A stretch of 62,012 nt of DNA, filler included, from Basidioascus undulatus (lineage: Eukaryota), in the NCBI GenBank assembly GCA_000826855.1. It is 6 parts of 6 records of this genome, joined end to end, with 100 filler letters (N's around TTAATTAATTAA, not from the genome) between each part and the next. Parts side by side here need not be neighbours in the genome. Positions count along the whole stretch, not along the records: positions 6,934 to 34,307 come from JTLS01000167.1; 5 more parts are not named here. One strand, written 5' to 3'. The translations under genes were made by a program, and so were the position numbers. Of the stretch, positions 1-62,012 are shown one piece after another. Each line of letters begins with the position of its first letter. Position 1 is the stretch's first letter. Below the pieces are notes generated by a model that had not been told where the DNA came from, searched no databases, and worked only from the letters and a program-made list of their open reading frames with translations.

Positions 1-80
1 GTACGTTCCTGGCTTCTGTGGGACGGGAGAGGGGAGTGGGAAGAAGCTGATGGGAATGAGAATGGGGAACCGGTGGGTAG

Positions 81-1046
81 CGTTCGCTGTAGCGCCGTAT
101 GACAAGTCGGGCAAGGCGGTCGAGCCAGTGCTCGATTCGTCCCGGTGCGTCCATTCCTCCCCATCCAACCCCTCCAGCCTTCTTCCCTCCTCGCTTTTTA
201 CCTGGACTCCGTTCAGCTAACGAGTCAGCGCGGCCCGCCAGCTACTTCGTCCTCACCGTCCAGAACAATAACCAGAAGGCGTACATCGGGATGGGGTTCG
301 AGGAGCGCAGCGACGCGTTTGATTTCAGTGCGTCCTTTCCCCTCGCTCTCATTCGCCTTCCCTCTCCCGCCTTCCCTTCCAATCGCCTCTCCTTCCAATC
401 GCCTCTCCTTCCCCATTTCTTTCCGCACCCTACCTTCCCCTCCCTCCCTTCTTTCCGTGCTTTTGACTGCGTGCCTGACACACCCTGTCGGACGGGAAAG
501 ACGTGGCGCTGCAGGACTGGACCAAGTACGCGGCTCCATTTCCGATGAAAGCGGACGCGGGGAGGGTGGAAAGGTAGGACTGACCCGCGTGGGTGGGTGA
601 AACAGACGGCAGAATGCTGCCGCCTCCCTGTCCTCTTCCTCCGAAGCTGAGCAGTCGCCGCACGTCCCCACGGGGCCGAAGAAAGGTCCGCCCTTTCCCC
701 ATCTCCCATTTCCTTTCCCCCCTGTCCTCCTTTCTATCGCCCTTTCTCGCTTCTGACGCGCCTGTCCGGGCAGATTACTCGCTCAAAGGTCCCTCCCCTC
801 TCCTTCCTTTCCCCTCCCTTCGCCCTTCTAACCCTCCCTTCCTCTTCCGCAATCGCAGAGGGTCAGACCTTCTCCATCAAGCTCCCCAACTCTAAGTCGG
901 GCGCCCCGCGGCGGGCCGCTGGCGGGGGCGCGTCACTCTTGGGTGGGGACGGCTTTGGGGGAGGATCGGGTTCGGGTGGGGCAGGAGGCGCAGGGGGACT
1001 GCCCCCGCTGTTGCCTCCGCCGCCGTCGGGAGGGCGGAGGCGGTGA
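81..1046 (+). CDS. Adaptin ear-binding coat-associated protein (NECAP/DUF1681), 3' part; 5' end lies outside the window; 6 exons visible
   Basis: Exons joined over GT..AG introns read [56 protein letters not shown]...PKKDYSLKEGQTFSIKLP...PLLPPPP, ending at TGA 1044-1046. These are hallmark NECAP motifs. Confidence 0.9.
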
Positions 1047-2274
1047 GTGTGCTGGTGGACGGGGAGTAGCTGGGGTTCCGACGTAATTAGACCTGGATTT
1101 GTCATGTGTGTTCGGTTGAGCATTGCTTGACTTCCCGCGTGTGTATGCGTTTGGGCTGCACCGCAGCTTGGGAGGCCGCGAGAGCGAGATGGGACGCCGG
1201 AAAGCGAGATGGGGTCTTTATACCTTCTATTAAATTCCCGGAGAGGTGATGTTTCGCGGGCGAAGGGCATAGAGCTGGGGGGGCGCATGGAAGGGACGAT
1301 CGACTTTGTGGGTAGTCTGGGGTTATTAGCGGGGATTTGAAGTGGGCCGTGCAGTAGTTGGGGATTGCGCAGACGGTGAGTGTGCGTGTCAGGCAGTTCG
1401 AAAAGGGTCGCCTTTGAAGGAGGAGGATGGGACTGCTGCACATGCAGCCGCAGTCCCGCACAGTCGCTCTGAAGTGGATAGGGTGCTCACGCGACTCCAT
1501 TTCCAGCTCGACTGCTCCAACTTATATGGACGGAAAGACTTTCCTCCCAAACTCTGTCTGATGTCTGTCCTCATTCTACAAGTCGCTGAACGATTCGAGC
1601 GCCTCGGGGGCGATCACTGCCGCGTGTGTTACAGATGCAGGCAGGAACGCTACTGAGAGTACCTTACTGATCAGAAAATCATTCAGCCTTACAGTTAAAC
1701 AAATCATTGGATCCTCTTCACATTCGCGGACCAGTGGGGATGTACCTTTGAGCCCGAACGCCGTTTGGGGCGAGCAACACCGCATTGAGCGATAACCTGA
1801 CCGAAGAGCGCCCGCCGGGGCTGCATTTCCGCCGGCTCTAAAAGGCTCCCCCCAAACCAGCTTCCCGACACAGTGGGCTTTGGAACTAGTCGCTACCTCA
1901 AGCGCAACAGAAAGCGTCGCGTCTCTCGGAGGGCAACTTGGGCCACATTCCCCGTCAACAGCAACAGACTGCGGAACGGCGCGACACTTTCTGTTACGCT
2001 TGCCAGCCGAACATTGATTGGAACTGATGCGTTGAGACCGGAAAATAAGGGGCGAGCTGTTGATGTACCCGTGTCTCAACGAGCAGTGTAGCTGCTAGCC
2101 CACCCGTCTAGTGGACCGTACCTGTGGTTTTGGGAGCTGTCACGTTGCAAGACGGAGCACTGCTATTCAAGCTTCGCTTTCAGACATTCATCTTGCATAT
2201 TATCCCCACGCCTTTAAGTAACACACTCAAAATAAAGCACATTCGAGCTTTTAGCCCTGCAGCGACAAGACATG

Positions 2275-3087
2275 TCAAAGCCCGCTCTCTCCCTCGAACT
2301 CCAACTCCCAAATGGTCCCTTCCGCAATGCGCTGGTCGAACCATATCCTTTCTTCAATCACAATGGTTTTGACCGCCACATGTTTGAGCTTCCTGAGGGT
2401 GTGGCCAAACAGCGGTTCGATGTCAGCGTTGAATTCGAAGTCGGCGGGGGATGAAATGAGGACGAAAATGATGCGTCGCAGTGCCTGGCCGCTGACAAGA
2501 AGCCGCTCGATACCCTAGAGCGGAGGAGCGAATTTCTTCCAGGAGGTTGCAAACGCCACCGCCACGTGCGAGAGGCGGGGCATCCCGACGAGTGCACCCA
2601 CCGCGTCCGGAGTCGGAGGTCCCACTCCATACAAGCCAGGTGTGTAAGCCGGATGGACCCGAGCAAGCGGACAAGATGAGGGTGACCAAGAGTGTCCCCA
2701 ATTACAGCTCTTCGAAGCGCTAGAACCTCCCAGCAGGTGAACGAGGGCCTCGACTGTGCCGGAGTACGTTGAGGCCATGGATAAGCATTTGAGGCACTGT
2801 GTGCCGCGCTTTAGAGAATTAACTACAATGCTGAGAACAAGAGCCGCGTCTTCGAAGATCTGACCGCCCGTTGTGAATTCGGAAGGAGGGAAAATCGAAC
2901 GCGTGCAGCGAAGGAGATCGGGCTCGCCTTCACGGAACGAGCAAAGCTTTCGAAGGCCTGCCGGCCGCGGCTCTGATAGAGGTGCAAACGATGCGGGGTC
3001 ATAGCCGTACGCACGCGGGTGAGGCGGGGTTGCCATTGCGTCCACGATGAGTCCGAGAACATCGAAAGAGAGCTCGTTCATACCCAT
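2275..3087 (-). pseudogene. Degenerate F-box-like gene, paralog of 28395-29288
   Basis: Reads MGMNELSFDVLGLIVDAMATPPHPRAY...PDLLRCTRSIFPPSEF...MPRLSHVAV. An in-frame TAG at 2515-2517 is followed in the same frame by GIERLLVSGQALRRIIFVL, ending at TGA 2275-2277. These blocks match the 28.4-kb gene. Confidence 0.6.
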
Positions 3088-4562
3088 TGTCGCAATGGAG
3101 TTGTGTGGGATGTTTGAAAAATAGTGGGAGGAGCAACTTCGGCTGGCCGCTTGCGTGCGACTCGCAGATAGTCGTCCTCATTGAGCTCGCGGCCTATCAA
3201 AAGGGCAACGATAGTGACTCTTTAGTACGCTCGAGCCGGCACAACGTCCATGAGCACAACCAAGAGGGTGATGAAGTCTTCGAGCTGTACGAGCTTGAGC
3301 GCGGTCCAGTGTGCTTGGACGAGGACAGCAGTGCTGGGACGAACAAGGAATAGAGGATTTACCCCGAAATGCCGCTGATAGAAATTGATGTCGGCCCGGG
3401 CGCGCAGGACTCAAGAGCGCGGATCAAACGGTCGATGCTTGCGTCAGGACTCGGCGAGGAGCCTTCGCAGAAGCGCAGAAGTCAGCAACCACCGGTGCGC
3501 CTCCTGTGACTTTGTAATAAACATACAAAGCCCACACGGCATAACATTCCATGAATTTGCTTCGCATGCGGACGAAGGGGATCCAGTTCGCCGAGGCAGA
3601 GGGTTGAGACTGTGCCTGCGAGGTCCGGGAGTGCCCCAATGGCAGGGGTAAGAGAGCAATTGACAAACAGGCCCTCCAGCCGCAAAGTATGAGCCTGGTG
3701 TACGGGTGGAAAACTCATAGCTCGGCGTTGTGCATGTTCACCCAAGGCATCCCAGACAGGCCCGGTGACACCACCACCCAAACGATGCTCAGCAATCGCG
3801 GCGGCGGCAGTTGAATGGCTGAGCTTTGTTTGACCTAACAGCTCTTGTACAATGCAACGCAAAACATAATATCCCAATATTCCGTGAAATTATCGTTGAG
3901 AATGAAGGATGTAGGGAGAAGATGCCTGTATGGCGTACATCTTTGTTCACGAACGCGAAGCGCATCCCTGGCACACTAGTGAAGGACGAAACTGATGATG
4001 AGGCAGAAAAGCCCGAATAATAATCAGTAGGGAAAAGTTGAGAAGAAAAGGAAGAGCACCCGGATAAGAGTTTGCCTTATGCGAGTCTTACGATGTAATC
4101 ACAGGATCATCACGGTGGTAGGGGATCGCCAGCGAGGGTGAGGTCAATGAGAAAGATGCACCGGTGCCTCTGTTTTTTGAAGGCATGAGGTTATCCAGAT
4201 CTGAAAGTTACCGATTTTCAACAGTTCCAGAATTGAAGGCTCAGACGCCGGGGCCCTGGCATCTAGAACTTGGGGACCGTCGCCGTGTTACCCCCTTCAC
4301 GGCAGGGTTACCTTTGCAGGCTATTTGGTTTACCTTGTCAGTTGATCCAGCTGTGCAATGTGCCATGCGGTGGATCCTTTGCGTACTCGACTTCCAGACA
4401 TCGGAACGGTCACTTGGCAAGTGCTGTGCCAGCTAGGAAGCACGGTGTTCCACATACCAGATCATGACCTCATTGCGAGATCAGAAATTCAGGACATAAA
4501 AGAGGAGTAAGGGTGGGGGAAGGCAGAGCACACCCGCACAACTCCTACATTTTCAGAGCATC

Positions 4563-5209
4563 ATGTCCATCGCCGTCCTTCCCATCCACCCCTACGCCCC
4601 TGTGGTCTACGACACGCTCTACGACGTCTAAGATGTGGTGAAGCAGCTGGAGTCTTCCGACGGGGCCCAACGCATCTTCGGTCCCCTCCGCAGCGTCATT
4701 CTGGAGCACGGCATGCAGCTGCACTACGGCATCCAGGTCCTGCACAACCACTTCGCCATACCCGGCACCGAGAAGCTCGTGTCATTCGGCGTCATGAGCG
4801 TTCCGGTCGACACAGGTCTTCTCACCAGAGAAGGAGCCGAGCGCATTCAGACTGCGTCTTGGCTCTTCCGGCCGGAGGGCGCATACCCATACGAGTTCAA
4901 TTCGTACGAGGCTGGGGTGTACATTGCTCCAAGCGCGCACTTCTTCGCCGACTTCTACAGCCCCCTCAAGACGTACGCGCTGGACCATCTCCTGTATTCC
5001 TTCCAGGCACCGCGTTGGGGCGTCAGTCCACCGAAGGCCGCGCAAACGTTACAGTGCTGGCGTGGCTCACGAAGGACGGCCCCGAGAGCGGCAAGTACCT
5101 CGACGTTACATGGGCCTTCGAGGACCCGGTCAGTGTCGGCCAGTGCAAGAAGTCTTGCAAGTACCGAAACGACACCGGGCACACGGAAAAGCACCTTCCG
5201 AACACCTGA
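4563..5209 (+). pseudogene. Disrupted, apparently intronless hypothetical protein gene
   Basis: ATG 4563, in-frame TAA at 4629-4631, then strongly coding-like codons (VLHNHF..E.LV, SWLFRPEGAYPYEF). An apparent frameshift near 4995-5020 leads into TEGRANVT...CKKSCKYRNDTGHTEKHLPNT*. TATA-like CATAAAA at about 4495. Confidence 0.6.
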
Positions 5210-6291
5210 GATGCAGGACGGTGTTCGTCGTACCTTGAATTGCTTCCCTGGTTTCCAATACACCCAACTATCCACTCTTATGCTTTACTCTGTCCAGATA
5301 TAGGCTTCTGATGATTGGCATTCTTGAGTGATGAATAATGTTCGTACGTTCGCGACTGCGTGTGATTGCCGGAGTCGAGCTAACCAGCAGCGCGCCTGAC
5401 TTGTTTGGCTCATCTGGCTTGCCTGTCCTGGCCGTTGACGCAAAGTTTGGGCAGATCTGTACGATGCAAAATCACTATATCTACAAAAACGGGAGCTCCT
5501 AATTCAGCGCACAACGCACACACGCCGCACAAACTCATGCCAACGTTCTTCAACAGACTCCTCTCATGTACTTGGTTTGTGCAACCATTTTCACCGCGAG
5601 CTCAAGTACAGCTCCATGAATACGCGCAACATTGCGTGTCCACTTCGACAATGGCAGACTTGCAGCTTGTTCGGCAACATTGGCTCGGAGCTCGTTGAAG
5701 CCATCGCCAGGATCCCGAGGAACGAAAAATTCCCCTAGACGAGGATTACTAACGTAAGTCAAAAAGTAAACACAAAGTCGTTCAGAGAGGATGGTTGAAT
5801 GGCCGCGCGGCCCAGACTGCAGGCTTGGGGACTTCGCTTTTCGCTTAAATCCTCGCAATCACCAGATGCTGTGACGTTGTGCGACACAGCACCCAGCTAA
5901 TTGACGTTTGAAGAACTGTAACGAAGGGGATTAATTACCATGGGCAAGGGCGAGTTGCCGCTGCGCGTGTGCATTGCGCAATCGCGACCCTCGGTCAGAA
6001 AACTAACGCACGACCCAACCGGCGTAAAGTGCGATGGACGTTTCACTTCATTTCATTTCATGTCGTTTCATTTGAAATATAGGAAGAATGTCATGTCGAA
6101 GGATGTCAAATGTGATGCAAAGGGTATAAAATGCGCGAAAACGATGCGAAGGCCCATACTACGACTGCCAATGCGACTGCGACTGCGACTGCAAAGTCGA
6201 AGAAGAATCGAAAGCGAAAGCGATTCCCTTCCCTCCCGTTCCCGACACCGAACCAAGCTCACCACCACGACCGCAGCGCCCACGTATCCGT

Positions 6292-6833
6292 TCAAGCCGC
6301 CCCTTCCTCCTTCTTCATCTGCACGGCCCCCACCTCCCGCGGCGCGGACGCCGACCCGGAGCTCTTGACGGGTGATGTGGAGCGGACGTCGCTCAGCTGC
6401 AGCTGCTGGCGCGCAACGACATCGAGGCAGCAGCGCAGGCCGGCAGCGATGGGCTTGAGGTCGGAGGCGGTGCCGTCGGCGGGCCGCTGGGGGTGGTTGT
6501 GGGCGGAGGAGGTCGGCGTAGGCGGGGCAGTGGCCGACCTTGACATCGCCGGCGCACCGGTCTCCGTCGCCGTGTCGCCCGCCCAGCCCGTGATGGAGGA
6601 GCTGAGCGACGAGCGGCGGCGTTGCTGGACGGGGACGGAAGAGCGCTCCGCCGAGGAAGCGCTGCCCCAGCCGGACGGCGTGGGCGGCGGAGCCATCGCG
6701 GCGCTGAGGGACGAGCGATGAGGCTGTTGATGCTGCTGCTCGGGCGAGACGGCCGTCACGCGCGACTGGGGCGCTGAAGCGCGGCGGGGCTGGGCGGGGG
6801 GGACGACCGACGGCGGGGACGGCGGCGGGGGGG
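6292..6833 (-). CDS. C-terminal fragment of a Pro/Ser-rich hypothetical protein, truncated by the gap
   Basis: Frame appears open from the gap to the stop at 6292 (…DLKPIAAGLRCCLDVVARQQLQL…KKEEGAA*) with GC-rich coding-like composition. Confidence 0.45.
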
Positions 6834-6933
6834 NNNNNNNNNNNNNNNNNNNNNNNNNNNNNNNNNNNNNNNNNNNNTTAATTAATTAANNNNNNNNNNN
6901 NNNNNNNNNNNNNNNNNNNNNNNNNNNNNNNNN
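6834..6933. other. Artificial contig-joining linker
   Basis: 44 N + TTAATTAATTAA + 44 N; the linker places stop codons in all six frames. Confidence 0.99.
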
Positions 6934-7311
6934 ACCGCACACACCCTCGCGTTTGGGTGGATCCTCTTGGCGCTATACCCGTCGTGGCAAGACCGGGGCG
7001 GGAGGAGGGGGAGCGGGTGTGGGTGCGGGAGGCGTAGGAGGGGGCGGGGGGCTGATTGAGGTTGAGTAGGGGGAAGAGGGATGGGAGATATGAGAGGCGC
7101 TTGAGAGAGTGTTCTTTCCGTTGCCGTGTGCTTAGGAGAGCACCGGGAAGAGTTGCAAGACCCGCTTGACGCAACTTGGGGCCTTCTCGTCTCCACCGCT
7201 CCTTGCGCATTCCTCTCAGCTCTTCTTCCGCCTTCTTCTACTGCCGGACCTCTTACAATCACTCAACTCCCACTAACCAACACCCACGAGCGCCCTTTCG
7301 ATCATCAACAC

Positions 7312-8317
7312 ATGGACACGATGCCCCCGTCCGAAGTCGCGTCTTTCCGAGCCGCGCTCAAGAGCGCAAAGCACATCGTCGCACTCGCCGGGGCGGGCTT
7401 GAGCGCGGCGAGCGGGATCGGGACGTTTCGCGGGGCGGGCGGTGAGTCTGATCACTTCCAAGAGTGGGTTTTGAAAAGCTTATGTTGTGATGGGATGTGT
7501 TCGCGTGGGTGGATAGGCCTCTGGAGGCAGTACGATGCCCTAAGCCTCGCGACGCCCGAAGCCTTCGCTGAGAACCCATCCCGGTGCGTCTCTCCCCCCG
7601 CATCCCATCTCCTGCTCAACCACGAAACCCTCCGCGCCTCAGGGCAGCGTATGGCAGTTCTACCACGCCCGTAGGGAGACCGCGCGGGCCGCTGTCCCCA
7701 ACGCCGGGCACCTAGAGCTCGCGCTCCTCTCCTCCCCCACACAGCGCGCGTCCCTCGCCCCCTCCTCCAAGTCCTTCACGCTCATAACCCAAAACGTCGA
7801 CGGCCTCTCCCCGCGCGCGGTGTCCACCGCCGCGCCCAACGGCGAGGGCGAGCCCCCGCTCGAGATGCACGGCTCCCTGTGGCGCACGATCTGCACGTCC
7901 TGCCACACCGTCTCGCCCAACACGGACTCGCCCATCTCCCCCGGGCTAGCAGGGACGGAACACCACCCTCTCACCGAGCGTGAACTCCCCCTCCCGCGCT
8001 CCGCACTACCGCACTGCGCCTGCGGAGGCCTGCTCCGCCCGGGGGTAGTCTGGTTCGGGGAGACGCCGCCCCACCTTGAGAACATTGACGGGATTCTGAG
8101 GAGGTGCGATCTGTGCCTTGCGGTGGGCACGAGCAGCACGGTGTACCCCGCTGCGGGGTTTGCGGGGGGCGTGAGGAGTAGGGGAGGAAGGGTCGCGGTT
8201 TTCAATCTCGAGGGAGAGGGAGGTGGGGGAGCGGCAGAGTGGTTTTGGGGCGGGAGGGCGGAGGAGACGCTGCCGAGGGCGCTGGGGGTGGAGGAGGAGG
8301 GGGGGGGGTTGGTGTAG
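7312..8317 (+). CDS. Sir2-family NAD-dependent deacylase, class III (SIRT5/CobB-like); 3 exons
   Basis: Motifs [33 protein letters not shown] (YxxR), TQNVDGL, EMHGS, CxxC..CxC zinc ligands, [20 protein letters not shown]. Stop TAG at 8315-8317. Confidence 0.93.
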
Positions 8318-8890
8318 AAGGTAGAGAGGGTATGAAGTTGCGAATACGACGCGGGAGGGGGTTGCATGCGAAGATTCCGCTGCGTACAGCAGCCCGTATG
8401 CCTCGGGCGCTGTTTGAGATGAGAAAAAAGGACAGACTGAAAAGATCATGGTAGTGTAATTAACAGTTTCAGAATCTCTTCAACTGCCCATCCTGCGCGA
8501 TTCACTGCTTTGTTCTCGACCTGCACGAGCCGGCGATTGCGTATTAGTCTCGATGTAAGATTCCACCCTCTACCCATTCACGAGCAATAATTCACTGCTG
8601 GCAAGACTACTTTTGTATGCGAAGCGCGCTGGTTCTTGAGCCTGCCTCCAAACCGGCAGATGGGCCGCTGGGCGATGCTGGAGACTGGAAAAAACCATTG
8701 AAGCGAAATAGTGGTCATCCCAAATTTGTCGTGAATCGTGATCATGCAAGGACATCAAGTTCATCCGAAAAGCGAAAGGATTAAGGCTATCTAAGTGAAA
8801 AGGAGGGAAGCGAGCGAAAAAAAATGCGGTATGCAAGCATCTGAACTTCCCGTGTGCGTATGGACGTCGTCAACCCTTCTATGCAAAAAT

Positions 8891-11429
8891 TTACTCGGCG
8901 TCCTCCTCGTCGTCCTCGGCAGCGAGCTGCGCCATGAGGAACGGCTCGATCCAGGAGTTGAAGCCGTCGTCGCCGCCGAACTCCTCTGCGAGCTTCTCGT
9001 CCTTCTCGAGGACCGAGAGCTTCTCGTCCTTGAAGCTGTTGGGGAAAGAGCCATGGTCGAACTGATGGCGAACTTTTACGGATGAAGAGAAAATTGACGC
9101 ACGTCGCCTCCCACTTGGCCCACTCGTCGTCGTTCAGGAGCGCAGCGTCGAGAGCCTTCTCGAGCTCGGCGTGCTTGAACGGCTGGGCGCCGCCACCGAT
9201 GAAGACGATCTGCGGAGCGCGGATTTAGCGTCAGAAACAAGATTGGGCGCTGTAGAAACGAGCTAACGCACCTCCTGGCGGCGGTCACCGTACGGGGCCT
9301 GGAAGATCTGATCGCGGATGCGCGCGGCCAAGGCGGCGTCCTTCTCCCACTCGCCCTTGGGCGGCTCCTCGTACCAGACATCACCAGGGGTGGCAGTGAG
9401 CTGCGTGACAGAATTCAGCATGCGAAGGGCTTGTAAAAGAGCGGGAAGCAGTCGCACCATGGCACCGGCCTGGCTCCACTCGCCGCCGACGGCGGTGCGG
9501 GTGGCGAGCCAGAAGAAGCCCTTGGAGCGAAGGAGCGGGCCGAAGATGGGGTCGGCCTTCTTCTTCTCGAGGATGACCTGGGGGTCGATGTCCTGGGCGT
9601 TCCGAAACAAGCGTCAGTTCGGTACTCATGCGCACAAGAGAAAAGGTGGCAGAGGAAACAACGGACCTCCTCCTCGTCCTCCTTCTCCTTCTTCTTCTCC
9701 TCCTTCTTCTCCTCGGTGGCCTTGCCCTTGCCCTTGCCCTCAACCTCCTCATCCTCAGCCTCCTCGTCGTCCTCCCAGTCCTCATCGTCGTCGTCCAGCG
9801 CCTGCATGATGGCGAACTTGTCGCCGATCAGGTCCATCAGGCGGCCGGGGTGGAAGGGGCGGCGGCGGCGGTAGACGAACGACTGCCGTGAACGAACAAC
9901 ACAGCCTCATTAGCTAGAGCTGGCTACCTAGGTGGCGTAGTATAGTATAGTACCGCGACGTTGTAGCCAGAGTTGCTGGTGGAGCAGTCGTCGCAGCCGT
10001 TGCAGTTGGCGTCGCAGGCCTCGGCCTTCTCGATCGCCTTCATCCACCCAGCACCCTTCTGCGCCCTAACCGCGAAGTTGCTGTGTGAGCCTACATTAAC
10101 CTAGTAACATGAAACAAAATGATTTACTCCTCGAAGTTGAAGAGACCAGTGTTGAGAATGCTCTTGGGCTCGATGATCGAGTGGTCGGTCTCGTAGATCT
10201 TCGCACGTGGGTTAAGCGCAGCGACGAGGGCGCGGACTCGAGCGACGTTCTCCTTGGGCGCAACGTCGGTCTTGTTGAGGAGAATGACGTCCGCGAACTC
10301 GATCCTGTTCCGCATGCAAGTGAGTCATGTGCGTCGAGGGTTTTGAAAGTTCCAAGTCCTACTGGCCAACAAGCAGGTCGGTGATCTGACGCGAGAACGA
10401 GGTTAGTCAAACGAACGCATATGAGAATCAGAGGAGTATAACTCACAGTCCGCTCGTCATCCTCGTCAGCGGAGCCATTCTTCTCGACAGGGCGGTCCGA
10501 GAGGAAGTCGATGGTCTCGAACTCGGCGAGAGCATTGACACAGTCAACAACGGTGACGCAGGTGTCGAGACGGGCCTTCAAATCGTACCCATCAGCATCC
10601 ACATCTTCGGCATATCGACACAAGAGGGAGACTTACGATCTTGGGCAGGCCACCCTTAGCCAGGAGCTCCTTGAGCTTAGGGTCCTCCTCCTCCTTGTCC
10701 TCCTCGTCCAGGCCCTCCTCATCGTCGTCCTCGAGCTCAGCCGCGAAGGTCTCAGCAATCTCCTCAGGGTCGGAGATCCCAGATGACTACTCCGCAACCA
10801 TGAGTTCCATTTCCCTGCCATCCAATCTGGACATCTTGAACGTACCTCGATGATCAGGTAGTCGTACTTGCCGGACTGGGTGAGCTCGTCAACCTGCTTG
10901 AGCAGGTCGACGCGGAGCGAGCAGCAGATGCAGCCGTTCTGCATCTGGTACACCTGAGAGTCGTCAGCCTCGGTGATGCCGTGCTTGGCGATGGTCTCGG
11001 CGTCGACCTAAGTCGGGAAGGGGGAGTGAGTAGGAGATGAGATGGAAGCGCGGGGTGCTATCAGCACGCACGTTCAACGACGCCATGTCCTGTTGGATGC
11101 GGGGTAAGGGATGTCAGGAGGAAAAAGGCATTGGATAGAGATGAAAGCACTGTTCCACAAACGTTGACGATAACGGCGCAGCTGCGACGTTGGAAGGGTC
11201 AGCATCCGCCGGCGACCCCATAGCCTTGCTTCGACACTCACCGGAGGCCATGCTCCTTGTTGGTGAGGATGTGCTTGAGCTGTTCCCGCCACGCCGCCGT
11301 CAGACCAGCACGCCCGCCACAATGCCTACAAATCTCTGAAGCTTGCCGGCTCACCAGAGTGGTCTTGCCAGCACCCAGGAAGCCCGAGAGGAGAGTGACC
11401 GGGAGGCGCTTGTCGACGGAGGAAGCCAT
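8891..11429 (-). CDS. COG0523/CobW-family (Zng1-related) metallochaperone GTPase, multi-exon with micro-exons
   Basis: LPVTLLSGFLGAGKTTL (Walker A), CAVIVN-DMASLN-VDA, NGCICCSLR (CxCC), DYLIIE, LDTCVTVVD, EFADVILLNKTD, SFVYRRRRPFHP, LRSKGFFWLATR, PYGDRRQE. Last exon ends ...EDDEEDAE* at TAA 8891-8893. Confidence 0.95.
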
Positions 11430-12453
11430 ATCGTTCAGTCCTGCTGCGGTGTGGGATGCGGCGGTGGATGGGAAGAAAGAAGAGGTGGACCCCTGCGAGT
11501 GAAAAGTTGGTCTTCCCTGGGGGGACGAGCACGGCTAACGGTGAAAAAGAAGACGCGAAGGCTCGAGCGCGACGGCCGGACGACGGTTGAGAGATTTTTG
11601 GGAAGACACCCACGTGAAAGATTACGTGAAGCTGTGTACGTGTGTTGCAGGGAGGCGCATTCGCAAAACCATCGAAAGCGAAGGACTCCTCCTTCGATAC
11701 TGCCATGAGTACGAAGATTCGAGAGCCAATATCGGGGGAGACATTAGCATGTTCGAAACGAAAGCGAACAGCTCGAACCGACGAAGAGGGGAGATTCCCT
11801 GAGGTGACTACTGGACTAGTTCGCGGAGCGGCATATCGATGCAGTCCCGCTTCGACTCCAGAAGTAAGTATTGAAGCTCTCCATACCGTCAAAATAAGCA
11901 AAAGGAAGGATGGGAGGAAGTGAGTGTTCGGAACGAAGAAGATATTCATCCACCGTGCAGAGCAGTCAGTCACTGCCATTGCTGAGGACCGCCTCCGCCA
12001 CCAACAGCGGCTTTGCTTCACTTTATATAGACCTTTATCCTCCCGCATGGTCCTTCTGAAGATCGTACATGAACAACTCACTTGCCGACCCTTGATTTGA
12101 TATACTCACAGCATTTCGAATGCTCCCGTACTACATCTCTGCGCAACAGACGCTGCTGCCCAGCGCCTGTGTCAAACCCCCGGACGACCCAATTTCAGCT
12201 CGCTGTGGGCCCCAACTTGTGTCGGTAGGGCCAGACTTATCCTTAAATTTTTAATCTACACCAGCATTCCCTCAACATAGAACTCGATCGCTTCGAGGCG
12301 GTCTTCTTTGCTGTGCGACGTCTTGCGGCAGCTCACGTGCACTGCGCTCGCCCTTCATCTTCGAGTGCGCCGTTTCTGTCACACGCATCATGTTCAATAC
12401 CTTCTCCCATATGCCCTTCGTCTCAGTCATATAGCACTACTTCATACCTTTCG

Positions 12454-14868
12454 ATGTCGAAACCCGACTTTCATACCCCCTCACAGGGCAACGAGATCGC
12501 TCTAGCTGAGCTTGCCCCGGCTCACATTCGCGACCCTACCGCGGACCTCAGCGCCGCCGAGGCAATCGCGGTCGTCAAGTCCTCAGAACTGGAGTCGCAA
12601 ACAAACCTGCCAGAGTCCCAGGCGGATCCGGAGGAAGATTTGGGGGAGGACATCGACTCAAAAGGGTTGTGGCTGCTCAGCGCACTTCACTTCTCGAGGT
12701 CAGTCCACCTTCGCAGGTTCCCGCAGATGCAGCTGACTGACCCGCACGAAATAGTACATGGGGTGACCGTTGTCTAGAGGTGCGAGATCACGCTTACTGA
12801 ATGCCGATAGCGACCTATCTAATAGTTTCTCGTTCAGTTTGGGGCATACCTCTTCCTCATCGAGGCATTCAAGAACACGCTGCTAGCGGCTTCGATCTTC
12901 GGCTTCTGTACAACCGGCGCTGCAATTCTTGTACGCATATTCCTTCTCCACCCTCAGGCATATTTTCAAAACGAATCTACCCTCAGTTCTCTGGCTCGAT
13001 CGGCCAACTTCTCGACGCTCACCGCCGCCTTCCCGTCCTGCGCACAGCCATCTCACTGCAGAAGGCGTCGGCCGCCGTTTGTTACGGATTGTTCCTCGTC
13101 CTCTTCCTCACTCCGTCGATGTCTTCTCAGGCTGCACGCGGAAGCGGAGCTGACGGCCCAGTATGGGCGGCCTTCACCGGCGTGGTCCTCTGTGGGATCG
13201 TCCTCAAGCTCGCGACCATTGGCGTGTCGGTCAGCATAGAGAGGGATTGGGCGACTACTATTGGGCAAGGCGGGAAAAGACGGTTGATGAAGTTGAACAC
13301 GTGGTTGAGAAGGATCGTAAGTTCTGCTGGTGGGTACGTGAACCTTGCTTCGTGACAGAACATCTGGCGTCCCAGGATCTGGTGTGCAAGCTCGTCGCGC
13401 CCTTATTCGTCTCTGCCTTGTGCATCCCCTACTTCCCTCATCCCCTCCTCTTTCCCTTCCCTCTCCGCGCTTCCGCGCCCCACTCACCTTCCCCCTTCCC
13501 AACCAGGACGGCCGGCGTCTCGTACTCTTTTGCGGCCGCGCTGCTATGCGGAATGTCTGTTGTGACGTTGTTCTTTGAGGTGTGTATCTCGGGCCTTTCA
13601 TAGAACACTGCATCGGAGCTCAAGCTGCTCTGAAGATCCCCATTTGCGGCGTCGTCTACAGCCGCTTCCCCGCGCTCGAGGCCGAGCAGGCTGAGCGCTC
13701 TCGCCTCGCTCCGGCGATGGGGACAAAGGTGCACAAGAGCCTGCTGGAATGGCTTGATCCCAGGCCTGCGATGCGGGATTGGGCCGAGTTCTCGCGGCTC
13801 CCGGTTTTCCTGAGTAGGTTGTGCCATTCGGCTTGCCCAGCAGGTTCGCTGATCTTCAGAACTACTGCAGCGTCTTTGTCCATCTCGAGCGTGTACCTTA
13901 CGGTATGTCCCTTTCATGCGTGTCGAATTTCAGAGCTTTGAACGTGCTCAACTATCGTTATCCAGGTACTCTCTTTCGACGGCACCTTCCTCTCGTACCT
14001 CAAGTCCGCGCGGAGTTGGGACGAGTGCGTCTTTCCCTATTCTCCGCGCTCACTGGGGAGACTCAGCCCTTTTACCGCTTCCCAGTCCGTTCATCGCCGG
14101 CATGCGGGCTATTTGCGCGGTCACGGGCTTGGTCGGAACCGTGCTGCTTCCGTTTGTGGAGCGTAAGCTCGGCCTTATCCGCGCCGGTAGCTGGTCTATC
14201 TGGTGGGTTCCCACTGTTGTCATATAGTCGATCGATATTGATGCCGAAATATCGCCAGGTCCGAAATCATCGCGCTCATTCCAGTCGTCATCGCGCTGTA
14301 CGTCGGCGCACCCGACAGCATCTCCAAGGGTCCAGCCTGGAATTCATCCCTCCTTTTCGGAGGTAATGCAACGTTTAGGCCATTATTTCCATGTTAAGCA
14401 ACGCCTGAAATGCATGGGACTTTCACAGGCATGGCCGCGAGCAGAATCGGGCTTTGGATGTTCGATCTCGCTCAAGTTCAGATTCTGCAAGAGGCACTCG
14501 AAGATCATCCGCGTCGGAATGCGCTGACTGCGCTGCAGTACTCTCTCCAGGTTTGTTCCACTCGTGCCCCTAGTTTAAGCGCTTGTACTAACCGACTTGA
14601 ACAGAACACCTTCGACATGCTGGTACGCTTGTTCTCCCTCATTCTATCTGAAGTCAATCCTTTCTCATCTACTAGGTGATCATTGCAGAAATACGTTCTC
14701 ACTATGATCCTTTCGAACCCGAAAAAATTTAAATGGGCCGGACTTGTTTCTTGGATGGCTGTCTTCGTCGGCGGTTGTCTGTTCGTCGCATACGTTCGCC
14801 GGGTCCGGGGTCATTTGGTGCATTCCGAATGGGCACAACGCCTGTTGGGAGGGAAGAAGAACCAGTAA
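12454..14868 (+). CDS. Ferroportin (FPN1/SLC40/IREG) family divalent-metal exporter, multi-exon
   Basis: HFS-TWGDR, FSGSIGQLLDAHRRL, VSIERDW, LNTWLRRI-DLVCKLVAP, SISSVYLT-LSFDG, GMAASRIGLWMFDLAQVQILQE, QYSLQ-NTFD are the FPN1 family signatures. Stop TAA at 14866-14868. Confidence 0.92.
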
Positions 14869-15416
14869 CATTCATTTCCGAGAGTTTGTTTCAGGTCCGC
14901 TGGTCGATATGCACTGCCGAGTTCATGCGTTCACTATCCAAGCTCGCAAGCCTTCGCGGCTTAACTGAGTTGCTATGATGGCTCCGCTAACGACGAAACC
15001 CAGCCCTAGATGATTGTGGATTGTGTGCAAGTTCAAAGAGTTGGTTTTCATAATATGCGATGCCCAATTTCGGCGTTACCCAAGGCACACCGGAAGAACA
15101 GAACAAAGCTGTAGCCTTGTTCGACCCGGGGCAGCGGTGAACGGTTGCACCTTCGGCATTCTCCCGCGTCCCCTACTTTGCCTTGAGGCTTATACTAGAC
15201 AATGCGATATTCGGGACTAGAAACCTGCCAAAATTGAGAATGTCATATTGCCTCCGGCCCAACGGTTCCCCCAAGTTCCCCCACTCTGCTAAACGGACCA
15301 AGACGGCACCTCGAGCTTCAGTGCCTGTCCTGCGTCCGCAACTTCTACCGCCTTCGACCACCTCACACACAAAAGCGCAGCACACGGTAGGTGTCCAAAA
15401 ATATTGAGCTATGGTG

Positions 15417-15546
15417 ATCCAACTAGAGCAATCGTTCAATATCGTAACTAGGTATCGCTCAAGCTCGTGATAGAAGACGGAATCCAACTAGAGCAATCGT
15501 TCAATATCGTAACTAGGTATCGCTCAAGCTCGTGATAGAAGACGGA
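15417..15546. repeat. Exact tandem duplication of a 65-bp unit
   Basis: ATCCAACTAGAGCAATCG...GATAGAAGACGGA occurs at 15417-15481 and again at 15482-15546. Confidence 0.95.
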
Positions 15547-15554
15547 ACAAGCGA

Positions 15555-17844
15555 TTAAGCCCACTTGCCGCTGTACATCGCCGGCCGTGAGGTCAGTAAA
15601 TGCGCTTGAGGAGGCACCGAATAAAATACAAAACGCACAGGAGAGTCATACAGAATGTGCCCAAAAACAGGCTGAGACCAGCGAAGGCGAGCTTGCGCCA
15701 CTTCGCAGTCGCCAGTTCGCCGTGCATGAAGTCGTGAACGAGAAGCTCGACAATTCCGGCATATAGCAGAATGCCCGCCGAGATGGAGTCGAGGATGCCG
15801 ATCGAGAGAAGCGCCGCCCCCGAGTTGGGGTTGTAAGAGCTGTGGACGCCAATGCCAATCGCGATACCGATGGGAGTGATGAACTGTGATAGAGCGCGTT
15901 CGGTGTGAGTTACACATGGCGGCGGGGATACATAAAGATATGGAAAAGGAAGAGAAAGAATGTCTGTTACGCACGATGAAGCATGCACCCATAAGCCACT
16001 TCTTCCACAGTTGCCCCTTAGGGAAGATGAGCAGTCCGATACGAGCGCCGAGACCAAGCGCCTCGAAGAACTGGTGGAAGGTGATGGCGCAAAGAAGGGG
16101 AATCCACTCGCTGCCGCCAGTTGCCCCGAGCGAGACGCCGATCATGATCTGAGTATTTCGCATGTCAGCCACGCATGGGAAGGTCTAGTACACGCGAAGA
16201 AGTAAACGTACCGAGTGAAAAATGATGCCGGCCTCGAGCAGGAGCACGTCAAAGTGTGCCTGCTTCGAAGAGTAGTCCATCGCTTCGTTCACGCCGCCGT
16301 GGTGATTGTGCGCGAAGTCGATCCCGCCAGGGGCGACAGCAGAAGCTCCCTTTTCGAGCCTGGAAGTGTCAACGCATGTCAGCATCTACTTAGGCGTACC
16401 AAACAACGGGCCCAACGCACCCATCATGGCCGTCGCTGCTGCCGTCGCTGGTCGCATGCGCGTGCGCTGCGGCGTGCTTCTCCGCCCGACCCTTCATGTA
16501 CCGCATCCCAAAGAAGTCGATGAAGCTGGAGCATTACAGTGTGCATGTGAGGGGGTTAGTGTGGGGGGGGATGAGGTTTTAACTGGGGACTGAGATCGCA
16601 CAAGACGACATAGACTCCGGCCATTGCAATCGCGGATGCGACCGGTTCGAAGACGAGCTCGCCGAGACAGGCATTGCTGAACATGATAAAGGCGTGGTAC
16701 AGCAAGTGGACGACTAAGGATCGCAGTTCTCGTTCAGAAGTATACTGTAGGTAATCGAGGCGTGGATGCTTACAGGCTGTGGAGATGATGACGCCGGTAC
16801 CGCTGACGGTTCGGAAAAGGGTCAGCTTGAAGCGGGCGAGAATGTGCAACGGAAGATCGTACAAGTGCTTGGCAATGAAGAATACGTTTCGGAACAACGG
16901 CGTGGCCGACCATTGCGAGGTGAAAATTGGGATGAAGATGCCCAAAGCCGAAGCGACGAGGAGGATGCTGTGGACAACGGATGGAACTCGGTCAGCGGAG
17001 AAACGAGTTGCATCGAGCAAAGGGCAGGCCACGGACAAAACCGAACCGATATGCAATCCTTGATCGTACTCGCCCAAGTCGATTCCATTACATTGGCCAG
17101 AGCTGGAAGGCAAGCAAGCGGTCTGATTAGCTGCTCTGAAGAGCCAGGACAGAAAGTGTGTGCGCCGGTCGGCATCGCGACAATGAAAGAACACACCAAT
17201 CACCGTGCGTGTGGCCGCCATGGACGACACAGGTGCTGCCGCTGGAGCCTCCCTCTCCGCTCGAGCTCGAGAAGACTTCGCAAGTCCACACGCTCTGAGA
17301 TGGCACCAATGGAGAGTTAGCCTTTCACCTCAACACGGGCAAGAATGTCGCGCTGATACAGCGCACCCCTCAACTCGGAGAAATGAACGTACAGTCGCTT
17401 CGTCGAGCTCACACAAGCTCCCGTCCTCGCAGTCCCAGTGCCCGATATGCGCGGTGCACTCGCGCCCGGGAGGCCCGTCCGACGAGCCGGCAGAGCCTGA
17501 ACCCGAGCTCGACGCGCCGACGCAGGAGAAGGCGTCCGTATTCCATGTGCAGAAGGCACCGTTGTCGCACAGCCAGGTGTCGGTCTGTTTCAGGTGAAAG
17601 AAGCGGGAAAGCCCAGGTCAGGGTGACGAATCAGGGCGAGTCTGTCTGTCACTCTTGTACGCACCCCGGTAGAGGAGCAGGTTCCCTGCCCTGATGGGCC
17701 GTCGGCTTGAGTGCCCTCAATAGTCGTCGACTGACGCTTATGGAGCTCCGTGAGACCCCAGGCAGGGGCTACACGGAAGGAATAAGCGGTATTGACGAGG
17801 AAGGTAAGCGCGAAGCTGGTGCCGACCGCGGAGACAGCTTTCAT
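15555..17844 (-). CDS. ZIP (Zrt/Irt) zinc transporter with signal peptide and Cys/His-rich extracellular N-terminal domain (ZrfC-like architecture)
   Basis: Hydrophobic N-terminus MKAVSAVGTSFALTFLV; ECTAHIGHWDC and TCVVHGGHTHGD; EYDQGLHIG, FGTGVIISTA, VHLL, LLEAGIIFHS-IMIG, FHQFFEALGLG, DSISAGILLY, GKWA*. Confidence 0.93.
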
Positions 17845-19008
17845 CTTGGCGTCTTCCGTCCTCTGAATGAGGAATGAGGGCTGAACGGTTGAGATGGGAG
17901 GAGACGAGCAGGCAACGAGAAAGAGCCACACTACGACTTTTATTGGATGAACACGCAGCAAGGGAGCACATATACAACGTAGGTAGCAGTAGAAGCGAGG
18001 TTGGCTTGGCGGGAAGAGGAGGGGACCGTCGCGGTGACTGGCGTCGGAGAGCACCGCGCGCGGTCGCTTCGACGCGTCGGGGCCACAAAACGGCCTCGGT
18101 CGAGCTTCGAATCAGTAACTGTTACCAAGGCAAAAAGTAACAGATCTGAATACTTCATGGCGGCTGTCAGGATGGTGGCCGCATGGCCCTTGTGCGGTTC
18201 AACCGCAAAGGAGGATGGCCGCAACCAGATTGCGGCGGACGCCAGTACTGAGTGCCAAGAACGCACAACTGCTCGATATAATGGGAAGCAGTCTGCATTG
18301 ACAGGACGAGTACATGAATGCACTGGGAAAGCAATCGATGTTCATTCCGGATGAGAGCTGAGCGGTACAGGTACGAAATTGTACGGAAAGTCCGCACTGC
18401 CGCTCAAAGTGTCCTTTCATGGGCAGCTAGGGCTCGCTATATCTGCAATGCAGTCTCTTTCTTCGCAAGGGACACTTCTAGTTTCCCAAGAAAATGCTCT
18501 ATGTTATCTCAAGAATGAGAGATTGTGCAAAGACACGTATCGTGCTATCCGTCGAACACAACCTCGTACGGCAACCTGCCCCGGCAAAGACGGTAGGCAC
18601 TTTGGTTCAGAAAGGCATGAGCAATGAGATCATGACAGCTTTATGTGTCGCTAAACGGGGGCAATAAAGCTTTTCAGTGAGCTGCAGACTATTGAACGTT
18701 GAGGGTTGCGGCGATCTAAGGAGGCCCTCCTCAAGACGTGACCCGCCAGGGCTTCCCTTGGAAGTGCACGGGGTTCTGTCATTAACATCCAATAAAATTC
18801 TGATTCTATACCTAGAGTCGAGCAGTCGAGTGCCGAGGAGAACAAAGGAAAGAAAGAGCGAGCGTGAAGCCGGGATGCTTCGGCCCGAGGCCCTGGATCC
18901 GAGGAAGCACCAGGGGCCAACAGCCCGCAGTCGGTGCTCAGCTCGTCGTTGAGCACGGCCTGCTCTCTATCCACGATAGACATCTTATAGCCGCATTCGC
19001 TTGATAGC

Positions 19009-20620
19009 ATGGGCAGCAGCTACGGGCTCCCCACGCCAACGTCCGCATCACGGCGGCACCCGCTCCTCCCACCTCGCCTCCGTCTCCCGCTCGCGCTCTT
19101 CTCCCTCTTCCTCCTCAGCGCCGGCTACCTTCTTGGCCGCTCATCTTCCTCATCGTCCTTATCGCGCTCATTCCACATTCCGAACTCCAGAATCCCTTTT
19201 GCGATCCCAGAAAAGCGAATACCTCGGCTGCAGGTGCAGGCGGTGGACACGGTGGATGGCGGGAAGATCAGGGTCCCAGAGGCGCAGTGGCCGAGGAGGA
19301 TCCCGAATGTTGTCCATTACATTCATGGGCTGGCGGGGCCAGAAGACCCGCCTGAGCTGAAGTACTTCCAAGTGCGTCCCAGCCCTCTTTCCCCCAGTCC
19401 GTCCCATACCCGCACCTTCCCTTGACCTTTCTCCCCCACATACAGTACCTCGCCATCCGCTCTGCACTCGTGACGCTCAAGCCCGACCTCGTACTCTTCC
19501 ACTACCGCACCGAGCCCGTGGGCTACTGGTGGGCGCAGATCCGGCCGCACGTCACGCTTGTGCGCGCCCGTGACGTGCACGAGGTCTACGGGCGGCCGGT
19601 CGAGAAGTTCGCCCATAAGGCCGATGTAGTCCGCCTGGAGGCGCTACTGAAGTGGGGCGGAATCTACCTTGATGTGAGTCATGCTTCTTTTAATGTGATA
19701 GATACGGTGATGCTGGCGAAGGGCGTATGCTCGTGTTGGGGCTCGGGGCTGGGCTGTTGCACGCGAGGTCGTCTCGCTTTCATCACTGTCTTTTTCATGC
19801 CTTTTCCCCGTTCTGAGATCGTCCAGCTGAGATCCGCATGACTTCACTCCTGGTTCTCAGGTAGACACCTTCGTCGTGCGCGACTTTGCCTCCGCCGGCC
19901 TGCTAGAAGAGCAAGTCGTGCGTCCTCAGTCTCTATCATTAGCCTCACCCTCACCTTTTCCAGAGTCGCTCATTCCGCACTTTATCACCTTCAAGGTACT
20001 TGGTATGGAGGCTGCAACCGACCCGGCGCGGACCGAGCTTGAGCCGTCAGGCCTCTGTAACGCCGTCATCCTCGCCGAGCGCAATGCGCGCTTTTTGCGC
20101 GATTGGTTGCATAGTGTGCGCAGTCAATTGCTTTCTCGAGACCAGAGCCAGTGTGTTGATGCGGAGGTGGCGGCTGTGTGGCAGTATGAAACGTTCGACA
20201 AGAACGAGTGGGCCTCGCACAGCGTAACAATGCCTTGGGTGCGCCGTTCCCCGATCGCTCGCTCGCCCGTCTATCTCCGTCGCTCACTCTCGAACGCTCG
20301 TCCTTCTCTCCTCTCTAAATTAGACTCTCGCCCAGCGCGACCCCACCTCCGTCACCGTGCTCAACAACAAGGCCTTCTTCTGGCCGCTGTGGACGTCCGA
20401 GCACCTCGACCTCGTGCACGAGTCGACGACGTACGACTTCTTCGGCACCGACCAGTTCGCGTACCACGCGTGGGAGTCGCTAGCGCGCCCGTGGCTCGAC
20501 ACGCTCGACCCCACCACGCTCCGCACGCGGGACAGCAGCTTCGCGAGGATGGCGAGGCGGTTTGCGGAGAAGGGTGAGGAGGAGCGGTGGGTCGCTTGGA
20601 AGGAGGGTAGGAACGTTTGA
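19009..20620 (+). CDS. DXD sugar-binding glycosyltransferase (GT32-like), type II membrane protein
   Basis: N-terminal TM segment (LALFSLFLLSAGYLLG), IPNVVHYIHG, YLAIRSA, AHKADVVRLEALLKWGGIYLD-VD, GLCNAVILA, FAYHAWES. Stop TGA at 20618-20620. Confidence 0.9.
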
Positions 20621-20891
20621 GAGTCTTCACTGTTTTTTCTTCTTTGGCTTTGTGCTCTCGTTTCATTTGGGGGGGTTCAACCTCCGGACGATCACCCTCT
20701 TTCGCCACCCATTTTTCCAGAACTACCTCCCCGCCCGCTCCTGGGCCCTCGTTCATGTCTTCCTTCCGTCCTCAAGCTACTGCATCTTTCCCTGCATGTT
20801 CCCGCTCTCCGTTACTCGATGTTCACTCTGCAACGCATGTGATACCCGCCCATCTTCGCACCCCGAGTTACCTGCGTAGTCGACTGTTGTT

Positions 20892-21883
20892 TTGCCGCAT
20901 GCACGGGCCGACACGGTAGACGATGGGGACGTCCCCTGGGAGCCGATTAAATGTTGGGAACGAATCCCTCATTACAGGGACCCTAAGTGGGATGAGCCCG
21001 CTGATTCGCTTTTTGGAGTCTTGCCCGTGCACATGGTCTGCATGGAGCTGCTCAGGCAAGCGGTGGAACGTTGTCCGATGCTTTGTGAGATCGCGCAAGA
21101 GGATACGAAAACTGACATTGAAATGCACGTCCAGGTTTCATTTGGTGCCTCCCAAGCCTTTCTCGTGCTGATGCTTACGTTCTCACTCTGGTTTGAGGCA
21201 GCTGGGAAGCCCTCAACCGTCTTCACTCGGAGGACGCAGGCGCCGCTTGGGACACGCCTCGTCTTGCAGATCCGTCTGTCTCTTTGCAGAAGATTTGGGA
21301 CGACTTTCGACTAGATCATGTACGCGCTCCTTTCATGATTGTTTCGTCCTTCCACTAACGCTTCAAGCACACCTTCTGCCCGTACTTGCTCGTCTCGCCG
21401 CTGTTCCCTCACTTCTACCCCCAAGCTAAGCTGGGACCCTGTTTCTACCCATTTTCGCTTGCTCGTTTTGCGCAACGCCAAACGCAGCGTTCCTGTGCCT
21501 CCCTATGGAGACGCTTTACTCGATCGTCCTCTGTCTCATTGAATCTGAACCAGCGCCGCATCGCTCCTTCCACGCCTTGCGGCATAGCAATTCGTTCTTC
21601 TTCCTGTGCACGTACCCGACGCAGCTCTGGTTTCAGGTCATCCTACCACTTGCCGAGACCACCTTCCCGGCCTTCGGCGTCCTCCATCACCTGCTGCACT
21701 GGGATCTCGATCGAGCCTATTGGAGGCAGTGTCTCGTGCGGCGCATCGGTCAAGCAGGACGAACCGGATGGAGGGTATGAAGTGTGGAAGCGGTTTGCGG
21801 GTAACCCGGCAGTAAGGGCGAGGCGGAGGCTCAACCGAAAGATTGAGGAAGTCGTTGAGGAGATGGTCAGGGGTTGTTCATAG
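20892..21883 (+). pseudogene. Possible degenerate hypothetical gene (fragmented coding-like ORFs)
   Basis: Short ORFs in shifting frames (MELLRQAVERCPML; FFFLCTYPTQLWFQVILP; RRRLNRKIEEVVEEM); no recognisable family. Confidence 0.25.
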
Positions 21884-22226
21884 GCGCTCAAACGTTGATA
21901 TTGTTCTCCCCGTGATTCTCTATCCTGCGGTCCCGAGCGTCGGCTATCGTAGACAAATGCAAGAGGTATCGTGATGCATTGTGATTTGGATGATTGCGAG
22001 GAAGAGAGTCATCCGGGAGAAAGGGAACGAGAAGCGGATGAAACAAAACGAAGCACAATAAGAATGAAGCAAGAGACGGAGAGTTGAAGTCGAACCGTCT
22101 CGCCCGGTAATAGTACACGGGGACCCGTCGAGGAGGTTGAAGCTCCTCGTCCCCCCCGGGAGCTGCGTTGAAGCCGCCCCCCACGGTGGCCTTCCGCCTA
22201 CCACCGCGCCCATGCTGCGCGCCGAT

Positions 22227-25200
22227 CTAAGCATACTCCTCCACATTGCCGCACTCGCAGACCTGAAGTATCCCAGTGATTAGCGGGAGACGGGAAACCA
22301 AGAGGCAGGAGAGAAAGCGCACGAGGTTGCGGTCGCCGTAAGCTGTGATAACGACGTATTGCAAGTCAGCACGCCGTCTCGAGATCGAACCCCCAGCGGA
22401 ACGCACCATCATCCACCCGGGCAACGGACGGCCAGAACTTATCCTTCCTCAGCCAAGGAAGCGGGTACGTGGCCTCCTCGCGCGAGTACGGCCGCGCCCA
22501 GTCCTTGTCGCTGCGAGTGACGAGCTCGATCGTGTGCGGCGCGTTCTTGATCACGTTGTTCTCGCGGTCGACAGCGCCAGACGCAATAGCGTCGGCTTCG
22601 CCACGAATATGGATCATGGCGTCGCAGAAGCTGCGAAGCGGTTGTCGATCAGCCTCGGTCGTCAGGAAGCCCATGGAGAGTGAGTGAAGTCGCACCGGTC
22701 GATGGCCTCCTTGTTCTCAGACTCGGTCGGCTCTGTGTAAAACAGGAATTAAGGTAAGTGCTACTTCACGGCGGATGTCGTCGAAGTACGTACCGATAAG
22801 CATGCCGGTCGAGATGGGCCAAGAGCAGGTAGGCGGGTGGATGCCGAAGTCCTGTAGACGCTTCGCAAAGTCCATAACCTTCAAACCCGCCGTGGCGTCG
22901 AACTCGGCGAGGTCAAGCAGGAGCTCGTGCGCGACGCGGCCCTTGGCGTTCGAGTAGCGCAGCGTGTAGTGGTCCTTGAGGCGGTGCGCGATGTAGTTGG
23001 CGTTAAGGAGCGCGATCTTGGACGAGTACGTCAGGCCAGCGCCGCCGAGCATTTTGATATATGCTGCGATTGGAGACGTAAGACCAGGGAGCGAGGACAG
23101 CGGGCGGCCCAGAACAAGGAAACGCACCCCAAGAGATGGTGAGGATGGAAGCCGAGCCTTGCGGTGCGGCGGAGACGGGAGAGATCGACTGCGGCGTGCC
23201 CCACTTGGACAGAGGGTGCCCGGGGAGGAAGGGCGCAAGGTGCTCGGCCACGCAAATGGGTCTGTTCGAGCAAGTGCTGGGTCAGAACCATGCTGTGACC
23301 CGTCGACAATCCGCGCCACCTACCCGATACCAGGACCACCACCACCGTGGGGACTGCGTCGATATGTCAATCAGCGATGGTCATCTACCCATAAAGACAG
23401 TAAAACGTACATGCTGAACGTTTTGTGCAAGTTCAGGTGGCAAACGTCACCGCCACACGTGGCAGGGTTCGTAAGGCCAACCTGGGCGTTCAGGTTTGCG
23501 CCTGTTTACGGTATTCTCGCAGTGAGCTTTCTGAATGGGCATCGCAGTTGGGAGGCCACAACGCACCGTCGAGGTAGACCTGCCCGCCATGCTGGTGGAC
23601 GATGGCGCATGCCTCTTGCACGCCCTCCTCGAAGACACCGAACGTCGAAGGGTAGGTGACCTGAAATGATCTGATGCTTGAGACGAAATTGGCGGCAGAT
23701 AATGGGGGTAAGAGGCGCACCATGAACGCAGCCAGGTTCTCCGAGTGCTTCTCAGCCTTGGCACGGAGGTCCGCCATATCGAGGCTGCCATCCTTGAGCG
23801 TCGCGACGGGGACGACCTTCATGCCGGCCATGGTCTGCCATCACACGCAGGTATGAGCACAATGCAACAAATCGAGGCATGGTCGAACGTACCGCCGACG
23901 CGGGGTTGGTACCGTGCGCCGAGCCAGGAATCAAGCAAATGTCGCGCTTGTCGCCCTCGCCGCGCGACTCGTGGTACGCCCTGCGCGATGTCTCAGCGAC
24001 CTAGCATGCAAAGACATGTGGACAAAATCGACGCACTTGATGACCGACAGGCCCGCATACTCGCCCTGCGCGCCGGAGTTTGGCTGTAGGCTCGTAGCCG
24101 CGAAGCCAGTGATCCGGCTGAGGTCGTCCTCCCTGTGGATATTGCATCGTCAGCACCCAACAGACAACCACTGGAAAGGTAGACATACAGCTCCTTGATC
24201 ATCTGAGCATACCCCTGCGCCTGCTCGTCAGGCACGAAGGGGTGGATCGAGCCCCACTCGGGCTGCGTGAACGGCGTCATGGACGTGACGGAGTTGAGCT
24301 TCATCGTGCAGCTGCCGAGCGGGATCATGGCGTGCACGAGGGAGAGGTCCTTCGACTGGAGGTGGTGGATGTCTGTAATGCGGTGGTTAAGCTTCAGCTT
24401 ACGCGATCCCAGGGAGGCTCGAAAGGAGGCTTACAGCGAAGAAGGTCGGTCTCGGAGTGGTACTTGTTGAAGACACTGCACATCCGCACACGGCTCAGCG
24501 ATGAATGTACGAACGCTAGGAAAGACGAAAACTTACGGCTGCTGCAAGTACTGAGAAGTGCGCGCGAGCTGCGGCAGCTTGATGCTCTCGAGCTCCTTCG
24601 CGCCAAGCCCGAGCTCCTCCGCAATGCTCTCCAGCGTGCCCGGCGTGACCTTGCCCTCGCCGCCCTTGGCCTTCTCGAACACCTCGAGGAGCGTGAGCAG
24701 GTCGCGCTCGTTGGCGCTCTCGTCTAGCGTCAGGCCCACGCGCGTCGCGTCGATCTCACGCAGGTTGACCTGCGCAGCGCGCGCGGCGGCGTGAACGGCG
24801 GAGGCGTCAGGGACTTGGATGGTGCTGGTAGGCAGGCGTCTGTGTCAGCGAAGCATGATAGGGGAGACATGCGAAGCGAATTGCGCACACCGTGTCGAAG
24901 AAGCTGTCGGCGTTCTGGATCTTGTAGCCTGCGCGCTCTAGGCCAGTCTTCACCACACGCGTGTAGGCGTGGACCTTGCCCGCGATCTTGCGCAGACCCT
25001 CCGGTCCATGGTAGACGGCTGCGAGACAGGCCAAAACATCAGTGCCGTCCGAGTATATACGGTACTTCGCATCCAAACGCACCATACATAGCCGCCATGT
25101 TGGCAAGCAGCGCCTGCGCGGTGCAGATGTTGCTGGTCGCCTTGTCCCGCCTAATGTGCTGCTCGCGCGTCTGGAGCGCGAGCCGGTACGCGGGGCGGCC

Positions 25201-26543
25201 CTCGGCGTCCTTGCTAATGCCGATCAGGCGGCCGGGCATGCGACGCTTGAGCGCGTCCGTGCAGGCGAAGAACGCCGCGTGCGGGCCACCGTAGCCGAGG
25301 GGAACGCCGAACCGCGCCGAGTTGCCCACGACGATGTCCGCGCCGAGCTCCCCGGGTGGAGTGAGTATCGTGAGCGCGAGGAGGTCGGTCGCGTAGACGA
25401 CAAGGCCCTTCGCGGCGTGCACAGCGGACGCGACCGAAGAGTAGTCGTTGATGCGGCCGTCGACGTCGGGCTATAGAGGCGATACTGGTTCAGCTCGGCA
25501 CAAACGGGTTTCGGGACTGCATGACGTACGTATTGGAGAAGGACACCGATGAGGTCCGACTTGATGCTCTCATCCTCGAGCGCAGCCTGGACGTCCGACA
25601 CGATCTTCACGTTGATGCCGAAGCCCTTGGCGCGGGTCTCGAGGACAGCCATAGTTTGCGGCAAGACGCCGTCGTCAACGAGGAACGTCCGCTTCTTGCG
25701 GTTCGCGGAGCCGAACGCCATCACCATCGCCTCGGCAGCAGCTGTAGCCTAGTATCAGACGGAAACAATCAGCATCAATACCGCCACTGCTGGGCATACA
25801 GGCGCACCTCGTCAAGAAGAGAGGCGTTCGCGATGTCCATCGCTGTGAGGGAGGCGACCATGGTCTGGAAATTAATGAGAGACTCAAGGCGGCCTTGGGA
25901 GATCTCGGGCTGGTAAGGGGTGTAGGACGTGTACCACGCAGGCGATTCGGTGACCTGAAGAAGAAGACGCTCAGCACTGCATGATCGCTGAGCTTAGAAA
26001 TATTACCCTACGTTGCGCAGAATGACCGGAGGAACAACGGCGTTCTGTGGCAGAGCGCTATTGTCAGTGACGCAGCCCAAATCAACCCGATAAGCTGCGA
26101 GGACGACTCACATGGTAGCCCATCCCGATCCAGCTCTTATACACCTTGTTGTCCTTCGCCAGCTCCCTCGCCCTCGCGGCAAGCTCGGACTCACTCAGCG
26201 GGGGAATGCTCTCGTCGCATACTTTCGCCGTGTCTATGCGAATGCTCTGGGGAACGGCATCAGCGACGAACGCAGCGAGAGACTTGTAGCCCAGCGCGCC
26301 GAGCATCTCGTTGACTTCTGCGTCGCGCGGGCCGATGTGTCTACGCGTAAAGGTATCGAGGGGGGCAAAGATGGAGGAAGGCTTGGTAGGAGGGACATCG
26401 CCGATCGAGTACGTCGCGAGGAGGCGGGCGGATCGGGGCAAGGGTATGGGGAGGGAACGAGGGAGAGTGCGATAGGCGCCGCCTGCGCTGAGGGTGGGCG
26501 GCGCTGCCCTAGGGAGGGTGAGACGAGTCGCACGGCGAAGCAT
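22227..26543 (-). CDS. GCV2: Glycine dehydrogenase (decarboxylating), mitochondrial glycine cleavage P protein
   Basis: Mitochondrial-type presequence, [125 protein letters not shown]. Confidence 0.97.
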
Positions 26544-28394
26544 GGCCGGCGATGAGAATGCGGGTGCGGGTGGTGGGGAAGGTGGTGGTTCGTGGTTGAG
26601 AAGGAAGACCGTCGCAGCTGGAGACTCAAGAAGACCTCACAAACAAGTCCGGGCTGGACTTCACGTGTTGCCGAACGGAGACCCGTCTGCCCGCCTGTTT
26701 TTTGCGCCCCGCGCCTGACAGGGCCAATGGCACCGCCAGCCCCAGACGCTTCCCTTGGCCCGCCCTGACGACCGAATCAATTTTCACATCGCAGTTGCAA
26801 CCGTTACCTTTAGAGGCAGGCAGCGCGGCGCCGCGCATGGAGGGGAAGACCGCCTTGTTGCTGCGCGCGCTACAGCGGCAAGCATGCCGCCACCGTTGCC
26901 GAGGTATACCTACTTGTTAGTACGCAAGTTTCTGACGCGTGTCGCCCTGTCCCTTGCCGGCAAAAAATTCACCCTAGATAACGCTTATCGCAGTGTCCCA
27001 GCTGGTGCCTCCTCAGGTTCCTCGCAGAGTACTTTCCTCATTGCGAGTGTCGAACGCATTCAGGTCTGCCGTCCTTGTACTGACTGAATGACTCCCCAAC
27101 CGGCGGTTACGGAAGAACGCCGGAAGTCTAAGCTGTCAACATCTCGCAGCCCTTGCGGGGCGGGCCCTGGGCTTCCTGAAAGCCTCATGGCTTATCGGGC
27201 GTTCCGGTGCAATGTAAGAGCTACAATTGGTTACCATATTCTGAGCTGGAGAACATGACACATCTACTTCTGGGTGGCGAAGCGGTTCCCGAAAAATGGT
27301 TGCCTGTAACAGGCATGCCACTCTGGAACCCGATTGTCCACCATGAGCCGGTTGTATTGCTGTGTGATGAGGGCACAAGGGCACATACGCACATGGTTTC
27401 CTGATTAAATTTCAAAAGAATACATGAGCTTCGTATAATCCCACTGTGAAGTAAGCGTCGCTACTTACTGGCAATGTGGCGGTTCTCCCGTGAGTGTGCT
27501 GCAGCCTGTGTGAGTGCTCAAAACTCTCACAGCCAAATAGATTGACTAGCTGGGGTAATGCGATTGAGAATTCTCTCCCTGATGTTCAAAGGTCTGCAAG
27601 CCTTACCTGCTAAGCTTAAAGTACGAAAGACACAACGCATGGTAGCGGTGCCATACAATACAGGACTTTTATTCGCCCCCACAACAGTCGGTATACCGAG
27701 TTTGGAGTCTACACCCGTTCCTCTCTGCATCTGTGCAGCCCAACAGCAATCAGTTGTCACCGCCAGTAAGCCTCGCCACTTTTACAGAGCGCCGCCGTCC
27801 CAAGGACCTAGACACCCGCAAAACTCGCAGTTGCTAAGGCCTTTCCTTGTCAAGCCATGTTTGGCCTTCCAACAGTATACCAATATAAACAAAACCTTTT
27901 CGAGGATTTACAAAGCCATGTCAATAGCCTTCTCCTGCTTCCCCGAGCCCTATGGGAAGTGATTCGACGATAGGCAGGTGAGAATGCGGCGAATCGACGG
28001 TGCAGTTCTCCATGTACAGCTCGCACCGTTCCTGTGTGCGGCATCAGAACGAAGTATTTGGTACTATGACACGTCCATTCATTGTAGCATATTCGTTGAG
28101 GCATTGAGGCGGACAAGCTCGCCTTTCTCACTGACAGCTGCGGCTTTCCACAGCTTGTTCCGTATACGCATGACCTGTCGGGTTTGGCGGCAGCGGAAGT
28201 GGAAGAATGGACGAGCCGGGTACGTAGTGGAATGCTCACGTCGTGTCAGCATTCTGCTCTTGCCACCGCATCATCGTTATCGTCAGGTCCTCCCATCGTC
28301 CAAGCCTTTTCGAAACTCGTCCAACCATCTCGCTCGGAGCTCGCACCTGCTGTTCGAATACCCAATCGTTCAAAGTCCAGCCTACTTGTCGAAC

Positions 28395-29288
28395 ATGACC
28401 ACTTTGTCACTCCCTTTGGACGTTCTCAGGCTCATCGTGGACGAGGCCGCCGCTCCTGCTCACCCGCGTGCTTACGCCCGGGACTACGTCACGCCCGCCT
28501 GCCTCTGCCTCGTTTCGCGGGACATGAAGGACCTGGCGCAACGCAAGCTCTACTCGTCGATAGACCTCTTGACGGTTCGGCTCGGGGGAGGCGCCGGCGA
28601 GCAAAAGTTCCTTGCTCTTGCTTCGACAGTCCAAGGGCATCCTGAGCTGCTCCGCCATACCCGATCGATCTTCCTTCCGTCAGACTTCGTGTCATATGGC
28701 AAGGATGAGAGTGACTCTCCGGGGTTGGTCGCCAGGAAGACAGTCTTCACATTCTTGTCATCCCAGGCGGAACCGGTGCCCAGTAACAGGGAAGTCCTCG
28801 CCGCCCTCGTGAACCAACGAAGCGCTCTGCGAGAGTTTGTATCGCTATTCATGGCCAATGAGCCTGCTGGTCTTCGGGCCGTTAGGTACCCTGAGTGCGT
28901 GCTCACGTCTCATAGTCTGGGAGCCCCATCTTCGCACATTGGAGGTGCTTGAAGCACTCTTACAGACCTCATCTCTCTCGCATCTGGCAGTCTACGTGTA
29001 CCTGCTATGGCAGTCAGAAGGTGCACCCTTCGCTGGTATAAAGCGCCTTGCTGAAAGCTCACCAAGGCTGCAGCAGACGTCGTTCATCTTGCAGTGATGG
29101 GCAAAGAGGCAAAAGCAGCTTTTGAGCGTGCTGTTGCGACGCAGCACTTCATGAGGGGCTTGGTCGTGTACAAACAAAATCATTATTCTCTTCATGATGA
29201 AAGCTCTGCGAGTGCTGTTCTGTTGTTCAATAGAATCAGTATACGGTTCAATAGAGCCCGGCAGGACTGGTGTGTGATTAGGACATAG
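28395..29288 (+). pseudogene. F-box-like gene, probably disrupted in its 3' half
   Basis: MTTLSLPLDVLRLIVDEAAAPAHPRAY...LCLVSRDMKDLAQRKLY is an agaric-type F-box-like start. The later frame TSSLSHLAV...GIKRLAESSPRLQQTSFILQ stops at 29095-29097 and coding-like sequence continues in another frame. Confidence 0.55.
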
Positions 29289-29514
29289 CCGAGCATGATC
29301 GGTGTGTGCGTCGCGGGTGCGCAGCTTGTCACCCATGTTAGAAGCAACCCACGCGCAAGGCAACTCAAAAGAATGTGTTGCAAGAAGGGTATCTAGAATC
29401 GCGTCCACAAGCCCAAAGTCCGCACTTCCACAAACCGACAAGCGAAGGCCTATCCGCCCTCCGCTAATGCGCGTCGTTCTCCTCATCCTTCCACCCTCAC
29501 CAGCCTCACAAGCC

Positions 29515-31675
29515 TCACAAGCTGCCCTCTGTACATCGAAGTACGGCCCAAGCTCCACCCAGTCAGTAGACCGCCGCAAACGAGCGTCAGCCACCCACAT
29601 CATAGGACGTACCGTCCATCTTGGCCTTGTCTGCATCCCCAACCCATCTCCCATCAGCTCCGGCCGCATCCCAGTGAGTCGAAGAAGAGGCCAACACGCA
29701 CAATACCGGACCATCTCCTCCACGCCCATCTCGACCGTCCACTGGGGCTGCCACCCGAGCGTCTCCTTCGCGCGCGTCGTGTCCGGCCGGCGCCGCTGCG
29801 GGTCGTCGACGGGGACGGGGCGGTAGACGATGTCGACGCGCCTTCTCCTCCTCGGCTTTTTCTCCCCCTCTTGCAGCTTCTCCTCCTTCTCCTCCCCTCC
29901 GCCATCCTCCACCACGTTCTCGAGCGCCTTCTTCAGGTCGCCGGACGAGAACGACAATCCGAGGCCCGTCCTCCTTGCCGTCCCCTCCTCCTCATCCTCC
30001 TCCTTCAGCACGCGCTCCACGATGTCCCTGACAGCCTTGGCGAACTCCTCGATGGTGAACTCGTCCTGGTTTCCGAGGTTGACGGGCTGCGTCTCGGACC
30101 CGTTCATGAGGAGGACGAGGCCGTCGACGAGGTCGTGGATGTACTGGAACGAGCGCGTCTGCGCGCCGTCGCCGTACACCGTCATGTCCTCCTCGCGCAG
30201 AGCCTGCACGATGAAGTTGGACACGACGCGCCCGTCGTGTGGGTTCATCCGCGGCCCGAACGTGTTAAAGATCCGCGCCACGCGCACATCCACCCCGTCC
30301 TGCCGCGCGAAGCCGTACGTCAGGCACTCGGCGACCCGCTTGCCTTCGTCGTAGCACGCGCGAGGGCCGATCGGGTTCACGTTGCCGTTGTACTATGTGT
30401 AATGAAGAATCCGCTTCAGCCCACACCCTCCTCGTCTGTGCGATGGGACGGAGACTGCGCACCGTTTCAGGCTGCGGGTGAACGAGCGGGTCACCGTAGA
30501 TTTCTGCAGCAGCAACACTGTCAGCACGAACTTCATCAATGACAATACAAGCAAAGCAGCGCGACGTACCTGATGTGGAAGCCATCAAGAACCGTGCCTT
30601 CGTGCGCTTCGCCAGCCCGAGCATGTTGAGCGTGCCCAAGAAGGACGTCTTGATCGTCTTGACAGCGTTGTACTGGTAATGCGGTGGTCTACCCGAATCC
30701 CCACCTCATCAGCACACATCGCTCCTCAGCCCAGCCTACATCGGATGCGACGCACGATGCCGGGCAAGCTGATGCCCGCGCAGCATTTCAGTCAACCCTC
30801 CCAGCACCCCCATCCCAAAGTCGATCAGCTCACCGAGGTGGTAGATCTGGGTGCTGCCCCGCCCGTCCGCTCCTTCAGCACCCTTCCCGGCAGTCAACCC
30901 ACCTTCCGCACACCGGGACTCACCACTCTGCCATGAACGGCTCCGTCACGTCGTGTCTGACCATCTCAAAGTTAGGGTGCCCCGCCCAGTGCGCGAGGTT
31001 CGTCTTGCTCCCCGTAAAGAAGTTGTCGAGGACGATGACCTCGTGGCCGAGGAGCATCAGGCGGTCCACTGCCCGTGCGTGCCCGCCCTCTCCGTGAGCC
31101 GAAAGGACGAGGAAGATGGGGGAAGGGAGAACGGGGGAGCGACGCACCGAGATGGGAGCCTACGAACCCGGCCCCGCCCGAGACGACTATGCGCTCGCGC
31201 TGGTGCGGGGGGAGCATCTTCACGGGCGGGTACGCTTTCGAGCGGGGGTAGGCACTGCGCACCGTCCACCCCGCATCAGCACAATTCCCCACCCACCACC
31301 CCAGCAGTAACCCCTCTTCCTCCGTCCCATCGCCAGCGCAACTCACACGAACGTCTGCTCCGGCCACTCCGGGTACGGGCTCCTCCCCTCCTCCTGCTCC
31401 TTCTCCCCCGCGCCGTTAAGCAGCGCGCTCCTCGCGCTGCTCCGTCTCCTCTGGCGCTCGTCCGCGCCGCGGCGGACGGCCTCACTCTCCTCCGGCGAGC
31501 CGAGGTACAGACTGCGGAGGAGGTCGATGGGGACGCGCGAGTCGAAGCCGAAGCGGTCGACGCCCGCGTGCGTGATCTCGCGCCCGTGCTTGCCAATCGC
31601 TGGGGAGGCCGGGCGCGGGGACTGGGATACCGAGGACCGGCGCAGGGCGCCGGGGAGTTGAGGGGTTAGGGTCAT
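29515..31675 (-). CDS. UXS1: UDP-glucuronate decarboxylase (UDP-xylose synthase)
   Basis: [101 protein letters not shown]. The last exon (…DEGSL*) is inferred. Confidence 0.95.
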
Positions 31676-32080
31676 TGCTGGGTGAGGAGGGAGCGGAAGA
31701 CAGGAGGCAGGAAGAAGGGGGAGGAGGACGGAAGAGGAGGACAGAAGAGAGAAGAGCGAGAGGGAGGCTTGCTCGGACGACTCAATCACACACTCCGTCA
31801 CCGCGCCGGATGGACCGGTCGCCGCGTCCGTTTCCATGGTGTGAATCTAGTTGAACAGACTGCCAGCTTTCCAGTTAAATTATCGCTCACATGCACGAGG
31901 GCAAGTTGACGATGCTGAGGGGAGCAGGGCTGTTGCCTTCCCCCAGCCTTGCAGAGTAGCACTTCCACCGTCACACATAACCCCGACCAAACGAGCCAGC
32001 AATCAAGGAGTCCGGCAAAGCCAAAGCATATGCATGCGTCATAGTCCCGCAAAGCTCAGCGATGGTCCATGGCGATGCGT

Positions 32081-32970
32081 CTAGTAGACGTCTGTTCCCG
32101 ACACAACGCACAATCAGCAACGGCCTTCCACTTGCACTTCACAAAACGACGTTTACTCACAGCCGAGGATCTTGCCACCGACGTGCTTGCGACGGGCCTC
32201 CTCGTGGTCCATGATGCCGGACGAGGTGGTGAGGATGATCTTGCCGAAGGAGCGGGCGGGGAGGAGGAGCGCGACCCAGTTCTCGATCTGCGAGACCTGG
32301 ACGTTGAAGCGCGGCGAGATGACGCCCGTCTTGTTCAGCCGGCCGTTGAGCTGGATAACAATCTTGCCCGAGCGGTGATCGTCGACCTCCTCGAAGTCGC
32401 CGATGTAGCCTGATCCCCAACAACGTCCATCATACACCATCAGCGTCTGGAGCGAGGGAGTTGATGAGAGGATGAAGTGATGAAGAGAGATAAGATGTCC
32501 GCATTTCGAGCTAAGCCGCTCGACCGGGAGATAGAGGAAGGGCGAAAGAAGCCCAAAATGAAGCGGGTGAGATGATATCTCGGAGCGTTAAAGAATGAAG
32601 TCGGGCGAAGGGGGCGACGAGGCGCTGCCGACTGCAAACAGTTATCACTCCGAACCCTCGGCGGGTGAGGGACCACCGAGGCGTGCGTAACGTCGAGATG
32701 GGCATCAAGAGGGAGAGAAAGAGAGGAAGAGAGATGGGAAGGGAGGGAAAGGGCGACTCACCGTGCTTCTGCATGACCGAGAGGAACTTGACGACGACCT
32801 TGGAGCTCGGGCGGACGAGCACCTGGCGCTTGCCGCGGCGCTCGGCGTTGACGATCGAGTTGAGGCAGTCGTTGAGGACGGAGACGCGCTGTTCAACCAC
32901 ACCAAGATCCACCCAAGTCAGCCCGCGCCGCTGCTGTTCGCCAGCCATCCGCTCTGAGACGTACGACCAT
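32081..32970 (-). CDS. RPS22: 40S ribosomal protein uS8 (S22/S15a); 4 exons
   Basis: [71 protein letters not shown]...GGKILG-YVY*. Confidence 0.98.
32493..32654 (-). ncRNA. Intronic box H/ACA snoRNA, snR44-like
   Basis: In RPS22 intron 2 (sense strand): hairpin CGGAG-TGATAACTG...TTTAA-CG-CTCCG, H-box ATATCA, second hairpin CCGC...GCGG, then ACA + 3 nt. Pocket strands ATAACT and TTTAA complement the 18S motif UUAAA-UC-AGUUAU (recalled from memory). Confidence 0.75.
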
Positions 32971-33532
32971 CTTGGCTCTCTTTGCTTGAAGTTGCCGGAA
33001 AAGAGAGGGCTGGGGGAGGGAGGAGGGAAACCTGCGGGTCAGCGACAGCCACTAGCGCCTCACCGCCGACGGGGTGCACGCAAGGAACCAGCTCCCGTGG
33101 CCCGTCGGGGTTGACCCGTGTGAGGGCACCGCGCGCAAGCACGCGGTGTGGCAGGCTCTGAGGGTATCCCCGCGCAGGGGAGCACGAGAGCGGCCAGGCG
33201 GCATAGTGGACCGGGGAAGGCAGGGGGATGGGGAGTGTTGGGAGATACGCACGCGAGCGAGGAGGACGACGACGACGGGGAAAGGAAAGGAGAAGTCGAA
33301 ATGCGGGCAAGGCATGGCAGGCAAAGTCTTCTCGAGCGCGGGACTTCCGCGGGGAGAGCGAGGATTGAAAGTTTGAATACTATTGACGGCAGGTTCAATA
33401 GTGTGAGTTACTATGCTTCCCCCGCGACCGGCCCTGAAGAGCGAAGAAAGTCGAGTCGGCCCTGGGCAAGCGCTCTTCGAGTGTTGAAGTGGTCGTCCTC
33501 ACCTCCATTTTTACCCTCCTCAAGAAAGCAAA

Positions 33533-34307
33533 ATGGTGATTCGCGCCATTCCAATATCGCATCCGACGTTGTTCCCGGCATCCCCGCCGTCACCCTGCTC
33601 GACACCGCCGTTCATCGAACAGGCGAAGCGCTCGCCAAATTTTGACCACCTCGCTCTCGATCGCCCCTTCGCTTCTTGCGCTCGGGCGAGCTCAGTAGCG
33701 CTGGGCTTGTCGGGAAGATCAGGTTGATGGAGTGGGCATGGGTGGTCGAAGAGCGGGCTGAATCGTTGGACTTGGTGCGGAGGGGGACTTTGAGAAGCGG
33801 CAGGGGCCGGATAGGGAGGAGAGCAGTGCAGGCGACCGGCACACGCACCTCCCACCCGCAACCGCCGACGAGTACTGATGACCACTCTTTGCACCATCCA
33901 GGGTCGCGTCCGCACGAAGACCGTCAAGCGCGCTTCTCGCGTTCTCATCGAGAAGTACTACCCGCGCCTCACGCTTGACTTCCACACCAACAAGCGGGTC
34001 GCCGACACCGTGCGTCCTGTCGTCTCCCCTCCCCTCTTCTATCGTGAAAAGGGGCTCTCGGAGGTCTGACATGCGGTGGATGGGCTGCAGGTTGCGATCA
34101 TCCCCTCCAAGCGCCTGCGGAACAAGATCGCCGGGTTCACGACGCACCTGATGAAGCGCATCCAGCGCGGGCCCGTCCGCGGCATCTCGTTCAAGCTCCA
34201 GGAGGAGGAGCGCGAGCGCAAGGACAACTACGTCCCGGAGGTGTCTGCCCTCGACACCACCGAGGCGCCCCTCGAGGTCGACCCGGACACCAAGGTTCGT
34301 CGCCTTC
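33533..34307 (+). CDS. RPS17: 40S ribosomal protein eS17, 3' end truncated by the gap
   Basis: Inferred ATG-only first exon at 33533, intron to 33901, then [32 protein letters not shown]...[52 protein letters not shown]. Confidence 0.97.
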
Positions 34308-34407
34308 NNNNNNNNNNNNNNNNNNNNNNNNNNNNNNNNNNNNNNNNNNNNTTAATTAATTAANNNNNNNNNNNNNNNNNNNNNNNNNNNNNNNNNNNNN
34401 NNNNNNN
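34308..34407. other. Artificial contig-joining linker
   Basis: 44 N + TTAATTAATTAA + 44 N. Confidence 0.99.
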
Positions 34408-35640
34408 CAGCTGAAGGATAGGATGAATAGGGGCGTGAGCGGGGTGAGCGTGGGGAACTAGGGAAGGGAGGATTGATCTGGATGCGCTGATTCTGGAGGG
34501 CACATGAGCAGGGCTGGACGGTGGTGTGCTTGACCATATCGTAAAGATTTTGACTACTATAGCCAGGACAGTAGTTAGTCAATACTTGGCGCGCAGAGTG
34601 CATCGAACTGGTGGGTGCGCGTTTCTCGTGCGGGTTGGGTGGTCTTCATTTGCCAGTGTTGTGTACATGCTGCTCAGGTGCGGAGTTGTGCCAGCATGGA
34701 ATTTGTTGAACCACCTCCCGGCTGCCCAAGTGCTATACATGAGATGTGTATATGAGATGTCGGAGCGCTACGTACGGGTTATCGGGCGGTACGGATGGCA
34801 ACGACCTCTTTCGCTAAGCTCTGTTGAATTAGAGCTTCACAACGCGAAGCGGCATCTGTCGTATGTTTACAATTGAATGCCAGTCCATCAGACGATGTAG
34901 AGAGCTGGCGGTCGAGTGCATAGTCGAGTGCATAGCAAAGTACTGCGAAACACCAGTCCACTGAAACAACCAATTCGAAAGCCTCGGGCCATGCTTCCTG
35001 CTTCCCCGAGCCCCCCTCCATAACCTCGCTGTAAACTCTCCTTTCAGACACTCCTAGATGGCGGAGCAGCCCTATCTTAGAAAGCAACGTATCCGACCTC
35101 GCTGCTGCCCAACCGAGCCACCTGACAATCCACAGACACAGCACACTCTGCGCCCCTGCGCCTGCGGAGGCCCTTTTCCGTGTCATGTCGCATATCTAAA
35201 AAGAGGATACAGGGTAGCGACAGCACGGATTCTGACGTCGCATTGCCCGTGCTGCGTTGAAATGACAACCGCTCCGCGTTCAAACTCTCAACCACTGGCA
35301 GCTTTGGACGCCACATACCCATGTTCCTCATGAAATCAGAGATGCACAACCTATTCGCTCATGGTCAACCTGTCTGCTTGTGCTGCGCCACTAAGCAGAA
35401 AATCGACGTTTCATGGATCGAAGACCGTCACGACGTTGCCCTCCTGGCAAAGCAGAGCAAACTTCGAGTTAGCAGGTAAAGCCTTCCTTGGAAACAGGGA
35501 AATGAGAAATGAGGACGTACGATACCGATCAAGTGATACCAGTCGATCCCCACCACGACCACGCTGTCAAAGTCCCTCCCACTCGTCGCAGCCCCGACCG
35601 CAGCGGCACCGCAAAGTACGGCGACTCGAGCACCTCCTCT

Positions 35641-36600
35641 TCAAGGTGAAACGCACGTCCTCAGGCTCCCCGAACGCCGAGCGAGCGCGATCCCGTCCGG
35701 ATGGCGCGTGAAGTACTTCATCCGGAGGGGCGAGAAGTCGATGATCCCTGGCGGAGGCGTCCCCCGCACGGGGAGGAGGACGCCCGCTCCTGCGCGATCT
35801 CGAGCGGGTCGTAGCCGAGGTACCCCCCGCTCAGCCAGCGCATTTGGTCCCCCAGCCCATTCCGCCCAGGGCACGCCAGCTCCCGCGCGGCCCCTGCTGC
35901 GCGAGGACGAGGCGGAGGGGGACCGCGCGGGTGAGGGGGTTGTCTTGGAACTGGAAGATGAGAGATAGGATGGGCCAACGCGAGGGAAAGCAGGTGCAGG
36001 CACGTTGTCGTTGGGGTCCTGTGGACGACAGGTGGCTCAGCTATCGCCTGGGTTCAAGGCAAGCTTGGAAGAAAAGGAAGGAAGACACACCTGCTCTCGT
36101 CAATCTTTATGAGCACCAAGAGGTCCTGCACCGGATCGATCTCTAAGTCGGCCACCTCGAACACAACGTCGCGCTCCCACGCAGGGAGGAGTCTCGTCTG
36201 GGGGCACACGGTGAGGATGCCCTGAGCGTCCGCGATCTCGCCCACCTTCGAAAGATCAAACAGCGCGAGCTGCCCGTACTCGTAGACGACGTAGATCGAG
36301 TCCCGCCCGCGGAGAAGCGTCTCAAGCTCGCCCAGGCCCTCGGCGACGTGCAGCTGCACGCGGCGAGGGAAGGCAGCGGTCGCGAGAGAGGCGAGGAGCG
36401 GGAGGAGGGTGAGGGCGTCTGAGCTGGGGTTAGAACTGGGGAGAAGAGAAGCGAGCGCGAGGGACGTCGCATGAGAGATCGATGTGAGAGTGGATCAGCG
36501 AGTGGAGGGCCCGGCAGGTGAGGGAGCAACGGAGGAGCGAGAGCAGATCGAGCGAGATCAGTATTGGGAGGAGGGAAGGGAGCGTTGATAGAGTGCCCAT
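35641..36600 (-). CDS. F-box-like hypothetical protein (3' boundary uncertain, may be degenerate)
   Basis: MGTLSTLPSLLPILISLDLLSLLRCSLTCRALHSLI is F-box-like; downstream LEIDPVQDLLVLI resembles a motif of basidiomycete F-box families; GIIDFSPLR near the 3' end. Confidence 0.5.
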
Positions 36601-36942
36601 TGTGGGCAGTCGATCGAGGAGAAGAAGGTGGTAGTGGTGAATTGGAGTGAAGGAGGAAGACGTCCGTTGTCAAAGCTGTGGCAGTGCTGCCATGCAGCGC
36701 AGCGGTGAGTTGGCAATGAAGCTCGGGAGGTCTTGATAGTAAACCAGTCAAGCTGAAGTGAACGATATTTTTCACAGGTCAAGATTCTCATCTGCACCCT
36801 GCACAGTTCGCAAGGGAGTCATCTCCAGCAGCGACTCCACACCTCGATGCCACAACATCCACCCTCTTCTGACTCATTCGCTTCTTGCGCTGGGACAGAT
36901 CCGCAGACATTCCTACTGCTCAGCTTGGACCTTTGGATTTCT

Positions 36943-37851
36943 TCAAAGACGGGGTCGACGAGGTCGTGCGGAGGTGAGAGCGGCTCGACAAGCTACCCAG
37001 AATACAATTCTGTAAGCTTTAAGCCCGGCAGGAAAGAAATCCGGTATCAGAGCTCCACGCACCAGAACCGGTTCCATCGTAGCCCAACGCCGGAGAACGA
37101 AGCTATCGGCATTCAAAATCCCAACGTAGTCACCTCTGGTGCTAGAACTCGCCAGAGTGCGCACATCTGCGACGTTCTCGATGAGGCGATGCAAGCCGCT
37201 CGGGGTCTGCGCGAGCGGATGCGGCAGGCCGGACGAGAGCGAGAAGAGGTGCGAGCGCAGTTGGGCGTCGTCCGCCTCCCATCGGGAGCTTTTGAAGTCG
37301 CGCGCCCCTGCTGGATCATGAAAGACCTCGACAAGCATGACCAGGTTCTGCGCGTCCTGCACGAGCAGAGCGTGCGGGTTGAACGCGATTGCCCGGACCC
37401 AGCTCGACTCGAGTTCCGAGCTCGACGTGTACGACCTCGGCTACTTCTGCGACGGATCGAACATCACCAGATGGTCCTCCTCGATAACGAGAATTCTGGA
37501 ACTTCTCAAAGCGCAATAGTGGACTGCGTCCCCACGCCTCCCAGGAAAAACGCACTCCGTCCGCTCAAGAAAGCGGCCGGTAACGACGGAGGCAAGCTGC
37601 TGCTCGAGCAGGTCGAGCTGCATCGGCGCGCACAGGGAAGCAGAGAAGCAAGCGGAAGGGCGATGGCGAGTTGTACGCTGCGCTCCCAGATGAGGGCATG
37701 CAGGCGGCGGCAGGTTGCGTGCGGTGCAGCGCAGGATCGAGCGCGCGTCCAGGTTCGAGAGAGTTGAGCAGCTCCTCGTGAAGGATCAGGAGCGAGGGGA
37801 AAGACATTTGGGCTGCTGAAGCACTGGGTACTGGCGACGTGGTGGGTCCAT
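36943..37851 (-). pseudogene. Frameshifted F-box-like paralog in tandem with 35641-36600
   Basis: Fragments in different frames: LLILHEELLNSL, TCRRLHALIWERSVQLAIAL, VQDAQNLVMLVE, GILNADSFVLRR. Confidence 0.45.
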
Positions 37852-39958
37852 AGAGGGTGGTGGGAGGAAGAAGGATGCTGAAGGGCCGGGGCGATCGTCA
37901 GCCCATGCAGTCTGAAAATGTATGAGCAGCCGTGACCGTGACGCGTGCAGGCAGCCGGCAATGCCACGAGCGGCATGTAAATTTGGTCTCGCGGCACTCA
38001 AACACCCTTTGGGAAGCTCCCCAAGACCAGTTGATCCATCCCTCGTACATGGCAAAGTAAGTCAACCACGCACCGTCCTTCGACCAGCTGAATGGGACCC
38101 ACACTTTCATGGACGGAAGCGTGCGGAACTCAAAGGTGCTTGAAAATTATAACTATCTACACGAACGTCTGCCATTGCAGTGCAGCGAAATCGTGCTGCA
38201 GCTGAAGGCCGTCAATCTCGTTCATTGGGCTGCGACTCGCATCTCGCTCGCCAAGCTCTAGATCTCTGTGAGACTTATCCTCCACTGGAAGGGTATATCC
38301 GACATATGACTTTCGACGAGACAGCACTTAGCACGAGCCGGTTATGCCGATTCGTCTTGGTCGATATCACAAGCAAGCCGTATTCGCTTACTCGCTCTCA
38401 CGCCGAGTTGATGCATTCTGGCTTCTTCATGACCCTCATTGTGAATTCTTAGATAGTCCTGTCTTTAAAGGCTGTTCCCTAGGCCGTGTTTTGGGTGGGG
38501 AAGAGGACGGCAGGGCAACAGATGAGATGACGGTGTCTCCTTCCGTAGAAGACTTGTTATCGCTAGTGCACATCCCATCCTTGAGGTTTATATTAAACTA
38601 TCAAAATTAAATGTGTACATATCCCCCTTGGACCGCTTTCCGATGCCGGGAAGTCCATCGAGTTGGTCCAGCGGGGTCTTGACAGTAGGCAAGGGTTGGG
38701 AATCGGTCCGTTGCCAGCCTGGCCGCAACCTGTATAGCGCATATGGACTGTTGCTGTCCACTCGTAGGATGATTTTTGGTGTACGATGACGGAACCTAGG
38801 CAGTTGGATGCGGTTTTGCGTGGCTGGAAAACGGGAGGGGTACTAGAAAAAACTGCCTTGTACTAGGATTCAGAGCCTAGAATCCTCCCAGCAGCTTTTC
38901 GAAAGTTCAGAGACTAGGTTAGTGCGAGAGTACTTGCGGACGTGATTGAATTGCGAGACAAAAGCGAGCCAAACAATTAGGTGAAAAGAAACGAAAATCG
39001 CGGCCCGCATCCGTCTTGGCTCCGCGGGTTTGCCGTGCGTCGGACCTTTGAGCTGCTCGCGCCCTCTCATCCATCATCTTGCCCCTCAACCTCACCGCCG
39101 CCTTCGTCGGTGTCTTCCGCCCTTCCTCGCGCTCGCCATTCTTCGCGCACAACATCAACAGCGACCACCGCACTCAAAGAAGGGTCTTTTTCGACACACC
39201 CACACACAACGCCCGACCCGCCCCAGCGCAGCCGTACCGACAGTCCGCGCGCCCGCGCGTCGTGTCGCCGGTTTCGCGTTTCACTCGAAGTGAGTCGCTT
39301 TGTTCGTATGCCAACCTCTGGGAAGAGGTCGGATAGAGAGAGGGCATCTTGGATGGGGTGTTTGCTGGGGTGGGATAGGAGCGAGGAGGAAGGACTGGGC
39401 TGCTGGGCTGGGTGCTAAGCGCAAAGGGGTGTCTTCGCGCCTGGGTCGGGCGTGTTTGTCCCATCGCTCGCGTGCGCCTCAGCGTCCACCTGTTTCTAGG
39501 CGTCCGACCTGCGTACGAGCGCCCGCGTAGCTGCCGAGAAGCCTCGTTCTACCCGCGCCCCATGACATTTTGAACTAACCCAGCTTGTCTGCTCCCTCAG
39601 CCCAGCAACCACCACGCCCCCCACCGTCGCACAATCCCCCAGCATTCACATACCCTCGTCTCTCGTTTAATACCCCGATCCAACTTTCGATATCGCCGCG
39701 GGTCGGCTCGCATCGTAATACAGCTCGTGAGTTGCAATTTTCCTAGAATAGGCACATCCGACGTTGCGCGGAAGATTCGCGATTCCGCGCCGTGCCGTCG
39801 ATACACGTGCTGACCTCGCCTTCCGTTCGCTGCGGCTTTGTCCCACAGAACAAGCTCCACAGCCCACACGCAGCACGCTCGCCATCTTCCATCTCCATCT
39901 CCATCCACACCCTCGCCCACACCGTCCGGGGCCGGTCCTCCATCCACCCACACGCTCC

Positions 39959-41238
39959 ATGGCCACCTCAGCAGCACCCGTTGCGGCTGCCCAGCCCGCG
40001 GAGGACTGGGAGTCTGACCTCGTCCTCGCCTCCCACGCATCCTTCCACATCCGCGACACCTCCGAGCAGAGCGAGTTTGGCGACGACGAGGATGCGGCCG
40101 ACGAGGACGACGAGCAGGCGAGCACGATCAAGGCGACGGGGGCGGCCCTCGTCGGGCTCCCCCCGCCCAAGTCCGCAGCGGCGACCTCCGCCCCCCCGCC
40201 CGCGCAGACGCTCATCAGCGCCGACGACAATGACTTCGAGTCGGACTTTGAGCTCGGCCCGCGGACGACGCAGACGCTGTCCCTCACGCCGCTGATCGCG
40301 CGGCAGCGCTCGCGCCCGACGCTCGAGCAGGAGCGCCTGCTCTGGGGCGATTCTGCGACGTCCCCCTCGACGAACTCCAACTCAACCCCGACGTCCTCAT
40401 CGTTTAACACCATCTTCCACTCGTCCCCCGGCTCGTCCGCGACTTCCACCGCGCCCGAGTCGGACCTCTCGGACCTCTCCGACGGCGAGGGCTTCCTAGA
40501 GGGCATCGTCCTCCCGCCTGGCTTCTTCGACGCGGGGGGGAAGGCCCTCCGCGCGCGCATGGAGGCTAAGATGCGCGAGAAGGTCGGCCTCCGCAGCCCG
40601 AGCGAGGCGGGTGAGCCGTTCGAGAGCGGGCTCGTCATCACCGAGGACATCGAGCTCAGCCCGAGCCGCATCGAGCGCGGGCTTGGAGCACACCAGAAGT
40701 ACCACCACCGCCGACGGACGACCACCGCCCTCGCGTCCGCGTCCGCCCCGCACGCGCAGCACCGGCCGCGGCACATCCGCGCGGGCACGACCCCCGCACT
40801 CAACGTCGTCTCCGCCTCCCCGCTCCGCACATCCCCCGCCCTCACCCGAAAGGGCTCCGCGACTTCTCTTCGGCAGCAGCAGCGCGCGCCCTCTCCCGCG
40901 GGGACGACCCTCCGTCCCAAGCAGAGCCCGACCCACCCGTCCAAGACCCCCTCACGAATGCAGCGCCGCGGCTCCCTCTCCTCTCTCACCGGCGCACCCG
41001 AGCTCCCCGCGTCCACGCGCAGCCCAACCAACCCCGCCGCGCGCGCAATGCTCCCGCACCACGCGTACACGCTCCGCCCGAGCCGCTCGACTTTGCACAT
41101 CAATGTCAACAACCCCCACTCCACCAACACCGGCACGGGCACGAGCTCGCGCCGCTCGCCCTCCCCGCTCCTCACGCACTCCCCATCCACCATGCCCCCC
41201 CCCCCCTCCTCCTCCTCCTCCAAGACTCGCAGGCCTCC
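39959..41238 (+). CDS. Acidic, Ser/Pro-rich protein, N-terminal part, possibly Byr4/Bfa1-like; truncated by the gap
   Basis: Open frame of about 426 codons from ATG 39959 with EDWESDL, DDNDFESDFEL, EGFLEGIVLP and FESGLVITEDIELSPSR. Family assignment is by recollection only. Confidence 0.5.
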
Positions 41239-41338
41239 NNNNNNNNNNNNNNNNNNNNNNNNNNNNNNNNNNNNNNNNNNNNTTAATTAATTAANNNNNN
41301 NNNNNNNNNNNNNNNNNNNNNNNNNNNNNNNNNNNNNN
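41239..41338. other. Artificial contig-joining linker
   Basis: 44 N + TTAATTAATTAA + 44 N. Confidence 0.99.
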
Positions 41339-43096
41339 TGAGGAGGTAGTATAAAACGCAGCGCCACGCGTTATGCATCGTCAGGCCCATCCCTCGAAGC
41401 TTGCGTCCAGCTCATCCGTCCGCACCCAAGCTCTTCAACAGAAACCCCTCGTCTGGTGATTAACGGATCGGTCATTTCAGGCTCGCACGCTCCCCTTTTA
41501 ACAACGTGGGGAAACTCACTCATTTGCGTCGTGCTAATCTCGTCTGGCAACGCCGCGTCCAGCTCCGCTTGCGAAGCAGTCATGTGGCTGCCTCCCGACA
41601 TGAGAAGATCCTGCACGTCCGAGTTTCGCAATCAAGCGGTGCGACCAGGGGGTCGGATTGCCTCTGTCCGGGCATGGGTCTTGGTCGAAAGACCAATCGC
41701 TGCGCTGGAGTAGTCAGTCAGACCTCTCAAGGCTGCGCAGTGCGTCGAAGGCGTACATGTTGGGACAGCCACTTTTGCGGGATCCACAGTAAGCATGGGG
41801 TTTATGCCTAAAATGCTTGATTTTTCCATACCGATGTCTCCATTGGTTGGGGGTTATCATGTTCTCAATAGATGTGAAAAGGTCGATCAAGCAGCAACGC
41901 CAGGCTGTCCATCGCCAGACTCAGGTTATCATGCGCCGACGCTGGCACTGTAAGAATGGTACGCACTTAAAACTACTGACTATTCCCAAAACACGCTCTC
42001 CAGGCCGCCGTTCTGCTCCAGACGACGTATTGCTGGTGTCGAATAAGTGTGAGGTGAGCGTCGGTGGGGGCTGGACTCAGCGGCAGGGCACGCACCCGTG
42101 CTCACAATACTCTTCGTGCCCTTTCGCTCCCAGGATTATTCCCTCTGCGTGGTACGGATGCACTGCGGTGAAGCGCCGTGTACCTCCCCTGCCACGCCCC
42201 GCAGTCGGCGGTCTTGTTCCGCTCGAGCGTGTCGCGGACGATGGCGTCGTATGCATCGCGCGCGGCGCGATCGGATCCTACAACGCCCTCATATACGCAT
42301 AAATGGGATGGGGAGAGAGGCAACGAGGTTGCCGCCTTGCGAGAGAGGGAGAGGGCGAGCTTCGAGGAAGCCGAGTCGGTGGAGGGCGAGAAGGAATATG
42401 TGCGCAGGACGTCTCGATTGGAGTAGAGGTGACGGGATGCCAATGTGGCGAAGAAAGAGAAAACATTTGCTGGCCCTGCATGGAGGACGTGGAAAGTGAT
42501 CTGTCAGTGAAGACGGCACTTAAATGCGAGCGAAGTCTGAGCGACAGTCGCACAAGAGGCGGGGACGTACGCGTCAAGCAAGTGAGCAGCACTGGCTGCG
42601 GCGGCACGTGCTAACCTTCTCGAGAGGATAAGAGCCATCGGGATGGCCTTTTTGGACAATCGATGGTGGTGGTCGACGCGAGAGAGACGGGCAAACGCGA
42701 ACATGCGACTGAAGGGACCTCGAAGGCACGACCTCGATGCGAAGGAGGCCGAACTTGCCGTCAACTGTCCAGCAACGATCGGTCCATTCAGTTGGTTCCG
42801 ACGAACGCGGGCCTCGGCTATCCTGCGAGCAAGCGTTGCGTCGAGTCCACTGCCTGGGATTCGGTCAAAGAGCACAAGCCAGCGTTCGACCTCGCTACCA
42901 TCTGCGCGGGTATCTGATCACTATCCCTGCTCCTTTCCCTCTTCTCCTCTCACTCTAAAAAAGCGAACGCAACTCAGGAACCGATGATTTTCGAACCAAA
43001 CTTGCACCACGTACTCCCCTCGGCCGCGCAGCATGAACACATCCTCGGCAATCGTCTACTCCCTCATCGACGGCTCCCGCTCTGAAGTCACCCACC

Positions 43097-43624
43097 ATGG
43101 TTCATTTCTCGTTCGACGTCGGGGAGGTCGCGGAGGTGCACATTAAACCGCTGGAGATCCATAGCGCTGATGGGCGGCGCTCCCTCGTGCGCGGGGGAAC
43201 TTTTGGATTTCAGGAGGTGGGTGCGCGCGTCTTCAGGTTCTCAGCCATATCTATCTCGCTTGACCTACTTTCTGATTTCCCTCTTCTTTAGGCATGCGAC
43301 TACCTCCGCACCGTCTACCCCGACCTGCTCATCCCCGTCTGGAACCCGGGCGAGAAGCTGCCCGGGCCGGTGGCCAAGGTAGAGACGACATCTGCCCGAG
43401 AGATTCTGGGCGTTAAGTTCATCGGTTGGAATAAGCAGCCGGTGGACACGGTTGAGAGGCTTCTGGAGATGCGCAAAGAGTTGGGGCCCAAACGGAACCG
43501 CCTGAGCCATCTTTTACTTTGTTCATCGATCATAGACGCTGAATTGCTTGACATCGCTGTGCCACGAGATGTCGGACCTTTGCTTTCCTTAAGTTTGACC
43601 CGATTCACTTCTTTCTCCAGATAA
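43097..43624 (+). CDS. Hypothetical two-exon protein or gene relic
   Basis: MVHFSFDVGEV...FGFQE, a GTGGGT..TTTAG intron (43217-43291), then ACDYLRTVYPDLLIPVWNPGEKLPG...FTSFSR*. Confidence 0.35.
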
Positions 43625-44209
43625 TTGAACAGAGGCAACAGGCGCACGGCTGCGCCACAGTTGGCAATGCGGGTCTTGCCCACACAAGCGGTCCGCGACT
43701 CTTTAGTGGTGCTTCGAAGAAGTCCGCGCCAGCTTCTTGTGAAAGTATGGAAGTCCGCGCTGAACGCACCTATTCAGCACACTCGAGATGGTGCATCGCA
43801 CAGAGCACGGCAAAGGGTTTCGACTCGACACGACCCCCTTGCAAAACTTCACCTTTGCAGTCGTCAGCGAAGCTCGTTCGTACACTCTCGCAAGTCTAGT
43901 TAATTACCAACATATTGTACCGTCACTCGGTCTAAGCAGATGCTCCATTTTCAAGAACGGAACTTCCTACATTCCAACCAGACGCTTCTTCCGTCCTCCG
44001 TCGTCCTTCGCCTGGTTGCCAGGCAGTCCAAACGCCCTGCCATTCAAGCGCACCCAACATCCACGTCAACATCCGAGGACACGAGATAATGTTCGATGTC
44101 TCTTTGACACATTGCAAACCCTCCAGCGCGTTCTAAGCGTTCATCCACTCTCAAGACCCCCAATCCTAATTTCTCTCGGCCTCGCGCTCTCACCTCTCCC
44201 TCTCCCGTC

Positions 44210-47200
44210 TCACTCCCGGACCACATACTTCTCCACCCACTCCAAGCCAGCCTTGAACCCCGCGACCTCCGCCTCGACCGAGTCGAGCGCGTGGCCCGTC
44301 TTGTCGAATACGAGGAGCTCGACGTCGACGTCTTGCTTCTGGCGGAGGGCGTGGTACCATGCCTGCATGGGAGGGCCCGGGTTAGAAGAGTGGGGATGAG
44401 GAGGAACAGAGAGGGGAGAGAGAGAGGGAGGAAGGGAGAAGAGGGGACGGGCCCGAGTCTGCGGGAAGGGGACACGCTTGTCGTCTGCACCTGCGAGGAG
44501 GACTGCGAGACGCACGGCCTGTCAGCTTTCTTTCCTGTATCCAGAAACGGATGGGATGCACGTACGGGTCGCAGCCTTGACGTGCTTGGCGTTGACGATA
44601 GGCGAGATGGCCTGTCGCGCACAATACGAGCGATCAGGTCGTGAACAGGCGAAGGCGGGGAACAAGAAGGAACGTTGGGGAAGGAGACAGGGTAGACGGA
44701 GGGAGAAGGGGGAAGGGGAGGACGTGCGGTGAAAAGGGAGGAGGGTATACGGGGGAAGGAGAGAAAGGAAACGTAGCGCACCTGCATCTTCCCATACTCC
44801 TCCTGCGTCGGTGCCTGGGGCACCTTCCCCTCATAAGGGTAGGGCAGCCCTCCCTCAGCGTAGCACCTTCCCAAACCTCCCCGTGTCAGTGCGTTCCCCC
44901 CCCGCCCATTCCGCGAGACAGTGGAAGGCACACCAGTCCGGGATGTCCGTCTGCGTCGCGTTCGGGCCGAGGGAGATGACGGGGTTGCGGAGGATGGCGG
45001 CGGAGAAGGTATTGGGGTATTTCGAAGAAAGGTGCGCCGTGAGCCACCCGCCGTGGCTGCCGCCGAAGACGAATCTGCGTCCCTCTCTCTCCGAGGTCAG
45101 CACCATCCCACCATCCCCCATACTCCCATCCTAACATCCCCGCATCCTCCCTTCTCCACCGCGTATGAAAGGAACGCACAGCTTCCCCCTCCCCTCCGTC
45201 GCCCACCCGCGCTCAAGAACAGCATCCAGCACGTCCCAACAGTCCTGCACGTCCAGCTCCCCAATGCGGCCGACGAGCGCGCGCACCCACCGCTCGCCGA
45301 AGCCGAGCGAGCCGACGTAGTTGGGGAGCGCGAGGGTGTACCCTGCGCAGGTGAGCGCGGCGGTCGAGGCGGAGAAGGCGGTGGTTGTTGTTGAGTGGGG
45401 GCCTGGGGGTGGCAGGACGCAGGCGTGAGTTGGGAGTCGGGAAGGGGGGACGGGGAGGAGGGGAGGGAAGGGGACAGGGCGTACCGCCGTGCGGGAAGAG
45501 GACGAGCGGGAGCGGCGTGGGATTGGGGGAGGCGGTGAGGGGCGAGGGGGAAAGGACGAGCGCCTCGAGGGCCGAGTCCTTGTGGGGCTTGATAATCGTG
45601 CTCGAGAGGCTTGCGAGCGCGTCGCGGGCTGGTCGACATCCTCCATTGCGGTCAGCGTGGAGTGAAATGTACCGACCTGCGCGCGGACGTACCCTCCTGC
45701 GGGAATTTCGGCTCCTCCAGCACCTCCCACTCGACCTCCCCCTCGCCCCTCAAAGACCCCAACCAAAGCGACGCCGGCTCATCGAGCCTGCTCCTACTTG
45801 CAACAATTCGTTCCTCCCCGTCCGTTCCCAGAACATCCCAGCTCGCCCTCACGCGCCCCTCCCGCTCCCCCTCCTCCCCATCATCCCCACTCACAGCCCG
45901 CACTTCCCCGTCCTCCAAAGAAACAAGGACGACCTCCCCCCTGCTCCCCCACGTGCTCCCCGCTACCACCGCCTTCCCACCATGCAAGAACGGCTGGCTG
46001 GGGAGCTGGTTGATGTACAGCCCGGGGAAACCGCCAGGGGAGGACGGCTCCCAGACGGAGGTGACGAGTTCGCGCTGCGCGGTGAGGGAGGAGAGCGAGC
46101 GCGAGGGGAAGGAAGCGGAGTGCAGCGAGGCGGTCGACGCGTGCGGACCGCCGAGAGGGTTCGAGATGTACACGAGCGTGCCTGCCCCCGAGGAGGAGGG
46201 GACGAAGCGCGGGCTACGCGCGGAGACGGATGGGGACGAGATCGGGAGCGCGTCGCCCCCCGATAGCGGGGCAGCGTAGATCCGCGCGGGGCGGTTCTGG
46301 CTGTTCTCGGGCATCAGCGAGTGCATTCTGAGAGGGAAGGGCGATGGGACAACGCACCAGTAGATGATACCCAGCCGCCGCCCGTCCGGCAGCTCGGGGT
46401 AGGCGGTGAAGAAGACGCTCTCGTCCGCGGGGCCGAAGACGGGCTGGCCGAGGGAGAGGGTGGGCGGCAGGTTGGGCGGACGGATCGCCCGGGGTGTAGA
46501 GGACGTGGAGGAGAGGGTGAGGTGGTAGATCGTTGGCGTGAGGAGGGTGGTGGGGAACTTCTCGCCCCTGGAGGAAGGGGTCAGTGGATGTGAGACGGAG
46601 GGGGAGAGAGGAGAGGAAGAGGGAGAGGGAGAGGAAGGAAAACGCACCACGCAGGGATGTAGCGGTGCTTGTCGAAGGTCGATTCGGGGGCGTCCGACTC
46701 GGATGACTTGGGTGGGATGAGAGGCTTCGCTTCGGCCGTGTAGCTGATAGCGGACTCGTCGCTGGACCAGGCGAGGGGTCCAAAAGTGTCTAATCCCGTC
46801 GTCTCATCAAATCAGCGTGCTCCTCCCCTCGACGCTTCCCAGTCCACACTCACCGTCCCCCCTGAACTCCCCATGCACCGCACTGACGTCCCACTCCCTC
46901 TCCCTCAGCCCGCCCTCCAAATCCCATAGCTCGACCCACCCCGTCTTCTTGCCCCCCTCGCCAACCACCTGGCGCAGGACGACCTGCTTCCTACCCGAGG
47001 GGGACGGGGAAACGAGGACGGCGTCCCCGACGTCTGTAGGTGCCGAGCGCGCGGCCACGCCGGAGGGGGAGAGGAAGAGCGTCTTGCTGAGCGTGGACTT
47101 GAGCTCGCGCGGGTGGTGCCGCTGCGAGAGGGTGAGGTGCAGCGTGGGGGAGGAGCGCGAGAGGGAGGCGGTCAGGTACGAGGGGAGGCGCGTGAGGGTG

Positions 47201-47305
47201 ACGAAGAGGTCGCTGGGGGAGTGTGCTGGTGAGCATGGGGGAAGCCTATGATCACACAGTTGAGACGCACTTCGCCTCCTTCTGGTTCAGGATCTTCGTG
47301 GACAT
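44210..47305 (-). CDS. Acylaminoacyl peptidase (acylamino-acid-releasing enzyme, peptidase S9C), multi-exon
   Basis: PHG-GPHS, LPNYVGSLGFGE, IGELDVQDC, GGSHGGWL (catalytic Ser), RNPVI, TDIPDW, GADDKRVP (Asp), GHALD (His); N-terminal propeller region with DGRRLGIIY and GFPGLY. Confidence 0.92.
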
Positions 47306-47803
47306 GGCTCTAGTCTCTGCGGGAATGGCCGTTCGAAGCGCTGTATCACGATGCGGATGCGATGAGCGATCGACCCGAATGCAAACAAGGTAGCAACGTC
47401 GGGCTTACTGCTGGGAATCGTGGACCTGGACAGGCGCTTTGTGAGAGCGGCAGCGACTGTGAACATCCAGTATCGGGATTGCTGGGCGCAAGAGCACGGA
47501 AGTTCACAAATATAAGGCGGAAAGGGGCGACGGGACTTCGGGAGCGAGATGCTGGCGAGCTCGCGACGTCTTCTGGTTGCACATGCTGGTGCGCAACTCA
47601 CGTGACCGAACTAACTAGGCCCGGCGCGATTGCCCTCTTTCCCCTTCCGCCTGTTCCGCCATCCACGTCCTGTCTTCCGACCGACCCGCAACAATCCCTC
47701 AAAATGGCGTATCGCAGCCAAGCCATCCCGGCTCAACTCACAACTTCCCACTCTTCCCCTCGTCCCGCATCCCGCATCATAACCGCACCGCCGCACGTCC
47801 GCC

Positions 47804-48164
47804 ATGCCCCCCACGGAGCTCTACCCCGCCCTCTCACCTCTTTCGATCAGCCTCATCCCATCTTCCTCGGAGCCGACCGGCAGTACCCGCCCGACCGGAC
47901 TCCGCAACGGCGACGTCAACCGTCTCCCAAGCAGCTTGCACAAGGCCGGTGCCGCGCTCCATGCGCAGGCGCTGGCGCAGGTGCAGGCGCCGCAGCCACA
48001 GCGACAAGCGGGGGTGCCGCGCGCGAGGGGCGCGGGTGCGAGGGCACTCGTCCGTGGGGTGGGGGTGCAGGAGAGGAAGAAGGAAAAGGAGAAGGAGGAG
48101 AACGGTGAGGATCCCCGCTGCGAACGATAAATGTAACGAATCAGACCACACGGTTTAAATCAGA
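47804..48164 (+). CDS. Probable first exon of a hypothetical protein, truncated by the gap
   Basis: GCCATG start, MPPTELYPALSPLSISLIP...KKEKEKEEN, then a GTGAGG donor-like site near 48104. Confidence 0.4.
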
Positions 48165-48264
48165 NNNNNNNNNNNNNNNNNNNNNNNNNNNNNNNNNNNN
48201 NNNNNNNNTTAATTAATTAANNNNNNNNNNNNNNNNNNNNNNNNNNNNNNNNNNNNNNNNNNNN
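48165..48264. other. Artificial contig-joining linker
   Basis: 44 N + TTAATTAATTAA + 44 N. Confidence 0.99.
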
Positions 48265-48347
48265 CCCGCAAACTTCTCCTCCAGCTCGCCGTTCTCGTTG
48301 ACGATCGTGATCTTCTCGCGCGTGAAGAGGCTCTTCACAGCGTCCAT
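48265..48347 (-). CDS. N-terminus of a protein running into the gap (possibly a JEN1-like MFS carboxylate transporter)
   Basis: CACCATGG context and MDAVKSLFTREKITIVNENGELEEKFA with strong codon bias. The family guess rests on weak resemblance only. Confidence 0.35.
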
Positions 48348-49353
48348 GGTGGGCTTGAAGTTGCAGCAAGCGCCTTAGAGCAGGAGCGGTGAGCGGTGAA
48401 GAAGGTGAGAAGGGTAAATGAAAGGGAAAGGCAGACAGACGCAGTCGGTCGTTTCTTGACTGGCAGTCGTTCTCACAGCCTCGCAGCCCCTGCAAGGCAA
48501 CGAGACTTTAGCACGCGGATCATCCGACCGATCTCTGCGATGATAAACGCCAAGGATTTTCCAAGCTGCAGTTCTATTTCCAGGGACGTCGTGTTGTGCA
48601 CATGTAGCGAGGACCGCAAGCGGACATTGACGGCGAAAATGGTCAGCTGAGTGCACTGCGCCGCGTCCCCATTGCCAAGTTGAAAGTTTGCTGCCTTGCA
48701 AACGGTATTCGCGGGTGACTGTGGCAGTATCCGTACACACGCTCTACGCTTGCGCTGTGCTTATCAGAAGCGCATGCGGTTCGAGGCCCGGTTAACGGCG
48801 GACAGATCTAACTCGGAAGCAGAGGCTCTTCAGCGAACGGCAGCGAACGCAGCTATGCCATCGATGTAGTGATTCTGGCCGAGCACACACGATGAAGACC
48901 CCCAACATCTGACTCCTGCGCTGTTCCTGGTCGGCTTACTATGGAATTTCTGTGACACACCAGGCCGGAGAGGCCTTGGCCTTTTAGACACACCTTCCCG
49001 GACGGAACTCGCGAGAAGCGTGTATCGGCAGGTCCGGAGCTGTTCAAGTAGTGCCAGCCTTGAAAAAATGATCAACTGGAAGAAGAGCCAAGGTGAACGA
49101 GTGAAGCGAACCGCCGCGCGACCTGACTGAGCGACAGCGCTGCATCGGCGGTCAAGACTGCATTTTTCAAAGAGCGGAACAGCTTTCTCACCTACTTTAC
49201 GTAGAGTTCCACGGAAAGATTTACACATTTTTCTTCAAACTGATCATCGTCATCAAGAGTACATTGCCCGCACGTCATCATCGTACAAGTCCCGCTCTCT
49301 TCCTCTCCGGCTCCCTCCCTTCTCCTGCTCCTGCCCTCGCTCCCGCCCCTCGC

Positions 49354-51904
49354 TCAGAGCTTCTCGTCCCTTGGCATCTGGCGCATCGCCTGGCGGACGC
49401 CGAGGTCGCCCAGGACCTCCTCTGCGCCGCCGAGGAGCGCATTGAACTTGGTCGTGCGGTGGAACATCTCGATGACGCGGCCCATGCCTGTCTTGGCTGT
49501 TTCACGGAGTTAGACACATTTATCAGCTTTAGTTATTTTTTGAGGAAGATAGGAACGGAAGGGTGGAGGGGGGTAGGAGACGCACTGATACCGCGCCCAC
49601 CAAAGATCTGGACGGCGTCGTCGGCGATCTCGTGCTCGACACGAGTGCACTGCGTGGCGAGTCGAACGTCAGTAACATGCCGAAGCTCGAACAAACATAA
49701 ATTCTAAAAAGTATAAATTGTTACTTACATACATCTTGAGCAGACCAATAACACCCGCAAGGTGCTTGCTCTGCTCCTTATACGACATCTGCGCCCCCCT
49801 CCCCGAGTCAGCTTTCCCAGTCCCCCCAAAAGTAATTAAAGTAATTTTTTGACAAACCTTGGTCATCTGCAGCGTGACGCTCTCGAGCCAGCTCTGCGCC
49901 GCCTCGACCTTTGCGATCATGTGCGCGAGCTTCTGACGGATGACGGGCTGCGCGAGGAGGCTCTTGCCGAAGACCTTGCGCTGGTTCGCCCACTTGAGGC
50001 ATTCCTCCACCACAAGACGCGAACCGCGCGCGCTTCCTGCACACATGACCCATCTCTCGTGCTATAAAACAAGTATAAAACGTCAGAAGAATTTCGGTTT
50101 AAGTCCCGGAGAAGAGACGGGAGGCCTACGTTGAAGTTGGAGAGGATGACGAGCAGCCCGCCGTCCTCCGGACCAAGGGTGTTCTCGACAGGGACCTTGA
50201 CGTCTGTTGTGTAATATAATCAGCTATAAAACACGTAATAACTAAGGGTAGGGTAAGATGGATTTGAGCGACGCACTGTCAAATGTGATGAACGCCGTGC
50301 CTGCCGTCGTCGAGTAGCTCGTCTTGATCTGCTTGGTGTTGACGTTGTCGTCACGCTCGATGAGGATCATCGTCAGGCCGTTCTCGGTCTTGCAGCCGAC
50401 GGAGAAGTAGTCCCTGCGATCCAATCCCCCGCGTCAGCCTGCGCGCCCATCGCCAAGAAGTACTTTGAAGGGAAAAGATACGCACGAGAACGTCCCATTC
50501 GTGATCCACTTCTTGGTGCCGTTGACGATCCAGTGCTTGCCGTCGGGCGTCTTCTTCGCCGTTGTGCGCAGGCCGGCGACGTCCGAGCCCGCGAACGCCT
50601 CCGAGATGGCGAGCGAGATGAACTTCTTGCCGGCGAAGATGTCGGGGACGATGCGCCTGAAGTGATTTCACATAGGATAAGAATATGTTCAAATGAGGGA
50701 AGAAAAGGTGCGAGTCGAAAGGAGGGGGATCGGGGCAGCGAACGCACTTCTGGAGCTCGGGGTTGCCGAAGTTGAGCACGGGCGGGAGACCGATGACCAT
50801 CCCACCAAGCACTGCCCGCCAATACGCTCATCAGCTTCGTTTCCCTTGCGCGCTTCTCAAAACCGAGAGGTGTACTCACTGCCGTCCGAATATCCCCTCT
50901 GCCCATGCCGCACGAACTCCTGGGTGATGATGAGCTCGTGGAAGTAGTCAAACTCCTCGGGCGTGACGACCCCGCCGGCGAGCGTGCGGCCCTTGAGGTG
51001 CTTTCCCGGGCCTAGGCGCATCGCGTGGATCTCGAGCTCGGCCATCTTGGCGAGGACCGAGTCGGACGGGCGCTTGCCGTCGTTCTCGCGCGCGATCGCG
51101 TCCGGCGTGAGGTACGTGTCCGTGAACTCGCGCATCGCCTTCTGAAGGCGGCGGTGGGACTAGGGGTGCGGGGAGGTTTAGTTGGACGAGCGGGAAGGGG
51201 AGAACGGGGGGGACGCACGTTCTTGTAGTACGGCGAGGAGAACTGGGGGACCAGCCAGGTGGGCTCGGCGAAGGGGACTGGAAAGCAGAGCACCGTGAGC
51301 TTGGTAACATGGGGTAATGTGATGGAGGAGACGAACCACGCGAGAGGTCACCCGGCTTGGGCTCGCGGATGACGCTCTTCTGGCCCTCGACCTGGCCGAC
51401 GATGAAGCGCTTGTATTGGGGCTTCACGAGCACCTCCAGCCTGAACGCGCGGAATATTCCCCTCTCAGTTCTCCAGTTTCCCCGAGCCAACTTCGGAGAG
51501 ATGAGACGCACCTGTGGAGGTTGAAGAACTGCTCGGTCGCATCCTGACCGGCGATGTCCTCGTCGAAGAAGACCGCCGCGCCACCGGGATGGAGGTTGGC
51601 GAACTTAGAGACGTCGTAAACCTGAAGATCAAAAAAGACGTGAGTAATTCGCCTTGAGTTCCGCTGCGTCGTGGCGAGGTGGACGCACCTTGGAGTCGAT
51701 GATGATCCAGACTTTGCCACAAACCCGCACCTCGTCAATCCCCCGGTTTGTCCTTACTATTGAACCGATGCTCACCATCACCAGGCTTGTTGTGCTGTTG
51801 TTCAAGATTCCAATCAGCACAATTTGCGCCGATTCAACTCGTGTCACACAAAGACGAACCTTGGCGACCTCCTCGCGCGGGATCTGCTTCAGCTCGCCAG
51901 CCAT
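49354..51904 (-). CDS. Acyl-CoA dehydrogenase with N-terminal cytochrome b5-like domain
   Basis: WIIIDSK-VYDVSKFANLHPGG...GQDATEQFFNLH (b5 domain); VPFAEPTWL, LAISEAFAGSDVAG, NGTKKWITNG, QRKVFGKSLLAQPVIRQK, VQIFGGRG, LGGAEEVL, RQMPRDEKL*. Confidence 0.95.
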
Positions 51905-52604
51905 ATCGTCGAGTAGTAGTATAGAGCGAGTGGGGATAGATCGGGAGTGTGGTTAAATAGAAAATAAAGAGATGGGTGTGAGATGGGAGTGCGAAAAGAG
52001 ATTTGAGGCGAAGGCCAGCCAGCCCGTTCGTTTGATGCGGGTGTGCTTCCGCTTGCAAGGCCCGGCACACGTGAAAGCCGGTGTCTTCGCGCTTCCCGTA
52101 CCGGGCCAATCGACGTCTCAATCTGACCGACTTGGCCAGGAAATGCGGCGCCGTTTCAGACTCTTGCACCAGGTCCACGGCGCCCGACGTCATACGCGCA
52201 TTTTCTTGTTTTTATCGCTGCTCTCACCGGCCAGAAATGTAGCAAGGTCTGCCTGCAACACCGCGATACGGGGGCACACAAGAACGAACGGGGCACACGA
52301 GAAACAGGAAGATGACGTCAGGATCGGTGCTCCATTCCTATTGGTCGCTGTCGGACGGCGCTTCACAAGTACTTCGACCAGACTTGCCCCTTCGCGTCGA
52401 AGCAAGGACTTGCAAGAAACGAAGCAAGCTGGAAAGGGCATGCAGTGGTCTTCCGTCTGATGAATAGCTTCATCGTCACACATGGGCCGAAGCTGAGTTG
52501 ACACTGCGGCGGCGCACGCCCTTTCAGCAAGCTCCTCTCGTTCCAGCTTGACCTGACGCACTCAACGACGCCACCCAGCCAAAGTCGCACCCTGTCCATA
52601 CGAC

Positions 52605-53600
52605 ATGGAGGCCTTCAACGCGGAGCACAGGGCTTTGGTGCGCCGCTTGACACTGCCTATTCTCCCCAACCGCGCCGCGCTCAATGCTCTTCAGTGAACC
52701 ACTTCAGTTCCAGTCCAACATGGCCTCCATGGTCGACAAGGCCGGTGCTTGCATCACACCCGCGGTAGCAGACGCGCTGCGTGAGCTCAGCGGCGGGCAG
52801 CCCGTCGCGGAAGCGCCGTGATAAGCCAGCTGATGCAGAGAAGGCGGCGGGCCAGAACGAGCTGGTGTTGCGGCTGGTGGAGATGTTCGCGGGAGAGGGG
52901 CTCAAGCGCGCGAAACTCGTGAGTCGCGGTGAACCTCCGAGCCCATGTGATGCTGACCGCGCTGCCAATTCACAGGTACAAGCAGACGCCGAGATCCGGG
53001 CGTCGCTCGAGCACGTCTACGGCCTGGTCGCGGTCTTCCCGCCCGGCTTCTCGCGCGCATACACCCGCCTTTGACGCGTCGCTGCACGCGCTGACCGTGA
53101 CGCATCTGCCCGCGACCCGTGCGGAGCTCGCGGCGCAGCGCTGGCGCGTGGCAGCGGCGGCGAAGGAGCTCGCCGAGTGGACTGGGAAGCGCCGGTCGGT
53201 CGCCGAAGGGCGGGCGCGGGTCACGACTGCGCAGGCGCGCTAGATGATCGCGCAGATGGACGCGATGCTGCCGATGATGGACCAGGAGGTTGCTGCGCTT
53301 GAGTGGCAGGCGGGGGAGGAGGCGCGGCGGGCGCTCGTACTGGAGGGGACTGTCCGGCGCGTGGATGGCAGGCCGCCGAGGGCTGAGGAGCGAAACGCGC
53401 AGGGGGATCTGGTTTATGGCTTTGGGACGCTGGAGCTGGGCGAGGATGGGCGGCCGGAGCTCAGGCGGGCGGAGGGCGCCGCAGGTGCTGCGCCTGCGTC
53501 GACTTCTCGCGCTGTCGCGACGGAAGCGGATGCGAATGGGAACGCAAGGAATACGAAGACGGGTGAGAATAACAAGAAGAAGAAGAAGGGCAGGAAATGA
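52605..53600 (+). pseudogene. Disrupted hypothetical coiled-coil protein gene
   Basis: Exon-like segments (MEAFNAEHRAL; NELVLRLVEMFAGEGLKRAKL; VQADAEIRASLEH), an apparent frameshift near 53060, an in-frame TAG at 53241-53243, and a basic tail KKKKKGRK*. Confidence 0.5.
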
Positions 53601-54072
53601 GCGTTTCGATGCATGAGAGTCGTCTTCGCTTGCCTCGCACACCTTGAAAGCGTGACCGTCGCAGGAGTTCAACTTGAGCAGAAGCAAGCATCGAGCGCAA
53701 CTGTGATGGAATGTGTGTCCTTTCGAGAGGCCACTGACTCTGATTGCGTCGTGAGAATGCGTCTCGCTGTTCGCTTCGCACCGGTCTAGTAGGTAAAACA
53801 AACGTTTCTTCTCCTTCGAGTAGCAAGCTGATGTTTCGTCATGTTACCGAAACACACTTAGTAGGATCTTCACTTCTTACAGTACTGTTGCTCTTGCAGG
53901 TAAGTACCTATCTGACCAACAAACATTCGCAGCGAACGCCCAAGTACGTGGGAAGCATGACACGACGCTTGGCCGCCTGTCCTTGGGGATATCGTGTCAT
54001 ATCATGATGCTCATGCGAGTATGCTAGGTGACGAAAGAATGCCCCGCGAATCTCCCAACACCATCCTCCAAC

Positions 54073-55089
54073 CTACGCCCCGAGCCCAACATGGCCGGCC
54101 GTGCCGAGCCCCGTCGTCCTCGCGCGCCAGTTGCGGCCCCACCCGAAGTAGCCCACAAGAACCTCCCGGCCAAAGATCTCGCCAAAGCCGAGGGCGATGC
54201 CGTTGATGAACGGGAGGAGGAGGTTGACGGCGAGGGCGGCGATGACGCCCTTGAAGGACGGGCGGCGGAAGAGCGCGAGCGTGGGCGAGCGCGCGGCCGG
54301 GTCGTCGTACCCGCCGTCGTTGTTGTCGGGCGGGGTGGCGGCGCTGTTGTCGCCCTTGGTCGTCGGCGGCGGGGTGACGACGTCGTAGGACTCGTCGGAC
54401 TCGGACGTAGACCGCTTCACCTCCACCGTGTCTTGCTGGACGGTCGTCGTGGTCGTCGTGGCGCCCACAACTTCACCCTGCTCCGCGTCGACGAGCACGC
54501 CCGAGTCCTCGAGCTCGAGCTCCGTCTTAGCACGCTTGACCTCCACCTCCTCCGGCTCGGCAAACAGCGACTGCTCCGGGTGCTTGCGCTTGTGCTCGAT
54601 GTCCGCAGGCTCCTCCTCCGCAGCCGGCGCGGGCACGGGGGTCGGCACAAGGGCGGGCTCGCGAGGCTCAGGCGCAGGGGGGGTAGTCTGGACGGGCACG
54701 TCTTCCGCACCGAGGGAGACGGTGGATGACGACGCCGCCGAGCCGCCAACGACGCCCTCCCACGCCTCCTTGATCCTTTGTTCGCGCTCGCGCGTCTCCT
54801 CCTCCTCCTTCCGCCTCGCCGCCTCGCGCGCGACGCGCTCGCGCTCCCTCCGCTCCGCCTCGCGCTCAACCTCCTTCCGGCGCTCCTCCTCCAGCCGCGC
54901 CCGCTCTCGCGCCTCCACCGCTTCCCTCTCCTTGCGCTTAGTCTCCTCCGCCGCGGCGCCCCGGTCCACCTCGGCCTTCGCCTCCGCCGCCAGACGCTCC
55001 TGCGCCTTGCGGATGCGCTTCCAGATCGAGGTCGACGACTTCACGGTCGAGAACGCGCTGTTCCGCAGCTTCGACCGCGTCGTGCGGCA
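54073..55089 (-). CDS. C-terminal part of a protein ending in a Mim1/Tom13 mitochondrial outer-membrane insertase domain, preceded by a charged coiled coil
   Basis: AVNLLLPFINGIALGFGEIFGRE..FGW matches the Mim1 TM signature (NLxLPFxNGxxLGFGE). The frame is open from the gap and has no Met. Confidence 0.8.
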   Translation of the reverse strand, partial: CRTTRSKLRNSAFSTVKSSTSIWKRIRKAQERLAAEAKAEVDRGAAAEETKRKEREAVEARERARLEEERRKEVEREAERRERERVAREAARRKEEEETREREQRIKEAWEGVVGGSAASSSTVSLGAEDVPVQTTPPAPEPREPALVPTPVPAPAAEEEPADIEHKRKHPEQSLFAEPEEVEVKRAKTELELEDSGVLVDAEQGEVVGATTTTTTVQQDTVEVKRSTSESDESYDVVTPPPTTKGDNSAATPPDNNDGGYDDPAARSPTLALFRRPSFKGVIAALAVNLLLPFINGIALGFGEIFGREVLVGYFGWGRNWRARTTGLGTAGHVGLGA

Positions 55090-55189
55090 NNNNNNNNNNN
55101 NNNNNNNNNNNNNNNNNNNNNNNNNNNNNNNNNTTAATTAATTAANNNNNNNNNNNNNNNNNNNNNNNNNNNNNNNNNNNNNNNNNNNN
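55090..55189. other. Artificial contig-joining linker
   Basis: 44 N + TTAATTAATTAA + 44 N. Confidence 0.99.
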
Positions 55190-55976
55190 CGTTTCCGTCT
55201 CGTCTCCGGGAGAAGAAGAGGGGGAGGAGGAGGAAGAGGGGGTGGGGAGGGAGACGAAGAGGACCATGTGGCCGAACCTGTCATTACGTATTTCGTCAGC
55301 TGTGCTCTCAGGTCTCGACGGTTGGGGAAGGGAAGGCGAATGGGTGAGGGGAGGAGGGGTGGCAGATTGGCGGAGGTGGGAAGCTGGGGTGGGGAGGAAG
55401 AGGGGAGGAGAGAAGGCGAGAGAAGTACCCTTCGTACGCCCCCGAAGGCTGCCTTACCCTCCCCCCGCCCGAGTAGGCGCGGAAGCCGAGCGCGCGGAGG
55501 ACGTGCAGGAAGACGGCGTTCATCCCTGCCGCGCTTCCCATTCAGAGGACGCTCCAAGGAAAAAGAGGCCGGGCGAGGGAAGGAACAGGGACGCACCCAT
55601 GCAGAACGACCCCATCCGCTTCGTCACGATCCGGTCAAACAGCCACTCGGGGTCGACGTAGATGTAGTGGTCGGGTGTGTAATGCAGTGCAGTATTCTGC
55701 TCCCCCCTCACCGTCAAATCAGCCTCCCGCCCTTTCACAAAGCAAGGTCATCTTGGGGAAGGAGGAAGAAGGAAGGCAGCGCACCTCAAAAGGCACGCTC
55801 GCCAAATGCCGCGTCATCAACCGCTGGAGCGTCTCATACGTGGGCGGGGGGAGCGGGACGTCCTCATTCCCAGAGGAGGGGGTGAAGTTGGGATATGAGA
55901 TTCGCGCGAGGTACGCCCGTGCTTGGGCGGGGGTGAAGAGCGAGGGGAGGAGGGCGATGGTGGGTGTGTAGGGCAT
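55190..55976 (-). CDS. Arylamine N-acetyltransferase family protein, 3' end truncated by the gap
   Basis: AYLARISY, TLQRLMTRHLASVPFE-NTALHY, LFDRIVTKRMGSFCMG (catalytic Cys), MNAVFLHVLRALGF...GRV, HMVLFV (catalytic His). Confidence 0.9.
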
Positions 55977-56607
55977 CGTGGGAGGGGAGTATGCGGGGGG
56001 TTCTACCGGTGCTTGTGGGTAGGGAAAGTGTATTTCGGTATACGCTGGTCTGTGAGGGTATGAGGATGAGAAGAGAAGACGCTCCAGTGGAGTTGAAAGC
56101 AGCTCGCTGCGACTGCACTGTGCATCATGGGCGATCGCCTCCCCCGCACTTCGGACGACCATCTCCGCGCTCACGGCCGACGCGAGCCGGATACTGCGCG
56201 AGCCGGATACTGTGGCCCGCGCCCGACCGCCTCTCGCTCGAATCGCACCTCCTCCATTTGGTCGTATTCTAGACGCCTTGGCTCGTGACCATTCCAGTTA
56301 CTCTTACGTCGACGTCGTCCACGCGACTCGCACCACGATACGAATAGAGACGAGACGCTCGGGTTGGGAGAACGCGAGATTTACCAGGCTTTGATCGGCT
56401 TCACGCTTGGAGCAGCTGCCCCTTCCACCAAGCGCGTCTACAGTTTTTAGTCGATCACAGGTACGTTCGGCCGTCCTGCATTCTTCTATATCTGTTTGGA
56501 TCCTGGGATCCGTCCTGCCAGCTATCCGTATTCCCGGGCCCACCCACCGTCCACCATCCTCTGACTCCCTCCCATCCGCACCTCCCTCAGACGAAGCAAG
56601 CAAGGAC

Positions 56608-59600
56608 ATGTCCGACGCCTCCCCCTCCTCCTCCTCCGCCGCGCTCGATGGGGGCTCCTCCACCGGGATGGGAGGGTCAGGCGCAGGACCAGGGAATCTG
56701 AAGAGGTTGCGGTTGTCGGTGCGTCTTCTGGAGAAGTGGAGAGAAGAGAAAGGGAAGGGGGGCTGATTGGGGTGTGAGGGGAGAGTAGAGGGCGTGCGAT
56801 CGCTGTGCGTTTTTGTGTTCCGCAGGAGAAGGCTGGCCAGGTGGCCAGGGTGGGTACTGACTTTGGGACGGGGGCGTGGATGCGGCGAGAAGGCCGGAGG
56901 AGGAAGATCAAGGTCCGCGTTCCCTTTCTGCCTTCTTCCTTCCTCCTTCCTCCTTCCTCTTCCTCCCTTCCCCTTCTCCTCAGGCGTTCTGACGCGCGTG
57001 AATGTGCGGTGTGGATTTTCTGGGTTGGTGTGGTTTGTGTGGGCGGAATGGACAGTGCGACGAAGGCCACCCCTGCAAGTCGTGCATCTCGATGAACGTC
57101 GACTGCACGTTCGACATGGAGCCGCAGAAGTCGGTGTCGCGGCCGCGGTGCGTTGCCTCCCATCCTTTCCCCTTCCACCCTCTCTCCTCCCGCCTTCCCT
57201 CCTCCCTGCCTCTTCTCCCCCGTCTCCCTTCCCCATCTCCGTCCCCCGTCCTCTTCGCCCTCTGCTTGCCGTCCTCTTCGCCCTCTGCTTGCCCTACCTT
57301 CTCTTTCCTCCCTTCTTCCCCTCTCCCTTTCTCCCTTCTCCAATTTCTGTGAGCTCACTCTCGGTTTGGTTTTCCCAGCCGGAACGTAGCCGAGCTCGAA
57401 GCGCGCATGGCCGCGCTCGAGCGCGTCCTGGAAGCAATCCCACCCTCCATCTCCCAAGCCGCCCTATCGCAGCTCGACCTCGCGCTCGGCGACCCTCACA
57501 CACGCCGGAAATCCTCCTCCTCTCCCGCCCCCTCCTCGTCCATCACCCTTCCCACATCTACCAAACGCTCCAAATCCATGCGGCGTCCTTCTTCCTCCGC
57601 GCCTGCCGCGCCTGCGAGTGAACAGTTCACGTTCCGCCTCCCGAGCGCGCCGGCGCAGGTGGTTAAGATGGTTCCGGAGAAGGAGAAGGAGAAGGAGAGG
57701 AGGGAGAAGGAAGGGGAGGGGGAGAAGGAGAAGGAGTTGGCGGAGCGCTTGGCCGGGCTCAGTATCTCCCCCTCGTACCTCTACCTCGACCACGAGGGCA
57801 ACCCCGCGTGGGCGGGCCTCACGTCCGGCCTGCCGCTGATCGATATGCTCAACCAGAAGCAGCCTTCCCATCCCCCGCCTTCCCCTCCGGATCCCCAGGC
57901 GGGGGCTGAGTGGGAAAGCGAGGATGGAGGGGAGGAGGGGGATGGGGAGAGAGGGAAGAGGGAGGAAGAGTACTTCCCTGGACGGGAAGCCAAGGCGCCG
58001 GGACTGGAACCGAGTCTGGTTTGGGAGAAGGTGGTTAGTATTGTGCCCGTGGATTTGATGAATAGCTTGATTCGGTGCTATGTGAGTCTTCCTTCGCTTT
58101 CTTTCTTGGGCTTCGTTTCGGTGGTGCGGAGGGACGGGTGCTGATGTGGGTGGACCGGGCGCGGTGGGGTAGTTGTCGACGACCCATCTGCTCTGGCCGT
58201 TTTTGCATGTCCCGACCTTCCTTCGCGTACGTCTTCTCTTCCTCTCCCTCTCCCTCTCCATCGCCTTCTCCCTCTTCCCTCTTCCCTCTTCCCTCTTCCC
58301 TCTTCCCTCTTCCCTCCCCTCTTTCTTCCCTTTCTCTTCTCTCTCCCTTTTCCCTCTCCCTTCCACCTCTACCTCGATTCCGCCCGGTAATATTTGAACT
58401 GAATGTGGGAATGGGTGGCTGTTGGGAACGGAACAGGACTACGCGACCCCCTCCTCCTGGGGCGAGCCCGGCTTTGCGCTCCTCGTCGTCGCCATCTGCG
58501 CGCTTGCGAGTCGGCATGTAGATGACCCGCGGGTGCGGGCGAACCCGTGCGTTGTGCCTTTCTTCTCTTTCCCACATTCCTCTGTCTTCCCATCTCCCCC
58601 ACAATCTACATACCCACTTCCCCCTTTTCCCGCATCACACTCATCTTCTCCCCGCCCCACTCCTGCCGGTCCCCGCGTCCCCACGTTCCTCATTTCACAC
58701 TACCGCATTTGCCCCACCTTCCCCTCTTCTCCGCTTCCCCACGTCTCAACTCATCTCACTTCTCCGTCTTCCGCACTCCTCCACCTTTCACCGCTTCCCT
58801 ACCCACCTCCCGATTTCCCCTGGCAACCGGGCTCGCGATTGACGAGTGTACCGCACGATGCGCGATGGGTGGACAGTACCGACCCCGCCTCGAGCGGGAA
58901 GCACTACTTCGAGCTGTTCAAGCGCCTGCGCGACCTCCCCGCCGGGCACGGGAGCAACGTCTACCACATTCAGGGTATCTTTTTGGGGGCTATCTTTGTG
59001 CGTCTCCCCCTTGCGCCTCTTTCTCCCCTGCGCCTCTTTCTTCGTCTTCCATTCCTCCCCGTCCTCCTTTTGCGTCTTCTCCCGTTCCCGTTTTCGCAGA
59101 CTCTGGAGAGGGGATCAGCTGATATGGCGAGGTTGGGACGAACAGGCCATCGGCACTGGCAAGCTGGCCAGGGCGTTCGCGCTGTTTGCAGAGAGCATCA
59201 CGCTGTGTATCGATGCGGGCTGTGAGTGAGAGAGGAATAAAACAGCGGAGGAGGGAGGCTAATACGGGTTGGGGCGGCAGTGCATCGGTATATCGAGCAT
59301 TACGACTTTACGGACAGGATTTGGTTGGAGGTTCGGAAGGTGCGATACGCGTAAATACGGAGAGAGAGGGGGGAGAAGTTGGGGCTGATAGCGGTGTGCA
59401 CGGGGCAGAGGACGTTCTGGAGCGTGTACTGGTACGTATCGTGGCTTGCAAACGGCACGCGATTGGGATGGCTGAAAGGTCTCGCAGCTGGGACAAGCAA
59501 GCCGGGGCAGCGTTCGGGCGGCCACCGATGATCCGTCTACGGGACTGCGACCTTCGCGAGCCGCTGGATGTGGACGACGAGTACCTGACAGCGACCGCGA

Positions 59601-61279
59601 CGCCCGTGGCGCCGTCCAACCCGCCGGACAAGCCCTCTCGCATCCGCCCCTTCATCCACTCCATTCGGCTGCACGTCGTCCTCGAGCGCGTCCTAGACGG
59701 GTGCAACCCGCCCCCCGTCTTCCCGACGTCCGCGTTCCTCACGCGCGCAGCAGCGACGGGACAGTCGGGCGCGCTCGAGGCTGCCGAGGCGCTACTTGCC
59801 GAGTGGCGCGACCAGCTGCCCAACGACCTGAAGTACACGCCCGAGACGAGCGCGAGCGAGGACGCGTTCCGCGTTACGCAGGCGGAGCGGCTGCATTGCC
59901 TGGAGCAGCTTACGCGCATGCTCGTGCAGAGACATCGGTTCTCGACTGCGGCGCTCGCGGCGCACGATGATCCACTTAATGGGCCCGCGACCGAGGCGGC
60001 TGAGCGACACAAGCACGAGGCCCAGCAGGCTGCGCTCACGATCATCGCGGCGCACTCGCACATCGCGAGGAGGGGGCTACTCACACACTATGGCGTCCAG
60101 TGCGTCTGCCTCTGCTTTTCTTCGCTCTGCTTGTTTCTTGGTGCGGGCAAGAAAGCCTGATGAAGATGAATGCTGCTGATTCATGTGACCGGCCTGGACA
60201 GCGTCATCCACCAGCTCACCCAGGCCGGGCGGACGCTCGTCGCCGTCGTGCTGCAGTGCCGCCGGACGGAGGACCGCTCGATGATGGCCATCTCGCTCGA
60301 GGGCCTGCGTGTTGCGATTGGGCTGCTGAGGCAGTTTGTGCGTCCGCTTCGTTTCCGCTTAGGTGGAGCCTGTTGCAGGGTTTGGCGCTGATGTTGGGGT
60401 GGGTGCAGGCTGTTCGGTACGGTTGCGGCGCGCGCAGCTCGGATGTGCTGGTCGAGTTCTGCCGAGGTGCGTGCGCTGCTTTATTCGGTGCGGTTTGGGA
60501 GGAGCGGGAGCCACATGCCGACGGCGCTGGGACCGGAACAGTCTGCCACATCCCCGTGGACGACACCGCACACCTGCCCTCGATCGGCCAAGCCTGGCTG
60601 CGGCCCGTCCCGCGCAAGGCGGACGCGCAGCGAGCCCGTCGGCGCAACACCGTCCGAAGCGACAGTCGCTCGAGCCACGCTTCCGGCTCGCCCTCCGCGT
60701 CCATCTCCGCGCCGCTTGCTCCTCCTCCTGTCCCTCCCGCTCCCGCCCCGTCGCACTGGCAGCAGCAACAGCCGCAGCAGTACGGCACAACAGCTACAGC
60801 TGCGACGCCCTCGGATGCGTCCGGCGGGGGGTCCCCGCAGGCCCTGTTCGACCCGTCCATGTTCTCGCCGTACCTCGCGACCAGCACGGTCTCCCCCGTC
60901 GCGGCGGCGGTGGGAGCGGGCGACAGCCCGCCCGGAGGAGGCATGTTCAACGACCCGCTCCCGCCGGCGGACTCGGCGGCGGACATCCTCGCGCTCTTGA
61001 ACAGGGGCGAGTTCGACGTGCGTCGCCTCTTCTCCCCTACCTCCATTCGCCTTGTTCCGGTACTTTTGTGTCTCATCTGACTTTCGTGTATGCCTTGCAA
61101 CGCAGGTCTCGGCCCTCTTCGCAGGAGAAGGCATGCCCGGCGCCGCGCCAGATGTCCTGGACTTCGGGGCTTTGCAGCCACCTGGAGCAGAGACCCTGGC
61201 CGGCCTTGGAGGGCTCACGTTCGCCCCGGACTTTTCGAACTTTGGCGGAGGGGATGGGACGGGGGGCAATCACCAGTAG
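56608..61279 (+). CDS. Zn(II)2Cys6 transcription factor with fungal-specific TF domain, many exons
   Basis: Spliced [80 protein letters not shown]; ends GGNHQ*. Confidence 0.93.
58240..58365. repeat. Intronic pyrimidine-rich simple repeat, (CTCTTCC)n
   Basis: Tandem CTCTTCC units around 58272-58315 inside a transcription-factor intron. Confidence 0.85.
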
Positions 61280-62012
61280 TCTCTTATTTCGCTGTTTCTT
61301 TCCAATCTCGCGCTGCATCTACCTGTTTGGTGGGTTTGAGGTCGCTTGGGCTTTTTGGGTGGATGACAGAGGAGCCTTGTACGTTTAGGTTTCGTCATTA
61401 GACATTGCTCTTGATTGGACTCTTTCAATCGTCTACTCTGCTGGCGCAACATATTATGCGATGCTTCGGCATTCAGAAGCGGCAAGAGAGGTCGGAGGAG
61501 ACCGGTGTAACTGGCTGGGCATTGGGGACTGCACGGGGCGATCCGACCTCCGTGTGATGGGAGGAATTATTAAGTCCATTGTGTTTTTTTGGCGTGCACA
61601 GTCAAGCGACAGCGGGGCTCGAGGTCCTGTGTGGCATTATGTTCTGAGAAAGAGCCGGTCTCCATCCGGATGAGGAAAAACCAGGTCAAACGGCATCAAA
61701 TATATAACATTATGTCCTGTTGGTAATCAGAGTGTGAGCCGACTGCCCTGATGTGCACTGAAGGAAGCTTGAGCTCGTTGAGCGCCGCGTACAAGCAGCC
61801 CTCCCAGAAGAGCCTGCACCATGTCCAGTGCGCGCAGTCCATCACGTCCAAGCAGCTGTGCTCCGAATCCAGTCGTCTCTACTTCATTAAGCCTCCTCAA
61901 CGCCCGCGATCCTTCTCCAACCTCTCCTCGGCGTCATCGTCCTCAGGTGGGCGCGGAGATTATCTCCCGTGCGGTGCTCGTCCTGAAAGTGCGCCACAAC
62001 CTCATGGGGGCC

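Follow-up and report, generated by a model that had tools for sequence, protein, structure and literature searches.

Three metal-handling genes, encoding a COG0523 G3E GTPase, a ferroportin and a ZIP importer, adjoin one another on contig G000:C745 of the Basidioascus undulatus genome (positions 6934-34307 of the window, the whole stretch of 62,012 nucleotides that was analyzed). The GTPase lies on the minus strand (11429..8891; 15 exons, 544 aa), the ferroportin (SLC40/FPN1) on the plus strand (12454..14868; 14 exons, 539 aa), and the ZIP, of the Zrt/Irt subfamily, on the minus strand (17844..15555; 12 exons, 489 aa, introns modeled by hand). Exon models built by coordinate leave all three frames open with GT-AG introns only, and the edges of the cluster are exact, with the GTPase stop codon ending at 8891 and the ZIP ATG at 17844. 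A homology-guided spliced aligner recovered 13 of 13 ferroportin introns and 14 of 14 GTPase introns. The same aligner also opened two extra, spurious gaps, both in acidic low-complexity stretches. Matches to PF02492, PF06963 and PF02535 all exceed their cut-offs, and PF07683 falls just under its own (21.7 bits against 22). An earlier reading, made from the sequence only, had placed a CobW-type GTPase, a ferroportin and a ZIP side by side here, and the exon models and profile matches confirm these identities, the adjacency and the coordinates.

The GTPase and ferroportin genes are divergent, as first described (about 1.0 kb), across 1024 nt between their ATGs (11430..12453, unstranded), a candidate bidirectional promoter; the ferroportin and ZIP genes converge, their stops 686 nt apart. 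The expectation that no other gene lies within the cluster also held: there are no Pfam or Rfam matches between the genes, with 0/17 intergenic or flanking frames matching Pfam at E<=0.01 and no Rfam match over 8300-19000. The right-hand neighbor was considered as a TcdA_TcdB protein, but that match (E 0.039, under the cut-off) was rejected and the gene is taken as a plain DXD glycosyltransferase. Each gene of the trio is rich in introns and finds its best matches in fungi, on which grounds a bacterial origin was rejected.

A perfect 65-nt tandem duplication (15417..15547, unstranded) closely follows the stop codon of the ZIP gene. The DNA runs X1 and X2 each have a contig that covers both the GTPase and the ferroportin gene, although these runs are possibly the source data of the assembly and so lend no independent support for contiguity. 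Contigs of both runs break at the duplication as a repeat present in two copies would make them, and no single listed contig of X1, X2 or X3 bridges 15446-15518. The depth of the repeat contig is raised and a 59-nt contig joins both copies, as a true tandem pair would give; the duplicated stretch matches the genome at one place only. On the misassembly point raised earlier, the GTPase-ferroportin side is contiguous in both DNA runs, and the ferroportin-ZIP join is left unbridged at the repeat.

The clustered GTPase is a derived COG0523 paralogue

Judged by motif definitions from PMC12584730 and its supplement, as far as these are available, the GTPase carries Walker A, GChCCxx[KRH], Walker B hhhExxG and hhhNKx[DE] (residues 16-23, 75-82, 101-107 and 212-218), together with the RxKGxx[WF]x14Gx10[WF] signature at residues 395-427, which is also present in 116/118 fetched relatives, and an acidic region upstream of that signature. 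All of these are common to Aspergillus fumigatus MchC (AFUA_8G02620; related to ZigA/ZagA), as described in the available part of PMC12584730. For exons 5 and 12, the best NCBIfam match is ZigA NF038288, scoring far under the whole-protein cut-off because single exons were scanned.

Unlike A. fumigatus MchC, the clustered protein lacks the His-rich tail and the PE[TS]xEY motif and has a four-Cys linker. Its last 40 residues contain no His; at least three occur there in 110/118 relatives, and five in the paralogue on contig C1912. PE[TS]xEY, a pattern observed within the fetched set rather than a published one, occurs in all 118 fetched MchC-like proteins and in the C1912 paralogue. It is replaced here by the linker (about residues 281-291, exon 10; approximately 9981..10013, minus strand), which is a candidate additional metal site. 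None of the 107 MchC-like relatives with a locatable anchor has at least three Cys in this linker. About seven COG0523 loci are present in the genome, at least four of them MchC-like paralogues, and the canonical MchC orthologue is C1912, not the clustered gene. These features indicate that the clustered GTPase is of the MchC/ZigA type but a derived paralogue. It groups with Wallemia (support 0.997), which supplies its nearest named relative and reciprocal best locus. Wallemia hederae E3P99_01169 (TIA91260.1) likewise lacks PE[TS]xEY and the His tail, but it is about 38% identical, has an altered Walker A and has no Cys linker.

The anticipated zinc-starvation character of the GTPase finds support in the MchC signature: in A. 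fumigatus, mchC rises about 2,600-fold without zinc, according to the available part of PMC12584730. As the canonical MchC is C1912, any zinc regulation of the clustered gene is argued from a paralogue.

The ZIP importer carries a Cys/His extension

The ZIP matches PF02535, and its exon 10 matches TIGR00820. Seven hydrophobic segments exceed the scan threshold and an amphipathic TM5 falls under it; His motifs lie at residues 344 and 370 (TM4, TM5), and there is a His-rich loop. The Zrt/Irt subfamily features (profile, about 8 helices, His motifs, His-rich loop) are therefore all present. Ahead of this core is an N-terminal extension of about 170 aa (17100..17844, minus strand), in which a likely signal peptide is followed by four-Cys repeats and Cys/His motifs, two of each, the signal peptide and repeats having been judged by eye. 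The Cys/His motifs (residues 103-112 and 146-157) have Gly/Ser linkers between them, and residues 24-168 hold 11 Cys and 6 His. Exon 2 has no Pfam, NCBIfam or Atlas match, and Atlas queries with two ZIP exons gave no usable match. Among the three Zrt-type ZIP loci of the genome, the extension was found only in the clustered one; the other two, on C2601 and C1235, have no such Cys/His motif upstream. For the ZIP too, this extension bears out the zinc-starvation-type features that had been proposed.

Members of the ZrfC/Candida Zrt1 clade presumably carry N-terminal Cys/His zinc-binding repeats (the ZrfC motif). The two motifs found here are spaced otherwise than the ZrfC and Pra1 motifs, the latter being CHTHXXGXXHC in the available part of PMC12663325, in a comparison at the level of motif patterns. 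Three frames upstream of the ZIP gave no Pfam match that would place a Pra1 beside it; PF13933 (HRXXH, Pra1-type) matches in the genome are on C949 and C2285 only.

The ferroportin, a probable vacuolar detoxifier

PF06963 matches the ferroportin over its full length and above the cut-off, and no second ferroportin locus turned up in the genome. A single exon used as query matched only 2 proteins; structures from human and Bdellovibrio are matched by P0130, a relative. The metal ligands of human ferroportin we take to be D39/H43 and C326/H507. The clustered protein keeps D86, and E90, G346 and K481 stand for H43, C326 and H507, which are the usual fungal states (48/52, 44/52 and 42/52 in a 52-row set). 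By sequence it does not have the human-type iron-exporter ligand set.

A. fumigatus FpnA (Afu5g12920) belongs to the same fungal ferroportin family. In the available text of PMC11890741, FpnA is a vacuolar Ni/Co/Ga detoxifier that does not handle Fe or Zn and competes with urease for nickel, and its deletion or overexpression leaves zinc tolerance unchanged. That text describes fpnA as constitutive and unresponsive to Ni, Co, Cu, Ga and Fe, with zinc starvation absent from the conditions given. The words 'adjacent', 'CobW' and 'ZafA' are absent from PMC11890741. The exporter role first suggested does not agree with these data, and the suggested Ni/Co detoxification does; by analogy, the ferroportin of the trio is likely a vacuolar Ni/Co detoxifier. 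The B. undulatus genome encodes a urease. Where FpnA is constitutive (PMC11890741, available part), the ferroportin here has an intergenic region in common with an MchC-type gene.

The ferroportin is sister to an Armillaria/Desarmillaria/Guyanagaster clade, with 61-65% identity to the proteins of that clade and <=54% to the rest of the 52-row set. Two FastTree runs support this grouping at 1.0, and it recurs in the best tree of an IQ-TREE run whose bootstrap was incomplete. Hydrophobins are matched on 8 contigs of the genome and AA9 on 17; given these matches, and the grouping of the genes with proteins of Wallemia and Armillaria, the host is no yeast of the Pucciniomycotina type, and the Pucciniomycotina setting assumed at first is abandoned.

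Transcripts, promoters and linkage in other fungi

Run X3 is listed as DNA and holds spliced contigs. Its joints confirm 10/14 GTPase introns and, among the joints shown, four ferroportin introns plus the 18-nt exon 13; the 15 joints listed (of 48) include none from the ZIP. Contig extents and bin depths imply transcript cover to about 11560 and again from about 12400. Depth is 99 for the GTPase contig, 83 for the ferroportin contig and 1.6-7.3 for the ZIP bins, values that cannot rank genes and so count neither for nor against co-regulation. Skipping of GTPase exon 11, considered for a 359-nt gap in X3 (9594-9954), was rejected: the gap coincides with a masked repeat stretch, and a 1941-nt contig fits the exon being kept.

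The promoter scan found no Zap1- or ZafA-like site. Across 11 promoter stretches no shared word was enriched (of the thousands of words, the lowest raw p was 3e-4), in an exact-word scan that could miss degenerate motifs. With no common motif, and with FpnA constitutive in the available text of PMC11890741, the claim that the trio is co-regulated was not substantiated.

The linkage was not found elsewhere. Ferroportin lay beside MchC in 0/14 decidable basidiomycete assemblies, all of them distant fungi and scored for canonical MchC; COG0523 or ZIP occurred at 0/80 metagenomic ferroportin loci, mostly short, the only loci on which ZIP adjacency was looked at. The locus-tag count leaves out R. 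paludigena and Rsb. nylandii, whose two genes come from different assemblies, and R. graminis WP1, where each of the two genes sits on a contig of the same length but the ids are non-positional. The linkage sought in the synteny check proposed earlier is not seen in these distant samples. The Pfam sheet of Wallemia ichthyophaga (PMC3849046 supplement) has no PF06963 row, and this species may lack ferroportin. The named matches included no COG0523 or ZIP from Armillaria. No such ferroportin/COG0523/ZIP cluster was found in the fungal literature within scope, which left out most subscription papers and some supplements; the main text of PMC12584730 does not contain the word 'cluster'.

Discussion

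We favor, at about even odds, the reading that the trio is a zinc-starvation cluster restricted to this lineage, with ferroportin clearing the Ni and Co that enter along with zinc. When zinc is short, the ZIP would scavenge Zn2+ at the plasma membrane by means of its external Cys/His extension, letting in some Ni2+ and Co2+ as well if it is promiscuous. Ferroportin, presumably at the vacuole, would shift the Ni2+ and Co2+ into that compartment. The MchC-type GTPase, expressed off the intergenic region common with ferroportin, would hand zinc to client enzymes or buffer metal via its Cys-rich linker. Co-regulation of the three genes and selection on their linkage would be part of this reading.

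This reading gains from the low expectation of chance triplets, from the MchC signature together with the induction of mchC under zinc starvation (PMC12584730, available part), from the clustered ZIP being the only one of three Zrt-type ZIPs with a Cys/His extension found, from Ni/Co/Ga detoxification by FpnA at the vacuole (PMC11890741, available part), from the fungal precedent for a divergent zinc-gene pair in PRA1-ZRT1 (available parts of PMC5751234 and PMC11185503), and from the appearance of GTPase and ferroportin as spliced contigs in one run. It is weakened by the absence of the linkage from 14 assemblies and 80 loci, by the lack of a common or known zinc-response motif in the 11 promoter stretches, by constitutive fpnA and unaffected zinc tolerance (PMC11890741, available part), by the clustered GTPase not being the canonical MchC orthologue, by the possible lack of ferroportin in W. 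ichthyophaga and by the very many windows scanned, among which some chance triplets are to be met.

Rearrangement may instead have juxtaposed three ordinary, independently regulated metal genes, with ferroportin constitutive, an explanation that we consider unlikely but give real weight. The missing linkage, the lack of a common promoter motif and constitutive fpnA in A. fumigatus (PMC11890741, available part) all suit it, and expansion of COG0523 to about seven loci raises the odds of one landing near a metal gene. Set against it are the neighbors themselves, an MchC-type COG0523 and an extended ZIP rather than a Zng1-like gene and plain ZIPs, and the arithmetic of chance. Adjacency of this trio (1 ferroportin, about 7 COG0523 and 3 Zrt-type ZIP loci), if specified beforehand, has a chance of about 3e-7 to 1e-6, and 0.001-0.03 metal-gene triplets are expected per genome if any three neighbors are drawn from an assumed 60-100 metal genes among 6,000-12,000. 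Chance adjacency is therefore unlikely.

Less probable again is that the working unit is the divergent GTPase-ferroportin pair, that its metal is Ni/Co and not Zn, and that the ZIP is incidental, the derived GTPase binding Ni/Co, feeding or regulating a vacuolar ferroportin and so balancing metal supply to urease. The loss of PE[TS]xEY and the His tail, the gain of the four-Cys linker, the single intergenic region and the variety of metals served by COG0523 subfamilies are compatible with such a pair, as is competition between FpnA and urease for nickel (PMC11890741, available part) in a genome that encodes urease. The intact MchC/ZigA signature speaks against it, as does the absence of a Cys linker from the orthologue in Wallemia. 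Cys clusters, moreover, bind Zn more often.

Somewhat more doubtful still is a ferroportin moved horizontally, in common with the Armillaria lineage, into an older GTPase-ZIP pair, with later co-regulation or none. Its closeness to the Armillaria clade, the Wallemia grouping of the adjoining GTPase and the missing PF06963 row for W. ichthyophaga would fit, but if the host is an agaric near Armillaria, descent is simply vertical; deep tree nodes are poorly resolved, paralogy is common and sampling covered the best 120 of 252 matches. Nor does the ferroportin stand apart in intron density (8.0 per kb, its neighbors having 8.6 and 7.5) or, next to the ZIP, in GC3 (0.71 and 0.74). That the ZIP was tied to the rest of the trio by a misassembly at the 65-nt repeat is very improbable: the join is unbridged among the listed contigs, but repeat depth, the linking contig, the single genomic occurrence and the contiguous GTPase-ferroportin side all speak against it.

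A zinc-starvation cluster of this kind would have partial counterparts. In Arabidopsis, the promiscuous ZIP IRT1 works with the vacuolar ferroportin IREG2 in an iron-starvation system; the functional logic is alike, but the genes are not known to be adjacent and no COG0523 is known to be involved. IREG-type vacuolar nickel storage is mentioned in the available text of PMC11890741. Like the trio, the PRA1-ZRT1 (aspf2-zrfC) zincophore locus is a small fungal locus for acquiring zinc that combines a ZIP importer with a divergent promoter (PMC5751234 and PMC11185503, available parts). The trio differs in lacking Pra1, in placing its ZIP in convergent orientation and away from the divergent promoter, and in its COG0523 and ferroportin partners; PRA1-ZRT1 is widely conserved according to the same sources, and the trio, known from one genome, was not found linked in the others sampled.

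The one fungal ferroportin characterized in the literature that we found showed no detected regulation (PMC11890741, available part). Co-induction of the trio would allow a direct test of whether zinc scavenging and the clearing of Ni/Co are coupled in fungi, and would give access to a derived COG0523 whose Cys-rich linker is new; otherwise the genes are ordinary ones, neighbors by accident. More tentatively, a ferroportin that is constitutive elsewhere, and possibly horizontally shared with the Armillaria lineage, may have been put under zinc-starvation control by a bidirectional promoter with a neofunctionalized four-Cys COG0523, letting a high-affinity ZIP run without Ni/Co poisoning. Such control would make the locus a fungal parallel, in clustered form, to the IRT1/IREG2 logic of plants, and would indicate a partner for a COG0523 paralogue.

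Three metal-handling genes adjoin on one contig

Exon models built from coordinates, with Pfam run on the exon frames, place a COG0523 GTPase (11429..8891, minus strand, 544 aa), a ferroportin (12454..14868, plus strand, 539 aa) and a ZIP importer (17844..15555, minus strand, 489 aa) side by side on contig C745 (6934-34307), in a window of several contigs separated by N spacers. All frames are open, with GT-AG introns of 54-98 nt. A spliced aligner queried with Guyanagaster ferroportin and Seiridium COG0523 gave the same introns, plus two extra gaps in acidic stretches of COG0523 that were judged spurious. Among 48 joints in spliced contigs of sequencing run X3, 14 of the 15 listed coincide with model introns (10 in COG0523, 4 in ferroportin) and one lies on a masked repeat; none of these 15 is in ZIP. 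None of 17 intergenic and flanking frames around the trio matched Pfam, and Rfam matched nothing there, bearing out the sequence-only reading that three metal genes adjoin with none between. By Pfam scan, the trio is bordered by a Sir2-family gene (left) and a DXD glycosyltransferase gene (right). Three housekeeping genes on the minus strand were read by eye: glycine decarboxylase P protein (22700-26540), UDP-glucuronate decarboxylase (29800-31400) and ribosomal protein S15a (32200-33000).

As the likeliest reading, with about even confidence, we take the trio for a lineage-restricted zinc-starvation cluster, its co-regulation putative, in which ZIP would import zinc plus some Ni/Co, ferroportin would carry Ni/Co into the vacuole and the MchC-type GTPase would allocate or buffer zinc. 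Promoter scans gave no sign of the co-regulation proposed earlier: a search for Zap1- and ZafA-like sites drew a blank in the shared intergenic region and upstream of ZIP, and over 11 promoter stretches of approximate limits none of the exact words stood out once multiple testing was allowed for.

Chance and conservation

Neutral juxtaposition of three genes is a somewhat unlikely explanation. This genome has one ferroportin locus as a lower bound, ZIP matches on at least three contigs and COG0523 matches on at least seven. With gene numbers assumed, the chance of this trio is 3e-7 to 1e-6 if named beforehand; for any three neighbours drawn from 60-100 metal genes among 6,000-12,000, 0.001-0.03 triplets are expected per genome, low for a single genome and not negligible over a large scan. 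No second contig in this assembly, whose contigs are short, joins COG0523 to a ZIP, ferroportin or Pra1 match. Contig C1000 holds both a COG0523 paralogue and a cation-efflux (CDF) gene, some 19 kb apart (12430-12645 and 31429-33500). Gene clustering has been called uninformative for eukaryotic COG0523 in the available part of PMC2770081.

Locus tags and contig sizes were compared for ferroportin and canonical MchC in Microbotryomycetes and one smut, using the best 120 matches per list. At least 15 assemblies list both genes; the contigs differ in size in 11 of the 15, are equal in three (genes 32, 124 and 323 tags apart) and are undecidable in one, so that the genes adjoin in none of 14 decidable assemblies. 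In four Microbotryomycetes assemblies (JCM15063, JCM10908, MNV49, RHOBADRAFT) ferroportin and MchC share a contig size, at 32-323 tags from each other where countable; this loose linkage is possibly ancestral, and the four are not independent observations. By tblastn and COG0523 profile, neither COG0523 nor ZIP was found at any of 80 metagenomic ferroportin loci (best 80 of 112), with 2.5 kb upstream in 20 and downstream in 29, and in only 6 and 13, respectively, of those with at least three segments. The same searches recovered this genome's own COG0523 paralogues. Conserved linkage was not found in distant assemblies compared for canonical MchC and in metagenomic loci of limited power.

Predicted functions of the clustered genes

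The clustered COG0523 carries all motifs listed for MchC-like proteins, bar the His-rich tail, in the available part of PMC12584730, which also reports Aspergillus fumigatus mchC up about 2,600-fold without zinc and GTP cyclohydrolase I as its probable client. It is a derived copy. The tree unites it (0.999) with paralogues of this genome on C1912, C1000, C1679 and C235, the last of them partial. The PE[TS]xEY motif, present in 118/118 fetched relatives and in C1912, is lost and replaced by four cysteines; the His tail, found in 110/118 and in C1912, is missing. In the C1679 paralogue, PE[TS]xEY has likewise given way to a linker rich in Cys and His. The family is expanded here (C1912, C1000, C1679, C235, C745, C2257, C1592), with at least four MchC-like paralogues and a partial one in one clade; the C2257 copy is Zng1-like. 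Codon bias in COG0523 (8891-11429) is very strong (GC3 0.88, A3 0.009; neighbours' GC3 0.71 and 0.74) and resembles that of highly expressed genes. Smut and Malassezia MchC-like proteins (P0306, P0311, P0332, P0188 and others) begin with a HIT domain (PF01230), which may reflect either a fusion or the merging of gene models.

The clustered ferroportin is full length. In human numbering D39, D325 and D504 are kept, and H43, C326 and H507 are E, G and K, the usual states across 52 fungal rows. 'Exporter', its earlier label, is the wrong default because Aspergillus fumigatus FpnA, the sole fungal homologue characterised in the papers searched, is vacuolar and confers protection from Ni, Co and Ga but none from Fe, Zn, Cu or Cd, in the available part of PMC11890741; there, too, FpnA overexpression deprives urease of nickel, and fpnA does not respond to the metals tested. 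Urease is encoded in this genome, with alpha matches on C129 and C541 that probably form one gene cut by a contig break, since their profile ranges are complementary. The FpnA precedent suits a Ni/Co-centred COG0523-ferroportin pair, which we consider improbable.

In the zinc-starvation reading the importer is the clustered ZIP, a Zrt/Irt-type transporter by profile matches, with about 170 residues ahead of the first helix. By eye, this extension holds a likely signal peptide and two four-Cys repeats; it also has two Cys/His motifs, and a look upstream of this genome's two further ZIPs turned up none of the sort. It recalls the extension of ZrfC, but its spacing differs from that of the ZrfC motif. 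At PRA1-ZRT1, in the available parts of PMC5751234 and PMC11185503, Pra1 adjoins the ZIP, whereas Pra1-like genes here are on contigs other than C745; the trio is therefore not that locus.

Lineage and contiguity

The Pucciniomycotina setting first assumed does not fit: hydrophobins match on 8 contigs and AA9 on 17, a content presumably unlike that of a Microbotryomycetes yeast, and COG0523 points to the Wallemia lineage and ferroportin to Armillaria. The nearest named relative of COG0523 among the matches listed is Wallemia hederae E3P99_01169, whose best match here is the clustered locus. Ferroportin shares 61-65% identity with proteins from Armillaria, Desarmillaria and Guyanagaster and at most 54% with the rest, and is sister to those of the three genera in 52-row and 131-row trees. 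The conflict implies horizontal transfer or differential paralogue loss; ferroportin insertion into the locus we regard as quite improbable. In its available part, the W. ichthyophaga Pfam sheet (PMC3849046) gives 4 cobW, 3 CobW_C and 5 Zip proteins; PF06963 is not among its rows. Walker A is altered in the Wallemia orthologue P0235, and the homologue P0164 is without Walker A and GChCC, so within that lineage the paralogue may be decaying to a non-GTPase. Ferroportin comes as a pair in each of three Armillaria species (P0073/P0128, P0122/P0076, P0124/P0002); the accession numbers within a pair differ by 17-21, the mark of a local duplication.

COG0523 and ferroportin share a single contig in both X1 and X2, sequencing runs that may be the assembly's own source data. 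Between ferroportin and ZIP, contigs of both runs end at 15446-15518, at a perfect 65-nt tandem duplication (15417-15547) that lies 8 nt beyond the ZIP stop codon and is probably in the ZIP 3' UTR. A short raised-depth contig covers the repeat unit, a 59-nt contig connects both copies, and the duplicated stretch has one match genome-wide, the pattern of a real two-copy repeat. Misassembly of the trio is hardly credible, the first join being intact and the second breaking as a true tandem pair would.

Significance of the cluster

The COG0523, ferroportin and ZIP families are each already known in fungi. Their combination was not found in the literature by full-text search. Seen so far in one genome, the trio is real and testable.
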